Shown here one piece after another: positions 1-64,000 of a DNA stretch of 64,000 bases. The number at the start of each line of letters is the position of its first letter. The stretch's first letter is position 1. Under the pieces are notes generated by a model. It saw nothing but the letters and a program-made list of their open reading frames with translations. It had not been told where the DNA came from and made no database searches. The position numbers were made by a program, and so were the translations under genes. The stretch is taken from positions 32,001 to 96,000 of IMG/VR virus record IMGVR_UViG_3300033148_008025; one strand, written 5' to 3'. Source of the stretch: a virus.

Positions 1-554
1 GAGATATCCCCCGGGTGGGGGTTTGACTCAATTTCGACTTTGTATCGCTTTACTGCGCGATTTGAATCGGTCCTCTCGTTAAAGACCTCCTTCCTTTCTT
101 TCTCCCAACGCTCCAAGTTGATTCCGATATCAACAACTTTTAGGAGAGCCGCTTTCTGCTCTTTGTCCCCGAGCCTGGAAAACTCAAGAGGATCTAGGAA
201 TCGGCTGCCGATGATCCGATCCAGGACTTTTTGAGGGGAGGAAACTTTACCGTCACGTCCTGTTACCTTGAGTGACGATGTTCCGCTTTTGAGGAAACGC
301 TTGTGAACGTCGTACTCGAGCTTCTCTGCATCGTCCCTGAGCTTGAGTTTGATGTCTGCCTGATCTTCCCCTTCTCGGATTGGTTTCGCGGGGTCTTCGT
401 TCTTTCCGCCGAGGGCGTTGGTGATGGCATCGATAACGGAGCTCTTCCCTTGCTTGTTCAGGCCGCCGATGAGCATAAGGCTGCTTGCTTTGGGCTCGAT
501 GACTACCTTCTTCAGGCACTTGTAGTTTTCTATGTCAACTAGGATAATTTTCAT
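1..554 (-). CDS. SMC/Rad50/RecN-like P-loop ATPase, N-terminal part (runs off the window edge)
   Basis: Absent from the ORF track because it has no stop in the window. Manual translation from ATG at 554 gives MKIILVDIENYKCLKKVVIEP...LIGGLNKQGKSSVIDAI, with the typical i.N(F/Y)K start and a Walker A, followed by the start of a coiled coil. ATGA overlap with 551..736. Confidence 0.8.
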   Translation of the reverse strand, partial: MKIILVDIENYKCLKKVVIEPKASSLMLIGGLNKQGKSSVIDAITNALGGKNEDPAKPIREGEDQADIKLKLRDDAEKLEYDVHKRFLKSGTSSLKVTGRDGKVSSPQKVLDRIIGSRFLDPLEFSRLGDKEQKAALLKVVDIGINLERWEKERKEVFNERTDSNRAVKRYKVEIESNPHPGDI

Positions 555-736
555 TTTGCTTCTCCGGATGATTCTTGGTGCTTGATGTGAAGGTCGACAA
601 TTTCTACGATAGCAATAGCTAGAACAACGGCATTCTCCGCGTCCTCATTCGCACTTGTATCAGCGCTGTGTGTGTAGATGTGTCCGACGATATTCCCGGC
701 CATCCGGCAAATCATGCTTCTGTCTTTTGGGTTCAT
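551..736 (-). CDS. hypothetical protein (61 aa)
   Basis: ATGA overlap with the downstream ATPase; lies in a tightly packed - strand operon. Confidence 0.6.
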   Translation of the reverse strand: MNPKDRSMICRMAGNIVGHIYTHSADTSANEDAENAVVLAIAIVEIVDLHIKHQESSGEAK

Positions 737-756
737 TTGGTTCTTTCTTACGGCTG

Positions 757-1131
757 CTACTGGGACAGTCTTTTTGTTTCATATGCACGATGATTTGCAT
801 CTGCGACTGCTCCGGAAAATTCGCGCAGAACGGCATCTTCACTGACTCCGACATCCTGATCGAGCCCGGTTCTGTAGCTTTTGTAGGCTGTCCAGGCTTC
901 GTAAACTTCATACGACCCATGGCAGTGTGATGGCATTTCCATGTAGATGAAGGAAGCGATTGCAGGCAGTGCTGCTACGGTATCCTGGTCGGCCCTCCCT
1001 ACCCCTTCAAGGAAGTCGTTGGCAAGAATCGCTCGCATGCAGTCACCGGTTCTTGTCCCCTTCTCTGCGTAGCTGATTAGCGAGTGGAGTAAGTGTGGGG
1101 GGATATTGGATTTGTCTCTCGGGTCAGTCAC
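757..1131 (-). CDS. hypothetical phage protein
   Basis: GTG start at 1131 overlaps the upstream TGA (GTGA), with an AAGGA SD; sequence includes ILANDFLEGVGRAD. Confidence 0.65.
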   Translation of the reverse strand: MTDPRDKSNIPPHLLHSLISYAEKGTRTGDCMRAILANDFLEGVGRADQDTVAALPAIASFIYMEMPSHCHGSYEVYEAWTAYKSYRTGLDQDVGVSEDAVLREFSGAVADANHRAYETKRLSQ

Positions 1132-1484
1132 AGCATCCTTTCTTTGAGCCACTCTGTGACTTCTATGATTTCTCTGTCGGTTAGGCTACGAGGTGTTCCG
1201 TCTTCATTGGCGGCTCTAAAAACCGCCGGTCCGACGATCACATCAAAGTCGATATTGATGTTCATTTTCATTCCACTGATCTTTCCTTCTTCGTTACACC
1301 AAAGGTCTACATTCGCGGGGAGGCCTATGGGATTTCCTGGCATCACCTGGAATAGGCCCCCAACAATCTCCTGTAGGACCGAAATTTCATCGTCTGGAAT
1401 GAACCATGGGTACGGTGGCTCCTCCGGGTTTCTGATAATTACGAGTGACATCGCTTCTTTGTTTTCCGACAAGGTGTTGTTCAT
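1128..1484 (-). CDS. DUF3846-like protein
   Basis: LQEIVGG...LWCNEEGK...N...D.IVGPAVF pattern; ATG at 1484 with AAGGA and an ATGA overlap. Confidence 0.7.
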   Translation of the reverse strand: MNNTLSENKEAMSLVIIRNPEEPPYPWFIPDDEISVLQEIVGGLFQVMPGNPIGLPANVDLWCNEEGKISGMKMNINIDFDVIVGPAVFRAANEDGTPRSLTDREIIEVTEWLKERML

Positions 1485-1714
1485 TTCCTTTGTTTGAGGC
1501 CTGCAACAAATCCGTAGTTGGCCATGGCGGCGCACAAGACAGACTTGTCATCGCACAGGTTTTGCGCAACGGTGCTGAAAACCCGGAGGTTTTCGTTGGC
1601 CAGGTCTGCGGCTTCCTCTTCTGAATCGAGGTGTAGTAGGTTTTTGATATTGCGGATGCAGGCGATGGCCATGTTCTTGCCACCAACTTCTTTGATCTTG
1701 TCTAGGTCTTCCAT
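1481..1714 (-). CDS. hypothetical protein (77 aa)
   Basis: First gene of the block; GGAG SD; ATGA coupling to the next gene. Confidence 0.65.
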   Translation of the reverse strand: MEDLDKIKEVGGKNMAIACIRNIKNLLHLDSEEEAADLANENLRVFSTVAQNLCDDKSVLCAAMANYGFVAGLKQRK

Positions 1715-1741
1715 TGGACTCCCGTGCTTGTGGTTCAGGGC

Positions 1742-1750
1742 CCTTATGCC
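1742..1750 (-). promoter_or_regulatory. GGCATAAGG motif, putative phage-specific promoter
   Basis: Exact copy 27 nt upstream of the ATG at 1714; one of five intergenic copies. Confidence 0.65.
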
Positions 1751-1791
1751 ATCAGATTGCAGCTGGGTTGCTGGTATGCGACGATACGGTC

Positions 1792-3027
1792 ATGAACCAT
1801 TTCCTATCTGGCTTCACCGATGAATTGGTGAAGATCGCAGTAGACAGAGAGTCTGGAAAAGGAAACGGGCTTGGCCTCCTGGAGGCCGGGATGGTGGCAT
1901 CGACAATTGCTCCATTTATGGGGCTCATCGGAGAAGAGAAGATTCTCCACGACCCACATGTGCAGAAAAGCATCATGAGGTTTACCTCACTGGAATCCCT
2001 CGAGCGTCACGCAAGGCCTGGAGATATTGTCCTGATGAGCGGGCCCAGAGATCCTACCAGGCCTGTTACCACCGCAATATCCGGAACAGACTGGTCTCAT
2101 GCACAGCCGGTCGTTGGCGTTCGAGACGGAAAGGCCGTAACCCTCAGCGCAGGTCGATTCAACAGAAGAGATGTGAAGGTAAAAACTCGTGCAGATTTCA
2201 TGAAGATGGCTCCAACGCTGGCCAAAGATATGAAGTCATGGGGATATACCGATGCAGTAATTCTTCGTCCAAAAAACAAGATGAGCAATACAGACTTAAA
2301 GAAGTTTGTTGACGAGGTCGTCGATCGGTCGCGTATGCCGTGGGATGCAAAGAAAGCAGTTAGCGGGGTTGCTAAAGATCTGTTTATTCCAAAGCGAATG
2401 GTTTCAGAAGGGGCTCTTAAAAAAATAGAAGGTCAGACGATGATTCGCTATGGGAACATTGTAGATCCTGTTTCCGGCAAGAAGGTTCGAGTCCCAATGA
2501 CGTGCAAGGGAAACACCTGTTCGGGCTTAAGTGCACAGGCAGCTAGAATTGCTGGCGGTGGAGCAATCCTAGGCAGCAAGCTCCCAGCAGATATATTGCC
2601 AGCAGACTTCGTTCGTTCGAAACAGTATCGTCCAGTAGGCGCAGTGATTAACAAAAGCAAGCTTCCAGTAAAAATCCTTCCATACCTAACCCGAGCGGGA
2701 GTGGGTACCGCTGCCGCCGGAGGCATCTACGCAGCCCATGAGCGACCGGAACTGTTGGCAGCAGGAGTAGGAGCAGCGGGAGGATCTGCGCTCCAGGGGG
2801 CGTTGACAAGGCGGATAGGAAAGGCAATGGGGCTATCCTACGGACAGACAAGTCGTAAGATTCCAAATCTGATGAGATCAGTGCAAAAAACAGTGTCCTC
2901 ACCCACGACCATTGGCAGGGTAAGCCCAATCTTAAAATATCTAGCAATGGCAACTCCGATGAGAGTTCTTGGCGGGCTAGCTGCCCTCAAGGTGGGCCGG
3001 GTAGCGCTTGGCCGAGAAGGAGAATAG
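1792..3027 (+). CDS. permuted NlpC/P60 (YiiX/YebB-like) papain-fold protein with DELxKxA leader
   Basis: PGDIVL...WSHA (His), MPWD, CSGL (Cys), ILPADF in the permuted His-before-Cys order; N-terminus MNHFLSGFTDELVKIA. Confidence 0.7.
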   Translation: MNHFLSGFTDELVKIAVDRESGKGNGLGLLEAGMVASTIAPFMGLIGEEKILHDPHVQKSIMRFTSLESLERHARPGDIVLMSGPRDPTRPVTTAISGTDWSHAQPVVGVRDGKAVTLSAGRFNRRDVKVKTRADFMKMAPTLAKDMKSWGYTDAVILRPKNKMSNTDLKKFVDEVVDRSRMPWDAKKAVSGVAKDLFIPKRMVSEGALKKIEGQTMIRYGNIVDPVSGKKVRVPMTCKGNTCSGLSAQAARIAGGGAILGSKLPADILPADFVRSKQYRPVGAVINKSKLPVKILPYLTRAGVGTAAAGGIYAAHERPELLAAGVGAAGGSALQGALTRRIGKAMGLSYGQTSRKIPNLMRSVQKTVSSPTTIGRVSPILKYLAMATPMRVLGGLAALKVGRVALGREGE

Positions 3028-3029
3028 GC

Positions 3030-5129
3030 ATGAACGGCATCCTTACAGGCTTCATAGATGAACTGACAAAGGTATCATCCCAAAAAGAGAAAGAAGCGCC
3101 ACTATACGAAGCAATCATGCGTCCAGGCGAACATGGTCGCGTTAGTATGAAACCGGCTGGTGCAGCACTCGGTGGAACAGTTGGAGCCCTGCTTGGAGAT
3201 TTTGCATCAAAGCGTGCAAGACTTGGCAGCAAATCCAGTATTGGAACAAAGCTTATTCGCGGTAGTGGTATTGCAGGCTTACTGGCTGGAGCCTTGCTTG
3301 CGCCAGGCGGAAAGAAGTCAAAGAAACGATCCGTCGACCTGATTCCGTCGAATCGCGCAGCAAGGGAGATTGCTGCAAAGTCAAAATCACACGAAAAGAA
3401 AGCTGCAGCAAAAACCCACCTAACGCCAGACTCATCCAACATTAACGGTTTCAGCTATGACCCCAGAGCTAAGCAGCTGACCGTGACGTTCAAGGGCGGA
3501 TCGACGTACAGATACAGGGGTGTACCGCAAGCCACCTTTCGCTCACTCAGGCGAAACAAGAGCGCCGGCAAGACACTTAACCGTCTCGTCAAAGCCAGGG
3601 ACTACGAGTACGAGAAGATTGCCAAGAAGAAAAAGCAGAAGTCCTACAAGTGCAAGTTCTGTAAGGACCAAGCTACCAAGGGCGTCATATGGGCCGAAGG
3701 CCGCGGCATCGTTCCCTGCTGTGATAAGCATCTTGGCAAAGGCAAATCTTCTATTGATGATCCGAAAGACATCGACCTGATTCGGGACCTGACAAAGCAG
3801 GCTGGATCTAAATTCACCACCTTCCTTCGGACAGCTCCAGAAGAAAAGCTTTTGGCAGCCCTCGAGAATGTTGTCGGATCTGCCAGGCCAACCTATTACA
3901 AGTCCCTCGATATTACGAAGTTCATGAACTATCTCAGGGGTGGCGGTGACAAGTTTGCTCCGAGCATTTCTTCGATGAAGAGAGATGAATTGGTTAAGGC
4001 CGTTCGCCAGCGACTCGCCGCAGGGTTTCCGAAACAGAGGCTTCGGCATACGAAGGATGGCGATGTTGAATTTGGGCGTAGTCTGAAGGAACGTGCGGGA
4101 TCTAAGATGATCCGAGTTAGTCATGGTGGAAGCGCATCCGAGCTTGAGTCGATCATCAAGTATGGTCCCAACGCGGCGGTTCCTGTTGTCCCCGGTGCGG
4201 CTGGAAAAAAAGAAGTTGTCGGACTTTTTGTTCATAAACCCTCCGATGTTTTAGCGGAACGTCTTCCAGGATACGCCAAGAGGCGGGTGGCCTACGCCGG
4301 AGGAAAACCCGCAGTTCTTAGTTTTGATATCCCAGAGAGATTGATTTCTGAGGGGGGGCGAATTGGGGGTGGTGAACATATAGTTCCGGCAAGCCTTTGG
4401 CGGTACGCGAAGAACACAAAGATCACCAAAGTAGGAGGCTCCTTGCTTGAAAAGACTTCTTCAGATGCACAGCGAGCATTCTACGCTTCAACCAGCATCT
4501 CCCCCTACTACGCCAAAAGGCAGCGCGACAAGCGCAAGCAGCAGGAGATCAATCGCCTGTTGAAGAAAGCAGGCTTCTTGCGCGAGCGCGTCCGCGAAGG
4601 TAACTCGAGTGATCTTATTGGTCGCATGACGAAAAAACGCCGTCAAATCGAGAAGATAGCCGGTGCGTGCGTGAAGACTCTTACCTGGGGAGGACTCACG
4701 ATGAAGTTTGAGTACCTCAAGGATGACATCAGGTCTGGTACCGGGGAAGGCGGAAAGAAGTGGTCTCGTAAAATGAAGGACTGCTATGGATACATTCCCA
4801 ACACCTACGGCAAGGGCGCAGATGGGGAAGCCATTGACGTCTACTTCCAGCCCGATCCGACTGACGGCCCGGTCTTCAAGATCCGTCAGCTAAAAAAAGA
4901 GGGTGGCTATGACGAGGACAAGTTTATGGTCGGGTATGGAACATCCAAGGCGGCAAAAGCAGCCTTCGACAGGAACATGCCAGCATGGGCCTTTGGTGAT
5001 ATCACCAGTCTATCAATGAAAAGTTTTCGAACACTTGTAGGCCAAAGCGGCAGCAAGATTCGTGTACCATCAGACAGCAACGCCGAGCGCGAGCGGGTTC
5101 GCCGGGCCATGGAAAGAAAATCAGCATGA
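3030..5129 (+). CDS. polyvalent multidomain protein: leader, Gly-rich helices, KTSC domain, Zn finger, ART-like domain, InPase-like domain
   Basis: KTSC: SSNINGFSYD...LTVTFKGGSTYRYRGVP...SAG. Zn finger: CKFC...CCDKH. ART-like: VSHGGS...IIKYG...GLFV...GYA...EHIV. InPase-like: W...M...YGYIPNT...DGEAIDVY...YDEDKFMVGY. Confidence 0.75.
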   Translation: MNGILTGFIDELTKVSSQKEKEAPLYEAIMRPGEHGRVSMKPAGAALGGTVGALLGDFASKRARLGSKSSIGTKLIRGSGIAGLLAGALLAPGGKKSKKRSVDLIPSNRAAREIAAKSKSHEKKAAAKTHLTPDSSNINGFSYDPRAKQLTVTFKGGSTYRYRGVPQATFRSLRRNKSAGKTLNRLVKARDYEYEKIAKKKKQKSYKCKFCKDQATKGVIWAEGRGIVPCCDKHLGKGKSSIDDPKDIDLIRDLTKQAGSKFTTFLRTAPEEKLLAALENVVGSARPTYYKSLDITKFMNYLRGGGDKFAPSISSMKRDELVKAVRQRLAAGFPKQRLRHTKDGDVEFGRSLKERAGSKMIRVSHGGSASELESIIKYGPNAAVPVVPGAAGKKEVVGLFVHKPSDVLAERLPGYAKRRVAYAGGKPAVLSFDIPERLISEGGRIGGGEHIVPASLWRYAKNTKITKVGGSLLEKTSSDAQRAFYASTSISPYYAKRQRDKRKQQEINRLLKKAGFLRERVREGNSSDLIGRMTKKRRQIEKIAGACVKTLTWGGLTMKFEYLKDDIRSGTGEGGKKWSRKMKDCYGYIPNTYGKGADGEAIDVYFQPDPTDGPVFKIRQLKKEGGYDEDKFMVGYGTSKAAKAAFDRNMPAWAFGDITSLSMKSFRTLVGQSGSKIRVPSDSNAERERVRRAMERKSA

Positions 5130-5806
5130 GTTACAATTTTTTGAACGGTTTCGTCGACGAGCTCACAAAGACCGCGGGTCCAACCGACCTGGCCAAGCCT
5201 CCCGGGCAGACCATGGAGGTGAAGATTCCTAAGCCCCCCAAGCCACTCCAGGCGCCCAAGCCGGCTACCATGGAGAGCAAACCTGCCGCCGTTCTTCCCA
5301 AGACTGCAGGTGTGAAAGACATGCTTGGCACCATGGGCTCCGCAGTCAAGAAGATGGTGACTAGCGATAAGGCTGTTCGTGCCAAGGTGAAAGCTGGGGA
5401 CTTGGCAGCCAAGGCAAAGTTTCACGGAGCCAAGGCCAAAGGAAGAGGGCAAGACCTTGCCGGAAAAGCTAAGGCATATGCTTCGACAAAGGGCCACCAG
5501 TGGAATGCACTTTCTCCTGCAGAGAAGAAGCGCTACATGGCTATCGCCGGTGCCGGAACGGCCGCCGGTGTTGCTGCTGGGGCCGGTGCATCGAAGCTTG
5601 CTGGCGAAGATAAGGCTGGCGCAATGATCAAGGAAGTGCTTGAAAACGCCAAAGGGAAAAATCGTCCTGAGTCCAAGTCCGGCGATTCCGTTGGGGGCGA
5701 GTACGGTGCGGGTGGGGGTCTTTCAAACTTTGAAGGCAAGACTGCTCCAAAGTTCAACAAGAAGTACAATCCCACCGACATGCCTCAGGCGTTCGGAAAG
5801 CGATAG
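5126..5806 (+). CDS. Lys/Ala-rich putative internal head protein with DELxKxA leader
   Basis: MSYNFLNGFVDELTKTAG; basic Lys/Ala-rich region; Gly/Ala hydrophobic helix; ATGA overlap. Confidence 0.6.
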   Translation: MSYNFLNGFVDELTKTAGPTDLAKPPGQTMEVKIPKPPKPLQAPKPATMESKPAAVLPKTAGVKDMLGTMGSAVKKMVTSDKAVRAKVKAGDLAAKAKFHGAKAKGRGQDLAGKAKAYASTKGHQWNALSPAEKKRYMAIAGAGTAAGVAAGAGASKLAGEDKAGAMIKEVLENAKGKNRPESKSGDSVGGEYGAGGGLSNFEGKTAPKFNKKYNPTDMPQAFGKR

Positions 5807-5811
5807 CACTT

Positions 5812-6438
5812 ATGATTTTCAGAGTGCTCAGGATCGTAGTGATCCTCCTGATTGCCGCTGGTGGAATCCTTGGAATCTACAGCATGCATCACAGGGAAAC
5901 CCTACATGAGCCAACGTGGGATGAGAGGGGAATTGCTGTCGAGCACAGGAGGGGAGATATTCCTCTTTCCGTTTTCGTTGATCGAAGCTTTGGAGGCGAC
6001 CACGTAGCAAGCGCAGAGAGAGCGATTTCCAGTATCAACCGTGATGCCGGATGTACTCTTATGAGCCCAATCTATCTGCTGGACAATGCTGATATCCATA
6101 TTCGCCATGAGGCTTGCGATGAGGGTTCGGAGTTTCAGCCAAATCACCCAGGCTGCACCTGGTCAAATCCTTCCAGGGAGCGCACGATTATCCAGGTTGG
6201 ACAACCAGGTAATACGACAACATCGTACTTAATCTTCTACCACGAACTCACACATGCCATAGGCTTGGCTCACGACGGCGTATATGTCGTCCCAGGGCGA
6301 GGAGATGAATCCTTGATGTTTGTCCCGATCACTGCCAACAACGCCCACGAGCACAGCTACAGGCTTGGTATAGGGAAGCATCTGCCTTCCATGTCTGACA
6401 AAGATCGAAGCGTGCTGAAACAGCGATACTGTGAGTAG
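5812..6438 (+). CDS. membrane-anchored matrixin-like (metzincin) zinc metalloprotease
   Basis: N-terminal hydrophobic helix; HELTHAIGLAH (HExxHxxGxxH); Met-turn SLM. Confidence 0.85.
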   Translation: MIFRVLRIVVILLIAAGGILGIYSMHHRETLHEPTWDERGIAVEHRRGDIPLSVFVDRSFGGDHVASAERAISSINRDAGCTLMSPIYLLDNADIHIRHEACDEGSEFQPNHPGCTWSNPSRERTIIQVGQPGNTTTSYLIFYHELTHAIGLAHDGVYVVPGRGDESLMFVPITANNAHEHSYRLGIGKHLPSMSDKDRSVLKQRYCE

Positions 6439-6440
6439 CT

Positions 6441-6488
6441 AAAAAAAGACCCATCTTCGCAGAGGTTCCACGCAGTGCGAAGAGGGTC
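6441..6488 (-). terminator. Rho-independent terminator of the - strand operon
   Basis: Stem GACCC-TCTTCGCA / TGCGAAGA-GGGTC followed by T7 on the - strand, between convergent genes. Confidence 0.7.
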
Positions 6489-6511
6489 AAAGCTGACATC
6501 ACTGCCAGCTA

Positions 6512-6742
6512 TTAGTAGATAGCGACGGCGACGCCCGCTCCAAGTGTAACAAGGTCTTCAGCAAGGTAGTGGCCTTTGCCTTTGACGAAGTACTTTACGT
6601 GGTCTGGGACGACGACTTCCTTGTTTCCGATTCCGAATACGAGGAATCCCTCGCTGAGGTGAAACCCTTTCTCGGGGTCTTTGTCGGCCCCAACTTCTAG
6701 AAGGAACTTTGCTACGGTTTCAGTATCTCCAATCCAGCTCAT
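6512..6742 (-). CDS. hypothetical protein
   Basis: ATG at 6742 in an ATGA overlap with the upstream gene. Confidence 0.6.
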   Translation of the reverse strand: MSWIGDTETVAKFLLEVGADKDPEKGFHLSEGFLVFGIGNKEVVVPDHVKYFVKGKGHYLAEDLVTLGAGVAVAIY

Positions 6743-6987
6743 TGATGGGGTCTCCCGTGTTTTGTTTCGAGCCTGTGAATACACTCACGCAATGCATCTT
6801 CCGGCTCTTTGTGTTCATTTCTTGAATAGTCGTAAACCCGATCTGGTCCGAGTTTGATGACGCATCGCTCTATTCCGGTTCTATCTAGAACCTCAGAGAT
6901 GATGTTTACTGGCGTGTCTTTACTTACACTCAGATCGAGATAGACGAGTTCACGCAGCTCTCTGATGCACTGGTTGTAGTCAAGCAT
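6739..6987 (-). CDS. hypothetical protein (82 aa)
   Basis: Overlaps both neighbours in the operon. Confidence 0.6.
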   Translation of the reverse strand: MLDYNQCIRELRELVYLDLSVSKDTPVNIISEVLDRTGIERCVIKLGPDRVYDYSRNEHKEPEDALRECIHRLETKHGRPHQ

Positions 6988-7426
6988 CTACCATCTCAGG
7001 GCTGATCGCTACGGCAACTTGCGCAGGGCGTAGCAACTTCCCCTTTCGGGTGTACCCTTGCCTAACTTGGCCGGCAACGTGGTGGTGTGGGATTTCTGCA
7101 GATGGGACCTCTGCAACTGCTTCCATTGTCTGTGGATCGAATGGCATTCCTTCCGCTGGTACGGCCTGGATGCCAATTTCTAGCAGTTTATGAATGAGAT
7201 GGCCTAGTGCCATGTCAATCCCACGTATCGCATCTTTCTTCCTAATGCCCTTCTGCTTTAGGCTGTTTGTTGCTCGAGCAAAATCATCAATTGCATCCAG
7301 CAGGAGACAGGCAATGTTTTCCTCCCCCTGCTCCCTTGCTCTCGACACGGCTACTGCCGTTTGCTTTCTCATGTTTTCGATTTGAGCAAGCGCTCGCTTG
7401 TACCGATCTTCTTCTTCGTTAGTCAC
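6980..7426 (-). CDS. grpE: GrpE nucleotide exchange factor, N-terminally short
   Basis: DRYKRALAQIENMRK, LLDAIDDFARA, G.PFDPQTMEAV, RQGYTRKGKLLRPAQVAVA; GTG at 7426 with AGGAG SD 6 nt upstream. Confidence 0.9.
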   Translation of the reverse strand: MTNEEEDRYKRALAQIENMRKQTAVAVSRAREQGEENIACLLLDAIDDFARATNSLKQKGIRKKDAIRGIDMALGHLIHKLLEIGIQAVPAEGMPFDPQTMEAVAEVPSAEIPHHHVAGQVRQGYTRKGKLLRPAQVAVAISPEMVDA

Positions 7427-7448
7427 AGTAAACTCCTGTGTGTTTTGT

Positions 7449-7537
7449 GGTGGCGACTCCACTACCTTCAAGAAAGTGGGGGACAGCGCAACAAGGCACT
7501 GTCCCCCGGGTTTCCCAGAGGAGGAGTCCAAGCCACC
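7449..7537 (-). ncRNA. candidate structured RNA (multi-way junction) upstream of grpE
   Basis: Outer stems GGTGGC/GCCACC and GACTCC/GGAGTC; 12-bp inner stem GGGGGACAGTGC/GCGCTGTCCCCC; two small hairpins; intergenic. Confidence 0.45.
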
Positions 7538-7566
7538 GCCAAGGTCTAAAATAAATCTGAGTGAAC

Positions 7567-7604
7567 AAAAAGGTGGCCCCGACACATTCGTGTCGAGACC
7601 ACCT
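7567..7604 (-). terminator. Rho-independent terminator
   Basis: AGGTGG/CCACCT and CGACAC/GTGTCG stems followed by T5 on the - strand, just after the 7611 stop. Confidence 0.6.
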
Positions 7605-7610
7605 GAGTCC

Positions 7611-7862
7611 CTAGGATGGGAGGGTTTCTTCTTTTGCTGCCTCAGTGGCAGGGAGTGTGATTTGCTTCTTGAGCTCAGACACTTCCTCCTGCAGTTTTGG
7701 GATGCAGACGTTCTCGGCTTTCAGCTCGATCAGGCCAGACTCAAGAAACTCAACCTTTTCGTTGAGCTCTTTCACCTTACGCCCGCGGAGGATTATTCCT
7801 CCAAGTGTTCCAGCCACGAAGCCAGCTGCAGCAGTAATTCCAGTTTTGATAATATCGGTCAT
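7611..7862 (-). CDS. small membrane-anchored coiled-coil protein
   Basis: Gly/Ala hydrophobic helix then heptad pattern; GGAG SD. Confidence 0.65.
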   Translation of the reverse strand: MTDIIKTGITAAAGFVAGTLGGIILRGRKVKELNEKVEFLESGLIELKAENVCIPKLQEEVSELKKQITLPATEAAKEETLPS

Positions 7863-7905
7863 ATTGGACTCCAATTCTGAGTAGGGGTGATTCCCTCTCT
7901 ACAGT

Positions 7906-7914
7906 CCTTATGCC
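7906..7914 (-). promoter_or_regulatory. GGCATAAGG motif
   Basis: Exact intergenic copy about 44 nt upstream of the ATG at 7862. Confidence 0.65.
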
Positions 7915-7936
7915 CGATAGGCTGCTGTGCCTGGCT

Positions 7937-8509
7937 TTATTTCAGGGCCCATGCCGTGTCTGCCACTCCAGTTTTCAGCCAGAGTTCACCCGTGCCAGCG
8001 TTGTCTCTTGAGCCAAGAGAGCCGATTGGTGCAGCTACTCCGGTTACGCTTGGGTCCGTTGTTAGCAGGTATGGGAGTCTTCGATTTGCTGCACGCATCC
8101 AATCCGTCTGTGCCCTGTGCCAGCCTTTCGTGTTTCCATTGGCGTTGGACTCAGTCTCTTCGCCGTAGCCAGAAATTCTCGCAGCCGTGTTTGGCATTGG
8201 TAGCGAAACCCGAATGTTCTGCTCGTACATGCCGTTGGCAACGCTTGCTCGAACAACGATAGTTCCAGATTCCGCATCCGCATCCGATGGAACTGTCATC
8301 GTCGGTGTTGCGGTGGTTGGGTTGATGAGGGATACCGACGAATCGAGCGGTGACTCGTCGATAAACCATTCGTAGTCTTCTTCTGAGTTTTCAGGGGCAG
8401 TGTCTACGAAGGAAAGCACCTCTCCCTCGACCAGGTCGTCTTTGTCAACGCCATCCAGCTCAGGGCCAGAAGTGCTTCCTGTTACCTGTATGACTGGCTG
8501 TGCTGGCAT
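7937..8509 (-). CDS. stand-alone paralog of the long-fibre N-terminal module (Ig/PKD-like plus attachment segment)
   Basis: Aligns end to end with aa 1-190 of 9426..14642, for example GEETESNANGNTKGWH. Confidence 0.8.
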   Translation of the reverse strand: MPAQPVIQVTGSTSGPELDGVDKDDLVEGEVLSFVDTAPENSEEDYEWFIDESPLDSSVSLINPTTATPTMTVPSDADAESGTIVVRASVANGMYEQNIRVSLPMPNTAARISGYGEETESNANGNTKGWHRAQTDWMRAANRRLPYLLTTDPSVTGVAAPIGSLGSRDNAGTGELWLKTGVADTAWALK

Positions 8510-8515
8510 GGCTGA

Positions 8516-9004
8516 CTAGTTCTGAGCTTGATCTGCGCTTGCAGCTTTTTTGTTTGCAGCTTTTTGTGTTGCAACCCTCTTCGCCTTGCTCGGCTTCTTT
8601 TCTTTGAGGTCGACAACCAGCTCGATGAATGGCATGAACTGCATTGCAATAAATCCATCCCGATAGAGAGGCTGCGATGGGTTCTTGATGACATCGACAA
8701 GAAGCTTCCAATCGCTCTCGTCAAGAATCACCACGGCTCCAGCCTTCGCTCCCTTGCACGCTTTTGTGATTCTAGTGATTTGCTCCCAGGACTCAAATCC
8801 TTCATTGAACTTTTTGTCACGAAGGGCAAACGTCCTGATCCAACTCCAAAATGTTTCCGGATCTGCATCTCGAAAGATGGGACTTGCTCCAGCCTGCATT
8901 TCTGCTTGGCTTGGCTGTGTCTTCTTGTCATCAAGAGCCTGAATCGGCTTGTCGTTGTCGTCGAGAAGGACGATTGGTTCTGGGATGGTGAGATATCTTG
9001 GCAT
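8516..9004 (-). CDS. hypothetical protein, possible fibre assembly chaperone
   Basis: AGAGG SD before ATG 9004; position after the fibre gene; basic C-terminal tail. Confidence 0.55.
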   Translation of the reverse strand: MPRYLTIPEPIVLLDDNDKPIQALDDKKTQPSQAEMQAGASPIFRDADPETFWSWIRTFALRDKKFNEGFESWEQITRITKACKGAKAGAVVILDESDWKLLVDVIKNPSQPLYRDGFIAMQFMPFIELVVDLKEKKPSKAKRVATQKAANKKAASADQAQN

Positions 9005-9076
9005 TTGATGTTTTCCTCTGATTGGGATTTGTGCGGGTACTATGTTTTGCAGTACCCGCACAGCATCATACACATT

Positions 9077-9406
9077 TTAGAGTCCGAGGACAGCCTTCCC
9101 GTCATCGTGGATGCGCTTAAGTACGGGGAAAATCTTGTCCTCATCTCCTGCAACAAGGCCAGAGTGGCCATCCATGACTGCGGTCCACTCGGTCCACCGG
9201 ACCCCACCAGATTTTCCATCCGCCCTTATCACAGGAATACCTCGTCGAACAAAGGTTTGCTCTTTGACTGTAGGGCTGCCTGGGATAGCAGGGGGTAAGC
9301 CGATCACGTCTTCATGATCGGATGGGAGTACAAGGAACTCAATGCGGGTTCCCGCGGAGACGTTTCCGTCTGTCATTTCATTTGCTGATTCGCCTGCGAT
9401 TGCCAT
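9077..9406 (-). CDS. hypothetical fibre-cluster protein
   Basis: ATG at 9406 lies 19 nt after the fibre stop, with a purine-rich SD. Confidence 0.55.
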   Translation of the reverse strand: MAIAGESANEMTDGNVSAGTRIEFLVLPSDHEDVIGLPPAIPGSPTVKEQTFVRRGIPVIRADGKSGGVRWTEWTAVMDGHSGLVAGDEDKIFPVLKRIHDDGKAVLGL

Positions 9407-9425
9407 TTGTTTTTCTTTCCGTTGG

Positions 9426-12400
9426 TTAACACTCGACGCCGAGTGTTGCAAAAACTTTACGAGAACCCGAGTACGACCCGTTAAACAGTGCTCTGATTCT
9501 AACAAGGTCGCCCTTGCTCGCTGCGTCTGTATCCTTGGCTTGCGATGCGTAGTTCACTCGGTCTGTCGGTGCCGTGGTGTTCAGCACTGTTGCTGGGCTA
9601 CCGGACGAGCCCCAAGCATCGCTCCAAGAAGAACCTTCGTCATCTGAGGTCTGCACCCAGAAACTCACCTGTCCCGTACCTAGTGCTGTCTCAGCCCACA
9701 CTGAAATCTCGACGATGGAACCATCACGCGGCATAACAAACCAACCGTAGGAGTCGTCGCCTACTGTGGTCGAGCCATCAAACCGCATAGTATATGTATT
9801 GGACGCTGCTGGGCTGGTTAGATACACAAGAGGCAGAGTTCTTCTGAAGCCTCCTAGCGCGTCGATGTCGAGCGATGCAGTGAGACTGGAGCAAGTAACA
9901 GCGCCACCACACGTTATGGCATCTACGTATAGTCGTTGCCAACGATAAGACGCGTGACCTAGTAACCTAGAACTGTCGGTGCTGGGCCTTACGTCACAGT
10001 TGAAGTGTGCGCCAGAAGAAGTACCGTAGGGAGACTTGAAGGTCAACATCGTTGACCAACCCGTGCTGTCCTGCGTAGCTATCTCAAAGCTTGAATCGAA
10101 CGAAGCTTCTGATTGACTGCCTGCTTTCGCCTGCATAGACCAATTGAACGTACGTAGTGCATCTCCGTACACTGAGCCTTGCCACAGCAATGCCGGTGAG
10201 TCTTGTTCGCCATAGGTCACGTCTGCGTCGGTAGAGTTAGCTAACTCAAGACCTGCAACGTTATGGTCGACTGAAGGACTCGCGTCCCGAACATCGTTGC
10301 GGTAAATCGAGGAGACAGGAACGCCTGTGCCGTTAGATGTCCAACGCTGACGTTCAGTACCACTTGCTGTAACTGCCATCACGCTACCACCAGGGAAGAA
10401 GACCCCTGTATCAGCGTCTGAGTTATTCCTAATCCCTGGAACACTTTCTGTGCCTGTTATCACGGAGAGAGGCACGTAGACCGACAGGATGGTGTTCTTC
10501 AGGTACATCCGACGAGTACCACCAGTCCAGAACTCTAGCTGATCGTCTAGTGGCGCAGTGATGTACGTGTCGCTGGCGTCGAAGTACGTAGCTTGACCTA
10601 AGCCACCGTAGGTGTTCGCAGCGTTGTACATGTGCTGAGAACCGTCCCAGCGACAAGCCTCTAAGAGAGCTGTGGATACTGCAATCTCGGAGTTCGCAGG
10701 GCGGAAGAGTCCTGAGTTGTTGTCGTTCAGGCGTAGTGCAGGAACGGCTGCGTTGTCACCGAAGCCAGACGTTATGTTGATGTCATGAAAACCAATCCCA
10801 AGCCTGTGCCTCTGGGAAGATGCAGAGTATATGTAGAGCACGTCACCCGCACCGTGGTGGATGTAGTCACCCGACGCAACGGGGCCAAAGTATATCCTCG
10901 GATTAGAATTATTGGGTCCTATGTTGATGTCTCCATCCGAGTAAACCTTGAGGACGTCTTCGTATGCTCCACCATCGAGGCTACTCTTTAAGACAAGTTC
11001 TGATGTGGGAGTTGCAGCGTCCTCGACAGTCTCAAGTTGGAAAGCCATCTTGGCTTCTTGGGACTCTACACCCGTGAGGCGTGTCTGCCCTTCGAAGACG
11101 AGCATGGGTGAGTACTGGACGACACCATCTGCTGCATCTTGCAGGTTGAGAAGCTCTACACTGTGAGTCTCTGCCGTTCCGATGTTGTCGTATCGGCCTC
11201 GAAGTTGCCGCCCGAAGACTGTGCTCCATTGCCTGGTCGCACCTCCAAGATTCTTGGTGTTATCTGTGCTCGGCCTAAACGTTGTCGTGACATCGGTATT
11301 GCTCGAACCAAGATTGAGAATCTTGACGCCTAGGTATGCCAGTGAAAGCCCCCCAGCGTCGAGGTAGGTTCCGCTCGTGACGTCGCTTGCGTAGCTGTAG
11401 CTCGGGGCTCCTACTAACCCGTCTGGTACAAGAGTTTGCTGGGATGCGTTCCAGCGCATGGCTTCTAAGCCTGCTGTCGAAATACCGACCTCAGATGCAG
11501 CTGGGCGAAAGACACCTGAGTTTGTGTCAGAGAGCCTAATCGCAGGAGCAGCAGCCGAGCTACCTGCTGTATTTATCTCGTAATAACCTGCGCCGAATTT
11601 GTGCCATTGCCCTGAACCCATGCTGAGTGCCATATAGTTCGACGACGACATGGTGATGTAGTTCGTGGAGCTGTTCGTACCCATGCGAATTCGCGCAGTG
11701 GCACTAACCGGGTTGACCACAAGGTCTCCACCTGACTGAATGACTAAGCGGTCGTCGTATGCTGCGCCGTCTATGCTGCTCTTGAACACAAGGTCGCCAG
11801 TGGGCGGACCTGCCTGTTCTTCCGTGCGAGTCTGCATGGCAAACGCAACGTACTTTGAGCCAACAGCAACAGAGTCATAACCCATCCCCGCCAGCCTAAT
11901 CATGGCGCTGTATTGCTGCGTGCCGCCTCCAATGGCCCCGCTTGAGTTGACAAGGTTGTAGCCTACGCTTTCACCTTCGCCGACGTTCGTGCTGTAGTGT
12001 GTGTGTGTGGCCGCGTTGTAGATATGGCGTGCTCCACCAGCAATGATGAACTGCACGTTGTCATCGGCAGACGCTTTGAACATTGTGTCGCCATCGTCGT
12101 CCAACACAAGTCCCTGACCTGTGCCAAGAACAACGTCACCCGAAAAGGTCGCGTCTAGAGAGGCGTCTAGCAGCAGAGCCTGAGTTCCTCCTGTTGCAAA
12201 GCCTAGAGTGTCTGGGGCTCCAGCGTTCCCCCAGAAGACCCCGGTGTCTACGTCTCCTTGTGATGCTAGTTGCAGTACCGAAGCCGAACCTGAAGCGCTA
12301 GCAGTTCGAATTACGCCGCCACGCAGGAACATGGAGGAGGTCCCGTTGACTACAAATCCCACGGTACCCGCAGCAACTAGGTACATTCCTGATGTTGTCT

Positions 12401-14642
12401 GTGCGCTGAAAGAGTATGTAGGAGCACCAGACGTGCCGCTGCCTAACTGGTGCGGGTCTGGGTGCGTGCCGCCTACGCCTAGCTGAGTCGATACACCAAG
12501 CCCGTCGATGAACCAGAGCGTCTGGTCGTTCTTTGCCCAGACTTGACCGTAACCAGCGTTGCTCGCTGTTGCTGCTGCGCGTTCTTGCAGCTCAAGAGTA
12601 TTACTAATGCGCATCACTGTTGTAGACATGCGCATCTGCTCTGCACCGCCTACAGCAAACTTGAGATAGGTGGCGTCTCCGTACATCCCGCTGCCTAGGT
12701 TGGAGCTGAGCGCTAGCGAGGGCGCTGTTGCGAGACCATCTGGAATGACGCTCTGCTGAGATGCGTTCCAGTGCATCGCTGCTGTCGCTGCTGTGGCTAC
12801 ACCTATTGAATCCGCTGCGAGCCGATAGAACCCAGATGTGAGACTCTGGTTCCAAGTAAACGCAGGCGTTGCAGCGCTACCGTTTACGTTAGAGGCTGTC
12901 TGACTAGGGAGAATTCGTAGCGTGGCTGTCGTAGATGCTACAAGCATCAATGAGTGTCCTACGCCTTTGCATATACCCGTAAGTGTAGAGCCGCTGAAGG
13001 CTAGGGAGGGCACCGCTGCGGAGCCGTCAGGTATAATGGTCTGTTGATTCTCGTTCCACCTCATCGCCTCCACACCTGCCGTGGTGACAGCTGCATGGCC
13101 AACAGTGTCGAAAAAGAATCCCGAATCCGCGTCGTCATTGTTCCTAATGCCTGGTGCTAAAGCCGTGCCTGGTATCGGTGACATCGGAACACTCATCGAC
13201 AGGATGGCACCAGTGAGCCGCATACGCCTACCACTCGATGCGTGGAAGTCCATCGTGTCGTCTACGCTGGCGTGTATGTACGTGTCATCGTCATCGTCAA
13301 GAATAAGACGTTGGCCAATGCCCATGCCAACGTTGGCTTTCACAAGCATGTTTTGCGAAGCGTCCAGACGCATCGCTTCTGCTCCAGCCGTAGCAAAACC
13401 CAGAACGTCCGGGTCACCCGAATTACCCCAGAATGTCCCAGTATTCGCGTCGCCCTGAGAACTTAGGTGTAGATTGACTGCGTCACCTGAACCACCTACT
13501 ACGCGAATCTCGCCAGGCACAAGGTGCATTGCTGCACTGCCTTGAACCGTAAATGACATCTGACCAGCAGCCGAGAGGTATCTACCCGTGTTAGTTTCCG
13601 AGGTATAGCTCGACGAAGGCGCGGTCACCGTCCCATCCACTAGGCGCAAGTTTTTGTTCACCTGGACACGCGACGTAGACATGGAAATGATGGACTGTCC
13701 ACCAGCAACCATGCGTGTCTCGCTTGACACGTAGTACATCCCGTAACCAGTTGCCCCCACAAAGGAGTAGGCCGGTGCGCCGGCAGTAGTACTCCCAGCC
13801 CCCAGGGCCTGCCCGGCATCCCATTCAATGGCAGCTCCACTGCCACTGTTTGCAATAGCCAGTGCAGAATCGTTGGCATTTGCACCCATGATAAGGCTGA
13901 GTGCGTTTCCGGAATTTGCCACCGAAACTGGTGCCTTAGTCAGGCTTAGGACATTGTTTCCATCGTCAAGAGCCCTGCTAATAGCCACAGGGCCACTCGC
14001 AGACGTTATGATGGTCGGCCCTCCGTCGTAGGCCTCCTGCAGGTTGCTGACGCCACCACCTCCACCGCCACCAACGAGGGCCCAGGCAGTATCCCCTCCT
14101 CCGGTTTTCTGCCAGAGCTCTCCTACGCCAGCATTGTCTCTTTGGCCAATCGATCCGATCGGCGCTTCTAGTCCTCCACCCGCGCTCGGATCAGCAGACA
14201 GCAAGTACGCAAGCCGTGCGTTCGCTGCTCGCATCCATTCGGTCTGAGACTTGTGCCATCCCTTCGTGTTGCCATTGGCGTTGGATTCAGTCTCTTCGCC
14301 GAAGTGCGGGATCCTCGTCCCAGTATTCGGCTGCGGCAGCGAGATCCTGATTGTGCTCAGGTAGACACCGTTGACAACTCCGCGAAGAAGGACTGTTCCA
14401 GACCCAGTCGCTGCATCTGCTGGAACCACAAAGCTTGGGCTTGCTGTTCCAGCATTGATGAGTGAAATCGAGGTATCTATCGGTGTGTCATCAAGAAACC
14501 ACTGATAGGATTGCCCAGAGTTTGAAGCCTCAGAATCCACAATGGTGACTACTTCACCGGCAATAAGGTTGACCTTATCAACACCAGGAATGCCAGCTCC
14601 TGAGGAAGATCCTGTTGCCTGAATGATTGGATTAGCTGCCAC
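9426..14642 (-). CDS. long tail/virion fibre protein (about 1738 aa)
   Basis: Gly/Ala/Ser/Thr-rich; many AP-x-S/R-x..D/N-T/S-G-x-Y/F repeats; two RPSTD..LG...W repeats; GTG start at 14642 inferred from the paralog (MAANPIIQ versus MPAQPVIQ). Confidence 0.8.
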   Translation of the reverse strand: MAANPIIQATGSSSGAGIPGVDKVNLIAGEVVTIVDSEASNSGQSYQWFLDDTPIDTSISLINAGTASPSFVVPADAATGSGTVLLRGVVNGVYLSTIRISLPQPNTGTRIPHFGEETESNANGNTKGWHKSQTEWMRAANARLAYLLSADPSAGGGLEAPIGSIGQRDNAGVGELWQKTGGGDTAWALVGGGGGGGVSNLQEAYDGGPTIITSASGPVAISRALDDGNNVLSLTKAPVSVANSGNALSLIMGANANDSALAIANSGSGAAIEWDAGQALGAGSTTAGAPAYSFVGATGYGMYYVSSETRMVAGGQSIISMSTSRVQVNKNLRLVDGTVTAPSSSYTSETNTGRYLSAAGQMSFTVQGSAAMHLVPGEIRVVGGSGDAVNLHLSSQGDANTGTFWGNSGDPDVLGFATAGAEAMRLDASQNMLVKANVGMGIGQRLILDDDDDTYIHASVDDTMDFHASSGRRMRLTGAILSMSVPMSPIPGTALAPGIRNNDDADSGFFFDTVGHAAVTTAGVEAMRWNENQQTIIPDGSAAVPSLAFSGSTLTGICKGVGHSLMLVASTTATLRILPSQTASNVNGSAATPAFTWNQSLTSGFYRLAADSIGVATAATAAMHWNASQQSVIPDGLATAPSLALSSNLGSGMYGDATYLKFAVGGAEQMRMSTTVMRISNTLELQERAAATASNAGYGQVWAKNDQTLWFIDGLGVSTQLGVGGTHPDPHQLGSGTSGAPTYSFSAQTTSGMYLVAAGTVGFVVNGTSSMFLRGGVIRTASASGSASVLQLASQGDVDTGVFWGNAGAPDTLGFATGGTQALLLDASLDATFSGDVVLGTGQGLVLDDDGDTMFKASADDNVQFIIAGGARHIYNAATHTHYSTNVGEGESVGYNLVNSSGAIGGGTQQYSAMIRLAGMGYDSVAVGSKYVAFAMQTRTEEQAGPPTGDLVFKSSIDGAAYDDRLVIQSGGDLVVNPVSATARIRMGTNSSTNYITMSSSNYMALSMGSGQWHKFGAGYYEINTAGSSAAAPAIRLSDTNSGVFRPAASEVGISTAGLEAMRWNASQQTLVPDGLVGAPSYSYASDVTSGTYLDAGGLSLAYLGVKILNLGSSNTDVTTTFRPSTDNTKNLGGATRQWSTVFGRQLRGRYDNIGTAETHSVELLNLQDAADGVVQYSPMLVFEGQTRLTGVESQEAKMAFQLETVEDAATPTSELVLKSSLDGGAYEDVLKVYSDGDINIGPNNSNPRIYFGPVASGDYIHHGAGDVLYIYSASSQRHRLGIGFHDINITSGFGDNAAVPALRLNDNNSGLFRPANSEIAVSTALLEACRWDGSQHMYNAANTYGGLGQATYFDASDTYITAPLDDQLEFWTGGTRRMYLKNTILSVYVPLSVITGTESVPGIRNNSDADTGVFFPGGSVMAVTASGTERQRWTSNGTGVPVSSIYRNDVRDASPSVDHNVAGLELANSTDADVTYGEQDSPALLWQGSVYGDALRTFNWSMQAKAGSQSEASFDSSFEIATQDSTGWSTMLTFKSPYGTSSGAHFNCDVRPSTDSSRLLGHASYRWQRLYVDAITCGGAVTCSSLTASLDIDALGGFRRTLPLVYLTSPAASNTYTMRFDGSTTVGDDSYGWFVMPRDGSIVEISVWAETALGTGQVSFWVQTSDDEGSSWSDAWGSSGSPATVLNTTAPTDRVNYASQAKDTDAASKGDLVRIRALFNGSYSGSRKVFATLGVEC

Positions 14643-14752
14643 GGTGAAACCATTGTACAAGGATTGGAAGAGATAGTGCAGTCCCTGGAATTGTGCCAAC
14701 TTTACACCGATCTGACAGACCAGTAGCTAAAAATAGTTTTTGATGCCTTTCT

Positions 14753-14783
14753 CCCAGAAATCACGCTGAGCGTGATTCCTGGG
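14753..14783. repeat. intergenic inverted repeat (hairpin)
   Basis: CCCAG-A-AATCACG-CTGAG-CGTGATT-C-CTGGG; no U-tract on either side. Confidence 0.6.
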
Positions 14784-14796
14784 ATAAGATGCCCTA

Positions 14797-14982
14797 GTGT
14801 TTAGGTCTCTACAGTGCTGGGTACTTGGCCATCGCTGGCGAGTCATGCTCCTGTCTGAAAGACATGAGCGAATGGTGGATGTGCATCCCATGGCTGGAAC
14901 TCTCGCTCACTGCATGAGATGCAGTCTTGTCTGGGATGACATTCCTAGATCTCCCCAAAAATCGACAACTGCCCACCAGTAG
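14797..14982 (+). CDS. small Cys/His protein, DUF1660-like
   Basis: CWVLGHRW...HCMRC pattern of small phage metal-binding proteins. Confidence 0.45.
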   Translation: MFRSLQCWVLGHRWRVMLLSERHERMVDVHPMAGTLAHCMRCSLVWDDIPRSPQKSTTAHQ

Positions 14983-15568
14983 GCTTTTCCAGCATAAACG
15001 TCATGCCAAACCTTCTTCCTTTCAGGGAATCCTTTGGCCACATGTACCAGCAGTATTCGCTGCTATCCTTCTTGCCGTCAGGTCTAAATGATGGCCTCCA
15101 TGGGAGTTGGCCTTTGTCTGGACAGTATTTCGTGAGCCATGGTCCGCGGCCCGCTCCACCAGAAAACCATCCCTGCGCCTGAAGGCAGACAACTATCCGA
15201 GCCCGCAACAGGGCGACTTGCACAAACTGCATTGTTAGACTGAACGGTGGATTCATGATCAGGACGTCGGCCATCGGGATTTCCCATTCCCTGTGAACGA
15301 AGTCCCCATAGGGGAGAATAATGTCTGACTTCCTCTGAAGGTCGCGCAGATACGGATCGAACTCATTATTGAGTTCGCACATGATCCACTTAACGTCTTT
15401 CCTCCTTTCGTTTACTGCGGAGATCATCCTTCCGGTTCCTGCGCACGGCTCGATCCACGTCCCACCCGGCAGCGTGACAAGATCGCTTTCAAGCAGTGAG
15501 TAGACTACTTCCCTTTCTGTTGGGTAGAACTCGTTTTCTTCTACCTTGCGCTTACCCTTCTTACTCAT
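14945..15568 (-). CDS. DNA methyltransferase (N6-adenine/N4-cytosine class)
   Basis: EFYPT, WIEPCAGTG (motif I), MNPPF (motif IV). Confidence 0.85.
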   Translation of the reverse strand: MSKKGKRKVEENEFYPTEREVVYSLLESDLVTLPGGTWIEPCAGTGRMISAVNERRKDVKWIMCELNNEFDPYLRDLQRKSDIILPYGDFVHREWEIPMADVLIMNPPFSLTMQFVQVALLRARIVVCLQAQGWFSGGAGRGPWLTKYCPDKGQLPWRPSFRPDGKKDSSEYCWYMWPKDSLKGRRFGMTFMLEKPTGGQLSIFGEI

Positions 15569-15824
15569 CGATATCGACGTCTGGCTCTATGTCGAAAACA
15601 GGCTCTCTCGAGGAGAACTTAGCAACCTGGAATTTCATTCCAGATTCCCTTGATCCTGCTTTGGCCAGCGTGGCGATTGTTTTCAGTCGCCCTTCACCGC
15701 CAATAAGCGGTTCCATGATCTTGGTTACTGGGTTAACCGCTGATGCGATTCCCTCGTTTCCATTATTGTCACGCCCGAGGACGACGTAGAGTTCAGTGAT
15801 TGTCGAAGGTGTTGTTTCTTTCAT
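15561..15824 (-). CDS. hypothetical protein (87 aa)
   Basis: Overlaps the methyltransferase start; AGGA SD. Confidence 0.6.
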   Translation of the reverse strand: MKETTPSTITELYVVLGRDNNGNEGIASAVNPVTKIMEPLIGGEGRLKTIATLAKAGSRESGMKFQVAKFSSREPVFDIEPDVDIDE

Positions 15825-15875
15825 CGTATTTCCTGGCCATTCTAGGCCTATGTTTGACTATGATACGCTCGGTGC

Positions 15876-16253
15876 ATGACTTCGCACCTTATGATTGGTT
15901 TTACTGATGAGCTTGTGAAGACTGCCGGAAAGACTTCTCTTTTTACGAAAGCACTAAGGCTTGCAGCGAAGACCGAAAAAGGGAAAACCAAAGCCGGCAA
16001 AAAGGTTATTTCCCGTTTAGCCAAAACGCAATCGAAGACGAAGCACGCCCTCAAAGACCCGGAGTATCGGAAAAGGATTGCCGCTGGCGCTACCCTTGGA
16101 GCTGGAACGGGCGCAGCCACGGCAGTGGCTGGCGGAGGTGATGACTCTGTACTAAAAAGGGCTCTCAAAGGAGCTGGAACGGGTGCGGTGGGTGGAACCA
16201 TCACCGGAGCTGCATTCCCGGGCTGGTTCGCTAGGTCTAATCGCCACCTCTAG
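15876..16253 (+). CDS. small basic protein with DELxKxA leader and Gly-zipper helices
   Basis: MTSHLMIGFTDELVKTAG; Lys-rich middle; two Gly/Ala hydrophobic segments. Confidence 0.7.
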   Translation: MTSHLMIGFTDELVKTAGKTSLFTKALRLAAKTEKGKTKAGKKVISRLAKTQSKTKHALKDPEYRKRIAAGATLGAGTGAATAVAGGGDDSVLKRALKGAGTGAVGGTITGAAFPGWFARSNRHL

Positions 16254-16629
16254 CGAGATAGCTTTTTGCAGAAGCAATCGCTTCCTTCTCCCCAGAGTCA
16301 AAGTCCTCTTCCGCAAAGGCGTCGAGTATTTCAAGCAAAGATTTTACAACCAGATCTGCGTCTTGGGACGCTGGCACGGGTCGAGAGTTCCACTCTTCGT
16401 CTCGAAGTGTCCGGACTTTTGACTTAGCAGCCCGCAGATCGCCGAGTCTGCAGGTGAGCGTGTGCTGCGCAGCCCGCTTCCACTTCCAGTATTCTGCTGC
16501 AGGAATCCTATTTCCAGTATCATCCGTCCTCTGTCTATCCCCTAGTTGGGCTTGAATCTCTTGAACTTCGAGGACGATTTTTTGTCTATCGGCCTCGGCC
16601 ATTTCTAGTTGCGTTTTAGGGGTTGGCAT
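16237..16629 (-). CDS. hypothetical helical protein
   Basis: 130-aa ORF in the - strand operon. Confidence 0.6.
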   Translation of the reverse strand: MPTPKTQLEMAEADRQKIVLEVQEIQAQLGDRQRTDDTGNRIPAAEYWKWKRAAQHTLTCRLGDLRAAKSKVRTLRDEEWNSRPVPASQDADLVVKSLLEILDAFAEEDFDSGEKEAIASAKSYLARGGD

Positions 16630-16652
16630 TTTCTATGGGCGTACAATACCAC

Positions 16653-17117
16653 CTAGGCCGCAAAGTTTGGAGAGTGAGCCTTAAACCAGCGCATCCTTCC
16701 GAACAGATCCAATCCCTCAAGGGGGCTACGAAGTGTCCAATGTCCCTCTTCTTGCTCCGCGGCCTCCATGACAGGCTTTGAATAATTCTTCCCCGTGAGG
16801 AAGACAATGTCCAGGTGTAGCAGTGGGTAGATATCGAGAAGGGTGTTAACAACATGTGTACCCCACTCAAAGTGATTAGACTTGGGGATATTTGCCATTG
16901 AATAGTCGTAAGGAGGTATCGGATCGGCTGGTTCAACAACGCCATGTAACGCGGAAAGGAATAGTACATCCCATCCCATGTCCATGGCATACCGGTACCC
17001 CATCCGACAAAGGCTTCCAGTGTAGAGGTCTTTTGCTGGAAGGCTTTTTTCTGTCACAGCTTTTCTCTTACTGCATCCGACCAGTGCAACTGTAATTGGG
17101 CACTCGGATCTCTTCAC
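16653..17117 (-). CDS. DUF6884-like protein
   Basis: ALVGCSKRK...PAKDLYTGSL...LSALHGVV...PYD; GTGA overlap. Confidence 0.7.
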   Translation of the reverse strand: MKRSECPITVALVGCSKRKAVTEKSLPAKDLYTGSLCRMGYRYAMDMGWDVLFLSALHGVVEPADPIPPYDYSMANIPKSNHFEWGTHVVNTLLDIYPLLHLDIVFLTGKNYSKPVMEAAEQEEGHWTLRSPLEGLDLFGRMRWFKAHSPNFAA

Positions 17118-17860
17118 CCGAACGAGCCTCTAGGGTATGGCTTAGATGCCCCTATGCAGAAATCTGTTCCACACATGTCGCAACTCGCATCGAATGCGTA
17201 TTCAATGAATGGTTGCTCGCCAACGCCTCCTTCATGCGAGTCACCCCCAACATCCCTGAGTTGGACTGGAACACCACAGCATGTAAGCTGAGCGTTCAAA
17301 GATGTCATCATCATTGGATCTGGAGTAGAGCATTGCAGACCTTGTGGTTGGCTTGGAATATTACCCATGGCTGGGCTTGGAATCTGTACGCTGTTTTGCT
17401 GCATTATCCCAACCGGCGCACGTGGCGCAAACGCCTGTATTACTGACTGCTGTGCCGACTGGTTTAGCTGGACACGACTTGGCGCAGGTGCCAATCCATT
17501 CTGTTGTCGTGCTGGGGCTATAGCTGATTGGTTTCTGAAAGCATCGAACCCTTGTTTTTTCATTGTTTCAAATCCTTGCTCTCCTACTGGGAGAGTGTGT
17601 AAGTTGTCTAATACGCCCTGTACATCAGAAGACAGTGGTGTGCGGCCAGAGAAGAATGTTTTCTTCTCATTGACGCTGTTGTATTCGCGCGAGCTTAGAT
17701 ACCCGTACGCAAAGAGTGACTGGAATGCCTCGAGGTGATCGTAAGGAGTCACTTCCGTATGCGCGGGCATTCGGTTTTCATGTATTACAGACACCCATGC
17801 CGCCAGCACCGGGTCATCTCCTGCTGCAACAAGAAGTCTGCAAGCGGAGGCTTCGTTCAT
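17114..17860 (-). CDS. hypothetical protein with Gln-rich linker and C-terminal Cys cluster
   Basis: ATG at 17860 in an ATGA overlap with the upstream ORF; CCG...CDMCG. Confidence 0.65.
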   Translation of the reverse strand: MNEASACRLLVAAGDDPVLAAWVSVIHENRMPAHTEVTPYDHLEAFQSLFAYGYLSSREYNSVNEKKTFFSGRTPLSSDVQGVLDNLHTLPVGEQGFETMKKQGFDAFRNQSAIAPARQQNGLAPAPSRVQLNQSAQQSVIQAFAPRAPVGIMQQNSVQIPSPAMGNIPSQPQGLQCSTPDPMMMTSLNAQLTCCGVPVQLRDVGGDSHEGGVGEQPFIEYAFDASCDMCGTDFCIGASKPYPRGSFG

Positions 17861-18264
17861 ATTTGCTTTCGATGGTGATAGGAGTCCATTAGGGAAGTCC
17901 TGCGTAGACAGTGTTTGCATCCGTCAAAGTTTTCATCGTGGTATCTTCCATGTTCACTCAGGCTCCATACCAAGTCGCGATCATAGAGGCGTGCTCCTTT
18001 CTTGTTCCCTCCGCTTATGCCGATTATCGAGAGGACTCCAAGCATGTGGAGTCTTCTTATTTCGAGCACTACCGTTTCGCGGTTGTCGCGAAGTGAGAAT
18101 ATGAGTTCGGATGTTGTGGCAGGGGATTCGAGAACCTCGACAATGATTCTTCCCTGCACTGGTTCGTTTGATGGTCTAGGGCGCCTCGGATCCGATGGAC
18201 CATGAGACGTCAAATTCCTTGTCGCGATCTTCCTTGCTGTGTTCAAGAAAACTCTTTCTGTCAA
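17857..18264 (-). CDS. possible winged-helix DNA-binding protein (start uncertain)
   Basis: IIVEVLESPATTSELIFSL...VVLEIRRLHMLGVL resembles a wHTH; stop is coupled to the next start. Confidence 0.5.
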   Translation of the reverse strand: MTERVFLNTARKIATRNLTSHGPSDPRRPRPSNEPVQGRIIVEVLESPATTSELIFSLRDNRETVVLEIRRLHMLGVLSIIGISGGNKKGARLYDRDLVWSLSEHGRYHDENFDGCKHCLRRTSLMDSYHHRKQI

Positions 18265-20116
18265 ATTTTCCGTCGGTTATTAGGTCCGACAAGTTCTTCT
18301 TGGCCCTCATGGCTTCGAGTAATTTATCGTCAATGGTGTCCGGCGAGACCAGGAAGTAATAGGTCATAGGCCTGTCCTGTCCTGGACGCGCAATCCTCCT
18401 GTAGCTTTGATAGAGTTCTTCGTAGTTGTAGCTCAGGCTGTAATAGAATGCGTAGTTCGCTTCTGTCAGCGTCAGGCCATGGCCAACGCTTGCTGGATGG
18501 CAAACAAGTAGTCGAGCATCCGGGTCGTTTTGGAAATTTTCGATGGCTCTGTCTTTTGCGCCTGCACTGATTCCCCCGAAGAGTCCTCTGGCGCCGTACT
18601 TCTTCTTATAGCGCTCGACGAGCGTTTTGCACTCCCATCGGTAGTTTGCCCATATGAGGGCCTTGGACGGCGGTCCACTATCCCCGAGTTTACTCGCAAT
18701 GGACTGCTCGAGGAGCAGGTCAAGCTCTTGCATCTTCGGAACAGTTTTACCTATTTGAACATCCTTGCCTTCGTCGGTCCGAAGGAAACCCCCGGTGATT
18801 TCTCTGAGCTTAACGAGTTTGCCTACTGCAACCTTCGCAGTAACAGGCTCACCTTCGAGCTCTGTGTAGAGCATGTTTTCCATGTCCTCGTAGACCTCGG
18901 TCTGCTCCTTGCTCATTGGAACATCGCGAACGAGAACTCGGACTGGCGGCAGGTCTATGCAGTCATCCGTTCTGAATCGGATAACCCTTCCCTTGATGCT
19001 TGTATAAACTGACTTCGGTGCACCACGCTTTGGCCGCCACTGTGTGGCCGTGTGTTTTGCTCCGCTACTGTCTTCCCATGTAACGCCGTAGATCGGAACT
19101 TGTTCATGCGTATCGTGCCTGAAGTCCGTGTATGACCGCTGCAGGGTTTGTCCCCCATCCAGCAACGAGAATTGCGCCCACAGGTCCAAAATCCCATTTG
19201 GCGACGGAGTCCCTGTCATGATGATGCAGTTGTCAGCAAGTGCCCTGAGTCGCTTGAGTGACTTGTATGTCCGCGATGTTCTCGACTTGATTTTTGAGCT
19301 TTCGTCAACAACAAGGCACCAGCGAAAACCTTCTTTAATTTTCCGCTTCATCAAGTCTTTCACCCTTTTTTCCTTTGGATCAGTCCTTAGGTTTTCAGGG
19401 TTGAGGACATAAAAGTCGGCGTCCTTCGCATAGAGTTCTTTGAGTAACTTTGTGTTTCTCAGAGAAGCTCTTCTCTTTGCTTTTGCCTTTTCTGCCGGAT
19501 CATTCCGGTCAGCACCTTTGTCGTAGTCGGCAACGACAACTCTTGCAATGGTCTCTTGCCTCAGTCCCATGCAAGACACATCCGTAAACTTTGCCGCATC
19601 CTTTATCCAGACGTGCTTGATCAAATTGACTGGGCAAACGACAAGAAAGCACCACTTTTCTGTCTGCATAAGGCTCTCGCCGTATGTCAGGATTATGAAT
19701 GTTTTTCCCGTGCCACAGTCGCCGAAGAGTGCGGGGTTGGTCATTGCGTACAGGAACTGCAGGCCAAGTTCTTGATGTTCGTACGGATTCATCTTGAACT
19801 TATAGTCAAGGCATATCCTTTCCCCACCCTTAACTCTATCGCCACGAACCGTTTCCTCGGAGTAGACCTGCCAGTCTTTTTTCATCGACTCCACAGTTTC
19901 CTGCGTGTGCAGATCGTCCGACAGCATGCACCCGAGAGAGCGCAACTTTTGAAAGTTTTGCACGCTCAGTGCGCAAGATATTTTCTTAGGATCACCTTTC
20001 ACATGATTGGACGAGCCGACCATGGAAAAGATGACTTCTTTCTGTCGCATCCAAATGTCATCCTCGATTGATTCGAGTGAGACCTTGATGCGCCCTCGTT
20101 CGACTGCTGCTTTCAT
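18176..20116 (-). CDS. SNF2-family helicase/ATPase
   Basis: YEHQ, GDCGTGKT, VVDESSKIK, MTGTP, GHGLTLT, QSYRRIARPGQ. Confidence 0.9.
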   Translation of the reverse strand: MKAAVERGRIKVSLESIEDDIWMRQKEVIFSMVGSSNHVKGDPKKISCALSVQNFQKLRSLGCMLSDDLHTQETVESMKKDWQVYSEETVRGDRVKGGERICLDYKFKMNPYEHQELGLQFLYAMTNPALFGDCGTGKTFIILTYGESLMQTEKWCFLVVCPVNLIKHVWIKDAAKFTDVSCMGLRQETIARVVVADYDKGADRNDPAEKAKAKRRASLRNTKLLKELYAKDADFYVLNPENLRTDPKEKRVKDLMKRKIKEGFRWCLVVDESSKIKSRTSRTYKSLKRLRALADNCIIMTGTPSPNGILDLWAQFSLLDGGQTLQRSYTDFRHDTHEQVPIYGVTWEDSSGAKHTATQWRPKRGAPKSVYTSIKGRVIRFRTDDCIDLPPVRVLVRDVPMSKEQTEVYEDMENMLYTELEGEPVTAKVAVGKLVKLREITGGFLRTDEGKDVQIGKTVPKMQELDLLLEQSIASKLGDSGPPSKALIWANYRWECKTLVERYKKKYGARGLFGGISAGAKDRAIENFQNDPDARLLVCHPASVGHGLTLTEANYAFYYSLSYNYEELYQSYRRIARPGQDRPMTYYFLVSPDTIDDKLLEAMRAKKNLSDLITDGKFDRKSFLEHSKEDRDKEFDVSWSIGSEAP

Positions 20117-20117
20117 A

Positions 20118-21254
20118 TCATTCTCTGTATACCGGATATTCAGTCTCTCGATTAAGTTTGCTTTTGAGTGATATCAACTCCCTTTTGGATGGCATGTACT
20201 TTGGGCAGCTTGAGTTCTTGCCGCCACATTCGAGCCGAGTACAATAGTCAAGCGTTGGCCGCTCGTCTCTTTCGATGGTGTTTCCATAGCACCATGCACA
20301 CAGATGATGATGATCACCTGTTAGTGGTACGCAGTTCCGAATTTTTCCACAGCAAATGCATCGGTAGGTGTTCTCGATTTGATGGTCCGACATCTGGCCG
20401 TTATGCCGATACAGATCTCTGTTGGGGTGGGATTCAATGTTCTCAACACCGCACCACAGCTTTCCTCCACGGCTGTCCATGATTCGATAGGTCTGTCTTC
20501 CAAATCGACTTACGTTGTTGATGAAATCGAAGTATGGAATTCCTGGTTCTTTTTCATGTGTGCGTACCCAGTGATACCCACTGACTCTATCTTTTCTCGG
20601 CATTGGCCATTCGTAATCTACCTTCTCTTCGATTAGCCATTCGTGGATTTCCGCTGAAACCCACTGGTACATATCATCGCCGGCAACAGGGTTTTCTGTT
20701 TGAGCATTTGGGTCACGAACCCTCCCCATGAGGGTTTGCATGTGGATCATGTTTTCCTCGTCTGGGAGCACAATCGCTGGGTTCTGATCTTTCGATTCCA
20801 GTTCCCTCCAGATGCGAAGTTGCCACTCAGAATCTTCTGTAAGCCTGACTGGATTCCCCGTGTTTGGGTCTTGGTAGTAGTAGGTGTATCCAGACCAGAA
20901 CGCAGGAACCTCCTCGATTCCATGTATTCGCTGAATGTACTCCACGCCTTCCTTCTGGGTGAACCACAGAAAGTGTGCCATGACGGCGCTCAGAACAGAC
21001 CACTTGAACTGTGGTCTTAGCTGCGTTGGCTGGCCATACCCATCGGTCAGTGGAAAGTTTGCTACCTGGCTTTTGAATTTAGCCATCACTCGCTCAACAA
21101 CATCGAACGGAGGCATATCTACCTCGGGTATCCCCCACCCTTCCTGTGCACCCGGCTTCCCTTCCTGGAAGTTGAAGTACTGAGCCTCCAGGTTCCATTG
21201 TTCTATTTCTTCTTGGCTTGCCGGATAATTAGCTGAAACAATATATTGCGACAT
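20118..21254 (-). CDS. hypothetical protein with Cys-rich C-terminus
   Basis: AAGGAGG SD; CICC, CAWC and C..C clusters. Confidence 0.75.
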   Translation of the reverse strand: MSQYIVSANYPASQEEIEQWNLEAQYFNFQEGKPGAQEGWGIPEVDMPPFDVVERVMAKFKSQVANFPLTDGYGQPTQLRPQFKWSVLSAVMAHFLWFTQKEGVEYIQRIHGIEEVPAFWSGYTYYYQDPNTGNPVRLTEDSEWQLRIWRELESKDQNPAIVLPDEENMIHMQTLMGRVRDPNAQTENPVAGDDMYQWVSAEIHEWLIEEKVDYEWPMPRKDRVSGYHWVRTHEKEPGIPYFDFINNVSRFGRQTYRIMDSRGGKLWCGVENIESHPNRDLYRHNGQMSDHQIENTYRCICCGKIRNCVPLTGDHHHLCAWCYGNTIERDERPTLDYCTRLECGGKNSSCPKYMPSKRELISLKSKLNRETEYPVYRE

Positions 21255-21271
21255 GTTTTCCTCCTTGGCTG

Positions 21272-21280
21272 CCTTATGCC
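21272..21280 (-). promoter_or_regulatory. GGCATAAGG motif
   Basis: Exact copy 17 nt upstream of ATG 21254, just before the SD. Confidence 0.7.
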
Positions 21281-21293
21281 CGGAAAGGGCGCG

Positions 21294-21323
21294 TTGACCT
21301 TCTGGCTGTGGGCAGACTAAACT
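21294..21323 (+). promoter_or_regulatory. sigma70-like promoter of the tail operon
   Basis: TTGACC-N18-TAAACT upstream of 21364. Confidence 0.55.
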
Positions 21324-21363
21324 GAGACTTAGTCCAAACCTGTGAAACTGAAGGAGTTAGAAA

Positions 21364-22092
21364 ATGAGAAACGATATAGGACTTCCCCCCGACATCAGGG
21401 AGAATATGGAAGAGCAACAACAGCGGCCTGCTGCAAAGCGAGAGATGGGCGGAATTGGCGCCAGCGCACATGAAAATACGAGGGCTGCGCAGTCTCGAGA
21501 TTTTGCAGTTTCAGGCGGATCTGCAACAGCAGTAACAGAAGAACAGAGCGCTGACCCTGCCGAGAAGAGCGAAGAACTTCGCATCTGTCCAAATGGCAAT
21601 TGCGAAATTGAACTTAACGATGAATGGTTTTACTGCGCAAAGTGCGGGGCAGACCTTCTGCGTGGAGGCCTAGAAGAACGCCTTGGTATCAAGTTCGACG
21701 AGGACGACATCAGTGACTACATCTTCAAGGGGTACATACTCAAGGAGGTTAAAATCCTCGGAAAGCATACTGCGCTGCTGAAAACTTCCCAACCAAAAGA
21801 CCTGGACGAAATTGATGGGTTCATCATGGACGGAAACTGGTCTAAGGGGCCGAAAGGCAAAGACCGGAAAGTCAGTGACTTCTATCTTCAGCAGATGAAT
21901 ACGCTGGCAATTGCTGCTGCAAGTCTTCAGGGAATTGACAATACATCTATCGGGGAAACGCTACCGGAAAAAGTCAACTACCTGTCTGATCGCGGATCTG
22001 CCTTTGTTGATCGCCTTACCGAGCGTGTTTCTCTTTACAACCAGGCGCTTGCAGAGTTCCTCAAGAAAGAAGATACAATCCCGGGGTCCTAA
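21364..22092 (+). CDS. tail assembly chaperone (gpG-like) with Zn ribbon
   Basis: Lies upstream of the tape measure gene; CPNGNC...CAKC; AAGGAG SD. Confidence 0.6.
   Translation: MRNDIGLPPDIRENMEEQQQRPAAKREMGGIGASAHENTRAAQSRDFAVSGGSATAVTEEQSADPAEKSEELRICPNGNCEIELNDEWFYCAKCGADLLRGGLEERLGIKFDEDDISDYIFKGYILKEVKILGKHTALLKTSQPKDLDEIDGFIMDGNWSKGPKGKDRKVSDFYLQQMNTLAIAAASLQGIDNTSIGETLPEKVNYLSDRGSAFVDRLTERVSLYNQALAEFLKKEDTIPGS
22080..22086 (+). other. candidate -1 ribosomal frameshift heptamer C CCG GGG
   Basis: XXXYYYZ pattern in the last codons of 21364..22092; the -1 frame is open from 22011 to 22463. Confidence 0.5.
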
Positions 22093-22463
22093 ACTCTCCG
22101 GTTGGATGGGCCAGGGTTAGCCTCCGATTGGTCCAAGGAGTCGACGTCGAGTACGGCTCAATCCAGGAGAGTTTGGCTATTCAAGCATGGAGGAAGCAAC
22201 AGCGAATCGATCTGTACAAGACTATTGCGATCTGCACGGCAACCGTAAACCCGGATAAGGCACAGGCATCATTGAGGAAATTGCTCGAAGAGATGTTCCC
22301 TGAGGTGGGTGCTGACAGGGATAAGGCTGTGGACAAAGCGATGGAGATCATGGAGAAAGAGAAGAAAAAAACATACGCTGTTGCTGCGGTTGGTCACTCA
22401 GTTAACAAGGGTGCCTTTGGACGTCTTCGGAATATAATGAAGAGCAAGAAATCCGGGAGATAG
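22087..22463 (+). CDS. gpT-like -1 frame extension of the tail chaperone
   Basis: Open frame ...SPVGWARVSLRLVQG...AIQAW with no ATG or SD near its start; ends 6 nt before the tape measure gene. Confidence 0.55.
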
Positions 22464-22469
22464 AGCTGA

Positions 22470-25400
22470 ATGGCAACCGAGTTCAACTATGTAGTCAACG
22501 TCGACACGACCCGAGTAATGGGTGCAATGTCCGAGGTGCGATCTCAGATCGGGATGGCCCTCGGCGGAGCCACCGGATTTGCAGGCGTTGGCGGGCTAAC
22601 CGGCGGGGGTTCCGATTTCTCTGGAGGAGCTTCAGCCGCATTTGGTCGAATGATGGGAGGCATGGGCGGTGGTTTCAAGTTTGGAACCTTTACGAACGAG
22701 GCCATGTCTTACATGCCTCACCATGGAATGGTTCAGGCCCACACCACGCTCGAGCAAGAGCGGGCAGTCAACCAGGGCGGCGTTGCAGCTGCCGCTCAGT
22801 TTAAGCCTCCAGGCGTGAGCTCGGCAGAGTTTGCGATGGGAGTGCAGAGCAACTTCGTCGACCGAAACATAACAGCCAAGTATGAGGCAAATGTTGCGGC
22901 CAGGTCATCCTTCTACGCAGGCGTAGGAGGCCTCGCTGCCGGCGAGCTTGCTTCTAGGATGGTAGGAACTCCACTCGGAGGTGCGATTGGAGCCGGTGTT
23001 GCGACGAAACTATTTGGAGCAGGAGCGGCCAAGACAGGGAAAATGATCGGCGGGTTTGCCGGCATGTTTGCAGCCTACTCTCTTGCTGATGATGTTGTAG
23101 GCGGAGCAATTCGAGGACACTACGCCGAACGTCAAATGACGGAAGGGATCACGAAAGAACTCGGCGAGATTGCCGGCGCGGGGCGAAACCTGTCCCGAAC
23201 ACAGAAATATGATCTTGGTTCCGCTGCGATGGGAGCCGCAAAAGGGCTCAACATGGATGTCCAGGAGATGGGGGACATCCTGGCACTAGGAAGGCAGTCG
23301 GGAATGCTTCCAGGGTCTGCTGATCCAGGAAAGGCTAAACAGCAGTTTCAAGATTTTGCTCGAGCCGTAGAAGAGGGTGCACAGATCCTCCACACCTCCC
23401 TTGCGGGCGCAACCCAGGTAATCAAGACAGCTACGTCGCAAGGGATGAGCGCAGAGGAAGGCGTTATGCGAGCCGCGGGCATGGGCGGTGCGCAAGCCTT
23501 CATGCGTAACCAGGCGTTCATGAACGCTGGTGCACAGACCGGATTATCCATGGGATATACCGCGGCTCAGGGCTCATCCATGTTCGGTGGAGCCATTGGG
23601 CAAGCAGGCGGAGCCGGTCTCACTGGCACCGAAATGCGCATTGGCGGAGGAAAGATGGCTGTTGCCAGGGAGATAGCATCTACGCAGATGGCAATGGCCA
23701 AAGGCCCACTAGGAGACATGCAGCTCATGGCAGCAATGGGAGGCGAAGGCCTTGGCGGGATGATGGATATGCCTGGACAGGCAATGGCTGCAATGAGCCA
23801 GGGTGGCGACTTTATGTCCAACGCTGTCAACTTCATGGTCCACAAGGATGAGTATCGACGAGGGATTGGAGCCAAAGGAATTCGCTCAATGGCTCGTCAG
23901 CAAATTTCAAGCATGGGCGAAATTATACAAGATCTCGCCCCGGGCATTGACCGTGCAACAGCCAACAGGATGGCAGGAATCAGCATGGGGATGACCCCAG
24001 ACCAAGCGGAACGAGTTGTTGGTGGCACGATGGCTCGTGCTGGCGGTGGTAGCGGAGGCAGTGCTGCCACAAAGTCTAGGCAGATTGCAGCGATGCAGGG
24101 GACGATGCTTAGCAATGCAACACAGGGTGTAGAGTCGATTGATTCAAGGATGAGTGGAGGAAGTGGTGGTTTCGACTTGAATGCAACCATGACTGGCGGG
24201 ATGGCCGGAATGATGCTTGGCGGAAAAGGCGCCGTATTGGGTGCTGGAGCCGGTCTTGCTATAGATATCGGCCAAGGTATCCACGGCCTGCTTTCTGGCC
24301 CCACAAGTGCTCGCGAGGCGGCACAGTCCTACGACGCAGAGATGGCTAGGGCTAAAAAGAAAATGGGCTATGTCGACATAGACCAAAGTTCCGCGCAGGC
24401 ATTTCTTCGCGCAGACCTGAGCGGAGCTCGGCTTGACCTTGGTAGCGCTGGCTCTGTCATAGCCGGGCCAACGGCAGCAGCCTTCGGTGCGATGGGATTA
24501 CAGGAGGTAGCCGCCGGCGCTGGCACGATGAGAGTTGGAAGCAAGTATTACTCGTCGTCGGAGGTTCAGTCGCTAGTGAAGAATCAGACTGCCTGGCAGC
24601 CAAAAATCTCAGCCAAGGATGCAAAAAGTTCGCGGGCTATGGCCTATGCGTCGACTTACTCCAAGGAAGGAATCGCGAGCGCGGGGGGAGCGCGGAGGCT
24701 ATCTGAGGATATTGGTGCATTCAAGCTTGCTTACGCAACTATTGCAAAGGGGGGGTCAGCCCTAAATGCAGACACTAGAGAAAAGTATGGGATCGGAAAG
24801 AAGGCTACAACATCGCTAGAAAATGCCCAGGAAGATGTTTTGGCGTACACGAAACAGTTTATCAACAACATCCCCGATACCGACGAAAACCGGTCAAAGA
24901 AACAGGAGCTACTTACCCTTGCATCAAAGCCCGGCGGCCTTCGCAGCCCGAAGGTTCGTGCGTTCATGCAGGATGTTGCGGGAGTCGAGCTTGAAGACAT
25001 CAACCCTGTTCACTGGGGTGGTCGAGCGGGTGCAGTTGCGGTAAAGGAAGGCATCGAAGCATCGATGACCGCAGAGCAGAACTTCCTCTCGGATTTCTAC
25101 GGAGGCGAGCTCAGCGGTGTTTCCATGGAAAAAAGTGTTGCCGGAATAAAATCCAAGACTACAGAGAAAGAGCAGAGCAAGGTAGCATCGCGTTATGTCT
25201 CAATGAAAGGCTCCATGATCGGAATGGGGCAAATGGCAATCATGACCAGCGGGGCAAAATCTCCTGCGCGGGAGTGGGAGGGGTGGGCAAGCATAACGAC
25301 CGGCCAATTCAGGAAAGAACCTACACCAGAGGAGGTCAAGGCAAGCATGGAGGCCAAGGCAGAATATTGGGAAGCGGTTACAACGAGCGAGGATTACATC

Positions 25401-25907
25401 AAAGGCAAAGCAGCTGCTGTCCGCGGCGACTATGACACTGCCAATAAGCTAATTGGGGAATCATACAGGTCATCAAAAGCCTCTATGGGCCAAAGAGGGA
25501 GAGACCTTGCAACACCAATAAGCATCGATGTCGAAAAAAAGTTTCTTCGTCCCGGCGCGGCAGAGACTGGACTTGTTACCACTGGAGCGGCAAAAGCTGC
25601 GCAGATGCTTGGGTTGGAGTCATCTGCAAATTTCCTGAAAGACATAGCCAAAGACATCTTGGAGCCAACGTCATACGCCGAGCAAGCAGCCGCAGAGGCT
25701 GCAGGCATCGGAAAGCTCAAGAAAGCACAAAAGAAAGCACGCCGCGGCGCACAGAATGCTGTTGGATGGGGACAACAAGAAGAGTCGATGGCGCTGATCA
25801 ACAAGTCCCTGAAGCGAACACACAAGATGCTTGAAGTTCTAGAGGGACGTATCGCTGGGACAGGGAAGAACCCAGGCGGAAATGCAAAGACATCGGGAGA
25901 TAACTAG
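22470..25907 (+). CDS. tail tape measure protein
   Basis: 1145 aa, Gly/Ala/Met-rich and helical, following the chaperone pair. Confidence 0.8.
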   Translation: MATEFNYVVNVDTTRVMGAMSEVRSQIGMALGGATGFAGVGGLTGGGSDFSGGASAAFGRMMGGMGGGFKFGTFTNEAMSYMPHHGMVQAHTTLEQERAVNQGGVAAAAQFKPPGVSSAEFAMGVQSNFVDRNITAKYEANVAARSSFYAGVGGLAAGELASRMVGTPLGGAIGAGVATKLFGAGAAKTGKMIGGFAGMFAAYSLADDVVGGAIRGHYAERQMTEGITKELGEIAGAGRNLSRTQKYDLGSAAMGAAKGLNMDVQEMGDILALGRQSGMLPGSADPGKAKQQFQDFARAVEEGAQILHTSLAGATQVIKTATSQGMSAEEGVMRAAGMGGAQAFMRNQAFMNAGAQTGLSMGYTAAQGSSMFGGAIGQAGGAGLTGTEMRIGGGKMAVAREIASTQMAMAKGPLGDMQLMAAMGGEGLGGMMDMPGQAMAAMSQGGDFMSNAVNFMVHKDEYRRGIGAKGIRSMARQQISSMGEIIQDLAPGIDRATANRMAGISMGMTPDQAERVVGGTMARAGGGSGGSAATKSRQIAAMQGTMLSNATQGVESIDSRMSGGSGGFDLNATMTGGMAGMMLGGKGAVLGAGAGLAIDIGQGIHGLLSGPTSAREAAQSYDAEMARAKKKMGYVDIDQSSAQAFLRADLSGARLDLGSAGSVIAGPTAAAFGAMGLQEVAAGAGTMRVGSKYYSSSEVQSLVKNQTAWQPKISAKDAKSSRAMAYASTYSKEGIASAGGARRLSEDIGAFKLAYATIAKGGSALNADTREKYGIGKKATTSLENAQEDVLAYTKQFINNIPDTDENRSKKQELLTLASKPGGLRSPKVRAFMQDVAGVELEDINPVHWGGRAGAVAVKEGIEASMTAEQNFLSDFYGGELSGVSMEKSVAGIKSKTTEKEQSKVASRYVSMKGSMIGMGQMAIMTSGAKSPAREWEGWASITTGQFRKEPTPEEVKASMEAKAEYWEAVTTSEDYIKGKAAAVRGDYDTANKLIGESYRSSKASMGQRGRDLATPISIDVEKKFLRPGAAETGLVTTGAAKAAQMLGLESSANFLKDIAKDILEPTSYAEQAAAEAAGIGKLKKAQKKARRGAQNAVGWGQQEESMALINKSLKRTHKMLEVLEGRIAGTGKNPGGNAKTSGDN

Positions 25908-25909
25908 TA

Positions 25910-26824
25910 ATGGCTGAAAGCAAAGGATGGGGCGAATTACCGTGGGGAGCTGGGCCGTGGGGTGCTGGCATTTCAGACGGTGTTGCCCCACCAGCAATAG
26001 TTGCAGTTGACCCAGAAGAAGGTAGCTCTGGGATCGCATCAAGCACCCATGTTTCCATAGGCGTTTCAGACGAGCAGGAGGTCAACGTCGACACGCTACT
26101 CCTATCCGTTGGCGGAATAACCTATGTTCGAAACGGTGTTGCCATCAACGGAGCAACCATAACCGCTGCGCCAAATGAGCAGAACGGGTTCACGGCACAA
26201 GTCGACCTTCCAATAGACCTGGAGGTTGGAATTTTTCACGATGTAAACGCCATGGTTGTAAACATCAGCGGCATTCGAACCATCAAGCAGTACACCTTCC
26301 AAGTCGGAGTTCAGCCGAGACTGCTTCAAGTGAAAAACCCTGCGAAAGGAATTTTAATCGCGTTTTTCAATCAGGCAATGAAGCACAACGCTGACTTCCT
26401 GTCAGCTGCAAACTGGAAAGTAGATCCGGTCTCCGATGGTGCAATTCCCCTGTCCATCACAGAGGTGATTGCAAATTCAACCCAGCCAGACCAGGCAATT
26501 CTTCGATACGAAGGGGGGGGGTCAACATATAAGCTGACAACGTTCAAGCTTGTCAGCGCAAGCGGGCAACAGATCGAGCCAGGCTACGAATCGGCGCTTT
26601 TCGACATCTTATTCAAGCAGGACGAGAAGCCAAAAATCAGACTCTTTGACACCATTTTTGGCGTAGTCGGGGTTTCACAGGGAGTGATATCCCGGAGGAC
26701 GATGGATGACCATGTCGCCGGACGAGCAATTGCAACGGGAATGGATGAACAGTTTAGGCTCAGAATGCAAACCTTTGATGGGGCGCAGGGTCGAACCGGA
26801 AAACCGGGGACAAGGAGAACATAG
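25910..26824 (+). CDS. virion structural protein with Ig-like domains
   Basis: GWGELPWGAGPWG N-terminus; beta-rich; TAATG coupling. Confidence 0.55.
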   Translation: MAESKGWGELPWGAGPWGAGISDGVAPPAIVAVDPEEGSSGIASSTHVSIGVSDEQEVNVDTLLLSVGGITYVRNGVAINGATITAAPNEQNGFTAQVDLPIDLEVGIFHDVNAMVVNISGIRTIKQYTFQVGVQPRLLQVKNPAKGILIAFFNQAMKHNADFLSAANWKVDPVSDGAIPLSITEVIANSTQPDQAILRYEGGGSTYKLTTFKLVSASGQQIEPGYESALFDILFKQDEKPKIRLFDTIFGVVGVSQGVISRRTMDDHVAGRAIATGMDEQFRLRMQTFDGAQGRTGKPGTRRT

Positions 26825-27948
26825 TGGCCGCTCAACCAAAAGCTACTCGCAAGGAAACCCAGTCTGATCTAATCAACGACGTTAACGGCCTTGGCGGGGA
26901 GGAGATTGTTACATACAACCTCTTTCTCACAGATGCGTTTGGCGGCGGAGCGGGGCTATTGGATGTGCAAGGTCACGTATTCCAGAACGAAGGCTCGGGT
27001 GTTCCAGAAACAATAGATGGACACTCGAACGATGACTCCTATCGCAGGTCAAGGCGACTCCTCCACCGATCCACCTATAGCGATGTTGACTCTGCGGCAA
27101 TTGCTCATATTCGCGAGAACTCCCTGGCCAGGCAGATTGATGAAAAGAAAGATCAGCCCGGTGTTATTCGGCTCATCAGGAGACTCAAGTCTGACGAGCT
27201 CAACGAAGCTGCCAAACAGCCAGGCCCAGTTGTTCCATGGGTAAACCTCATTCCGCCCAATACCAAATTTCTACTGGAAACCGTCCAGGAAAGCCGACAG
27301 GAGAAGGTCCAGATTATCGATACATTTGGTGAATGGGTTGCTTTCTTTTTTGGAAGAAGACCAGAGGTCTACAACTACTCTGGCACACTCATTAACTCAA
27401 GCAACCACGACTGGAAAAATGAGTTTCAATTCAACTACGACCACTTCCTTCGTGGCAGCCAGGCAGTAAAGCATCGAGCAACGATGATCCTCCAATATGA
27501 CGATGTCATGGTTGAGGGATACATGCTCAATTCGAGTATTCAGATGTCTGGCGTAACCGACAAATCGGTTCCGTTTACATTTAGCCTGCTCGTGATCAAT
27601 CGTTCGCAGATGAACCCACGACGACAAATGGGACTCCGCTTTCTTCGCAGTGGACCTTCCATCGGAGAGGGGCAGTTCTACAACGATCTACAGGGTGCAC
27701 TAGATCTGACAGAAAGGGACACAGATGACATGCAAACCTTCCTGCTGATGAGGGAGTATTTCTCAGGTAACTACATCCCAGCTGCCGGCAAGTTTATCCA
27801 TCGAGCGAAAAACAACAACATAGAATCTGAAACGTCTGTCCAGCCTGGACAGAAAGGTGGAAGTAAGAATCCAAAGCCAGTTCCTGCAAGTTTTAGCGCT
27901 AAGACCTCTGGGTCAATCCTTGAGCGCGGTGTTACCCTGCTGGAATAA
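26824..27948 (+). CDS. tail tube-like / tube initiator protein
   Basis: Position between tape measure and hub; FLLETVQESRQEK..I..TFG...FFFG...YNYSG pattern. Confidence 0.5.
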   Translation: MAAQPKATRKETQSDLINDVNGLGGEEIVTYNLFLTDAFGGGAGLLDVQGHVFQNEGSGVPETIDGHSNDDSYRRSRRLLHRSTYSDVDSAAIAHIRENSLARQIDEKKDQPGVIRLIRRLKSDELNEAAKQPGPVVPWVNLIPPNTKFLLETVQESRQEKVQIIDTFGEWVAFFFGRRPEVYNYSGTLINSSNHDWKNEFQFNYDHFLRGSQAVKHRATMILQYDDVMVEGYMLNSSIQMSGVTDKSVPFTFSLLVINRSQMNPRRQMGLRFLRSGPSIGEGQFYNDLQGALDLTERDTDDMQTFLLMREYFSGNYIPAAGKFIHRAKNNNIESETSVQPGQKGGSKNPKPVPASFSAKTSGSILERGVTLLE

Positions 27949-27950
27949 AC

Positions 27951-30869
27951 ATGTCTCGCCAAGGAACAGGTTCTAGAGTTGAGCTCCGTATGTACATGGA
28001 GGGGATTCTTGTCGAGAACGGACTAGCAAACGTTAGCGTTAGTGGCGACATCGGAATGCCAGCATCAGCTCAGCTCGAGCTGGTTCCAACCAACACGATA
28101 AAACACATCCTTCCAGGAACATGGATTCATGTTTTTGTGACAGATCCGTGGGAGGTTAATCCAACAGGCAATCTCGATGACTTCAAGTTGCTGTTCGAAG
28201 GTGTTGTCTCGGCTAAGGGATTCACGAAAACCGACGATGGTAGAAACTTCACAGTGCAATGCATCGCACCAGAAGTATTCTGGACCGAAGCTCGTCAGTT
28301 CTGGGTAAACCTTGCGGCTGGAAGCAGTCTCGTTGACCAAATCGTAGTGCAAACGTCGGGAGGCAGTGGTCGCTTCGGAATGATTGGGGGGAACGCCAAG
28401 TTTGGCTACATGCAAAGCAAGCTCAAAAAAATCGAGGATGGAAGCGAGGAGCGCTTCATGGACACACTCGTGTCAGTTCTCGATGATATCGGAGGAGTCA
28501 ACCCGTATTACACCAACGCAAAAAACAGAATAAGACTTACCGATCGTATTGTTAGGGGGGCCGCAGGAAAGACCGAGGAGCTGTTTCAAATATCGCTCTT
28601 CACCGACTTCCTAGAAGGCCTCGCTTCTCGAACTTCCGATCAGTCAAGCTTGCTCGAAGTGATCAACTCTCTGCTTGGTGCAATTCTCCATGAATGGGTT
28701 TCTGTTCCTGCCCCGCCATACATCAAATCTCAAGTCTTTGACCGGGACACGTTCGGAAATATCAAGCGTGGTAAAAGCACCGTAAGGAAAAATACGGGAG
28801 ACGGAAAAAGAAAGAAGAAGGTCGACATCTACGACTTCAAGACTGCCCAGGACGACATTATCGCGAGCATCATATTCAAGCCTCACATCTACACGCTATC
28901 CCCACCTACGTGCAACATCCTCTACCCCAACATGTATGATCAGATGTCATACAGCCACAACCACATGAATGAAACAACGAGGCTTCAGATGCAGCCGCAG
29001 TTGTTTTCCAGTGCTTTCAGGAAGATCTCGAAACACCTGAGGATCATGCGTCCGACCGAACTGGAAATCTTCACCGGTCTCACTCGAGACAAGAAGGCTG
29101 GGACTAGAGGGAAACGGACACCTGATGCCAAGTACGCAGACGGAGCTGGCCAAGCTCCCGTGTTTCACGACTATGACTGGGCAACAAACGAGGAGCGAAT
29201 CCGTGGAATCAAATACAACTTCATAAATCTCGCTCCGGCCCCGGGCACCCTGACGATGACAAGTCAGGGAAAACGACAACCATCCGGAACAAGAAAAGGT
29301 GGTGCACCGAAGTACTTGCAGAACGTGGCAAGCTACGAGTACTACAAGTCAAAGTTTTCGGCCAGAGGCGCAACAGTGTCCGGCCCCTTGAACATTCGCC
29401 CCGTACCAGGGTTTTCAATCCTATTACTGGATGATTCCGCATCCCAGCAGAACATCGTTGCATATCTTAGCGGGATTACTCATTCCATTAGCGCCGACGG
29501 GATGGCAACAACCCAGTACAGCATCAGCCTTCCAAGGCTGACCGACGAGGTGGACTACAATCGCCCTAAGTTCAAGAAAAGCGCGACAGGTGAAAACGAA
29601 ATCGATTTTGACCTATTCAGAGACGAGGAAGGCAGGTACGACTTTGCGAAGCTGTTTGACGGCGTCAATGAGCCGCCGATTCCTGAGTGGTTTGACGACG
29701 ACTACAAAAACCTCCTCGACCTAGACGTGAGATATCGAGAGTGGTTTGGAACCAATGTCGGGGTAACGCAGAACCTCTTATTTGTAGATCCGGAGCAGAC
29801 GGAAAAGAATGCAATCGCAAATCAGGAGGCTGCAAGAGCAGTATACCTGGAGGAGAACGGCGTTGAGCCGGAACCAGGAGAGATACCCGACTATCCAAAA
29901 TCCCTAAAAGACGACATTGTTCAATCAAACAACACGATCGGATTGAATGAGGCAGTTTTGGAACTAAACGAAAGATACACAAAGGCTCGCGGCAACGGCA
30001 GGGAGAAGGAAGAAGCTGGGGTACGAACGGCGAGAGCATTCACGAAAATCGACGAAGCGTTCAGATTCATCGGAGCTTCTCCGTTCGAATTGTCGGACCA
30101 AGCGATAGGCGAAAAGAGCAAGTCCGATCAAACCACCTTTGTGAAAAACCCGGCGTCGGAGAGGGTTATCAACTACAAGACGATGAGGCTAGACAGGTTC
30201 GTCGGAGACACTTCCCCAGGGTCTGGATATTCAGGTGTCCCAGAGGGAGAGTCCAAGGAAACAAACGATTCAAGCGGGAGCGGGGTTTCCGAGCGCATGT
30301 CTGGTGCTTTTTCAAAATTCGATACGATCGTGCACACCGGCGATAAGGCACTCAAGACAAAGGAGAGGGCTGATGCTGTAAAAGCAGAGAGTGCACCTTC
30401 ATCAAGTCCGCGATATGACGGACGCCCCAGAATGTACGATTTTGAATTTCGTATATGGCAGGACTCAATCAAGGCTGCACAGGCAGCGGGGTTCACCATC
30501 GACGGTGAGAAGATTGCCGATTCTGCTGCCGTCGCAGACCACTATGTCAATGGAAGTAGTGGGACAATACGAGGTGCGACTGCCGAAGAGAAAGCTGCTG
30601 CTCGCGAGAGCAGGGTTGCAACAAACGCACAGAGGACTGCAGAGGAAAGCGATCGCATGTCCAAGGGGCGTCATCCTGTTCGACGAGTTCGTTCTAGGTG
30701 CCCAAACATGCCCCCCGCAAACCAGGCTCCCACCGGAGCCGGACTAGAGGAAGAGCTTGTCCTCCCGCTTCCTCAGCCGCTATCGGAAAAGCAGGTTATT
30801 AACATCAGAAGGTCTATCATCGACGCTTATCGAGACGAATTGGAGAGAACTCGTGGATTCACAGGATAG
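27951..30869 (+). CDS. baseplate hub protein (gp27/gp44/VgrG-like)
   Basis: A(Q)LEL...LLFEG.V N-terminus; late GPLNIRPVPG...YL.GITHSI motif; size and position. Confidence 0.55.
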   Translation: MSRQGTGSRVELRMYMEGILVENGLANVSVSGDIGMPASAQLELVPTNTIKHILPGTWIHVFVTDPWEVNPTGNLDDFKLLFEGVVSAKGFTKTDDGRNFTVQCIAPEVFWTEARQFWVNLAAGSSLVDQIVVQTSGGSGRFGMIGGNAKFGYMQSKLKKIEDGSEERFMDTLVSVLDDIGGVNPYYTNAKNRIRLTDRIVRGAAGKTEELFQISLFTDFLEGLASRTSDQSSLLEVINSLLGAILHEWVSVPAPPYIKSQVFDRDTFGNIKRGKSTVRKNTGDGKRKKKVDIYDFKTAQDDIIASIIFKPHIYTLSPPTCNILYPNMYDQMSYSHNHMNETTRLQMQPQLFSSAFRKISKHLRIMRPTELEIFTGLTRDKKAGTRGKRTPDAKYADGAGQAPVFHDYDWATNEERIRGIKYNFINLAPAPGTLTMTSQGKRQPSGTRKGGAPKYLQNVASYEYYKSKFSARGATVSGPLNIRPVPGFSILLLDDSASQQNIVAYLSGITHSISADGMATTQYSISLPRLTDEVDYNRPKFKKSATGENEIDFDLFRDEEGRYDFAKLFDGVNEPPIPEWFDDDYKNLLDLDVRYREWFGTNVGVTQNLLFVDPEQTEKNAIANQEAARAVYLEENGVEPEPGEIPDYPKSLKDDIVQSNNTIGLNEAVLELNERYTKARGNGREKEEAGVRTARAFTKIDEAFRFIGASPFELSDQAIGEKSKSDQTTFVKNPASERVINYKTMRLDRFVGDTSPGSGYSGVPEGESKETNDSSGSGVSERMSGAFSKFDTIVHTGDKALKTKERADAVKAESAPSSSPRYDGRPRMYDFEFRIWQDSIKAAQAAGFTIDGEKIADSAAVADHYVNGSSGTIRGATAEEKAAARESRVATNAQRTAEESDRMSKGRHPVRRVRSRCPNMPPANQAPTGAGLEEELVLPLPQPLSEKQVINIRRSIIDAYRDELERTRGFTG

Positions 30870-31686
30870 GCAGATTGGACTTGAAATAGAGGCTGAGCTG
30901 GAGGAGTGGCTTGACAAGGAAGCTGCTGCTCGAGGTATTGACCGAGAAGCTCTGCAGCAATCAGAGCTGGAGGCGTGGGAGCGTTGGAGTAAGGACCCCA
31001 ACCAGCAAGACTTTGAGACGCTGTACCAGAGTCACCAGCCACTGTTCGAGACAATAGGTGCTCGATACATGAAAAGCAGCAACCTTCCCACAGCTGCAAT
31101 CAGATCTAGGATGACGCAGAACTACGTGAAGGCCCTCGAGGGATACGACCCAACAAGAGGGGCGAAGCTATCGACGCATGTCATGAACACACTTCCGCAT
31201 CACATTCCAAGATACATACAGAAGTATACAAACATTGGAAGAATTCCTGATGACATGGGTGGGATGATCGGACTACTCGAGGAGCGGAATGCTGCACTAT
31301 CAGACCGCCTTGGACGATTGCCGACAAACGACGAGCTCGCTGATGACATGCTAATGTCTGCGCGGGACTATTCCGATCAAAGGAAAAAACTCATAACACC
31401 AAAAAAGGTGGGGACGCTGAGAAGGTCTTTGCGGCTAGACTTTGTCGCAGAAGAGGCTGGCGGCGTTGCCCCAACGCATGGTGTCTCGAAGCTTGAGCAG
31501 CATGCAGTTTATTTGCATGGCTCATTGAATTCCGAGCAAAAACTAATTCTCGAACATACCTACGAAGGGTTTGATAAGCCGATCATCCAGGACGTTGAAC
31601 GACTGTCCAGGACGGTAAAGATGTCTCCTCAAAAGGTTCGTGCGATCAAGAAGCAAATCTGGAAAAAGATGGAACGGTACATGTAA
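30853..31686 (+). CDS. sigma70-family RNA polymerase sigma factor
   Basis: Region 2 KALEGYDPTRGAKLSTH; region 3 LGRLPTNDELADDM; region 4-like LNSEQKLIL...MSPQKVRAIKKQIWKKM; GTG at 30853 with GGAG SD. Confidence 0.8.
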   Translation: MDSQDRQIGLEIEAELEEWLDKEAAARGIDREALQQSELEAWERWSKDPNQQDFETLYQSHQPLFETIGARYMKSSNLPTAAIRSRMTQNYVKALEGYDPTRGAKLSTHVMNTLPHHIPRYIQKYTNIGRIPDDMGGMIGLLEERNAALSDRLGRLPTNDELADDMLMSARDYSDQRKKLITPKKVGTLRRSLRLDFVAEEAGGVAPTHGVSKLEQHAVYLHGSLNSEQKLILEHTYEGFDKPIIQDVERLSRTVKMSPQKVRAIKKQIWKKMERYM

Positions 31687-31688
31687 CG

Positions 31689-33686
31689 ATGGCTGGCTCA
31701 GACGAAATAAAAGAAGCGATTGCCTGTCTCTCAAATGTCTATCCGCAGTATGTGTCAAAAACACTTGCAGATCTTACGGACCAAATTGAATCAGTAGTCC
31801 AGTCCTACACCGACCCTATGGCTGCGATCGATGATCTGAGCGTTGACTCTCTTGTTGAGAGCGTTGCCGAGTCGGCCAGCGCAGACACCTTTGGAAACCT
31901 TGAGGAGATTGCCACTGGACTACTTTCTCAATATGTAAAGAGAGATGCGTCTTCGTTTTCCGAATCTCTTCCGAAAGAGTTTTCGAACGTGACAAAAAAG
32001 GTTCAAGACATCAGGAACATGTCAGGCAGGGTGATTCAGACCGCATCTCAGATGTTGTCACTATTCCCAGACATGCCATACGTTGCTGCTCAGAAAATGT
32101 GTGAATCAATGATTCGCGTCATCGATATGAAGGTTTGCAACCTGCGGTGCCTGCGAAAGCATATCGTTCAGCTGACCAATTGCGTTTTAGTACTAGTGAA
32201 TCACGTAGATGACTACCACGAGCAAACTCTGTACGAAATCACGCTTGCCTCAGAGGCCATCGACGAAGTGGAGACTGAGCTTGTAAAAAGCCAGAGACTG
32301 GACATCGACAACAACATCACCTTCGACTCACAAGCATTCGAGCGTGCTCGACAGGCTATGCTCAACGCCGTCTCCCACCTGACGCCAGAGCAAGATGGTG
32401 ACAACATCCTCGCCGAGGCCGACCTGATGACTCCAGGCGGAATACAGACAACGCAGATCACAAAGTCCAACAGATCCCTCGTGACCATGGCGATCCCACA
32501 GCTTGTTAAGCTCATAGAAGTTGAATCCGCAGCAGTCAATTCTCAGATTTCGGTCATCAACTATCACGCCAATGCCCTCACAGCCGTGATCAACCAGTTT
32601 CGCATCGCAGGAAAAAGCAGTCGCGTTCAGACGATGCGAGCAAGGGCAATTACGGATATCAGAAACAAGGTTGCAAGGCTCGGATCGAGGATCGATGTTG
32701 CACTCACGAGAGGGTCGACCAGGACACTGGCGGAAGAAATGCTGTCATGGGCCTCCGGCGCCAAGACAATTGTAGCCGCAATGGATAGGGTGAAAACTCT
32801 TACCCTACAGGAAGGATCGATTGAGGGGATTGACAAGGCGTACGAACTCCAGGTGGCCCTAGAGAAGCTTCTCAACGGACTTATCTCAATCAGCGGAATA
32901 AGCTACCCCACTGCAGAGAACGGGATAGAGGACTCAACGGAGATCACTCACAGGGTTACAGCGCTTGCAAAAGGTGCCTTCAGGATTCTTGGAGATTTGG
33001 AAAACAACACAACAAGCGAAAACAGAATAGCCACCTTCCACTTGCTATCTCTCCAGACTGCCACGCTCCAGGTCAACACGATTGACGACTCGATCACTGT
33101 TGCGCTCGAGCAGCGAGCTCTCTGTGAGGAATTCGCCGCAATCAACCTGCAGGTTCGAGAACGATACGACGAACTGCTCGGGTCCATGCGACAGTTGGGC
33201 CTGGATAGAGCCGTAGACCTTCTCAGTGTTGGAAAGTTTGATGACTTCCTTTCGAGCGATCTCGATGACCTGTCGTACCTCGGTGTTGGCATTTCCTGTC
33301 TTACGCATGCGCTTGGAGCCGTCGACGACACGCAAACCCGCGGAGAACTGATTTCGATTAGAGATGAGATGATTTCCAGGCAAACAAACCAAGAGGTTGC
33401 TGCTGCCGACTCCGTAGATCAGGGGCGGGTCAGGATTTTAACTGATGTTAAATCCGAAGTTTCATCTATCCAAAAAAACGCAAAAGTCATCGAATCAATC
33501 CTCGCACAGCTTACGGGAACAGCCGACAAGCTCAATATCGACATTGACGTAGATATGGGGGGCACCCCAGCCTTCCTGGGCAACCTTGACTATCTGTCCG
33601 TTGGAGCAGGAGGCAGGCTCTCAGGCGGGCTTGAGGAGATATCAGAGTATGCTAACGCCGGTGTCGTTAGCTGCAAGCCACTGTGA
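31689..33686 (+). CDS. large helical protein of unknown function in the baseplate operon
   Basis: 665-aa ORF, tightly packed, with no recognised motif. Confidence 0.7.
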   Translation: MAGSDEIKEAIACLSNVYPQYVSKTLADLTDQIESVVQSYTDPMAAIDDLSVDSLVESVAESASADTFGNLEEIATGLLSQYVKRDASSFSESLPKEFSNVTKKVQDIRNMSGRVIQTASQMLSLFPDMPYVAAQKMCESMIRVIDMKVCNLRCLRKHIVQLTNCVLVLVNHVDDYHEQTLYEITLASEAIDEVETELVKSQRLDIDNNITFDSQAFERARQAMLNAVSHLTPEQDGDNILAEADLMTPGGIQTTQITKSNRSLVTMAIPQLVKLIEVESAAVNSQISVINYHANALTAVINQFRIAGKSSRVQTMRARAITDIRNKVARLGSRIDVALTRGSTRTLAEEMLSWASGAKTIVAAMDRVKTLTLQEGSIEGIDKAYELQVALEKLLNGLISISGISYPTAENGIEDSTEITHRVTALAKGAFRILGDLENNTTSENRIATFHLLSLQTATLQVNTIDDSITVALEQRALCEEFAAINLQVRERYDELLGSMRQLGLDRAVDLLSVGKFDDFLSSDLDDLSYLGVGISCLTHALGAVDDTQTRGELISIRDEMISRQTNQEVAAADSVDQGRVRILTDVKSEVSSIQKNAKVIESILAQLTGTADKLNIDIDVDMGGTPAFLGNLDYLSVGAGGRLSGGLEEISEYANAGVVSCKPL

Positions 33687-33704
33687 TAAGGTTTTCCAAG
33701 GACA

Positions 33705-34130
33705 ATGGCAGATCTGAAACTTCTTATCACTGACGAGGGTACGGGTCGATTGCGACTCGGGATACCAAGTCCGCCAGAGTTTGTCGAAGGTATCGACCTG
33801 CTTGCTCAGATAGTAACACTTCGATATCTGAACAACGGTGGGAGGTCTATTTTTAACCCCGGAATGAATGGTGGCCTCAGGCTTTACATTGGTCAGAATT
33901 TTGACCCAGAAGACCCCTCCGAGCTGTTTGCAGATCTGAGGCTGATAACCAGTCGGATCGAACAATCAATAAAAGAAGAGCAGGTTGGCCTCAACCGGTC
34001 ACCATCTGAACGGCTTCAGTCTCTAGACTTCCTGGACATCATCCCCGACGACACGGAGCCTGAGATCGAAATCATTGTCGCAGTCGTAAACGAAGAACAA
34101 CAACAGCAGCGAGCAATCGTTCCGGTGTAA
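33705..34130 (+). CDS. baseplate wedge gp25/gpW-like protein
   Basis: Size 141 aa; GIDLLAQ...GRSIFNP..GG.L; directly precedes the baseplate J-like gene. Confidence 0.55.
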   Translation: MADLKLLITDEGTGRLRLGIPSPPEFVEGIDLLAQIVTLRYLNNGGRSIFNPGMNGGLRLYIGQNFDPEDPSELFADLRLITSRIEQSIKEEQVGLNRSPSERLQSLDFLDIIPDDTEPEIEIIVAVVNEEQQQQRAIVPV

Positions 34131-34132
34131 CT

Positions 34133-36196
34133 ATGGCACTCCCAGTAAAAGAATTCATCATTGAAAGGCTTCTTGAGTTTGACTCATCCTTTGACACGGG
34201 GTCCGGTGTCCCGACAACCGGGCTACTCATTGAGCCGCTTTCTGTGATTTTGCAACCAGTTATCGATGAGCTATCTGTAGTTCAGGCGAGTTCCTCGATC
34301 CTCACAATCCTTGAGTCTTCTGATCCCGACTCTTTCCCGGAAGACATTGTTGACGGACTGGCATCAAATGCATTTGTCGACAGAAACCCAGGGGAGATTG
34401 GCTCCGATGTCATGCGAATTCGTTTTTTTGAGCCGCAGCAATTTGAGGCGCAACAAGGGGTACTCATCTTCCGCGGCCCAAGCGGTCAACGGTTTACAAA
34501 TTCCGAATCTTTCGTAGTGACCTCATCGGAGATGAGCCTGAACAAAGACGGGAGTCTCTACTTTGCAGACATTCCGATTGTCTCCCTCGAGGAGGGGGAG
34601 GACTTCAATGTCAGTTCTGGTGCAATCACTTCCATGGAGGCCGAACCAAGTGGAGTTGCAAACGTAACAAACCTGTTTGGAATATTAGACGGAAGAGATA
34701 GGGAAACAAACACGGAATTAATCGATCGTATCAAGGTCGCAGTAACCGTTAGGGCACTTGTTACCGGGCGCGGAATCATCGTCACCCTCACCGAGAATTT
34801 CTCCACAATTGAAGAGATTACTCCCGTAGGATTTGGCGACCCTGAGATGATGAGGGACATTGTTTACAACGTTCACATCGGTGGGAATTCCGACGTCTAC
34901 GTGAAAACATCGAATTTCACATCAGGGTTCAAAGATTTTTTCGGAATAGAAGTTGATACTTCTAGGCAGAAATCCGGTTACGGAACAATCTCTCTCCCGC
35001 TCGACTCCGTTGGATACTTCCTTGGGAACTCCGGAATTGACAGGACGAACATCGCGCCAACTGTAAGGGCTATCGATGGGCTTGTTGCCTACGCAGAAAC
35101 CACAGACTACATACTAGACGACACATCTGGAACTATTTTCAGAGTTCCAGCCGGGTCGATTTTTCATCGTGAGGGAATATCTGGAGTTGTAACCGACACC
35201 AAGACATTGACTCAGGTCGGTGAGTTTGCAAGTGCACGGAGAGGTATGATCTTGACTATTGATACCCCGGCAACGGTGTCGGGGAGATACACGGTCAGGG
35301 AGTCTCCAGATGCTGACACTGTCATCATCTACGGGGAGTTCTCAGTGGGATCGGAGACTGGCGTAAACTGGAGTCTTGATGACAACCTTACCGTGTCCTA
35401 CGAGTACAATCCTATCTCTATCGACATAGCTGAAGCTGCAAGGTCTGATGACCGTGAAATATTCACCATTACAGATATCCCGCTTATGTATGTTGAATCC
35501 GTAGAAGTACTTGATCCGCTGTCCGGAGAGCAGACAGGCGTAACCCTGGAACCGCTGGGTGGGTTTGGTGCAGGCGGGTTTGGAGTTGGGGGATTCGGGG
35601 TTGGCAGCGGAGCGGATTTCAAGCTTGTTGTTGTAGACCCAACCCTTCGCCACTCGTCGGAGGAAAGCAACTACATCGAGTTTGACGCTAGCTATGCTGG
35701 CTATGCACTTAGGTTGAACTACTTTTATGCTTCTGCGATTCCGCCGATCCAGGCATTCATGGATGACAGGAACAATCAGAGTCAAACAGCATCGCTACTT
35801 GCTCGCCACCACATCCCAGTGTTTGTTGATACTCAGAAGACGATCAGCTACGACATCTCCGCATCGTCCGAAGCTACTGCGCTGAGCACGGAAGAGATGG
35901 TCTCGCTCATCAGCGACTATATTAACGACATCGACCAGGACGGAGACCTTGAAATCTCCGACATCATTGATGTCATGTATGACAGCGGTGCAACCCGGGT
36001 TGACCTCGGTGCCATACAGGAAATGCGCGGGGAAATTCACAACCATGATGGCTCAATTGAATACACACTTCCTGACAGCACGGGAAGTATGGTTATTCCA
36101 GATAACGACATCGAAGACCCAACTGACAAACCACTGTCCCCGCGCATTGCTAGATTTCGTTCTAGAACAATATCCCTTCAAAGGAACGTTGTATGA
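34133..36196 (+). CDS. baseplate J / gp6-like wedge protein
   Basis: VANVTN...GRDRETNTELIDRI motif. Confidence 0.75.
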   Translation: MALPVKEFIIERLLEFDSSFDTGSGVPTTGLLIEPLSVILQPVIDELSVVQASSSILTILESSDPDSFPEDIVDGLASNAFVDRNPGEIGSDVMRIRFFEPQQFEAQQGVLIFRGPSGQRFTNSESFVVTSSEMSLNKDGSLYFADIPIVSLEEGEDFNVSSGAITSMEAEPSGVANVTNLFGILDGRDRETNTELIDRIKVAVTVRALVTGRGIIVTLTENFSTIEEITPVGFGDPEMMRDIVYNVHIGGNSDVYVKTSNFTSGFKDFFGIEVDTSRQKSGYGTISLPLDSVGYFLGNSGIDRTNIAPTVRAIDGLVAYAETTDYILDDTSGTIFRVPAGSIFHREGISGVVTDTKTLTQVGEFASARRGMILTIDTPATVSGRYTVRESPDADTVIIYGEFSVGSETGVNWSLDDNLTVSYEYNPISIDIAEAARSDDREIFTITDIPLMYVESVEVLDPLSGEQTGVTLEPLGGFGAGGFGVGGFGVGSGADFKLVVVDPTLRHSSEESNYIEFDASYAGYALRLNYFYASAIPPIQAFMDDRNNQSQTASLLARHHIPVFVDTQKTISYDISASSEATALSTEEMVSLISDYINDIDQDGDLEISDIIDVMYDSGATRVDLGAIQEMRGEIHNHDGSIEYTLPDSTGSMVIPDNDIEDPTDKPLSPRIARFRSRTISLQRNVV

Positions 36197-36495
36197 ATAT
36201 GGTTAGCTTTGTTGATGAACTGATAAGGGTTGGAGTCAGCAAGGCTCTAGCAAAACATGCTTCCTTCGTTGGAGCAGAGCCGCACGAAGGGCTCGTTGGG
36301 AGCAGTGCGTATGCTGAAGACAACGTTCTTGTTCCAAGCGACGTAGCAACTAGGATTCCTAGAACAGCAAGCCTTCCATCAAGCATTGCAGTTGGTAGGT
36401 TGGGTGAAATTAGTCCCGCAAATGATCCGATAGATAACAGAACAGAGGGGGGACGACGTGAGTGTCTCTTCTGCCTTCCTTTGGCGATTTCTTGA
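36193..36495 (+). CDS. small protein with variant DELxKxA leader
   Basis: MNMVSFVDELIRVG; ATGA overlap upstream and 38-nt overlap downstream. Confidence 0.5.
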   Translation: MNMVSFVDELIRVGVSKALAKHASFVGAEPHEGLVGSSAYAEDNVLVPSDVATRIPRTASLPSSIAVGRLGEISPANDPIDNRTEGGRRECLFCLPLAIS

Positions 36496-38860
36496 CGATG
36501 TATGGGACCTTCTTCCAACCAAAGACAGGAGCCTGTTTGAAAGCTACTGGTCCGGACTAATCCAGGTTGCATCAGACTTGGAGCAGAAAACCATTGAGGC
36601 CGGGCTTTCAAACGAGATTTCCACTGTTCCCGTGTTCCTTACGGATAGATGGAATCGATACTCGATGGATGAGGAGAACACTGACACGTTTGACGCGTCT
36701 GACAGTCTTACACTTCTGGGGAGCACCCTATCTAGGATGTCAAAGGAAGCTGGTTTTTACGACACACTGAAAGTTTCACTTCCATCAGGGCAGATTGCAC
36801 ACGAAGAAACAATGCAATTCTTCGATCAGTCTGTCCGGCATCTTCGATACGGGAAGATTGTGAAAGGAACGATCTCCATCGTCTCTGGCGATTTCGAATA
36901 TACCCAAAACAGGGACTATGCAATTAACGTTGCCGATGGGTCTATCCAGACCATCAACTCGGGACGGATTCCGATTGATGACATCGTCACAATCCGATAC
37001 CTCCACGAGGAATACACTCGAGGGCTTGACTACGAAATTGACGAGCTTAACTCTGGAGTCTACCGAACAGCCAGTACGGTCATTCCTGACGGAAAGGTAG
37101 TGACAGCAAGCTACTCATACAACAGCACAGCTACGCTTCCGTTGGAAGGTTCTTCCGCTTCCATCAAGGGCGCTGAACTCACGGACCTGTCGAAGGACTT
37201 CAGTACACTTCTTCCAAGCAGAACTCTTACCATTTCCAGTGGGCCAAACTCCGGAGAGTACTCGGTCAATTCAGTTCTCAGTACCAACAAGATACAGATT
37301 TCAACGTCGTTTCCCGTAGACCAAGAAACGGATGTAGTCTATTCGATCAACGCATTTCCGTATGGCCTGAAAATTGACAAGCAAGTCGTATCTATTCCAC
37401 TCATTCAAGACAGAGTAGATCTCCCGTCATCCGTGATGGTAGAGGGCATTGATTACGTTTTGCGCGACGGAATTTTTTCGTGCAGAACCGCATTCAGAAT
37501 AAGTGAACTTGGATCTGAGAGTACTCGGACCAGGCAAATGTGGGCCGAGGTCACAAAGGTCGACAAGGAAACGCCGTATAGGAACTTCGGTGTACTCATA
37601 GACTTCTACCGAAAAAACTCAGACAGCTACAAGCTGGCACTGCAGGGGCTCTGGTACACGTTCTGGACCGGTTCCACGCCTGGAAACCTCGAGAGAGGGT
37701 TGCACATCCTCCTGGGCCTACCATTTGCCAGGAAAGCGGGGACGGTTACCAGGGTGGACTCAACGGCTGGGATTATCGAGATCACAGATGGGCGAGGTCA
37801 GATCATTACCTATACGATTCCGTCTGAGTTGGAGGCCGAGGTCTCGCGCGGCGACGAAGTTTTCAGGTTCCAGCAACTAACAACTGGGGTTGAAATAGTA
37901 GACAGGAACAACTATCCAGGATTTGTTTCAAGCCATATCGGACGAGCAGGAATCCAGCGTTTTTTAACTGACAACGCAACCAGGGGGAGCGGCAGCTCTG
38001 ACGAGACAAGAGCTTTGACGCTGCTTGAAAACCACCTACTGCTTCCCCAGGTACTCGCCTCCGCAGTAACGGAAAGGGTTAACGTTTCTGAACTCACAAC
38101 GTTCCTGGACAACATGAAACCCAGCTGGACTGAGTATGTGTTTTCATTCGCAGTTGAAGAGGATGAGTCTCTTCTCGCAGAAGAGGACCTCGGCCCTGTT
38201 GAGCCGGCGCTCAACCTGACAACGACAATTTCCAACAATGAGTGGAACCAGTCCTACGGGAATGGCAATTTCTCTGTTGAAAGCTCAACGGGGAAAACAA
38301 TTGGAATTGGCAGCATCGCAGCCGGCAACTTTAGCGATATCTCTGGCAACTTTATCGCAAACAATGTCAAGCCTGGGGATTTCCTTCAGATTTTCAACCA
38401 AACATTCAAGGGCTATCACCGAGTAATCGAAGTTTTCAGTCTCAACCTGCTGTCGATTGACATACCAGATTCCGACCTGGCTGAGGAGTTCTCACTTTCG
38501 TATGTCATCATCCCGAAGGAGCGTGCCGGTCTAAACCATGATTCGGTGTGCCTTGCCAGGGAGAACATAATCATGAATGGGTCAGCTTATTCAACCCCGG
38601 CTACACTGAATACAAAAACAGACATAGACTTTTCTGAGACATCTATCGAGGATGACGATGTTCTCTCATTACTTCTGGTCGACATCGGGATCACTGGTGA
38701 CGAGGTCCAGGTCATAACGGCTGCAGATGTCATCAGCCAGGAGTTTTCCGTCGGGACACCCCCTGCGGCACCTATCTCAAGAGATCACCAACTTGCCTCA
38801 ACAGTGCTGAAGAGAACAGATAATAGCGGCCCAACCGTCACAGATGCGTTCGCTATCTAA
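36458..38860 (+). CDS. baseplate wedge protein (gp7/gpI-like)
   Basis: GTG start with GGGGG SD; YKLALQGLW..FW.GST...L.RGL.ILLG.P; position after the J-like gene. Confidence 0.55.
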   Translation: MSVSSAFLWRFLDDVWDLLPTKDRSLFESYWSGLIQVASDLEQKTIEAGLSNEISTVPVFLTDRWNRYSMDEENTDTFDASDSLTLLGSTLSRMSKEAGFYDTLKVSLPSGQIAHEETMQFFDQSVRHLRYGKIVKGTISIVSGDFEYTQNRDYAINVADGSIQTINSGRIPIDDIVTIRYLHEEYTRGLDYEIDELNSGVYRTASTVIPDGKVVTASYSYNSTATLPLEGSSASIKGAELTDLSKDFSTLLPSRTLTISSGPNSGEYSVNSVLSTNKIQISTSFPVDQETDVVYSINAFPYGLKIDKQVVSIPLIQDRVDLPSSVMVEGIDYVLRDGIFSCRTAFRISELGSESTRTRQMWAEVTKVDKETPYRNFGVLIDFYRKNSDSYKLALQGLWYTFWTGSTPGNLERGLHILLGLPFARKAGTVTRVDSTAGIIEITDGRGQIITYTIPSELEAEVSRGDEVFRFQQLTTGVEIVDRNNYPGFVSSHIGRAGIQRFLTDNATRGSGSSDETRALTLLENHLLLPQVLASAVTERVNVSELTTFLDNMKPSWTEYVFSFAVEEDESLLAEEDLGPVEPALNLTTTISNNEWNQSYGNGNFSVESSTGKTIGIGSIAAGNFSDISGNFIANNVKPGDFLQIFNQTFKGYHRVIEVFSLNLLSIDIPDSDLAEEFSLSYVIIPKERAGLNHDSVCLARENIIMNGSAYSTPATLNTKTDIDFSETSIEDDDVLSLLLVDIGITGDEVQVITAADVISQEFSVGTPPAAPISRDHQLASTVLKRTDNSGPTVTDAFAI

Positions 38861-38869
38861 ATCAACAGA

Positions 38870-38899
38870 TTGACGACCTGCCATCGGTCAAACTAGAAT
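38870..38899 (+). promoter_or_regulatory. sigma70-like promoter
   Basis: TTGACG-N18-TAGAAT upstream of 38912. Confidence 0.6.
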
Positions 38900-38911
38900 C
38901 CGAGGAGAATC

Positions 38912-39550
38912 ATGCGCTTGCCCAAATTTCTTAGGTTCCTGGAGCCACAGCAACCATCTCAGCCAGAGAGAGACAAACTCGGGGTTGCCGGACACATCAC
39001 AGTCGAACGACGAGCTGGCAGTGGACCAAGTGAGGTTGTTGTTGACCAAAAAAACTTCATTGTCGATGGCGGGCTGACAGGTGTTCGAGACCTGCTTGCA
39101 GGAGTAAACGGCGGAGGGTTCGCTGGGTCTATTTTCAGAATGGCAATTGGGGATGGAGGCGTTCCCGCGGGAGAGCTATTCAACCCCAAACTCCCAGATT
39201 CAACCTGGCCGACTAGGACGGAGCTTTATCACGAAGTCCTAAGACATGATATTTCCGTTTTCTCCACTCCGACTGACACGTCGATTCGATTCGTTGGAAG
39301 CTTCAACTCGTCAGTAATCGACGACACCAGCTACGACCTGGCCGACAGGGTCATCAATGAAGCATCACTCATCATCGGTGATGGAATCCTAACGATCGGT
39401 GGAGACCCGAAGCAGGTCAACAAGGATACGCCAGACGTTGTAGATGCCGACGAGCTCATGTTTTCAACAAGAACATTCAAATCTGTATCGTTCGACTCCC
39501 TGGAAGATGTCACAGTGACAATCACATGGACAATTACGATTAAATCGTAA
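38912..39550 (+). CDS. baseplate / tail-collar fibre-attachment protein
   Basis: KNFIVDGG...MAIGDGG...T.LYHEV pattern; GAGGAG SD. Confidence 0.55.
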   Translation: MRLPKFLRFLEPQQPSQPERDKLGVAGHITVERRAGSGPSEVVVDQKNFIVDGGLTGVRDLLAGVNGGGFAGSIFRMAIGDGGVPAGELFNPKLPDSTWPTRTELYHEVLRHDISVFSTPTDTSIRFVGSFNSSVIDDTSYDLADRVINEASLIIGDGILTIGGDPKQVNKDTPDVVDADELMFSTRTFKSVSFDSLEDVTVTITWTITIKS

Positions 39551-39562
39551 CGGAGAATCTGC

Positions 39563-41098
39563 ATGCCAAAGCAAACATCATTCCTCAGCCTAATCCTTCC
39601 AGAAAAAAACGAGTTCGTTGACAGCTGGAATGATCCAGTTAACCAGAATTCCGAAGACATCGACTCCTGGATCGAAGACCTTTATGATTCCCTCGTTGGA
39701 ACATCCTCGACTTCGACCTGGTCTTCCCTTCGAGGGAGCCATGGCAGCCTTGCTGCACGGCTAAATGTATCCATCAACAGCGATGGAACAATCAACGTTT
39801 CAAGCTCCCCAGACATACTTGATATGTCAACATCCGAGGTACGAGGGCAATTTAGCGGACCTCGAGACCGGCTGAATGACAGCGATCATCAAATGTTTGA
39901 TGCTCGACAACCAGTCGCTGACGGTCGGTTTTCGCCAATGGCATCGGGCGGCCCTTCCGCAGGTTTCCCAGGGGAAGACCTTGATGCTGGAATGGCCCTA
40001 CGCTCTGCCGACTTCGGCGCTTCCTCTGATTCCCCGCTCGGATCCCCGATGATGCCATCAGCTCCTGGCCTCGTCAGGGGTGGGGCCTCCAGTCTGATTA
40101 CTGGCACAGCCGAACATCAAGTCACGTTTCATGCTGACACTACACCCGCAATCTTCAATATCGACGGATACATTTTCAGGATACGCGAGCAAATCCAACT
40201 AGACTACGCACTTTTATCTCCCGCCGCTGGCAACTACGTTTGGATTTTCGCAGAAAGAAATGATGCATCCTACGGAACATCTAGCTATCGATATAGCCAG
40301 GATGGTGGGTTCGCATCAAAAGATCTTCGTCGACGTCAGGAGGGAAGCGATGGTCTTACCTCTGGCTCGGTGTTCACGTCATCGTCGGCAAAGTTCACAA
40401 CTGCAATTCTTGGCAAGGTAAAAGAGGGGGATACTCTCGTAATCGAAGGCGGCGATGCTGCCGGAAGCTACGTGATTAACGCAATCGACCTGACCAGCAC
40501 AGATACTAAGCTGACGGTCAAAGGAATCTTCAAGGCAGATTTGAGCGGTCTGTCTTGGCATGTACTCGACAATGCAATTCCAAATATTGGTGCTGTCGTT
40601 ACCGACTCAGATCCAACTACGGAGCCACCGTTTGTTGCCGGTAGAGTCTACATTGGTCGAGCACTACACGTCGTTTCTTCCCCGCCAGACCCTGTTGTTC
40701 CGTTTGCCGACTGTGGTGTTTTTGACTCTGGCTGGCAAGCGGTTACTGCTGCAGGTATCGCTGCAAGCGGTGCTTCATACGACCATAACCTTGGGGCAAT
40801 TCCAAGCAGTGTTGAAATTCAGTTTCGAGTAGATCCACAGAGCGATGCATACGAGCCGATAGTACGAAGAACTTTCGTTACAAACGTAACAGGGCTGACT
40901 GACGGAGATGCTGCAGTTGGAAGTATTTCAAACGCAGTGGTTTACATCCCGTCTACTCAGTGGAAGTCATCGAATACAACGTTAGTCGTTTCACTCAAAA
41001 ACTCATTTACCGACCCGTCGGTTGCGGAAGCGCTTTTTACCGATATTTCTGGCGCAGACCAAATAAGCGGGGAGATGCGCGTCATAGCGCGGAGATAG
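39563..41098 (+). CDS. tail fibre / baseplate-associated protein
   Basis: T..L.L..P......W..P.N.N...ID fibre-type N-terminus; beta-rich. Confidence 0.55.
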   Translation: MPKQTSFLSLILPEKNEFVDSWNDPVNQNSEDIDSWIEDLYDSLVGTSSTSTWSSLRGSHGSLAARLNVSINSDGTINVSSSPDILDMSTSEVRGQFSGPRDRLNDSDHQMFDARQPVADGRFSPMASGGPSAGFPGEDLDAGMALRSADFGASSDSPLGSPMMPSAPGLVRGGASSLITGTAEHQVTFHADTTPAIFNIDGYIFRIREQIQLDYALLSPAAGNYVWIFAERNDASYGTSSYRYSQDGGFASKDLRRRQEGSDGLTSGSVFTSSSAKFTTAILGKVKEGDTLVIEGGDAAGSYVINAIDLTSTDTKLTVKGIFKADLSGLSWHVLDNAIPNIGAVVTDSDPTTEPPFVAGRVYIGRALHVVSSPPDPVVPFADCGVFDSGWQAVTAAGIAASGASYDHNLGAIPSSVEIQFRVDPQSDAYEPIVRRTFVTNVTGLTDGDAAVGSISNAVVYIPSTQWKSSNTTLVVSLKNSFTDPSVAEALFTDISGADQISGEMRVIARR

Positions 41099-41101
41099 TT
41101 C

Positions 41102-44100
41102 ATGGCAACGCAGGTAACAACAGCATCCAGCAAGACTGTTTCGTTCAAGTCTCCGTATACGGGATCTACGTTTCAGAAACTGGTAGAGGAACTGCTCGGT
41201 CAGGATGGATATCTTTCGGGAGGCCTGACATCCGACAACGGAGCAACAATCACCGTCGAAGCGTTTAAGTTTGTTTCTAGGGGGATCATAGGTGAATCCC
41301 TTGCAAGCTCGGCATTGGACGTTCCGACATCCTCTGAGAATTGGTACATCGTCGCTTCACTTCCAGACGATGATCCGGACTCCGGTATTGTCGTGTGGGT
41401 CACCACCAGTAGAGCCGCTGCTGCAAATGGCGTAGTTATAGCCACCAAAACTGGTGATGTCTGGAGGAACCCAGACGGCGTTGATATCAAGGCTGCGCTA
41501 GAACGTCCCACTGAGCCTGGGCCAGAATCCGGATTCACAGGAACATATCGAAACACCGGGGACGTTTACGACTCAGCGGATGGAACAACAGTTGTAGATC
41601 TAATTATGGCCAACAGAGGTTTGGCCGTTCACCCGCTTGGGGGGCGAAGGGTTACAGATCCTATCGCAGGGGAAAGTGCACGACACCTAGAGTCATCTCC
41701 TGTCCCCGCTTCAATTATTGGCAATCGATCTGATCGCATTGTTCTCCGACAGAGAGAGGCGTTTTCGTCGGAGGTTGCTTATCTCGTTGGAGGGATGAGC
41801 AATGAAATCAACCAGACGATTACCGCACTTGGAACTGGTGATGGACATTCTCATTGGCACGGGGAATCGAGTGGTGCACTTGCCGATCAGTGGATGGTCT
41901 GGGGCGACGGGTCTGACTTACACAACTACGGTCCATTTGGAAACCTAACGCTACTTACCGGTGGAGCAACAATCGGTGAAGTAAAAATCCTAGGGCAACG
42001 CGATTCCGACGGAGCCCTTATCGTTGTCTATATCGACGGATCAGATCTCAGGATGGTTTCATTCCATCCAACTACTGGTGCAATCGTAAATGCATCAATT
42101 GCACTAGAGGCACTTGGAAGTGTGGTTTTGAGGTTTGATGCGACGCTGGATCAGGAAGAAAAAGTTCGAGTAGTATTTGAATACGACGATGGAACATCGC
42201 CCAGTCAACAGATTTACTACGGGAAATTCAATACAGCGACAGCTTCATTCGGCGTAGCTGAAAGAACCCCTAGATATCTTGAACTGGCAAACAGCGGTTT
42301 CAATGATACCAAGCCAGAAATTCAAATATGTAGGAATGGGATTTCACACATTGTTTTCATTCGCGGAGTTGGCACTGACGAATTTGGCAGTATGCGCTAT
42401 GTTCGCCTCGACCAGAACGATAATGTTTTAGATGGTCGAACGTACTCCGCTGCCACAGAGGTTGGTACGCCAGATTCCCAGGTTGAGGTTGGCATCGGCC
42501 CGGAGGCCTACGACGACTTCGAACTGCTTTCACTTACCGTTACTCCACATGATGAGGTTTTTGCTGCTGTAGGCGTGCGACCAGTCGGCCAAACATCCCC
42601 ACAAGGGCTCTTGCTATTCAGTCCAGACCTTGAAGATCGGACGGGGTATCCGTTTGTAACGATTCCCCAGTCAAGCGGTGCAGTAGAACGAGACTCTATC
42701 GGAATCACGCATGGTGACGGTGGGGAACTCTACGTATCGTCGATGCTCACTACTGATAAGATCCTGACAACCCATATCAGCCCGAAGCCGGGAATCAGTG
42801 GGGTGGCCGACTTCATTGTCGGGGAATCAAGCGGTGGCGAAGACTCTGTTGCTAACACGTCGATTGGAATGCTTACCGTTGGATTTGGCCCAACAGGAGA
42901 GCTTATTTACGTCTACGACAAGGGAGCCAACGGGATCACAAGAGATCGACGATCGGCTATAGCCAATGTTGTCCCGAGCCTCCATCCAAACGATGTTCTG
43001 CTTCAGACGGTAAGTATCGAGCAAAGTGCTGTTGGAGCAGTAACGGAGGGGTCGGTTGAGGTTCTGCAATCTCGACAAAAAGGAACAAAGCTGCCGGTCG
43101 TCATTGGACAAGAAGGTGACTACCAGGGATACGGTTCACTGGAAAGCGCACTTGCTGCACTCAGTGAAAGCGGAGGGGGGCAGGCCATTCTTCGCGGAGG
43201 CGTACATAAAACCAATGCAGCAACCCTCGAGGTCCCGGCCAACGTCTCGCTGTCTGGGCAGCCTGGAGCCGTCGTGGATGGCTCTATCAGCGTCAAGGGG
43301 TTGGGGGTGGGAGCTGTCACTATGTTTGGCAGCGTTATGGAAAGTGCTACAGACTTTTCCGCCTACGCCAATCCCGGTGGATGGGTCTTCCTAAGCGGAA
43401 CCGGTGGGACCGGATGGCACAGGATCAGGAAGGTTCTTCGCAACCCAGCAACCGGATCCAGGGCATTGCTTGATGATGGTATTGGAGGTGTAACTCCTGT
43501 TGGAACGATTGCAGAGATTGTTGCTTCGAACATCTCTCTTGAGAACATTGCAATCCTTGGAAACCTCACAGTTGACAGATGTAGGCAGTGCGTCTTCCGC
43601 AACATATCGCTGATATCTGACACAGCGGTGATTAGCAGCAACCTTACTTACCAGTCGCTGTTTGACAACGTCGACCTAACGCAGGCCGCTGCGAGTGGCA
43701 GTGCTCTTGTTGCTAGTAACGGTGAATACAACACCTACCAAGGCATTAGACTTTCGGACACTCGAGGACTTATTGAGATTGCCGACAGCGAACAGCACCC
43801 AACGCTGATTGCTTGCAAGGGCGACGAGTCAAATTCCGCACTCGCCATCTACGACCTGACTGGAACCAGGACAACGCCAGCAAAGGTGATTGGATGCGAG
43901 GGGCGCTTTGCAGCAACAAACCTTGATTGGATTGTGTCCAATATTGGAAGTGTCGTTCGCTCCGGCGAAGGGCTGGGGGCCATGAGGCTTGAGGATGACG
44001 GAACCAGAGCCGCGGGTGGTGATGGTGCCATATCTCTCACGGGCGTTAGCGGAAACTTCAACGGAAGCTCTCCGGGGGCTCTTACCGATTCGGTCAATGA

Positions 44101-44998
44101 GCGAATTAAGGCTGCAGGCGACACCATGTCTGGGAATCTGGTAATGGGTGCCAGTATTGTTACAGACGGAACAAAGCGCACACTCGGAGGTTCGTCTGGA
44201 AACGACACGGACAAGTTTGACATCCATGCAGATGACATTCACATACGAAAAGATTTACACCTTAGGAGCAATGGTGGGGGACATGATATCTACGGACTGA
44301 ACGGCTTGCCGTGGCAGGTGTTCAACCCTCATGGCGTGATTGAATCGAGGGGTCCAATACATCATGACGAATTCATGCGACCGCTGGATGCTGGTGGGGG
44401 GGGGAGTTTTTGGGTAAGTGCAACTGCTGGTGCTACGAGTCCTGGCTCTGTTCTTAGGCTACAGTGTGATACCGCGGACAATGATCTGCAGGAGGTTAGA
44501 AGCTACAACTCAGTCGACGGAACAGTTCTGCCTGGCTTTAGTACGAGCCTGAAAATGAAGACTGCAACGACTGATAGGCTAGACCTCGTTGGCTGGCATG
44601 AGAACGTAAATGTTTTTTCTGTTCAGAGGGATACGGACATAAGCAATAACTGGTTTATAAATTTCAGAGACGGTGGCGGAACGGACCAATCAATAGATAC
44701 TGGAATATCATTCGTAAGCCTGAACAATTGGATCTACTTGTCATTGCTCATGATAGGCAGTTCTATGGTGATTTTCAGAATTGGCGATACTCAAAAGTGG
44801 GCTGGGGGGGTTGGCTTCCTCTACGAAAGCGCATCTCTTCCTGGAACGGGGACTATTGAGCAGTCATCCAATGAATGGGATTTTCGACACAGATGCATAA
44901 ACAGAGCTCCAATGGTTACTGGATCCGAAGCCCTGTATGGATTCCTTACAGTCCACTGCAGGGACCGTCCCGATGGGGCAACCGGAAACCAGGGGTAG
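41102..44998 (+). CDS. tail spike/fibre with probable propeller-like and beta-helix regions
   Basis: GDYQGYGSLESALAAL..GGG..ILRGG.H typical beta-helix entry; beta-strand repeats; 1298 aa. Confidence 0.6.
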   Translation: MATQVTTASSKTVSFKSPYTGSTFQKLVEELLGQDGYLSGGLTSDNGATITVEAFKFVSRGIIGESLASSALDVPTSSENWYIVASLPDDDPDSGIVVWVTTSRAAAANGVVIATKTGDVWRNPDGVDIKAALERPTEPGPESGFTGTYRNTGDVYDSADGTTVVDLIMANRGLAVHPLGGRRVTDPIAGESARHLESSPVPASIIGNRSDRIVLRQREAFSSEVAYLVGGMSNEINQTITALGTGDGHSHWHGESSGALADQWMVWGDGSDLHNYGPFGNLTLLTGGATIGEVKILGQRDSDGALIVVYIDGSDLRMVSFHPTTGAIVNASIALEALGSVVLRFDATLDQEEKVRVVFEYDDGTSPSQQIYYGKFNTATASFGVAERTPRYLELANSGFNDTKPEIQICRNGISHIVFIRGVGTDEFGSMRYVRLDQNDNVLDGRTYSAATEVGTPDSQVEVGIGPEAYDDFELLSLTVTPHDEVFAAVGVRPVGQTSPQGLLLFSPDLEDRTGYPFVTIPQSSGAVERDSIGITHGDGGELYVSSMLTTDKILTTHISPKPGISGVADFIVGESSGGEDSVANTSIGMLTVGFGPTGELIYVYDKGANGITRDRRSAIANVVPSLHPNDVLLQTVSIEQSAVGAVTEGSVEVLQSRQKGTKLPVVIGQEGDYQGYGSLESALAALSESGGGQAILRGGVHKTNAATLEVPANVSLSGQPGAVVDGSISVKGLGVGAVTMFGSVMESATDFSAYANPGGWVFLSGTGGTGWHRIRKVLRNPATGSRALLDDGIGGVTPVGTIAEIVASNISLENIAILGNLTVDRCRQCVFRNISLISDTAVISSNLTYQSLFDNVDLTQAAASGSALVASNGEYNTYQGIRLSDTRGLIEIADSEQHPTLIACKGDESNSALAIYDLTGTRTTPAKVIGCEGRFAATNLDWIVSNIGSVVRSGEGLGAMRLEDDGTRAAGGDGAISLTGVSGNFNGSSPGALTDSVNERIKAAGDTMSGNLVMGASIVTDGTKRTLGGSSGNDTDKFDIHADDIHIRKDLHLRSNGGGHDIYGLNGLPWQVFNPHGVIESRGPIHHDEFMRPLDAGGGGSFWVSATAGATSPGSVLRLQCDTADNDLQEVRSYNSVDGTVLPGFSTSLKMKTATTDRLDLVGWHENVNVFSVQRDTDISNNWFINFRDGGGTDQSIDTGISFVSLNNWIYLSLLMIGSSMVIFRIGDTQKWAGGVGFLYESASLPGTGTIEQSSNEWDFRHRCINRAPMVTGSEALYGFLTVHCRDRPDGATGNQG

Positions 44999-45001
44999 TC
45001 G

Positions 45002-45316
45002 ATGAGCGAAGATAGAGAAGAATTCAAACTCGGTGAGGACATGAAGGCAGGGCTTGACGAAGCCGATCGCTGGGTCAAAACCGCGTCCTCCGAACTCGGT
45101 CTAGCCTACCTTGAGTATGAAGATGCTAAACTCAGATTTGAAGTGGCAAGTGGGAGGTTGAATAACCTCGGCGTTGCAACGCGCAAAGCAGAAATTCAGC
45201 GCAGCCATGTTCTGGCTAAAATGTCAGCAATGCTAAATCTTGGCCCTGGGGAATGGGTATACGATGGCATTGATAAGCTTGTGAGAAAGGATGCTCCTGA
45301 TGCAAAGTCGTCATAG
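45002..45316 (+). CDS. coiled-coil protein, possible fibre chaperone
   Basis: Directly follows the fibre gene; heptad pattern. Confidence 0.55.
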   Translation: MSEDREEFKLGEDMKAGLDEADRWVKTASSELGLAYLEYEDAKLRFEVASGRLNNLGVATRKAEIQRSHVLAKMSAMLNLGPGEWVYDGIDKLVRKDAPDAKSS

Positions 45317-45920
45317 TCGCGGTTCAACCGCTCGTATTTTCATGGAAATCATCAGCTCTGGGGCTGGCGTTGTCGGACTATCTCCAACTGTCGCAATCCA
45401 GCGACGAGCCGACGGCTATTGGCTACAGGGGGCAGACGGGGCATGGGTTCCAACCAAGGTTGAAAACGCTATGACTGCAACGGATGTTGCAAACCTTCCA
45501 GGGCTCTATCATTTTGATTTTGATCAATCGCTGGACATCCTTGCCGGTTCCTCTGAGTACACCGTAAAGAAAACAAACATTGCGACCACGCCAGCCCAGG
45601 CCTACGAGGACCTCGCATTTGGCCCGATGTCAGGCGTTTCGGAGATCGGACTATGCTCCGTACAGGGAACCGTCGCAGGCGCTCAGGGGGGACCTGTGTC
45701 AAACGTTCTGATACGAGCCACCCTTGTTCCAATCAAGGTTGATTCTCTTGCTAGGGCCGTGCAGGCGGACACGGTTGCAACGACTTACACTGATGCTCAG
45801 GGCGACTTTGATTTGCCGCTAGTCATCGGAGGTACCTTTCGGCTCGAAATCGACGGAGTTGGGTATGATCGGCGAGTTTTGATTCCAGAACAATCGTCTG
45901 TACTGTTTTCGGATTTGTAG
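45300..45920 (+). CDS. virion protein with carboxypeptidase-regulatory/prealbumin-like fold (start uncertain)
   Basis: CSVQGTV...G.PVSNV.I.A...TDAQGDF.L.L; paralogous to 46737..47036. Confidence 0.6.
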   Translation: MQSRHSRGSTARIFMEIISSGAGVVGLSPTVAIQRRADGYWLQGADGAWVPTKVENAMTATDVANLPGLYHFDFDQSLDILAGSSEYTVKKTNIATTPAQAYEDLAFGPMSGVSEIGLCSVQGTVAGAQGGPVSNVLIRATLVPIKVDSLARAVQADTVATTYTDAQGDFDLPLVIGGTFRLEIDGVGYDRRVLIPEQSSVLFSDL

Positions 45921-45945
45921 TTCTGCATGATACCCTTTTACGGCA

Positions 45946-46176
45946 ATGCCAGACCAGGGAGCCACAAGTTTTATCAGGGAGTTTGGTTTCCCAATATTTG
46001 TGGTTGTCTGGTTTATGTGGCGAATGGAAAAGCGATTAGACCGCTTTCTCGAGCTTTTGACATCGTTGATGAAAGCCACAGCTTTGTTGGCAAAATCAAT
46101 CGACCATATGGACTCTGACAATGTACTGCCAGCGCCGGACAGCGACGATGGCAGCCAGGACGAGGATACCGAATGA
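45946..46176 (+). CDS. small membrane protein, YvrJ/holin-like
   Basis: FGFPIFVVVWFMWRMEKRLD pattern. Confidence 0.55.
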   Translation: MPDQGATSFIREFGFPIFVVVWFMWRMEKRLDRFLELLTSLMKATALLAKSIDHMDSDNVLPAPDSDDGSQDEDTE

Positions 46177-46424
46177 GTGGATCGCTTCTTTCTTTTCTTG
46201 CCTGGTGCCTCATGATGTTGGCGATAATTGGAGTCATGCTATATCTTGGACGCAAATCCAGGCGACGTGACAGCAAGGTCGAAGATGTTGCATCGGAAGC
46301 ACTTCCGCAAATAGGAATCATCGCAGACTCTTGTCATGAGAAGCGGTTTGGGAGTCGCCCATGTAAGGACGGCAAGGACGCATGGTATCCAGCTGCTAAA
46401 AAAAAACGATTCAAGCACGCATGA
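46173..46424 (+). CDS. single-TM membrane protein
   Basis: N-terminal hydrophobic helix and basic tail; ATGA overlap. Confidence 0.55.
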   Translation: MSGSLLSFLAWCLMMLAIIGVMLYLGRKSRRRDSKVEDVASEALPQIGIIADSCHEKRFGSRPCKDGKDAWYPAAKKKRFKHA

Positions 46425-46433
46425 AGAAAACGA

Positions 46434-46727
46434 ATGGACACGCTGTACTACATACTCTCGGTGATCAGTGCAGCTCTGTGGATTCCGATTCTCACCAAGT
46501 TTTATAAGAGCTGGTATGCCAGGCAGAATCCAGTAAGCCTTGCAATCTGCTCATTGATCCTCCTTATTCTCTGGATGGCGGCTGCCGGTGTCTGGATCTT
46601 CTCCAGCGACGTTAGCCAAGAGCTGATCACGGTATGTTCATCTGGGCTATCAGCCATGGTTGCGATTGTCTTCCATGTTGCATTTTACTGGTCCGATCAT
46701 AGATTCACTGACTCCAGGTCTGGATAG
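46434..46727 (+). CDS. three-TM membrane protein, possible holin
   Basis: Three hydrophobic helices in 97 aa. Confidence 0.55.
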   Translation: MDTLYYILSVISAALWIPILTKFYKSWYARQNPVSLAICSLILLILWMAAAGVWIFSSDVSQELITVCSSGLSAMVAIVFHVAFYWSDHRFTDSRSG

Positions 46728-46736
46728 GATAGTAGA

Positions 46737-47036
46737 ATGGCAGCTCCAGCAACATGCGATATAAGCGGGACCGTCTACCGTGGAGACGGTGTCGCCGTGG
46801 AAGGCGCTACAGTCAAGGCATCGATTCATTCAACGGCTGATGACATGGGGGGACAGTTTGTTGACATGAATGGAATCTCTTCCAGCCCTGTCGAAGCCTT
46901 CACCGATGACACTGGTTCATTCACTATTACCCTGGCCCAGGGAGGAGTGTTTCTGCTAGAGATACCTGAGATCAGCCTCCGAAAAGAAGTCGTGGTTCCA
47001 GCTTTACCATCAGCGCTTCTCGCCGACATAGTCTAA
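46737..47036 (+). CDS. small prealbumin-like fold virion protein
   Basis: CDISGTV...G.AVEGATV.A...TDDTGSF.I.L; paralog of the 45300 C-terminal half. Confidence 0.6.
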   Translation: MAAPATCDISGTVYRGDGVAVEGATVKASIHSTADDMGGQFVDMNGISSSPVEAFTDDTGSFTITLAQGGVFLLEIPEISLRKEVVVPALPSALLADIV

Positions 47037-47073
47037 AAAAAAAGCAGGGTCCACAATGGATCCTGCCTTTTCT
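47035..47073. terminator. bidirectional Rho-independent terminator
   Basis: A-tract, stem GCAGGGTCCA/TGGATCCTGC, then CTTTTCT; between convergent genes. Confidence 0.8.
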
Positions 47074-47075
47074 CC

Positions 47076-47411
47076 TTACTTGCGAATCAGGCTTACCGCC
47101 CACTTTGCAATAGTGAGAAGGCCGTTGGCTGCCATGCCCGCGGTCTCCTCACTCCCACCACCCTTAAATGCTGCGTCGACAAGCCCCGCGGGGGCTGCTT
47201 CCGCTGCATCGGACACTGCGCCCTTTGAGCCACTAAAGATGCTGCCAGCAGCACCTTTGATCGCCCCCCCAGCCTTTCCAAGGGGCCCTTTCGCTGTTGC
47301 AATTGCAGCCGTTGTTGCAACGGTTGTTGCCGCCGTTGAGATGATTGGATGCTTTCCGCAAGCAGCGACCTCTTTCTCAGAGATGGTGTCAAATATGTTT
47401 CTTTTTTCCAT
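47076..47411 (-). CDS. small Ala-rich protein
   Basis: Ends at the terminator; a degenerate motif GGCATAGC lies at 47493-47500. Confidence 0.55.
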   Translation of the reverse strand: MEKRNIFDTISEKEVAACGKHPIISTAATTVATTAAIATAKGPLGKAGGAIKGAAGSIFSGSKGAVSDAAEAAPAGLVDAAFKGGGSEETAGMAANGLLTIAKWAVSLIRK

Positions 47412-47503
47412 TGGGTTCCCTTTTCTTATGTTGGACTTGGAAGGAATAGTACTGTTTCCTCCTTACATATCTTTTGCCGGTAAAGTCTCAGTGCTATGCC
47501 TAA

Positions 47504-47533
47504 TTGACCGTTTTTGCGGGAGCATGATACCTT
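47504..47533 (+). promoter_or_regulatory. sigma70-like promoter of the head/portal operon
   Basis: TTGACC-N18-TACCTT upstream of 47559. Confidence 0.5.
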
Positions 47534-47558
47534 CACGTAAGGTTTTAGGAGTTCATCA

Positions 47559-48710
47559 ATGACAATTGCCGCAGCCGTTCTCGATTTTTATGACGATAGC
47601 TCGAAAGAGTTGATGACTAAGATTTCATCACCGCAAGGATTTGGTGATACACAGGTCAACGTCCTCACCCCTGAAGAAATGAGTCGTCTCCCCGACTCTG
47701 ACTTCGGACTTGTGATCTTCACGAAGAGGGCTTCCGTACTTAAAAAGTACCCCGTGAACGATCCTGGAAATGCCTGGCTATCAGCTCAGTATTTCGATCA
47801 GACTCATACCAAGCTAGCATTCCCTGCAAGATTTGTTGCAGCAAAGTTCATCAAGCAAGCCTGCGATGCATACGGAGTTCCAGCATCTCCACGAGTGGAA
47901 GCCTACGCAGCTCGTGTGGAACCAGGAGAAGCACAGGAAAACGTTTTTTCCGAAGGATCAGAAAGTCGATGGATGCTTCGAAAGCTTGCCAACCAGGAGT
48001 TCCTGGAAAAACAAGCATCCGCGACCGAGGTCAATGCACTTGTCCACATGCCCGATGAACACTTTGCACTGGTAGTACAGACCGGCGACGGGAGCGTTAT
48101 TCGAAAATACGCAATGCCCGATGGCGGTCACGTCCTTAGAGCAGCTGAATACTTCGACAAGTACGCAATGGACCTAGCCCCTTCCCATCGACATCGCTTT
48201 GCGACATCGGTTCAGAATCGCGCAGAGGAATTAGACGTAGACATATCAGGGAACACGATGCTTTGTAAGTGGGCTGGGGAAACATGGAGTCGCCACGTTC
48301 ACGCACACCTTGAGCAGCGAAAGTCCCTACTTCCTCATCCTGAGCATGAAGGGGCTCGCGGAATATTGGACAAGCTCGCAGCATCCATAGCAGAGACTAC
48401 GCCATCAGATATGGCCTCGGCACTTGAAACCTTTGACGAAGCTACTGGCCTGTCAAAGTATCATGACCGAGGGCTTGCAGATCCGTACTCGAGCACAATG
48501 AACAAAGTTGCTTCATCGTGGTCAGCGGAAGTCGATGGGCAAACGATCACAGAAGCAGACCTGAGGAAAGTTGCATCGACGAAGAAGCTAGCTGGATACC
48601 TTGGGGATACTTTCACAAAGCAGTTCGCGAAAAATCCTGTCGAAATATTCGAATCACTACCAAGTCCCGAGAAATCCATGATCAAGCAGGTCATTAACGG
48701 CGAGGCGTAG
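47559..48710 (+). CDS. putative head morphogenesis protein with a duplicated domain
   Basis: LPDSDFGLV...KKYPVND and MPDEHFALV...RKYAMPD repeats (DUF6582-like from memory); several K-x-A/S sites; AGGAG SD. Confidence 0.55.
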   Translation: MTIAAAVLDFYDDSSKELMTKISSPQGFGDTQVNVLTPEEMSRLPDSDFGLVIFTKRASVLKKYPVNDPGNAWLSAQYFDQTHTKLAFPARFVAAKFIKQACDAYGVPASPRVEAYAARVEPGEAQENVFSEGSESRWMLRKLANQEFLEKQASATEVNALVHMPDEHFALVVQTGDGSVIRKYAMPDGGHVLRAAEYFDKYAMDLAPSHRHRFATSVQNRAEELDVDISGNTMLCKWAGETWSRHVHAHLEQRKSLLPHPEHEGARGILDKLAASIAETTPSDMASALETFDEATGLSKYHDRGLADPYSSTMNKVASSWSAEVDGQTITEADLRKVASTKKLAGYLGDTFTKQFAKNPVEIFESLPSPEKSMIKQVINGEA

Positions 48711-48711
48711 T

Positions 48712-49746
48712 GTGGGAAGACATAGCATCAACAGCGCAGAGGCGGGCTTCTTTAGCTCCCTCCTCTCCGAGGGAGCGTCTATCACCAAGGAAGCCGTATC
48801 ACTTGATAGTGAGACAGCGGAAGCATTGGGCGTTGCAACCGTATCCCCGAGCGTTCTCGACGAAATAGAGAACGAAGCGGAGAAAATTACACAGGAAAGC
48901 AACGCAGACGATGTTGAGCCAAAGCCTGAACCAGAAACATACAACCCATCGCCAGTAGAATTCCTACAGGAAAAAAAACCGGATCCGGAAAAGGCGAAGT
49001 CGGTCGAGCTCGACAAATACGATGGTGACGATACTCCCGCAGAGTCGTCAGATCCATCGCCTCCACTTCCGTCGAGGGAATCACACGGAAAGCTGTTTAC
49101 TGACAAGCGAGCTCATCCACTACAACTCTTTGACACCCTGAATATGAGGTACAGGGAGGACTGGGCTGAGTGGGAACCAGAGACCTTGCAGTGGGCAATC
49201 CGACGAGACTTTAGCCCGCTTGGCGAGCTAAGCCTCAACAAGATTCAGGCCCTGGGCGTTGCCGGAAGAACGAATGTTCCGTGGCTTGACTGGGATATTT
49301 TCGAAAACGCCGGACTTGCCTGGAACGACACCATTCCGATCTTTGGAGCATTCCAGGCTATGACTCCAATGCAAATTGCATTTGCAGTTCACATCCTAAA
49401 CTCGATCAGGAATGAAGAATTCTCTCACGAAGTTAATTCGTATATTGCTGCAATTCTGGATGATCATGGTTTCGTTTACGCCCCGAGCGAATGGTTTGCA
49501 GGTGCCCAGAACATCCTGAGTCGCGGAAGCAAGGTCATGGGGCTTCATGGACAGGTGGAAGATGCCTGGGGCAAAATCAAAAATGTCCCCCCCGAAACAG
49601 TTGAATGGGATTACAGCAATTCGCTGGATGTTCACCTGATGAAGATGGCTGTCATCAAGAAATACCTCGAGGGCCGGAAGCTTCTCCGGAGTAAAGTTCC
49701 CGGAGTAGTGATGGCCTCTACAACCACCGACACCCTTGTGCCATGA
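48712..49746 (+). CDS. hypothetical protein in the head operon
   Basis: 344 aa; acidic disordered N-terminus and Trp-rich folded C-terminus. Confidence 0.7.
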   Translation: MGRHSINSAEAGFFSSLLSEGASITKEAVSLDSETAEALGVATVSPSVLDEIENEAEKITQESNADDVEPKPEPETYNPSPVEFLQEKKPDPEKAKSVELDKYDGDDTPAESSDPSPPLPSRESHGKLFTDKRAHPLQLFDTLNMRYREDWAEWEPETLQWAIRRDFSPLGELSLNKIQALGVAGRTNVPWLDWDIFENAGLAWNDTIPIFGAFQAMTPMQIAFAVHILNSIRNEEFSHEVNSYIAAILDDHGFVYAPSEWFAGAQNILSRGSKVMGLHGQVEDAWGKIKNVPPETVEWDYSNSLDVHLMKMAVIKKYLEGRKLLRSKVPGVVMASTTTDTLVP

Positions 49747-49946
49747 TGAACAGCAAGGAAAGTGAAGAGTTTGAAAGTTCCGCCAGGGCTATTGCTGAAG
49801 AAATTTCCGCATTTAGGCGAGAATGGATCGATAGCGCAGCGGGCGACATACTCGACGAGATGGAAGACTTAGAAAAAGAAGGCTTCGACCCTGCACGAGG
49901 CAGGGGGCGAGGCCCCAGCTGGATGAACGGAGAACAACATGAGTAA
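49743..49946 (+). CDS. small acidic protein
   Basis: Overlaps both neighbours. Confidence 0.5.
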   Translation: MMNSKESEEFESSARAIAEEISAFRREWIDSAAGDILDEMEDLEKEGFDPARGRGRGPSWMNGEQHE

Positions 49947-51093
49947 ACATTTTGCATATTTGATGGATGACGACAGTTCAAACTTCTTCCAGAAGCTAGC
50001 CTGCGAAGAGGCTGACAGAGACCTTCTTCCAGCAACAGCGCCATTGCCGCTGGTGGAAAAAATTGCTGCAGCCAAGGGCATTGACAAGGTTGCAGCCCGC
50101 GTTGATCGCGACATTCAGATTGTTAAAACCGCGGGAGTATCGGGACATAACTTTGGTTCCATTCGTCGTGGGCTAAATTACATCGACGGCCTGGTTCAGC
50201 GTGAACAGTTCAGCGTTGAGTCGGCTGGGACAGTTTTTGACAAGGTTGCATCCGCTGCTATCGAGCATGACCTATCCATTATCGAGCATGACCTTCGAGG
50301 TATGGTTGGCCACGAATACAATGAGTGGGTCGACAACACCGTCGCCGACATAGGACTAGACCTGGTTAAGGCCGCCGCACTCGACAAGGAAGCTCTTATC
50401 GGAGTTGTGCGGGCATTCAAGGCGACGAAAGGACTTAGCGGAGCCTCGCGGGCAAGGGCAGTTGCAAAGGCTCCAGGACAGTCATTCAAGCAGTGGCGAA
50501 CGGAAGCAGCAGTAGCCAAGCGCGGCAAGGCTGCCAAAAAGCTAAACAGGGCAACGAGGAAGGCTCAAACATCGGTTCTTTCTAGCGCAAAAGAAATGAG
50601 GACAGCAAGGAAGATCAAAGACCCGGCTATTCAGCGAAGTGTCATGCCAGGTATCAAGACGCAAGCTGCAAAAGATGCCGCTAAACATCAAAAGCGAATA
50701 CAAAAAGCATCCGACGCTCATTCAAAGCGACAAGCCAAAGTTCAACAGCGTGAAGCCATTGAGTCTGGCCGTAAGCCTGCCGCTAAGCCGAAAGACACAA
50801 AGCAGCTCTCAGACAAGATAGAGACGGCCCAAGGCAAGATGGAGACCGGGCGTAGCCAGGCAAAGGACAAAGCTGCCGATGCCGCAAAAGGAGGAAAGCC
50901 CTCGAAAGCGGAACCTCCGAAAACAGAGCCTGGGAAGACGAAGGCAAACGCGGGCGGCGAAAAAGAGACAGGAATGCTCGATTCACTGGGCAAGCTGAGG
51001 GATAAGGGGTGGAAGAACCTCAGCCCTGCTGAAAAAAACAAGGTTCTTCAGGCAGGAGCAGGAGCCTATGTTGCCAAAGAAACGCTAACCTAG
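49939..51093 (+). CDS. putative internal head protein with many K-x-A sites and a very basic C-terminal half
   Basis: FQKLA, VEKIA, IDKVA, IVKTAG, FDKVAS, LDKEA, then a Lys/Ala/Arg-rich region. Confidence 0.6.
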   Translation: MSKHFAYLMDDDSSNFFQKLACEEADRDLLPATAPLPLVEKIAAAKGIDKVAARVDRDIQIVKTAGVSGHNFGSIRRGLNYIDGLVQREQFSVESAGTVFDKVASAAIEHDLSIIEHDLRGMVGHEYNEWVDNTVADIGLDLVKAAALDKEALIGVVRAFKATKGLSGASRARAVAKAPGQSFKQWRTEAAVAKRGKAAKKLNRATRKAQTSVLSSAKEMRTARKIKDPAIQRSVMPGIKTQAAKDAAKHQKRIQKASDAHSKRQAKVQQREAIESGRKPAAKPKDTKQLSDKIETAQGKMETGRSQAKDKAADAAKGGKPSKAEPPKTEPGKTKANAGGEKETGMLDSLGKLRDKGWKNLSPAEKNKVLQAGAGAYVAKETLT

Positions 51094-51114
51094 TGGTAGT
51101 CTCCTCGTAGTCCA

Positions 51115-53157
51115 ATGGCAAGCACGCAATCAGGATCTTTGGATCGACGTCGGGGAACGGTATATCCATCACCGTTCTTTGATATCGCCCAGACATATAT
51201 GCCGCCAACCGTGAAAGAACTTTTCCGGTGGTGTGCATATTTCTTTTACAAAGATCCAATGATCGGCTCGGTGGTCACGAAGATCGCCGAGTACCCTGTT
51301 ACGGACTTTGTCTACAACGCAAGCCAAAAACATGTTCGCGACGGGTGGAAAGAAATCCTCGAAGACACGCTGAACATGAAACCGTTCCTCATAGAGGTCG
51401 GGCTAGACTACTTCGCATACGGCAATGCATTCATCAGTATCAACCTCCCATTTACACGATGGATCCAGTGTCCCAGTTGTTCGAGTCTTTACAAACTGGA
51501 AGATGAATCCTTCAAGTTCTCGTTCAAAAATTTCGAGTTTCACTTCGAGTGCAAGGACTGTAAATCCAACGTAGTTGGGAAGATCGTCGACAATCCAATA
51601 AGAGATCGCACTGGAATCAATTTCGTCCGGTGGGACCCCAAGAACATAGACATTCACTACAATCCTATTACTGGAAAGTCTAAGTACCGGTACCAGATTC
51701 CAAACAAGATCAAGAAGGCAATCCACAAGGGTAGCCGTGAAATACTGGTCGACATCCCAGAGATTTTCTTCATCGCGCTCAAGAAGAAAAGGGACATACA
51801 GCTATCAGACCAGAACCTTTTTCACTTCAAGCGTCCAACGCTCGCAGAGCAAGACATGGGATGGGGGAAGCCACTAATCATCCATTCGATGGGAAGGATG
51901 TTCTACCTCTACGTTCTCAGAAGGGCTCAAGAGGCTATTGCCTTGCAACGCATAATGCCAATGGAATTCATCTTCCCGCAGGCAAATGCTCAGCAAGACC
52001 CATATCAGCACGTAAATTTATCCTCTTGGCAGGGAAACATAGAGAACGAAATTCACAAATGGAGGCAGGACCCCAATTACATCTCAATCGTTTCTGTTCC
52101 GCTCGGCTTTGAACGTCTTGGCGGTGATGGCAGAGCGCTTCTTCTTGGGCCTGAGATTGAAGTCACGAACAAGGAGATCACGGGTGGAATGGGAGTTCCG
52201 TTAGAATTCGTATTCGGAGGGCTGTCTTGGTCCGGATCCAGTGTTTCGCTACGAACACTGGAAAACCACTTCCTGATGTATCGCCGACTTCTTCTTCGAT
52301 TTGTAAACTGGTCAAAAAATCGAATCAGGCTGTACCTTGGACTTCCCGATATCGACATTGGATTCACAGAATTCAAGATGGCTGATGACGTTCAGCGAAA
52401 ACAAATTGTCATCCAGCTTAACGCTGCCAATAAAATCTCAGACCATACCATGCTCACAGAACTTGGATTTGATTACGACGATGAGCAGGAGATGATAGAG
52501 AAAGAGACCGATCAGCGAAACCAGATTCAGGCGATGACGATGAAGGCTCAGGCAGAAGCACAGGGTGAGTCATCCATCGTCTCCGCAAAGTATCAGGCAA
52601 GAGCGCAGGAAACTTTCCAGGAAGCACAGGGGGCGATCTCTGGCGGGCAACCTGGGCAAACAGAGCAAGCGCAGGCGCAGGTATCAGAAGGCCAGGAGCA
52701 GAACCCTGAAGAGGGCGGAGGGCAGCCTCGGCAACAACAAGGCGAACAACAACAGCCTCAGGACGGGCAACAGCAGATAACGCAAATCCCAACTTCTGCA
52801 CAAGGAATCGGAAAGTCCGAGGATCAGTCCATGGCTGCACAAGCCGCTGCACAGGGTGCTGCACAGGGCCAGGCTGCCGTCGAGGGACAGGCTGGCACTC
52901 AAGCTGGCGGGACTTCTACGGACGTCAAAGACGCCGCGGGGCAGGCAAAGGAGTGGGCCAACATAATCGCCAAGAAGCCACCAGAGGAGCAGGCAAAGAT
53001 TCTCGCAGAAATGGACAGAAAGTTGCCAGCCATGACAAGGCTGGTGAAACAACTTCTTGCGCAAATGGCTCCCGGAGAGACCTCGGGAGATGCCGCAAAG
53101 AAAATGAAGCCCCTTCCACAGAAGGCCCCACCCAGGCGTAACCAGGGGGTCATCTAA
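51115..53157 (+). CDS. portal protein with Zn-ribbon insertion and Gln-rich tail
   Basis: DPMIGSVV.KIAEYP; DYFAYGNAF; FHFK...WGKP; I.GGMGVP.EF..G..SWSGS; CPSC...CKDC. Confidence 0.7.
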   Translation: MASTQSGSLDRRRGTVYPSPFFDIAQTYMPPTVKELFRWCAYFFYKDPMIGSVVTKIAEYPVTDFVYNASQKHVRDGWKEILEDTLNMKPFLIEVGLDYFAYGNAFISINLPFTRWIQCPSCSSLYKLEDESFKFSFKNFEFHFECKDCKSNVVGKIVDNPIRDRTGINFVRWDPKNIDIHYNPITGKSKYRYQIPNKIKKAIHKGSREILVDIPEIFFIALKKKRDIQLSDQNLFHFKRPTLAEQDMGWGKPLIIHSMGRMFYLYVLRRAQEAIALQRIMPMEFIFPQANAQQDPYQHVNLSSWQGNIENEIHKWRQDPNYISIVSVPLGFERLGGDGRALLLGPEIEVTNKEITGGMGVPLEFVFGGLSWSGSSVSLRTLENHFLMYRRLLLRFVNWSKNRIRLYLGLPDIDIGFTEFKMADDVQRKQIVIQLNAANKISDHTMLTELGFDYDDEQEMIEKETDQRNQIQAMTMKAQAEAQGESSIVSAKYQARAQETFQEAQGAISGGQPGQTEQAQAQVSEGQEQNPEEGGGQPRQQQGEQQQPQDGQQQITQIPTSAQGIGKSEDQSMAAQAAAQGAAQGQAAVEGQAGTQAGGTSTDVKDAAGQAKEWANIIAKKPPEEQAKILAEMDRKLPAMTRLVKQLLAQMAPGETSGDAAKKMKPLPQKAPPRRNQGVI

Positions 53158-53504
53158 TGGCTAAGGCTACCCCTGTTCCGTTCGGAGGAAACTCCACCGA
53201 CCACGGTGAGTTTCATTCTGAAAAATTCAACATCTTCGAAGAAGAGGATATGGTGCAATACTCAGCTCTTCGAACCAAAGCAAATGACGCTTCCTCCGGG
53301 GTTGTCATAGAACAAATCCGAGAGTACACACGAAAGACTACTGAACGAGAAGGTAGCGGTGAAGACGTGTCTGTCATCACAACAGAAGACATCTACCTGG
53401 TAGTGCAGTATTGGAAAAAGAAACCGAAACGGAAAAATGGAGAATCTGATGATGAAATCAACAAAGCAAAAAAAAGCTGGTCGACTGAGCGCACTACGAG
53501 TTAG
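53157..53504 (+). CDS. hypothetical protein
   Basis: TAATG coupling to the portal. Confidence 0.65.
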   Translation: MAKATPVPFGGNSTDHGEFHSEKFNIFEEEDMVQYSALRTKANDASSGVVIEQIREYTRKTTEREGSGEDVSVITTEDIYLVVQYWKKKPKRKNGESDDEINKAKKSWSTERTTS

Positions 53505-54099
53505 CGCACTCGCAGTTTTTGCAACACTTGCAATCGGAGTTTCAACTCCAGTGTTCGCACAACAATTTGACGCAGGCGAAGTTTCCGCTGAGCTGGCAAT
53601 TGCAAGCGACGCAATGCCAGCCCCCGCCGTATCACTGGAGGTAGCCTCTCTGGTCACACCAGGCCCAGAGCTACCCACCTCGGAAGATCAGGCGGATGCG
53701 CGAACCTCCCTTGATAAACTCAGTAGCGAACTTCTGAACATCTTGGTTCCAACATTTGTCTTGCTCATCGGAGCGCTGGCAACGGCACTACTGAATTGGA
53801 CCCGAAAGCGTTTCAAGCTCGATGTTAGCGACAGGCAAATTTACCATTGGTCCACAATCGCAGAAATGGCAGGAGACAGGGCTGCAGAGTGGGCGCGAAA
53901 CAAAGCAAAAGACCTGACTGAAGGAGAAACTGTGCCTGGCCCAGAACTTCTAGAGGTAGCTGCAAACTGGGGCATTGACTATGGGATTGCTCAAGGACTC
54001 CCGGAAATTGGTCGAAGAAAATTCGAAGGCTTAGTTGAGAGCCAGCTTCACGTCAAACGTATCAGTCTTATCGCCGACATCCAGGTAGATGAAAGCTGA
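53449..54099 (+). CDS. exported membrane protein, holin LL-H-like C-terminal half
   Basis: Signal peptide ending VFA-QQ; TM LLNILVPTFVLLIGALATALL; GGAG SD before ATG 53449. Confidence 0.5.
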   Translation: MMKSTKQKKAGRLSALRVSALAVFATLAIGVSTPVFAQQFDAGEVSAELAIASDAMPAPAVSLEVASLVTPGPELPTSEDQADARTSLDKLSSELLNILVPTFVLLIGALATALLNWTRKRFKLDVSDRQIYHWSTIAEMAGDRAAEWARNKAKDLTEGETVPGPELLEVAANWGIDYGIAQGLPEIGRRKFEGLVESQLHVKRISLIADIQVDES

Positions 54100-54526
54100 A
54101 CAACCAGCACCCGATCCCGCGAAGCTCCTAAAGGAGATCAAAGATTTTCTTGTCAAAAAAAGTGAGCCGTCGACTAACTCGGGTGGCCGCAGAAGCAAGT
54201 CATGGCTCTGGGCGATTATCATCCCACTGATCGTTATTGCTGGGATTGCGGTATATTCCTGGACCGCTTTTCGGCGGAATCGGGAGCTTGCCAAACTTCG
54301 CCATGAAAAGTTTAAGCTAGACTTCAGAAAAGAACAGGTCGAACTGTTCGTCGAATTCAACAAAAACTCATCAAAAATCGAAGAAGCAGGCAGAGAGCTT
54401 GCCCTGTCCAGGGATAGGGTAAGAAGCATCGACGCGGACATCTCAGCTCTGGAGAAAAAACATGAAGCAGATCTTGCTGCTATTGACAGTATTCGCTCTT
54501 GGGACGAAGCCGACATACGCAGATAA
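54089..54526 (+). CDS. TM plus coiled-coil protein, i-spanin-like
   Basis: WLWAIIIPLIVIAGIAVYSW followed by a coiled coil. Confidence 0.45.
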   Translation: MKAEQPAPDPAKLLKEIKDFLVKKSEPSTNSGGRRSKSWLWAIIIPLIVIAGIAVYSWTAFRRNRELAKLRHEKFKLDFRKEQVELFVEFNKNSSKIEEAGRELALSRDRVRSIDADISALEKKHEADLAAIDSIRSWDEADIRR

Positions 54527-54926
54527 TACAAAGCCGGCTGCGGGGCTAACCGTTATTCCCGACTGTACACTGAAGAAAATCGGCAACGAAGTCTTCTGCG
54601 TTCACTCACTCGAGGAGTGGAAAAAAGTGATGAAGGCCGACCTTGAAATTGTCTATCTTCGTGAACAGCTAAAAAATTACGAAAGACGCTCTGCCGCTCT
54701 GACCCAGCAGGTGAGACTGCTTACAGGCCAGAGGGATGTGTACGCTGAAAGCCAGGGGCTGATCCTGGGCAGGAATGAAGACATCTCGAATCGGCTCATT
54801 GAGATGAATCGAAAGTATGAAAATGAGAGAGCCAAGCCGTCCTTCGGCCCTCCCGTTGCATGGACAATTTCTGCAGTATCTGCCTCTATTCTTGCCGGGT
54901 TTATACTCAAAGAACAAATGGACTAA
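54462..54926 (+). CDS. signal peptide, coiled coil and C-terminal TM protein (spanin-like, no lipobox)
   Basis: MKQILLLLTVFALG; C-terminal VAWTISAVSASILAGFIL; overlaps 54089..54526. Confidence 0.45.
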   Translation: MKQILLLLTVFALGTKPTYADNTKPAAGLTVIPDCTLKKIGNEVFCVHSLEEWKKVMKADLEIVYLREQLKNYERRSAALTQQVRLLTGQRDVYAESQGLILGRNEDISNRLIEMNRKYENERAKPSFGPPVAWTISAVSASILAGFILKEQMD

Positions 54927-55456
54927 CAGGGGTAGCGGTCGAGCACGCTTCTTTGCTGTGACGGCACTCCTTGGGGCTGAGACGGGTAGTGCGGTGGTGG
55001 AGCTCCCAGTGGTATCCCGTAGCCCGCCGGACCCTGCTGGGGCTGCTGATGCTGCTGGCTAGGGGGGAACCCAAGTGGTGAGCTTCTAGCATGGTTTGGC
55101 ATAGACGGATTTCCTGTCATTGTGCCAAGTGCTGCTATTGGGAGAATCGGTAATCCGCTTCCTTCCCACTTTCCTAGGAAGTGTTGGTAAACCATGGACC
55201 CTGCCGCGAGCATGAATGCCCAGGCGCAGGCCGCGAAAAATGTTCGCATCCCACTGCCAACAGGTGTCTGATTGACGGCCCCTGTGGTGGGGGGGACAAG
55301 CCCAGAATTATCTGTGATAAATCCTGAGGCTGGGACTGCAGCGGCTGCAACTGCAAGAAAACCCAGGTCTGACAGTGTTGGCCCTTTCTTCTTTGCTGTA
55401 ACTCTTCGCTTTTTGGTGGGGAAGCTGTTCTTTGCTAGAACGATGTAACAAATCAT
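54923..55456 (-). CDS. membrane protein with Pro/Gln-rich tail
   Basis: Two or three hydrophobic segments; downstream of a GGCATAAGG motif. Confidence 0.6.
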   Translation of the reverse strand: MICYIVLAKNSFPTKKRRVTAKKKGPTLSDLGFLAVAAAAVPASGFITDNSGLVPPTTGAVNQTPVGSGMRTFFAACAWAFMLAAGSMVYQHFLGKWEGSGLPILPIAALGTMTGNPSMPNHARSSPLGFPPSQQHQQPQQGPAGYGIPLGAPPPHYPSQPQGVPSQQRSVLDRYPC

Positions 55457-55548
55457 TGATTTTCCTATTAGCGGTAGTCGGCGGTTTAATCTTGGTACTA
55501 TTTTCTACGTCTTGTAGAAACGTGGTGGGCGTAATTCATCCTTGATGC

Positions 55549-55557
55549 CCTTATGCC
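55549..55557 (-). promoter_or_regulatory. GGCATAAGG motif
   Basis: Exact intergenic copy, back to back with the RNAP start. Confidence 0.6.
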
Positions 55558-55569
55558 AAGACAATGTAG

Positions 55570-58500
55570 GTGCCGACTATGGAAAGCTTCGATTACCAGG
55601 ACCAGTTCAACAGGGTTAAGAAGGATGTTATTGCATCCGTGACCAAGGCTCTCGATATCCAATCTGCTGGTGCAAACCGCAAAATGGTTGTCCATAAAGT
55701 ATGGATCGATGACAACAAAAACCCAGCAGACTGGGAGTCTCAAAAGCAGGCCGTACGAAAAGATAAGACTTGGGGAGTACCTGTCTATGCAACCGTTGAT
55801 CTCATTGACCGAAAGACCGGAGCGGTTCTTTCCTCTGAGGAAAGGATCAAGGTAGCCACACTTCCGAGGCCCACGAACCTCGGGAGTTTCATCATCGACG
55901 GAAAACACTATCAGGTTCAGTCTCAGCTTCGCCGCAAACCTGGTGTCTACACCGTTCAGAAGCGAAACAAACAACTCAAGACTGAGGTGAACATCCAGAA
56001 GCGCCCATTTGATATCGATATGGATCCGGAAACTCAGATCTTCAAAATGAAGAAAGCGGGTTCCGACCAGGCGTTTGCCTTGTATCCGATTCTCTCTAGG
56101 CTTGGAATCTCAGATGTGGCAATGGCTCGAAGATGGGGCAAAGACGTTCTCGAGGCAAACAAATCAATCAAGCCGAAGAACGCCGAGGTCTCAGTAAGAA
56201 AGGCTGCGTTGTTCTTTACTGGAAGCAACTTTGATTCTGCCGAGGACGCAGCAAATGCAATAAAGGAGTACTTTCAGGATACCGAAATAAAGCCAGAGGT
56301 GACCAAGTCAACCCTCGGAAAAGCGTATACGAAGGTTACGCCCGACCTCTTGCTAAGAGGATCAGAAGAGCTTCTTCGGGCAAACAGGGGAGAGCGCGAA
56401 GCGGATGACAGGCAAGCTCTTGAGTTCAAGAAAGTTCTCGGAATGAGCGACCTGATGAGAGAGAGAATGCTCCAAAGCGATGGGCAACTAGCTGGTGCCA
56501 TGTCCAAAGTAAGAGGCGGAATCTCCAGGAAAATCAACAACCGAAAGAAACCTGTCTCGGAAATCTCCAAACTCATAAAGACGAACGAGTTCACGCCGTT
56601 CTTCAACTCTTTTTTTAGCCAATCTTCGCTATCAAACATCACAGACCAAACTAATCCGATCACCATGCTGAACGGAACCGCCAAGATCACCGTACTCGGG
56701 GAAGGGGGGGTAATGGATGCCACCAGAGTTCGAGGCGAAGAGAGAGCTGTACACCCATCTCAGATGGGATTTATAGATCCGATCCATACGCCCGACTCTG
56801 GAAACATTGGACTGGTAATGAACCTTCCACTTGGAGTCACCAAGAATGGGGAGAATCTACAAACAAAGGTGATAGATCCGATAACTAAAAAAATCAGATC
56901 GATTACCCCGAGTGAAGCAAGAAACATGGTCGTAGCTTTCCCGGATCAGTATTCAAAGAAGACTGGAAAGTTCCTGGGAGACAAAGTCAGAGCATTTGTG
57001 AATGGGCAATTTGAGAACGTGTCGCCAGACAGGGTTGATGTCGTTCTTGCTAGCCCAAAGCAAGCATTCTCAATTGCATCAAATACCATCCCGTTCCTTC
57101 CTGCGGCACAGGGCGTTAGAGCGCAGATGGCAACCAAGATGCTTGAGCAGGCAATTCCTCTCTCGGAAAGAGAAGCTCCTTTGGTCCAGGTTGGACTTGG
57201 TAGAAGCACTATCGAGAAAAGCATAGGAGAGGGGTTCTCTGTCCAGGCGCTGGACGACGGAATCATAGAGAAAGTCGAAGACGGCAAGATCACGATAAAG
57301 ACCAAGGATGGAAAGGTGGAGCAAAAACTCTACACGAATATCCCGCTAAACAAAAAAGCGTTTCTGACGTCAACCTCGACAGTCAAAGAGGGGGATGCCG
57401 TCAAAAAGGGAGACGTTATCGCTGACTCGAATTTCACGAAAGATGGTCAGCTTGCACTTGGAACAAACCTTCGAGCAGCCTACATCCCATACAAGGGATA
57501 CAACTTCGAAGATGGAATTGTAATCACTGAGAGCGCGGCAAAAAAACTTACCAGCGAGCACATGAACGAGTTTGCATCATCCATAGAAAAAGGAATGGAG
57601 GTCTCACTTAAAGACTACATGGCATGGAAGGGTGGGGGGCTCGACCTCAGCCAGCGACGAAAACTTGACAAGGATGGGGTCATCAAAATTGGCGAAACTG
57701 TTCACAAGGGCGATGCACTTTGGGTCGGAACAAGGGAGAATAAGTATGACCCAGACTATATCGCAGCCAAGAAAATGAATCCCAACCAAGATCCTAAGAA
57801 GGCCTACAGGGAGGAGTGGACAAAGGATGGGTTAGGGGAAGTTGTCGACGTAGTCAAAAGCAACGGTAAGATCAAGGTTTACGTGAAGTCTAAGGAGGCT
57901 GCGGTCATAGGTGATAAGCTCACAAATCGTCACGGCGGAAAAGGAATTGTAACCAAAATTATCCCGGACGGAGAAGCACCTTATACAGCAGACGGAAGAG
58001 CTGTCGATATCCTGCTCAACCCTCACGGCGTCGTGAGCAGAATCAATCCTTCCCAGATCCTCGAAACAGCAGCAGCCAAAATTGCCGACCTCGAAGGCAA
58101 GCCGTATGTTGTCGAAAACTTTTCCGGCGAAAATTACACGGAGTCTGTAACGAAAGCTGTCAAGAAGGCAGGCATCTCAGATACTGAAACCCTGTATGAC
58201 CCGCACACAAAGAAAGCACTCGGTGATGTTCTTGTTGGCCCCCAGTACACCCTGAAGCTTTCAAAGCAGGCAACGTCTCAGTTCTCTGCACGCTCTGAGG
58301 GGAAGTACGATGCAGATCTTGCTCCGCTCAAGGGTGGAGAAGATGGTGCAAAAGCCCTCGACATGTTGACGTTCTACTCGATGCTTTCGCATGGCGCTCG
58401 TTCAAACATTAGGGAGATGGCAACATACAAAGCAACCGAGAACAAAGAGTTCTGGCGATGGGTCGAGAGAGGGGCCTCGTCCGGAATGATTACGCCTCCG

Positions 58501-61500
58501 CCAGAACCAACTCTTGCATACAAGAAGTTCGAAGCCTACATGAAGGGCGCCGGTGTCAACATGGAACGACGTGGGTCAAAGATGGTGCTTGGGCCAATGA
58601 CCGACGAGATGACAGACAAGATCAGTAATGGGAAAGTTCGAGATGCAACATTCCTTCGAGCGAAAGATCTGAAGTACGAGCGCGGCGGACTGATGGATCC
58701 AAACATATTCGGCCAAGGCGACAAGTGGGGACACATCGAACTTGCCGAATCCATTCCAAATCCAGTCTTTGAAAAACCAATCAAAGTACTCACCGGCATA
58801 GATGACAGAACATTCAAGGCAGTGGTCAAAGGCGAAAGATTCTTAGACCCTAAAACCAATGAGTGGAATGAAAAGAAAGGGCTTACTGGTGGCGAAGCCA
58901 TCTCTCATTTACTGAAGCAGGTTGACGTAGATAAAGAAATTGCCATCTGGACAGACAAAGCAAAAGGAGCGGCCTACAAAAAAAGGAAGGACGGGACTCG
59001 AACGGAGGACGAACTGAACACTGCCAATAAAAGGCTTCGCTATCTTCATGCCCTCAAGAAACTAAACATGTCCCCGGACAAGGCTTACATCCAAAAGAAA
59101 ATTCCAGTTGTCCCAACGCAGTTTAGGAAGATCATCGAAATGGAGGGAGGCAACCTCTCCAACGCCGGACTCAACTCTCTGTACCGAGATGTTGGTTTGA
59201 TTAGCGACCAGCTCAAGTGGCAGAAAACCGTCGACTACATGCCCGAGTCCGTAAAGGCGGAGCTTAGGGAGAATCTGTACGGAAGTGTGAAGGCCGTAGC
59301 TGGACTCGGAGAGCAGGTGAGGCGAGGAGGAAGTCAGAAAGCTGACAAGCGTCCAAGGGGCATCATCGAACAACTAAAAGGAAAGAAAGCAAAAGAAGGG
59401 TTCTTTCAGCGGAAGGTTTTGCGCAGAACGCAGAACCTCGTCGGGAGAGGAACGATCATTCCAGATCCGAAGCTCGGGGTTGACGAGGTCGGCCTCCCGA
59501 AAGAAATGTCCTGGACACTGTTCGAGAAGTTTGTAACTCGACGCCTAGTCAATAGTGGGTACAAACCGAATGATGCAATCGAGGCAGTAAACAATCGAAC
59601 CCCTGCAGCACTATCTGCCCTGCAAGCGGAGATGGAAAGCAGGCCGGTAATGCTCAACAGGGCACCGTCACTCCATAAGTTCTCTATCCAATCGTTCAAA
59701 CCAAGAATGGTCGATGGAAAAGCGATCAAGATCCCTCCACTCATTGTCGGAGGCTTCAACGCCGACTTCGATGGAGACGCAATGACTGTGCACGTTCCAG
59801 TACTCAGCGACTCAGTGGCCGAGGCTAAGAAGATGCTCCCATCTAGGAACCTGTACAGTCCCGGAACTGGCGACATCATGATCAAACCCCAGAATGAAGC
59901 CGCCCTAGGGCTGTATCAGATGTCAATCGATCCAAAGCTCAAGGGGAAGATCTTAGAAGAACTTCCCGAGAAGACCAGAGCCAAATTCGAAAACCGTCCA
60001 CTCGATAAGAAGGGGCTTGGAGATCTGATGAAGAGCCTCGCAATCGAAAGTCCGGATGGGCATGGTGCGGTTGTCGACAAGCTCAAGCTTATGGGTGACG
60101 ACCACACATACAAGACTGGATTCACAGTCAGCCTGAAAGACTTGTCCCCGGTTCTTCCTGAGAGGAATGCAATATTCGCAAGAACGAAAAAAGACCTAGC
60201 GGGAATTGATACTAAAACCAGGAAAGGAAGAGAGGAAGCATCTGCTTTAATTTCCGCCGCAGACAAAGAACTGGAAGCCGTCTTAGCCAGTCGCCTCGAT
60301 GAGCAAGGAAACAGTTTTCGACTAATGGTGAGATCTGGCGCTCGAGGGAACATGCAGCAGCTCAAGCAGATCCTATCTGCTCCGTTTGCCGTTCCAGACC
60401 ATAGGGGGCAAGTGCTGGCAGAACCGATTACAACATCCTTTGCCGAAGGGCTGCCATTCTCGGATTACTGGAACACGCTATATGGGGCGAGGGCTGTTGC
60501 AACGGATAAGCAACTCCAAACCCAATTGCCGGGGGCATTCAACAAAGACATCATGGCCTCTTCCGTTACCAACGTGATCTCCGGCGCGGATTGTGGGGTT
60601 AATCGAGGAGTGAAGATTTCACTCAAGAGTAAAATCGATGACGCAGAAGATCGTTACCTGGCCAAGGACATAAGTGTTGGCGGAACAGTTGTTGCCAGAG
60701 CGGGAACGCTTATGAGTACTGGACTGCTCAACACGCTGCGAGACCGAAAAGTCGACAACGTGGAAGTTCGCTCTCCACTCACCTGTAATAAGCCGAAGGG
60801 TACATGCGCAAAATGCTTTGGACTCAACGAGAGTGGAAATCTATCTCAGATTGGGGACAACATTGGAGCTACCGCCGGCCAGGCTCTGTCTGAACCATTG
60901 ACCCAGATGACACTGAGAACCTTCCACCAGGGAGGTGTTGCTGGAGGGCGAGGTGTTGTGAGCGGATACGACAAAATCGACAAGCTCTTTAAGATGCCAA
61001 AGATCAAAAGAGGAAAAGCCACCCTTGCCAAAAGTGATGGAGTCATTGAAAGCGTAAAAAATGCACCTGGTCGAACAGGGAAAAACATCAAAATCAGTGG
61101 CTATAGAAAAACTCATTTTGTTGAAAACGATCTGTGGAACAGCAACAAAGCTCGCGTTGGGAAGAATGTTTTCAAGGGGGACATCCTCTCCGACGGACTT
61201 GTTCAGCCACAGGAACTCGTCGAATTAAAAGGAATGCAGAGTGCACAAGAATACCTTGTCGATGAGATTCAAGATGCCTACGGATCTCAGGGAGTGAAGC
61301 TGAAAAGAAAGACTGTAGAAACAGTAATCAGGGCAGTTGCGAACACCACAAAGATCCACGACGCAGGCGACAGCAACTTCCTCATCGGCGATGTTGCACC
61401 ATGGACGGTTGTGGAGGATTACAACCGGAGATCTCTAGGTAAAAAAGGACTCGATGAGATTATCGGACTTGCCCTCAAAGAGGACGTTCCTGGCATCAGA

Positions 61501-61800
61501 AAGAATACGATTATCTCCGAGAAAATTCGAAGCACGCTGGAGCGCATGGGCAAATCGGAAGTTGAGGTGGGACCGCGTCCAATCGGGCACGAGCCGTTCC
61601 TGAAGGGGATTGAGCAGATTCCAATGTTGCGCAAAGACTGGATGAGCCAGATGGGATACCGGAACATAGAAAAGGCGATCACTGAGGGTGCTGCTACTCT
61701 TTCAGAGTCCGACATCCACGGGTATGCGCCGGTCCCAGCATTTGCCTACGGAGCCGAATTTGGGCTACCTGGCGGAGGAAAAGAGGAGGGAAGTTACTAA
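55570..61800 (+). CDS. rpoBC: fused beta-beta' multisubunit-type DNA-directed RNA polymerase (2076 aa)
   Basis: Beta motifs: GSFIIDG...SQLRRKPG, VHPSQMGFIDPIHTPD, GYNFEDGI, GDKLTNRHGGKG, LNPHGVVSRIN. Beta' motifs: GHIELA, LNRAPSLH, NADFDGD (59758-59778), SGARG, CNKPKGTCAKCFG, EPLTQMTLRTFH. No stop at the junction near 58560-58590. Confidence 0.97.
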   Translation: MPTMESFDYQDQFNRVKKDVIASVTKALDIQSAGANRKMVVHKVWIDDNKNPADWESQKQAVRKDKTWGVPVYATVDLIDRKTGAVLSSEERIKVATLPRPTNLGSFIIDGKHYQVQSQLRRKPGVYTVQKRNKQLKTEVNIQKRPFDIDMDPETQIFKMKKAGSDQAFALYPILSRLGISDVAMARRWGKDVLEANKSIKPKNAEVSVRKAALFFTGSNFDSAEDAANAIKEYFQDTEIKPEVTKSTLGKAYTKVTPDLLLRGSEELLRANRGEREADDRQALEFKKVLGMSDLMRERMLQSDGQLAGAMSKVRGGISRKINNRKKPVSEISKLIKTNEFTPFFNSFFSQSSLSNITDQTNPITMLNGTAKITVLGEGGVMDATRVRGEERAVHPSQMGFIDPIHTPDSGNIGLVMNLPLGVTKNGENLQTKVIDPITKKIRSITPSEARNMVVAFPDQYSKKTGKFLGDKVRAFVNGQFENVSPDRVDVVLASPKQAFSIASNTIPFLPAAQGVRAQMATKMLEQAIPLSEREAPLVQVGLGRSTIEKSIGEGFSVQALDDGIIEKVEDGKITIKTKDGKVEQKLYTNIPLNKKAFLTSTSTVKEGDAVKKGDVIADSNFTKDGQLALGTNLRAAYIPYKGYNFEDGIVITESAAKKLTSEHMNEFASSIEKGMEVSLKDYMAWKGGGLDLSQRRKLDKDGVIKIGETVHKGDALWVGTRENKYDPDYIAAKKMNPNQDPKKAYREEWTKDGLGEVVDVVKSNGKIKVYVKSKEAAVIGDKLTNRHGGKGIVTKIIPDGEAPYTADGRAVDILLNPHGVVSRINPSQILETAAAKIADLEGKPYVVENFSGENYTESVTKAVKKAGISDTETLYDPHTKKALGDVLVGPQYTLKLSKQATSQFSARSEGKYDADLAPLKGGEDGAKALDMLTFYSMLSHGARSNIREMATYKATENKEFWRWVERGASSGMITPPPEPTLAYKKFEAYMKGAGVNMERRGSKMVLGPMTDEMTDKISNGKVRDATFLRAKDLKYERGGLMDPNIFGQGDKWGHIELAESIPNPVFEKPIKVLTGIDDRTFKAVVKGERFLDPKTNEWNEKKGLTGGEAISHLLKQVDVDKEIAIWTDKAKGAAYKKRKDGTRTEDELNTANKRLRYLHALKKLNMSPDKAYIQKKIPVVPTQFRKIIEMEGGNLSNAGLNSLYRDVGLISDQLKWQKTVDYMPESVKAELRENLYGSVKAVAGLGEQVRRGGSQKADKRPRGIIEQLKGKKAKEGFFQRKVLRRTQNLVGRGTIIPDPKLGVDEVGLPKEMSWTLFEKFVTRRLVNSGYKPNDAIEAVNNRTPAALSALQAEMESRPVMLNRAPSLHKFSIQSFKPRMVDGKAIKIPPLIVGGFNADFDGDAMTVHVPVLSDSVAEAKKMLPSRNLYSPGTGDIMIKPQNEAALGLYQMSIDPKLKGKILEELPEKTRAKFENRPLDKKGLGDLMKSLAIESPDGHGAVVDKLKLMGDDHTYKTGFTVSLKDLSPVLPERNAIFARTKKDLAGIDTKTRKGREEASALISAADKELEAVLASRLDEQGNSFRLMVRSGARGNMQQLKQILSAPFAVPDHRGQVLAEPITTSFAEGLPFSDYWNTLYGARAVATDKQLQTQLPGAFNKDIMASSVTNVISGADCGVNRGVKISLKSKIDDAEDRYLAKDISVGGTVVARAGTLMSTGLLNTLRDRKVDNVEVRSPLTCNKPKGTCAKCFGLNESGNLSQIGDNIGATAGQALSEPLTQMTLRTFHQGGVAGGRGVVSGYDKIDKLFKMPKIKRGKATLAKSDGVIESVKNAPGRTGKNIKISGYRKTHFVENDLWNSNKARVGKNVFKGDILSDGLVQPQELVELKGMQSAQEYLVDEIQDAYGSQGVKLKRKTVETVIRAVANTTKIHDAGDSNFLIGDVAPWTVVEDYNRRSLGKKGLDEIIGLALKEDVPGIRKNTIISEKIRSTLERMGKSEVEVGPRPIGHEPFLKGIEQIPMLRKDWMSQMGYRNIEKAITEGAATLSESDIHGYAPVPAFAYGAEFGLPGGGKEEGSY

Positions 61801-62129
61801 TGGACGAAATAAGAAAACTGGCTGAGAGTTCACTGCAGGAGGCTGTGAGCATAGCTAGGCTCGCGGGGGGCGCCGGGATGAGGATTAAGCTTGGAGCTGC
61901 CCTACCCAAGCTCCCGAGTGCTGCGCAGCAGCTTAGGGCTACTGCGAGCTCCTCTTGGAGGATGGGAGCCTCGCCGCCAAAGCCGAAGTCTATGCGTCCA
62001 AACGGACGCATAGGAGATCCGGCTAGGACCAGGTCGCCAGCCAAGCCTCCAAGCAAGAAGGCATTTTACCGAGACATGGTTCTCGGAATGGACCCGAGTT
62101 ATGGCAACCGTATGGCTGTCAAAGGCTAA
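61800..62129 (+). CDS. small basic protein with DEIRKLA leader, coupled to the RNAP gene
   Basis: TAATG overlap with the RNAP stop; Pro/Arg/Lys-rich. Confidence 0.55.
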   Translation: MDEIRKLAESSLQEAVSIARLAGGAGMRIKLGAALPKLPSAAQQLRATASSSWRMGASPPKPKSMRPNGRIGDPARTRSPAKPPSKKAFYRDMVLGMDPSYGNRMAVKG

Positions 62130-62134
62130 AAAAA

Positions 62135-62638
62135 TTAGCTTGGTGGCAGTAGGTAGCCTACGCAAGCATCGTCAGCACCCTTCGTTCCCATCTCAACACA
62201 CGAAAGTTCACTATTGGTGTCGCTGTCATCTGGAGCCGTAACAAACCATCGACAACCCCTGCACTTCGGAACAGAGCCTGAGCACACTGATTGTCGATAG
62301 TCGTCTGACATGTTCGCCTTACCATCTCCTCGCAAGAAATATTCTCGTAGTCTTTCTCGAGCCTGTGGTTCTAGGTCCTTCATGTCCATCCGGTTGATTA
62401 TTAGATAATCCCTGAAATTCCGTAAATTCCTTTTGGGAATATCAATCCCGTGATGTTTTAGAATACGGGCAAGTTTGACCAGACTCCCCGTCTCAGTACT
62501 TCTCCTGATAATCTTCGCAAGACTAGCATCTTGCTCTGCAGTTATTTGAAGTCGAGTTTCCACTGACTTCGAAATCTTTTCATCGAAGTCATGCAGCATC
62601 TTTTCCTGAGAAGAGGTGGAACCGTCTGGCTGTTTCAT
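62135..62638 (-). CDS. hypothetical protein with C-terminal Cys cluster
   Basis: C...CRGCRWF...C...C. Confidence 0.65.
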   Translation of the reverse strand: MKQPDGSTSSQEKMLHDFDEKISKSVETRLQITAEQDASLAKIIRRSTETGSLVKLARILKHHGIDIPKRNLRNFRDYLIINRMDMKDLEPQARERLREYFLRGDGKANMSDDYRQSVCSGSVPKCRGCRWFVTAPDDSDTNSELSCVEMGTKGADDACVGYLLPPS

Positions 62639-62648
62639 AGCTGAGATG

Positions 62649-63128
62649 CTACCTCAGAACAAGCTCCGCGTACTCAATCAGATCGTCTTTGGACATCTGT
62701 CGAACTCGCTCCAACTCGTTGTGAAGTGAAGCCCGTGGACACCTTTCAATCAGGTGCCATGAGCTTGCTATCGAACCCAGCAGGCTGCTGGAATCGCAAT
62801 CGCGCCCAACTAGCATGTCTTCAAATCCGTAGGCACCAACAAAGTGCTCAACATCATCAAAGTCTACGCCTGCCGATTCTATTTTCTTGTTTACCATCGA
62901 GTGCATCTCGAAGGTGTGCTCGTCTTCACTGGCAACCCTAAGCATCGCAAGACACTTAGGGGCCAGATCCCACGGAACACACCCAGAAAACACACCGTTG
63001 CTTCCCTCGAGAACGAACTTAACACCATCGCTCCCGACGAACATTTTTCCTCGCGGACATTCTGCATCCGCCTTGGACTTACTGAGGACTGTAAACGCAA
63101 TCATTGTTTGTGGAACCTCTGTTTGCAT
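62649..63128 (-). CDS. hypothetical protein
   Basis: ATG at 63128, 4 nt after the ssb stop. Confidence 0.65.
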   Translation of the reverse strand: MQTEVPQTMIAFTVLSKSKADAECPRGKMFVGSDGVKFVLEGSNGVFSGCVPWDLAPKCLAMLRVASEDEHTFEMHSMVNKKIESAGVDFDDVEHFVGAYGFEDMLVGRDCDSSSLLGSIASSWHLIERCPRASLHNELERVRQMSKDDLIEYAELVLR

Positions 63129-63132
63129 TTTT

Positions 63133-63555
63133 CTAGAATGGGATATCGGAATCACTACTACCACCACCGAAGTCTGGTGGAGGCCCATCATTGCGACTGG
63201 ATGAATCCGATCTACTTTCTCCATCTTTCTTGCCTGGGATAAAGGCCCAGCTTGTGCATACAGTTTCAGTGGAATATCTCTTGTTTCCGTCCTTGTCCTC
63301 CCAGGAGCGAGTCTGCGTTTTCCCTTCTAGGTAGATGCCGTCTCCCTTCTTGAAAAACTTGGCGATGGTCTCGCCACTCTTCCCCCAACAAACAATCCGA
63401 TGCCACTCGGTTCGCTCCTGCTTTTCCCCTTCTTTATCTTTCCACTCATCCGATGTCGCCACCGAGAAGTTGGTTACGGAACTCTCCCCGATTTGCCTCG
63501 TCTCTGGGTCCTGCCCAAGACGACCCATTACGATATGTTTGTTAATACCTGACAT
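63133..63555 (-). CDS. ssb: single-stranded DNA-binding protein
   Basis: NKHIVMGRLGQDPE, FSVATS, ERTEWHRIV, IYLEGK.QTRSW, C-terminal DIPF. Confidence 0.95.
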   Translation of the reverse strand: MSGINKHIVMGRLGQDPETRQIGESSVTNFSVATSDEWKDKEGEKQERTEWHRIVCWGKSGETIAKFFKKGDGIYLEGKTQTRSWEDKDGNKRYSTETVCTSWAFIPGKKDGESRSDSSSRNDGPPPDFGGGSSDSDIPF

Positions 63556-63606
63556 TGTTCTGCATTTCTTTCCCCGGACAATCGACCGGATTTTCTTGTT
63601 CATTAA

Positions 63607-63615
63607 CCTTATGCC
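63607..63615 (-). promoter_or_regulatory. GGCATAAGG motif
   Basis: Exact copy about 52 nt upstream of the ssb ATG. Confidence 0.65.
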
Positions 63616-63650
63616 ACTGAACGAGACGTGCTTAAGGTACTATCCAACAC

Positions 63651-64000
63651 GTGCTGGATATCTTTGGCAACAACCCGCTTGCGAACAAAATTCTAATTGG
63701 AATTCTCGGGGAAGAGAAGGATGGTAGGCCGGGCATTTACGCATTTGGGTCGACGGACGGATACCCTCTTCCAGATGTCCAGATCTTAAGCCAGGATGCA
63801 TCCATCGATGGTTCAGGAGAGGTCACTCGCCCTCGAGCTGGCTCTCCGTGTGTAGTTGCTGTCAGCAACGATGGTGGGCAGGGATACGTAATCGGATTCA
63901 TTCAGGTACCAGAGTTTGACGAGGACGGTGACGATGATCCATCTGTTGGTAACCCCAACGAAAACACTGTTGCGGGTGACAAGGTTTACAAGACCGCAGG
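63651..64000 (+). CDS. partial ORF, possible baseplate spike (gp5/gpV OB-fold) N-terminus
   Basis: Absent from the ORF track. Manual translation from GTG 63651 gives MLDIFGNNPLANKILIG...GSGEVTRPRAGSPCVVAVSNDGGQGYVIGFI...VAGDKVYKT; open to the window end. Confidence 0.45.
   Translation, partial: MLDIFGNNPLANKILIGILGEEKDGRPGIYAFGSTDGYPLPDVQILSQDASIDGSGEVTRPRAGSPCVVAVSNDGGQGYVIGFIQVPEFDEDGDDDPSVGNPNENTVAGDKVYKTA

What the first reader, a model, noticed from the sequence alone, without database searches (positions are those of the whole stretch)
55570..61800. 2076-aa single-polypeptide beta-beta' RNA polymerase in a phage structural region
Seen: the conserved beta and beta' segments occur in bacterial order in one ORF. 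The junction reads ...GVNMERRGSKMVLGPMTD..., and the catalytic NADFDGD, bridge helix, trigger-loop His (RTFH), flap and C-terminal Zn site are present. No alpha or omega gene is in the window, and the neighbours are portal and membrane genes rather than ribosomal protein genes. Known: chromosomal rpoBC fusions exist in Helicobacter and Wolbachia; phage two-barrel RNAPs are usually split or far more diverged. Inferred: a streamlined phage lineage of the enzyme that may assemble without alpha.
Basis: partly seen in the sequence, partly recalled or inferred. Interest (0 to 1): 0.88.

Follow-up and report, generated by a model that had tools for sequence, protein, structure and literature searches.

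The report
Single-chain phage RNA polymerase (beta-beta' fusion)
A large uncultured phage encodes both catalytic subunits of a bacterial-type RNA polymerase as one slimmed 2073-residue protein just downstream of its portal gene, together with its own sigma factor. Hundreds of uncultured phages share the design, but nobody has tested how the enzyme works.

Summary
Window 55570-61800 (+) is one uninterrupted ORF; the real start is probably ATG 55579, giving 2073 aa. It carries a complete bacterial-type beta module followed directly by a complete beta' module, with all catalytic elements intact.

It is not a recent capture or a mis-assembly. It is only 24-30% identical to cellular rpoB/rpoC. In my trees it sits in a phage-only clade, separated from the 30 sampled bacteria by a long, fully supported branch. 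More than 120 distinct 50%-identity clusters of ~2000-aa fused homologues exist in metagenomes.

The window comes from a 121-kb IMG/VR phage record. Complete relatives (185-198 kb) and the isolate Salmonella phage Arash have one RNAP gene, no alpha, no omega, and a sigma70-family gene. This window's sigma gene is at 30853-31686. A complex model places this sigma on the beta' clamp helices (0.76, best control 0.03), but that is a textbook pair.

In Arash, the homologous polymerase and sigma were detected in virions.

Best reading: a self-contained, sigma-dependent, probably virion-packaged single-chain RNAP.

The clade is published (mReC, 2020), but only as two-gene forms. This scan has met the fused form before on other DNA. 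Verdict: a new variant of a known kind, of moderate interest.

The parts
55579..61800 (+). Gene for the single-chain beta-beta' RNA polymerase. It is 2073 aa from ATG 55579; the ORF is open from GTG 55570, giving 2076 aa. Residue numbers in this report count from 55570.
55570..58560 (+). Beta module, residues 1 to about 997. It contains the protrusion, a reduced lobe, the fork and Rif-pocket region, the flap and the catalytic DPBB.
   Evidence: Pfam Rpb2_3 and Rpb2_6. AF2 model pLDDT 82, pTM 0.78. Foldseek top hits are bacterial beta, TMq 0.77, E about 1e-71.
56611..56700 (+). Rifampicin-pocket / fork-loop segment, residues 348-377. By alignment, E. coli Q513 becomes N356, H526 becomes G369, R529 becomes K372 and S531 becomes T374.
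   Evidence: MAFFT alignment to Salmonella RpoB. The meaning of these positions for rifampicin is my own knowledge.
57751..57777 (+). Predicted flap-tip helix, residues 728-736. In bacteria this is the docking site of sigma region 4.
   Evidence: Alignment to E. coli beta about 891-915. The model has a helix at 728-736.
57928..57945 (+). RHGGKG, residues 787-792. This is the beta active-site lysine motif (E. coli RHGNKG, K1065).
   Evidence: K791 and G792 are invariant and R787 nearly so in 22 homologues.
58552..58605 (+). Beta-to-beta' junction, residues 995-1012 (GVNMERRGSKMVLGPMTD). The natural beta C-terminus runs straight into the natural beta' N-terminus.
   Evidence: No length variation at the junction across the aligned fused homologues (40 of 77 rows printed and inspected).
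58570..61797 (+). Beta' module, residues 1001-2076.
   Evidence: Pfam Rpb1_1, _2, _4 and _5. PDB phmmer E=1e-103 to bacterial beta'. AF2 pLDDT 81. Foldseek TMq 0.80, rmsd about 5 A to bacterial beta'.
58705..58725 (+). Site of the deleted beta' N-terminal zinc ribbon, residues 1046-1052 (FGQGDKW). About 28 residues are missing, including the equivalents of E. coli C70, C72, C85 and C88.
   Evidence: The deletion is family-wide.
59176..59331 (+). Clamp helices, residues 1203-1254. This is the predicted docking surface for the phage sigma.
   Evidence: Aligned to the E. coli beta' clamp-helix region, about residues 262-309. Interface residues from the complex model.
59758..59778 (+). NADFDGD catalytic Mg-binding loop, residues 1397-1403.
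   Evidence: D1399, F1400, D1401, G1402 and D1403 are invariant and N1397 and A1398 nearly so in the 22-sequence alignment; all seven are invariant in the 25-sequence beta' alignment.
60484..60564 (+). Bridge helix, residues 1639-1665. It is diverged, but G1639 and R1641 are invariant.
60592..60816 (+). Second zinc site: C1675, C1739, C1746 and C1749, equivalent to E. coli C814, C888, C895 and C898.
   Evidence: The cysteines are nearly invariant.
60916..60927 (+). Trigger-loop RTFH, residues 1783-1786. No SI3 insert follows it.
   Evidence: H1786 is invariant.
30853..31686 (+). Phage sigma70-family factor, 277 aa (P0123), with regions 2 to 4. It is embedded among tail and baseplate genes.
   Evidence: PHROG 351, E=7.8e-9. 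SigA 7l7b_F, E=6.7e-7 over residues 57-273. Arash gp10, E=8e-17. 78 homologues, several on contigs of the same lengths as contigs carrying fused RNAPs. Present in 5 of 5 complete relatives.
51115..53157 (+). Portal protein, 680 aa, upstream of the RNAP gene.
   Evidence: Arash gp204, E=2e-93. A portal homologue was found in 69 of 85 related loci; in every hit inspected it lies upstream of the RNAP gene.
55549..55557 (-). GGCATAAGG, one copy of a strand-specific intergenic motif and a candidate phage promoter. It lies in the divergent region upstream of the RNAP gene and points away from it.

Best explanation
This is an active DNA-dependent RNA polymerase of the bacterial two-barrel type. Beta and beta' are one polypeptide, joined at their natural termini.

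Shown here: it keeps the whole catalytic core. It has lost the lineage-specific inserts and the beta' N-terminal zinc ribbon.

Inferred, step 1: the covalent fusion replaces the assembly role of the alpha dimer. The enzyme would therefore need neither alpha nor omega.

Inferred, step 2: promoter specificity comes from the phage's own sigma70-family factor (window 30853-31686). This factor would dock on the clamp helices as in bacteria.

Inferred, step 3 (from the cultured relative Arash, from gene position and from strand): the polymerase and sigma are made late with the structural genes. They are packaged into the capsid and delivered with the DNA. They would then start phage transcription independently of the host enzyme.

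It is one member of a very large, deep-branching, phage-only RNAP clade.
For: An intact enzyme:
- One ORF with beta then beta' Pfam domains.
- E=1e-103 to solved bacterial beta'.
- Both halves fold with pLDDT 81-82. They superpose on bacterial beta and beta' with TMq 0.77-0.80.
- NADFDGD, RHGxKG, the bridge-helix GAR, the trigger-loop His and the four Zn2 cysteines are invariant or nearly so in homologues 37-66% identical.

Phage lineage:
- The record is a 121-kb IMG/VR virus with portal and baseplate genes.
- FastTree puts 25 phage rows against 30 cellular rows on one branch with support 100. The beta'-only tree gives the same split.

Abundance:
- At least 531 IMG/VR stretches encode relatives.
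- 77 of the best 80 loci have a single ORF of 1800-2300 aa.
- 126 of the best 150 50%-identity clusters are 1900 aa or longer.

No alpha or omega, one RNAP, a sigma:
- Own record.
- Four CheckV-100% relatives plus Arash: alpha 0 of 5, omega 0 of 5, sigma 5 of 5, and exactly one RNAP locus each: one ORF in the four relatives, two genes in Arash.

Sigma docking:
- The complex model scores 0.76, against a best control of 0.03. That mark was reached by 58 of 80 solved complexes and 2 of 110 mismatched pairs.
- The runs agree in at least 45% of contacts, and the partner's pLDDT is at least 68.
- The interface is RNAP 1203-1254 (clamp helices) with sigma 49-92 (region 2).
- Sigma-core complexes are solved many times, so this pass shows likeness and may come from memory.

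Virion link:
- In Arash, the homologues Gp206 (most spectra of any protein), Gp216 and sigma Gp10 were detected in purified particles (PMC10585845).
- A portal homologue was found in 69 of 85 related loci, upstream of the RNAP gene in every hit inspected.
- The sigma gene sits among tail and baseplate genes.

Precedent: a 2026 review states that phage multisubunit RNAPs lack alpha and omega and do not stably bind the host ones (PMC13282480).
Against: - No activity, virion or expression data exist for this phage. The Arash proteins are only about 30% identical to this one.
- The Arash authors themselves say the enzymes could be abundant contaminants of the particle preparation.
- Absence of an alpha gene does not exclude use of host alpha. 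I could not examine the alpha-contact surfaces.
- The own record is only 67% complete.
- The sigma match to family models is weak: Sigma70_r2 E=0.03 and r3 E=8e-4, both below the curated cut-offs.
- My trees use FastTree. Their bacterial sampling is skewed towards Patescibacteria, and they have no archaeal or eukaryotic outgroup.
Confidence: 0.6

Rival explanations
1. Hybrid enzyme. The fused beta-beta' chain is a real polymerase core, but it still assembles with the host's alpha dimer, and perhaps with omega. The engineered E. coli fusion and the natural Helicobacter rpoBC fusion behave this way.
For: The fold is bacterial throughout, so alpha-contact surfaces could persist. Cellular rpoBC fusions keep alpha (my own knowledge). 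No tool result here excludes alpha binding.
Against: None of five complete relatives carries an alpha gene. A virion-delivered enzyme would then depend on a host subunit. Other phage multisubunit RNAPs do not stably bind host alpha or omega (PMC13282480). The clade spans phages binned with MAGs of very different phyla, which would demand compatibility with very different alphas.
Confidence: 0.2
2. Not packaged. It is an intracellular polymerase for middle or late genes, made after infection. Host RNAP transcribes the early genes, and the position near the portal gene has no functional meaning.
For: Virion association rests on one proteomic study of a relative that is about 30% identical. Its authors allow for carry-over of abundant proteins. 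Nothing in this window measures packaging.
Against: A portal homologue was found in 69 of 85 diverse related loci, upstream of the RNAP gene in every hit inspected. There is only one RNAP gene per complete genome, and it lies on the structural-gene strand. Sigma sits inside the tail module and was also found in Arash particles.
Confidence: 0.3
3. Recent capture of a bacterial rpoBC fusion, or a chimeric assembly that joins bacterial DNA to a phage contig.
For: None found. Two relatives lie in contigs labelled as bacterial MAGs (L005, L006).
Against: The best cellular identity is 24-30%. A long, fully supported branch separates the phage clade from all sampled bacteria. GC content is even across the gene and its flanks. 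The same fused gene lies downstream of a portal in dozens of independent assemblies. The two 'MAG' contigs are 162 and 204 kb, which is phage-genome size.
Confidence: 0.01
4. A catalytically dead relic retained as a structural or DNA-binding virion protein.
For: None found.
Against: All catalytic residues are invariant or nearly invariant across homologues down to 37% identity. That pattern indicates selection on catalysis.
Confidence: 0.02

Closest known systems
RNA polymerase of Salmonella phage Arash (Gp206 + Gp216, with sigma Gp10; PMC10585845) and of Vibrio phages D69, D148 and D181
   Same: The same phage RNAP clade; these are sister to all fully fused forms in my trees. They are about 30% identical over 98% of the length. 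Beta is fused in frame to the N-terminal part of beta'. The gene follows the portal gene. The sigma is homologous, and there is no alpha or omega. In Arash, all three proteins were detected in virions.
   Different: In those phages the chain is broken after about residue 1480 of this protein. The beta' C-terminal third is a separate gene, 4.7 kb downstream in Arash. Here the whole enzyme is one chain. The published annotations call Gp206 simply 'beta subunit' and do not remark on the fusion.
mReC, multisubunit-RNAP-encoding Caudovirales (Weinheimer & Aylward 2020, PMC7481178)
   Same: Uncultured tailed phages whose beta and beta' are recognisable with cellular HMMs and form a deep clade apart from cellular enzymes. 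In my beta' tree, two-gene forms of the size they list nest among the fused forms.
   Different: In both parts of their Supplementary Data 2 that list 'Metagenomic phage' rows, beta and beta' are always two different genes, and none is fused. The paper mentions fusion only for crAssphage. It does not discuss sigma, alpha, omega or virion packaging. I did not verify that the two-gene sequences in my tree are their contigs.
Cellular rpoBC fusions (Helicobacter, Wolbachia) and the engineered E. coli rpoB-rpoC fusion
   Same: Beta C-terminus joined to beta' N-terminus in one functional chain (my own knowledge).
   Different: Those are ordinary chromosomal enzymes of their bacterial lineages. They have alpha, omega, the zinc ribbon and the lineage inserts. 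This protein is 24-30% identical to cellular enzymes and falls outside all sampled bacteria.
phiKZ- and AR9-type jumbo-phage virion and non-virion RNAPs
   Same: Phage-encoded two-barrel enzymes that lack alpha and omega, with a virion-packaged form used for early transcription.
   Different: Those are split into 4-5 polypeptides, come as two paralogous sets, are far more diverged, and have no sigma70-family gene. Here there is one gene, one chain, close likeness to bacterial folds, and a recognisable sigma.
crAss-like phage virion RNAP and YonO-type single-chain two-barrel RNAPs
   Same: Both barrels in a single polypeptide. The crAss-like enzyme is virion-packaged (abstract of 10.1101/2020.03.07.982082).
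   Different: Those show no detectable similarity to the cellular beta and beta' HMMs. This protein matches them at E=1e-53 and better and keeps the flap, clamp helices, bridge helix and trigger loop.

Membership tests
Bacterial-type multisubunit RNAP catalytic core (beta + beta') | Beta' double-psi barrel with the NADFDGD Mg site | tested here: met
   Residues 1397-1403. D1399-D1403 are invariant and N1397 and A1398 nearly so in 22 homologues. Pfam Rpb1_2, E=9e-26.
Bacterial-type multisubunit RNAP catalytic core (beta + beta') | Beta barrel with the active-site lysines (RHGNKG) and the flap | tested here: met
   RHGGKG at 787-792. Pfam Rpb2_6, E=7e-53. The model matches bacterial beta at TMq 0.77.
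Bacterial-type multisubunit RNAP catalytic core (beta + beta') | Bridge helix, trigger loop and second Zn site | tested here: met
   G1639/R1641, H1786, and C1675/C1739/C1746/C1749.
Bacterial-type multisubunit RNAP catalytic core (beta + beta') | Beta' N-terminal zinc ribbon (four Cys) | tested here: not met
   About 28 residues, including all four Cys, are deleted here and in the family.
Bacterial-type multisubunit RNAP catalytic core (beta + beta') | Alpha dimer and omega as partners | tested here: not met
   No such gene in the record or in 5 complete relatives. Binding of host alpha or omega could not be tested here.
Bacterial-type multisubunit RNAP catalytic core (beta + beta') | Sigma70-family factor docking on the clamp helices | tested here: inconclusive
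   A phage sigma is present. The complex model scores 0.76 against a best control of 0.03, with the canonical interface. This is a textbook pair and a model, not a measurement.
mReC clade (Weinheimer & Aylward 2020) | Tailed-phage contig with structural marker genes | tested here: met
   Portal, and baseplate J / wedge. The record is classed as a virus.
mReC clade (Weinheimer & Aylward 2020) | Beta and beta' detectable with cellular models, yet forming a clade apart from cellular enzymes | tested here: met
   Limits: FastTree, 22-30 bacterial rows, no archaeal or eukaryotic rows.
mReC clade (Weinheimer & Aylward 2020) | Beta and beta' as separate proteins, as in every listed mReC contig | tested here: not met
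   One chain here. Their table lists two gene ids per contig.
mReC clade (Weinheimer & Aylward 2020) | Groups with the published mReC sequences themselves | not tested
Only look-alike two-gene forms (P0219, P0222, P0223) were placed, and they fall inside the same clade.
Arash / Vibrio D69-type virion-associated RNAP | Homologous core downstream of the portal gene, with a homologous sigma | tested here: met
Arash / Vibrio D69-type virion-associated RNAP | Protein present in purified virions | not testable with these tools
   Known only for Arash (PMC10585845). This phage is uncultured.
Cellular rpoBC fusions (Helicobacter, Wolbachia) | Nests within its host's bacterial lineage | tested here: not met
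   Phage-only clade, 24-30% identity to any cellular enzyme. Helicobacter and Wolbachia themselves were not in the tree.
phiKZ-type jumbo-phage RNAPs | Core split into 4-5 polypeptides, two paralogous sets, no sigma | tested here: not met
   One ORF, one set, and a sigma present. Definition taken.

The most novel reading that the evidence does not exclude
The clade's enzyme would be the smallest natural sigma-dependent RNA polymerase of the cellular type. It would be one chain plus a phage sigma70-family factor, with no alpha, omega or beta' zinc ribbon. It would be packed in the capsid near the portal and injected with the DNA. There it would fire single-element GGCATAAGG-type promoters on the early-gene strand, independently of the host polymerase. 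This would break the current rule that phages with multisubunit RNAPs have no sigma and phages with sigmas have no RNAP.
Probability: 0.35. Interest if true: 0.75.

Novelty: new variant of a known kind. Interest (0 to 1): 0.55.

Why it matters
Bacterial RNAP needs alpha2 as an assembly platform. It also carries many lineage-specific inserts. A natural 2073-residue single chain that keeps only the universal core, yet still appears to use a sigma70-type factor, would be a compact model. It could be used to study what is essential for assembly, promoter opening and sigma cycling.

It also bears on the origin of viral versus cellular polymerases. The clade branches outside the sampled bacteria.

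A 2026 review summarises phage multisubunit RNAPs as lacking sigma, and sigma-encoding jumbo phages as lacking an RNAP. This clade combines both.

Cultured members exist (Arash; Vibrio phages D69, D148 and D181), so the questions can be tested directly. For this particular window the result is one more member of a very large family, not a unique object.

Tried and rejected
- **Downstream ORF as a subunit.** ORF 61800-62129 (109 aa) starts at a TAATG overlap with the RNAP stop. I tested it as a possible omega-like subunit. It is conserved in only 10 close relatives and is not adjacent to the RNAP gene there. It has no Pfam or PHROG match. Rejected.
- **Second RNAP set or second sigma in the record.** None found.
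- **Arash Gp217 helicase and the Arash genes lying between its two RNAP genes.** No homologues in this record.
- **Single-sequence scan of IMG/VR.** It found only one locus. The profile scan was needed.
- **De novo search for a second promoter-like motif.** I looked upstream of + strand genes and found nothing convincing. I also looked for a conserved -35-like element upstream of GGCATAAGG. By eye, only 3 of 11 copies share GCAC 16 nt upstream. Not pursued.
- **P0070.** Its longest contig has the same length as the Arash genome (180,819 bp). I judged this a coincidence, because the Arash enzyme is split.
- **Literature searches.** I searched for a description of a fused bacterial-type phage RNAP and found none in the held library. 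Subscription papers are not covered.

Full report
**1. Observation**

Window 55570-61800 (+) is a single ORF with no internal stop. Pfam finds the beta domains Rpb2_3 and Rpb2_6 at residues 357-914. It then finds the beta' domains Rpb1_1, _2, _4 and _5 at residues 1006-1935. The best matches among solved structures are bacterial beta' chains, at E=1e-103.

- the junction, residues 995-1012
- NADFDGD, 1397-1403
- the bridge helix, from G1639
- the trigger-loop RTFH, 1783-1786
- the second zinc site: C1675, C1739, C1746, C1749

The true start is probably ATG 55579, giving 2073 aa. An AGGTG lies 6 nt upstream of it. Homologues begin at that methionine, and the database copy is 2073 aa.

**2. Anatomy**

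I aligned the protein to Salmonella RpoB and RpoC, which share E. coli numbering. The beta C-terminus runs directly into the beta' N-terminus. The junction shows no length variation across the aligned fused homologues; 40 of the 77 rows were printed and inspected.

Missing relative to E. coli:
- beta SI1 and most of the lobe region (about 225-445)
- beta SI2 (about 938-1040)
- a segment around beta 1120-1180
- part of beta' 525-610
- beta' SI3

Retained:
- the lid, clamp helices and rudder
- a flap with a predicted tip helix at 728-736
- the F-loop and bridge helix
- the trigger loop
- the jaw and the C-terminal region

There is a phage-specific insert of about 47 residues near 1958-2005.

In the rifampicin pocket, E. 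coli Q513, H526, R529 and S531 correspond to N356, G369, K372 and T374. Because of the H526 and Q513 replacements, I infer from general knowledge that the enzyme is insensitive to rifampicin.

AlphaFold2 models of the two halves were built with alignments of 25 family members. They reach pLDDT 82 and 81. They superpose on bacterial beta (TMq 0.77, E about 1e-71) and on bacterial beta' (TMq 0.80, rmsd about 5 A).

**3. Where it comes from**

The window is bases 32001-96000 of a 121,454-bp IMG/VR virus record that CheckV rates 67% complete. Neighbouring genes include:
- a portal (51115-53157; E=2e-93 to Arash gp204)
- baseplate J / wedge (34133-36196)
- an SNF2-family helicase

GC content is even across the region.

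**4. Relatives**

The word-indexed search returned more than 110 full-length fused homologues. They are 1990-2105 aa and 37-66% identical. Others of 2400-3000 aa carry intein domains.

A profile scan of IMG/VR found at least 531 matching stretches. Of the best 80 loci, 77 hold one uninterrupted ORF of 1800-2300 aa.

I then ran an exhaustive HMMER search with the beta' half. Of the best 150 representatives of 50%-identity clusters, 126 are 1900 aa or longer.

Among 185,579 species-representative genomes, only two of the best 80 loci are fused relatives (L005, L006). Both sit on contigs of 162 and 204 kb. I read these as phage genomes binned into MAGs. The other loci are ordinary rpoB-rpoC pairs at 24-30% identity.

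Cultured relatives are Vibrio phages D69, D148 and D181 and Salmonella phage Arash, all about 30% identical. In these phages, beta plus the N-terminal part of beta' form one gene just downstream of the portal. The beta' C-terminal third is a separate gene.

**5. Phylogeny**

I built a FastTree of concatenated beta and beta' with 56 rows and 2017 columns. It places the 25 phage rows on one side of a branch with support 100. The 30 cellular rows lie on the other side: Bacillota, Gammaproteobacteria, Planctomycetota, Bacteroidota and Patescibacteria. Arash plus D69 are sister to all fully fused forms.

A beta'-only tree gives the same split. It also places two-gene phage forms among the fused forms: P0219, P0222 and P0223. 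Locus L170 shows beta then beta' as neighbouring genes. Gene architecture has therefore changed several times inside one phage clade.

Limits of these trees:
- FastTree only
- bacterial sampling skewed towards Patescibacteria
- no archaeal or eukaryotic outgroup

**6. Literature**

Weinheimer & Aylward (2020) described 97 tailed-phage contigs whose beta and beta' branch deeply apart from cellular enzymes, and named them mReC. In both parts of their Supplementary Data 2 that list phage rows, beta and beta' are always two different genes, and none is fused. The paper mentions fusion only for crAssphage.

The Arash paper reports that Gp206 has the most spectra of any protein in purified virions. 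It also reports that Gp216 and the sigma factor Gp10 are detected there. The authors caution that abundant enzymes might be carried over.

A 2026 review states two things. First, phage multisubunit RNAPs lack alpha, sigma and omega homologues and do not stably bind the bacterial ones. Second, sigma-encoding jumbo phages lack an RNAP.

I found no paper describing a fused bacterial-type phage RNAP in the held library.

**7. Partners**

Neither alpha (PF01000) nor omega (PF01192) is found in the 121-kb record.

I then checked five complete relatives: four CheckV-100% genomes of 185-198 kb (three with terminal repeats) and the complete Arash genome.

| Feature | Found in |
|---|---|
| Alpha | 0 of 5 |
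| Omega | 0 of 5 |
| Exactly one RNAP locus | 5 of 5 (one ORF in the four relatives, two genes in Arash) |
| Homologue of this window's sigma | 5 of 5 |

The single weak PF01193 hit among them is full of stop codons.

That sigma is at 30853-31686 and is 277 aa. It matches:
- PHROG 351, E=7.8e-9
- SigA regions 2 to 4 in PDB, E=6.7e-7
- Arash Gp10, E=8e-17

It lies among tail and baseplate genes, as Gp10 does.

I ran a complex prediction of RNAP residues 1000-1460 with the sigma, both supplied as alignments.
- It scored 0.76, against a best control of 0.03.
- That mark was reached by 58 of 80 solved complexes and 2 of 110 mismatched pairs.
- The runs agree in at least 45% of contacts.
- The partner's pLDDT is at least 68.
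- The interface is RNAP 1203-1254 with sigma 49-92 and 123-125.

This is the canonical contact between the clamp helices and sigma region 2. Because such complexes are solved many times, the pass shows likeness and may come from memory. It does not show binding.

**8. Mechanism proposed**

Shown: an intact, conserved catalytic core in one chain. It is a member of a phage-only clade, there is no alpha or omega gene in complete genomes, and a cognate sigma70-family gene is present.

Inferred:
- The fusion makes the alpha platform unnecessary.
- The sigma gives promoter specificity.
- The enzyme and sigma are made with the structural genes and packaged.
- They are delivered with the DNA to start transcription.

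Four points support the inference of packaging:
- The Arash proteomics.
- A portal homologue found in 69 of 85 related loci, upstream of the RNAP gene in every hit inspected.
- The single RNAP gene per genome, lying on the structural-gene strand.
- The sigma's place inside the tail module.

A fused chain would also guarantee 1:1 delivery of both barrels at the very low copy number of an injected protein. This last argument is mine and is not tested.

**9. Candidate promoter (side result)**

GGCATAAGG occurs five times in the window, all on the - strand. About 0.2 copies are expected by chance, and none of 100 shuffles reached five. There are nine exact copies in the whole record, again all on the - strand. 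Most are intergenic and lie 15-40 nt upstream of starts of - strand genes.

In 85 related loci, oriented by the RNAP gene, the motif occurs 22 times on the opposite strand and twice on the same strand.

It may be the promoter of the genes transcribed opposite to the structural block. Which polymerase uses it is unknown.

**10. Verdict**

'Streamlined phage lineage' holds. 'Assembles without alpha' is plausible but untested.

The object is common in metagenomes, and its clade is published. This scan had already met the fused form on other DNA, with the same closest relatives named. The fused, sigma-paired, apparently virion-linked architecture is not described in the literature I could search.

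I rate it a new variant of a known kind, with interest 0.55.

Noticed in passing
window 1742-1750, 7906-7914, 21272-21280, 55549-55557, 63607-63615 (all - strand): GGCATAAGG occurs 5 times in the window, against 0.2 expected, and always on the - strand. There are nine exact copies in the whole record, mostly intergenic and 15-40 nt upstream of - strand gene starts. In 85 related loci it occurs 22 times on the strand opposite the RNAP gene and twice on the same strand. It is a candidate phage promoter.
   Followed up: partly
window 18176-20116 (-): A SNF2-family helicase (Pfam SNF2-rel_dom plus Helicase_C) homologous to Arash gp198c. Iyer et al. 2021 link SNF2-type helicases to phage RNAPs as possible RapA-like partners.
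   Followed up: no
window 3030-5129 (+): A 699-aa protein with a KTSC domain and a C-terminal InPase (inorganic pyrophosphatase, PF18823) domain.
   Followed up: no
window 61800-62129 (+): A 109-aa ORF whose ATG overlaps the RNAP stop codon (TAATG), with GAGGAGGG just upstream. It is conserved only in about 10 close relatives and is not adjacent to the RNAP gene there. It has no family match.
   Followed up: yes
L007:155-4852 (contig CAZHST010000095.1, 7.1 kb, labelled uncultured bacterium): A different, much shorter fused beta-beta' ORF of 1566 aa. It sits on a very long branch between the phage clade and the cellular enzymes. Possibly another single-chain lineage.
   Followed up: no
Homologues P0026, P0035, P0055, P0072, P0111 and many of P0323-P0459: Many family members carry intein and LAGLIDADG domains (PF14890, PF14528) and reach 2400-3700 aa. 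61 of the best 150 cluster representatives are 2250 aa or longer. This window's copy has none.
   Followed up: no
L005 (contig CBDHHL010000046.1, 162 kb) and L006 (contig DAOQAF010000001.1, 204 kb): Two GTDB species-representative MAGs, labelled Leptolyngbyaceae and Bacteroidales, contain phage-genome-sized contigs that carry the fused RNAP. These are probably phage genomes binned with bacterial MAGs.
   Followed up: no
L171:3595-10835 (NCBI GCA_012974705.1, contig of 116.6 kb): Another architecture in a close relative: a 1434-aa ORF followed 100 nt later by a 944-aa beta' piece that is 49% identical to this protein. It may be a split or an interrupted gene.
   Followed up: no
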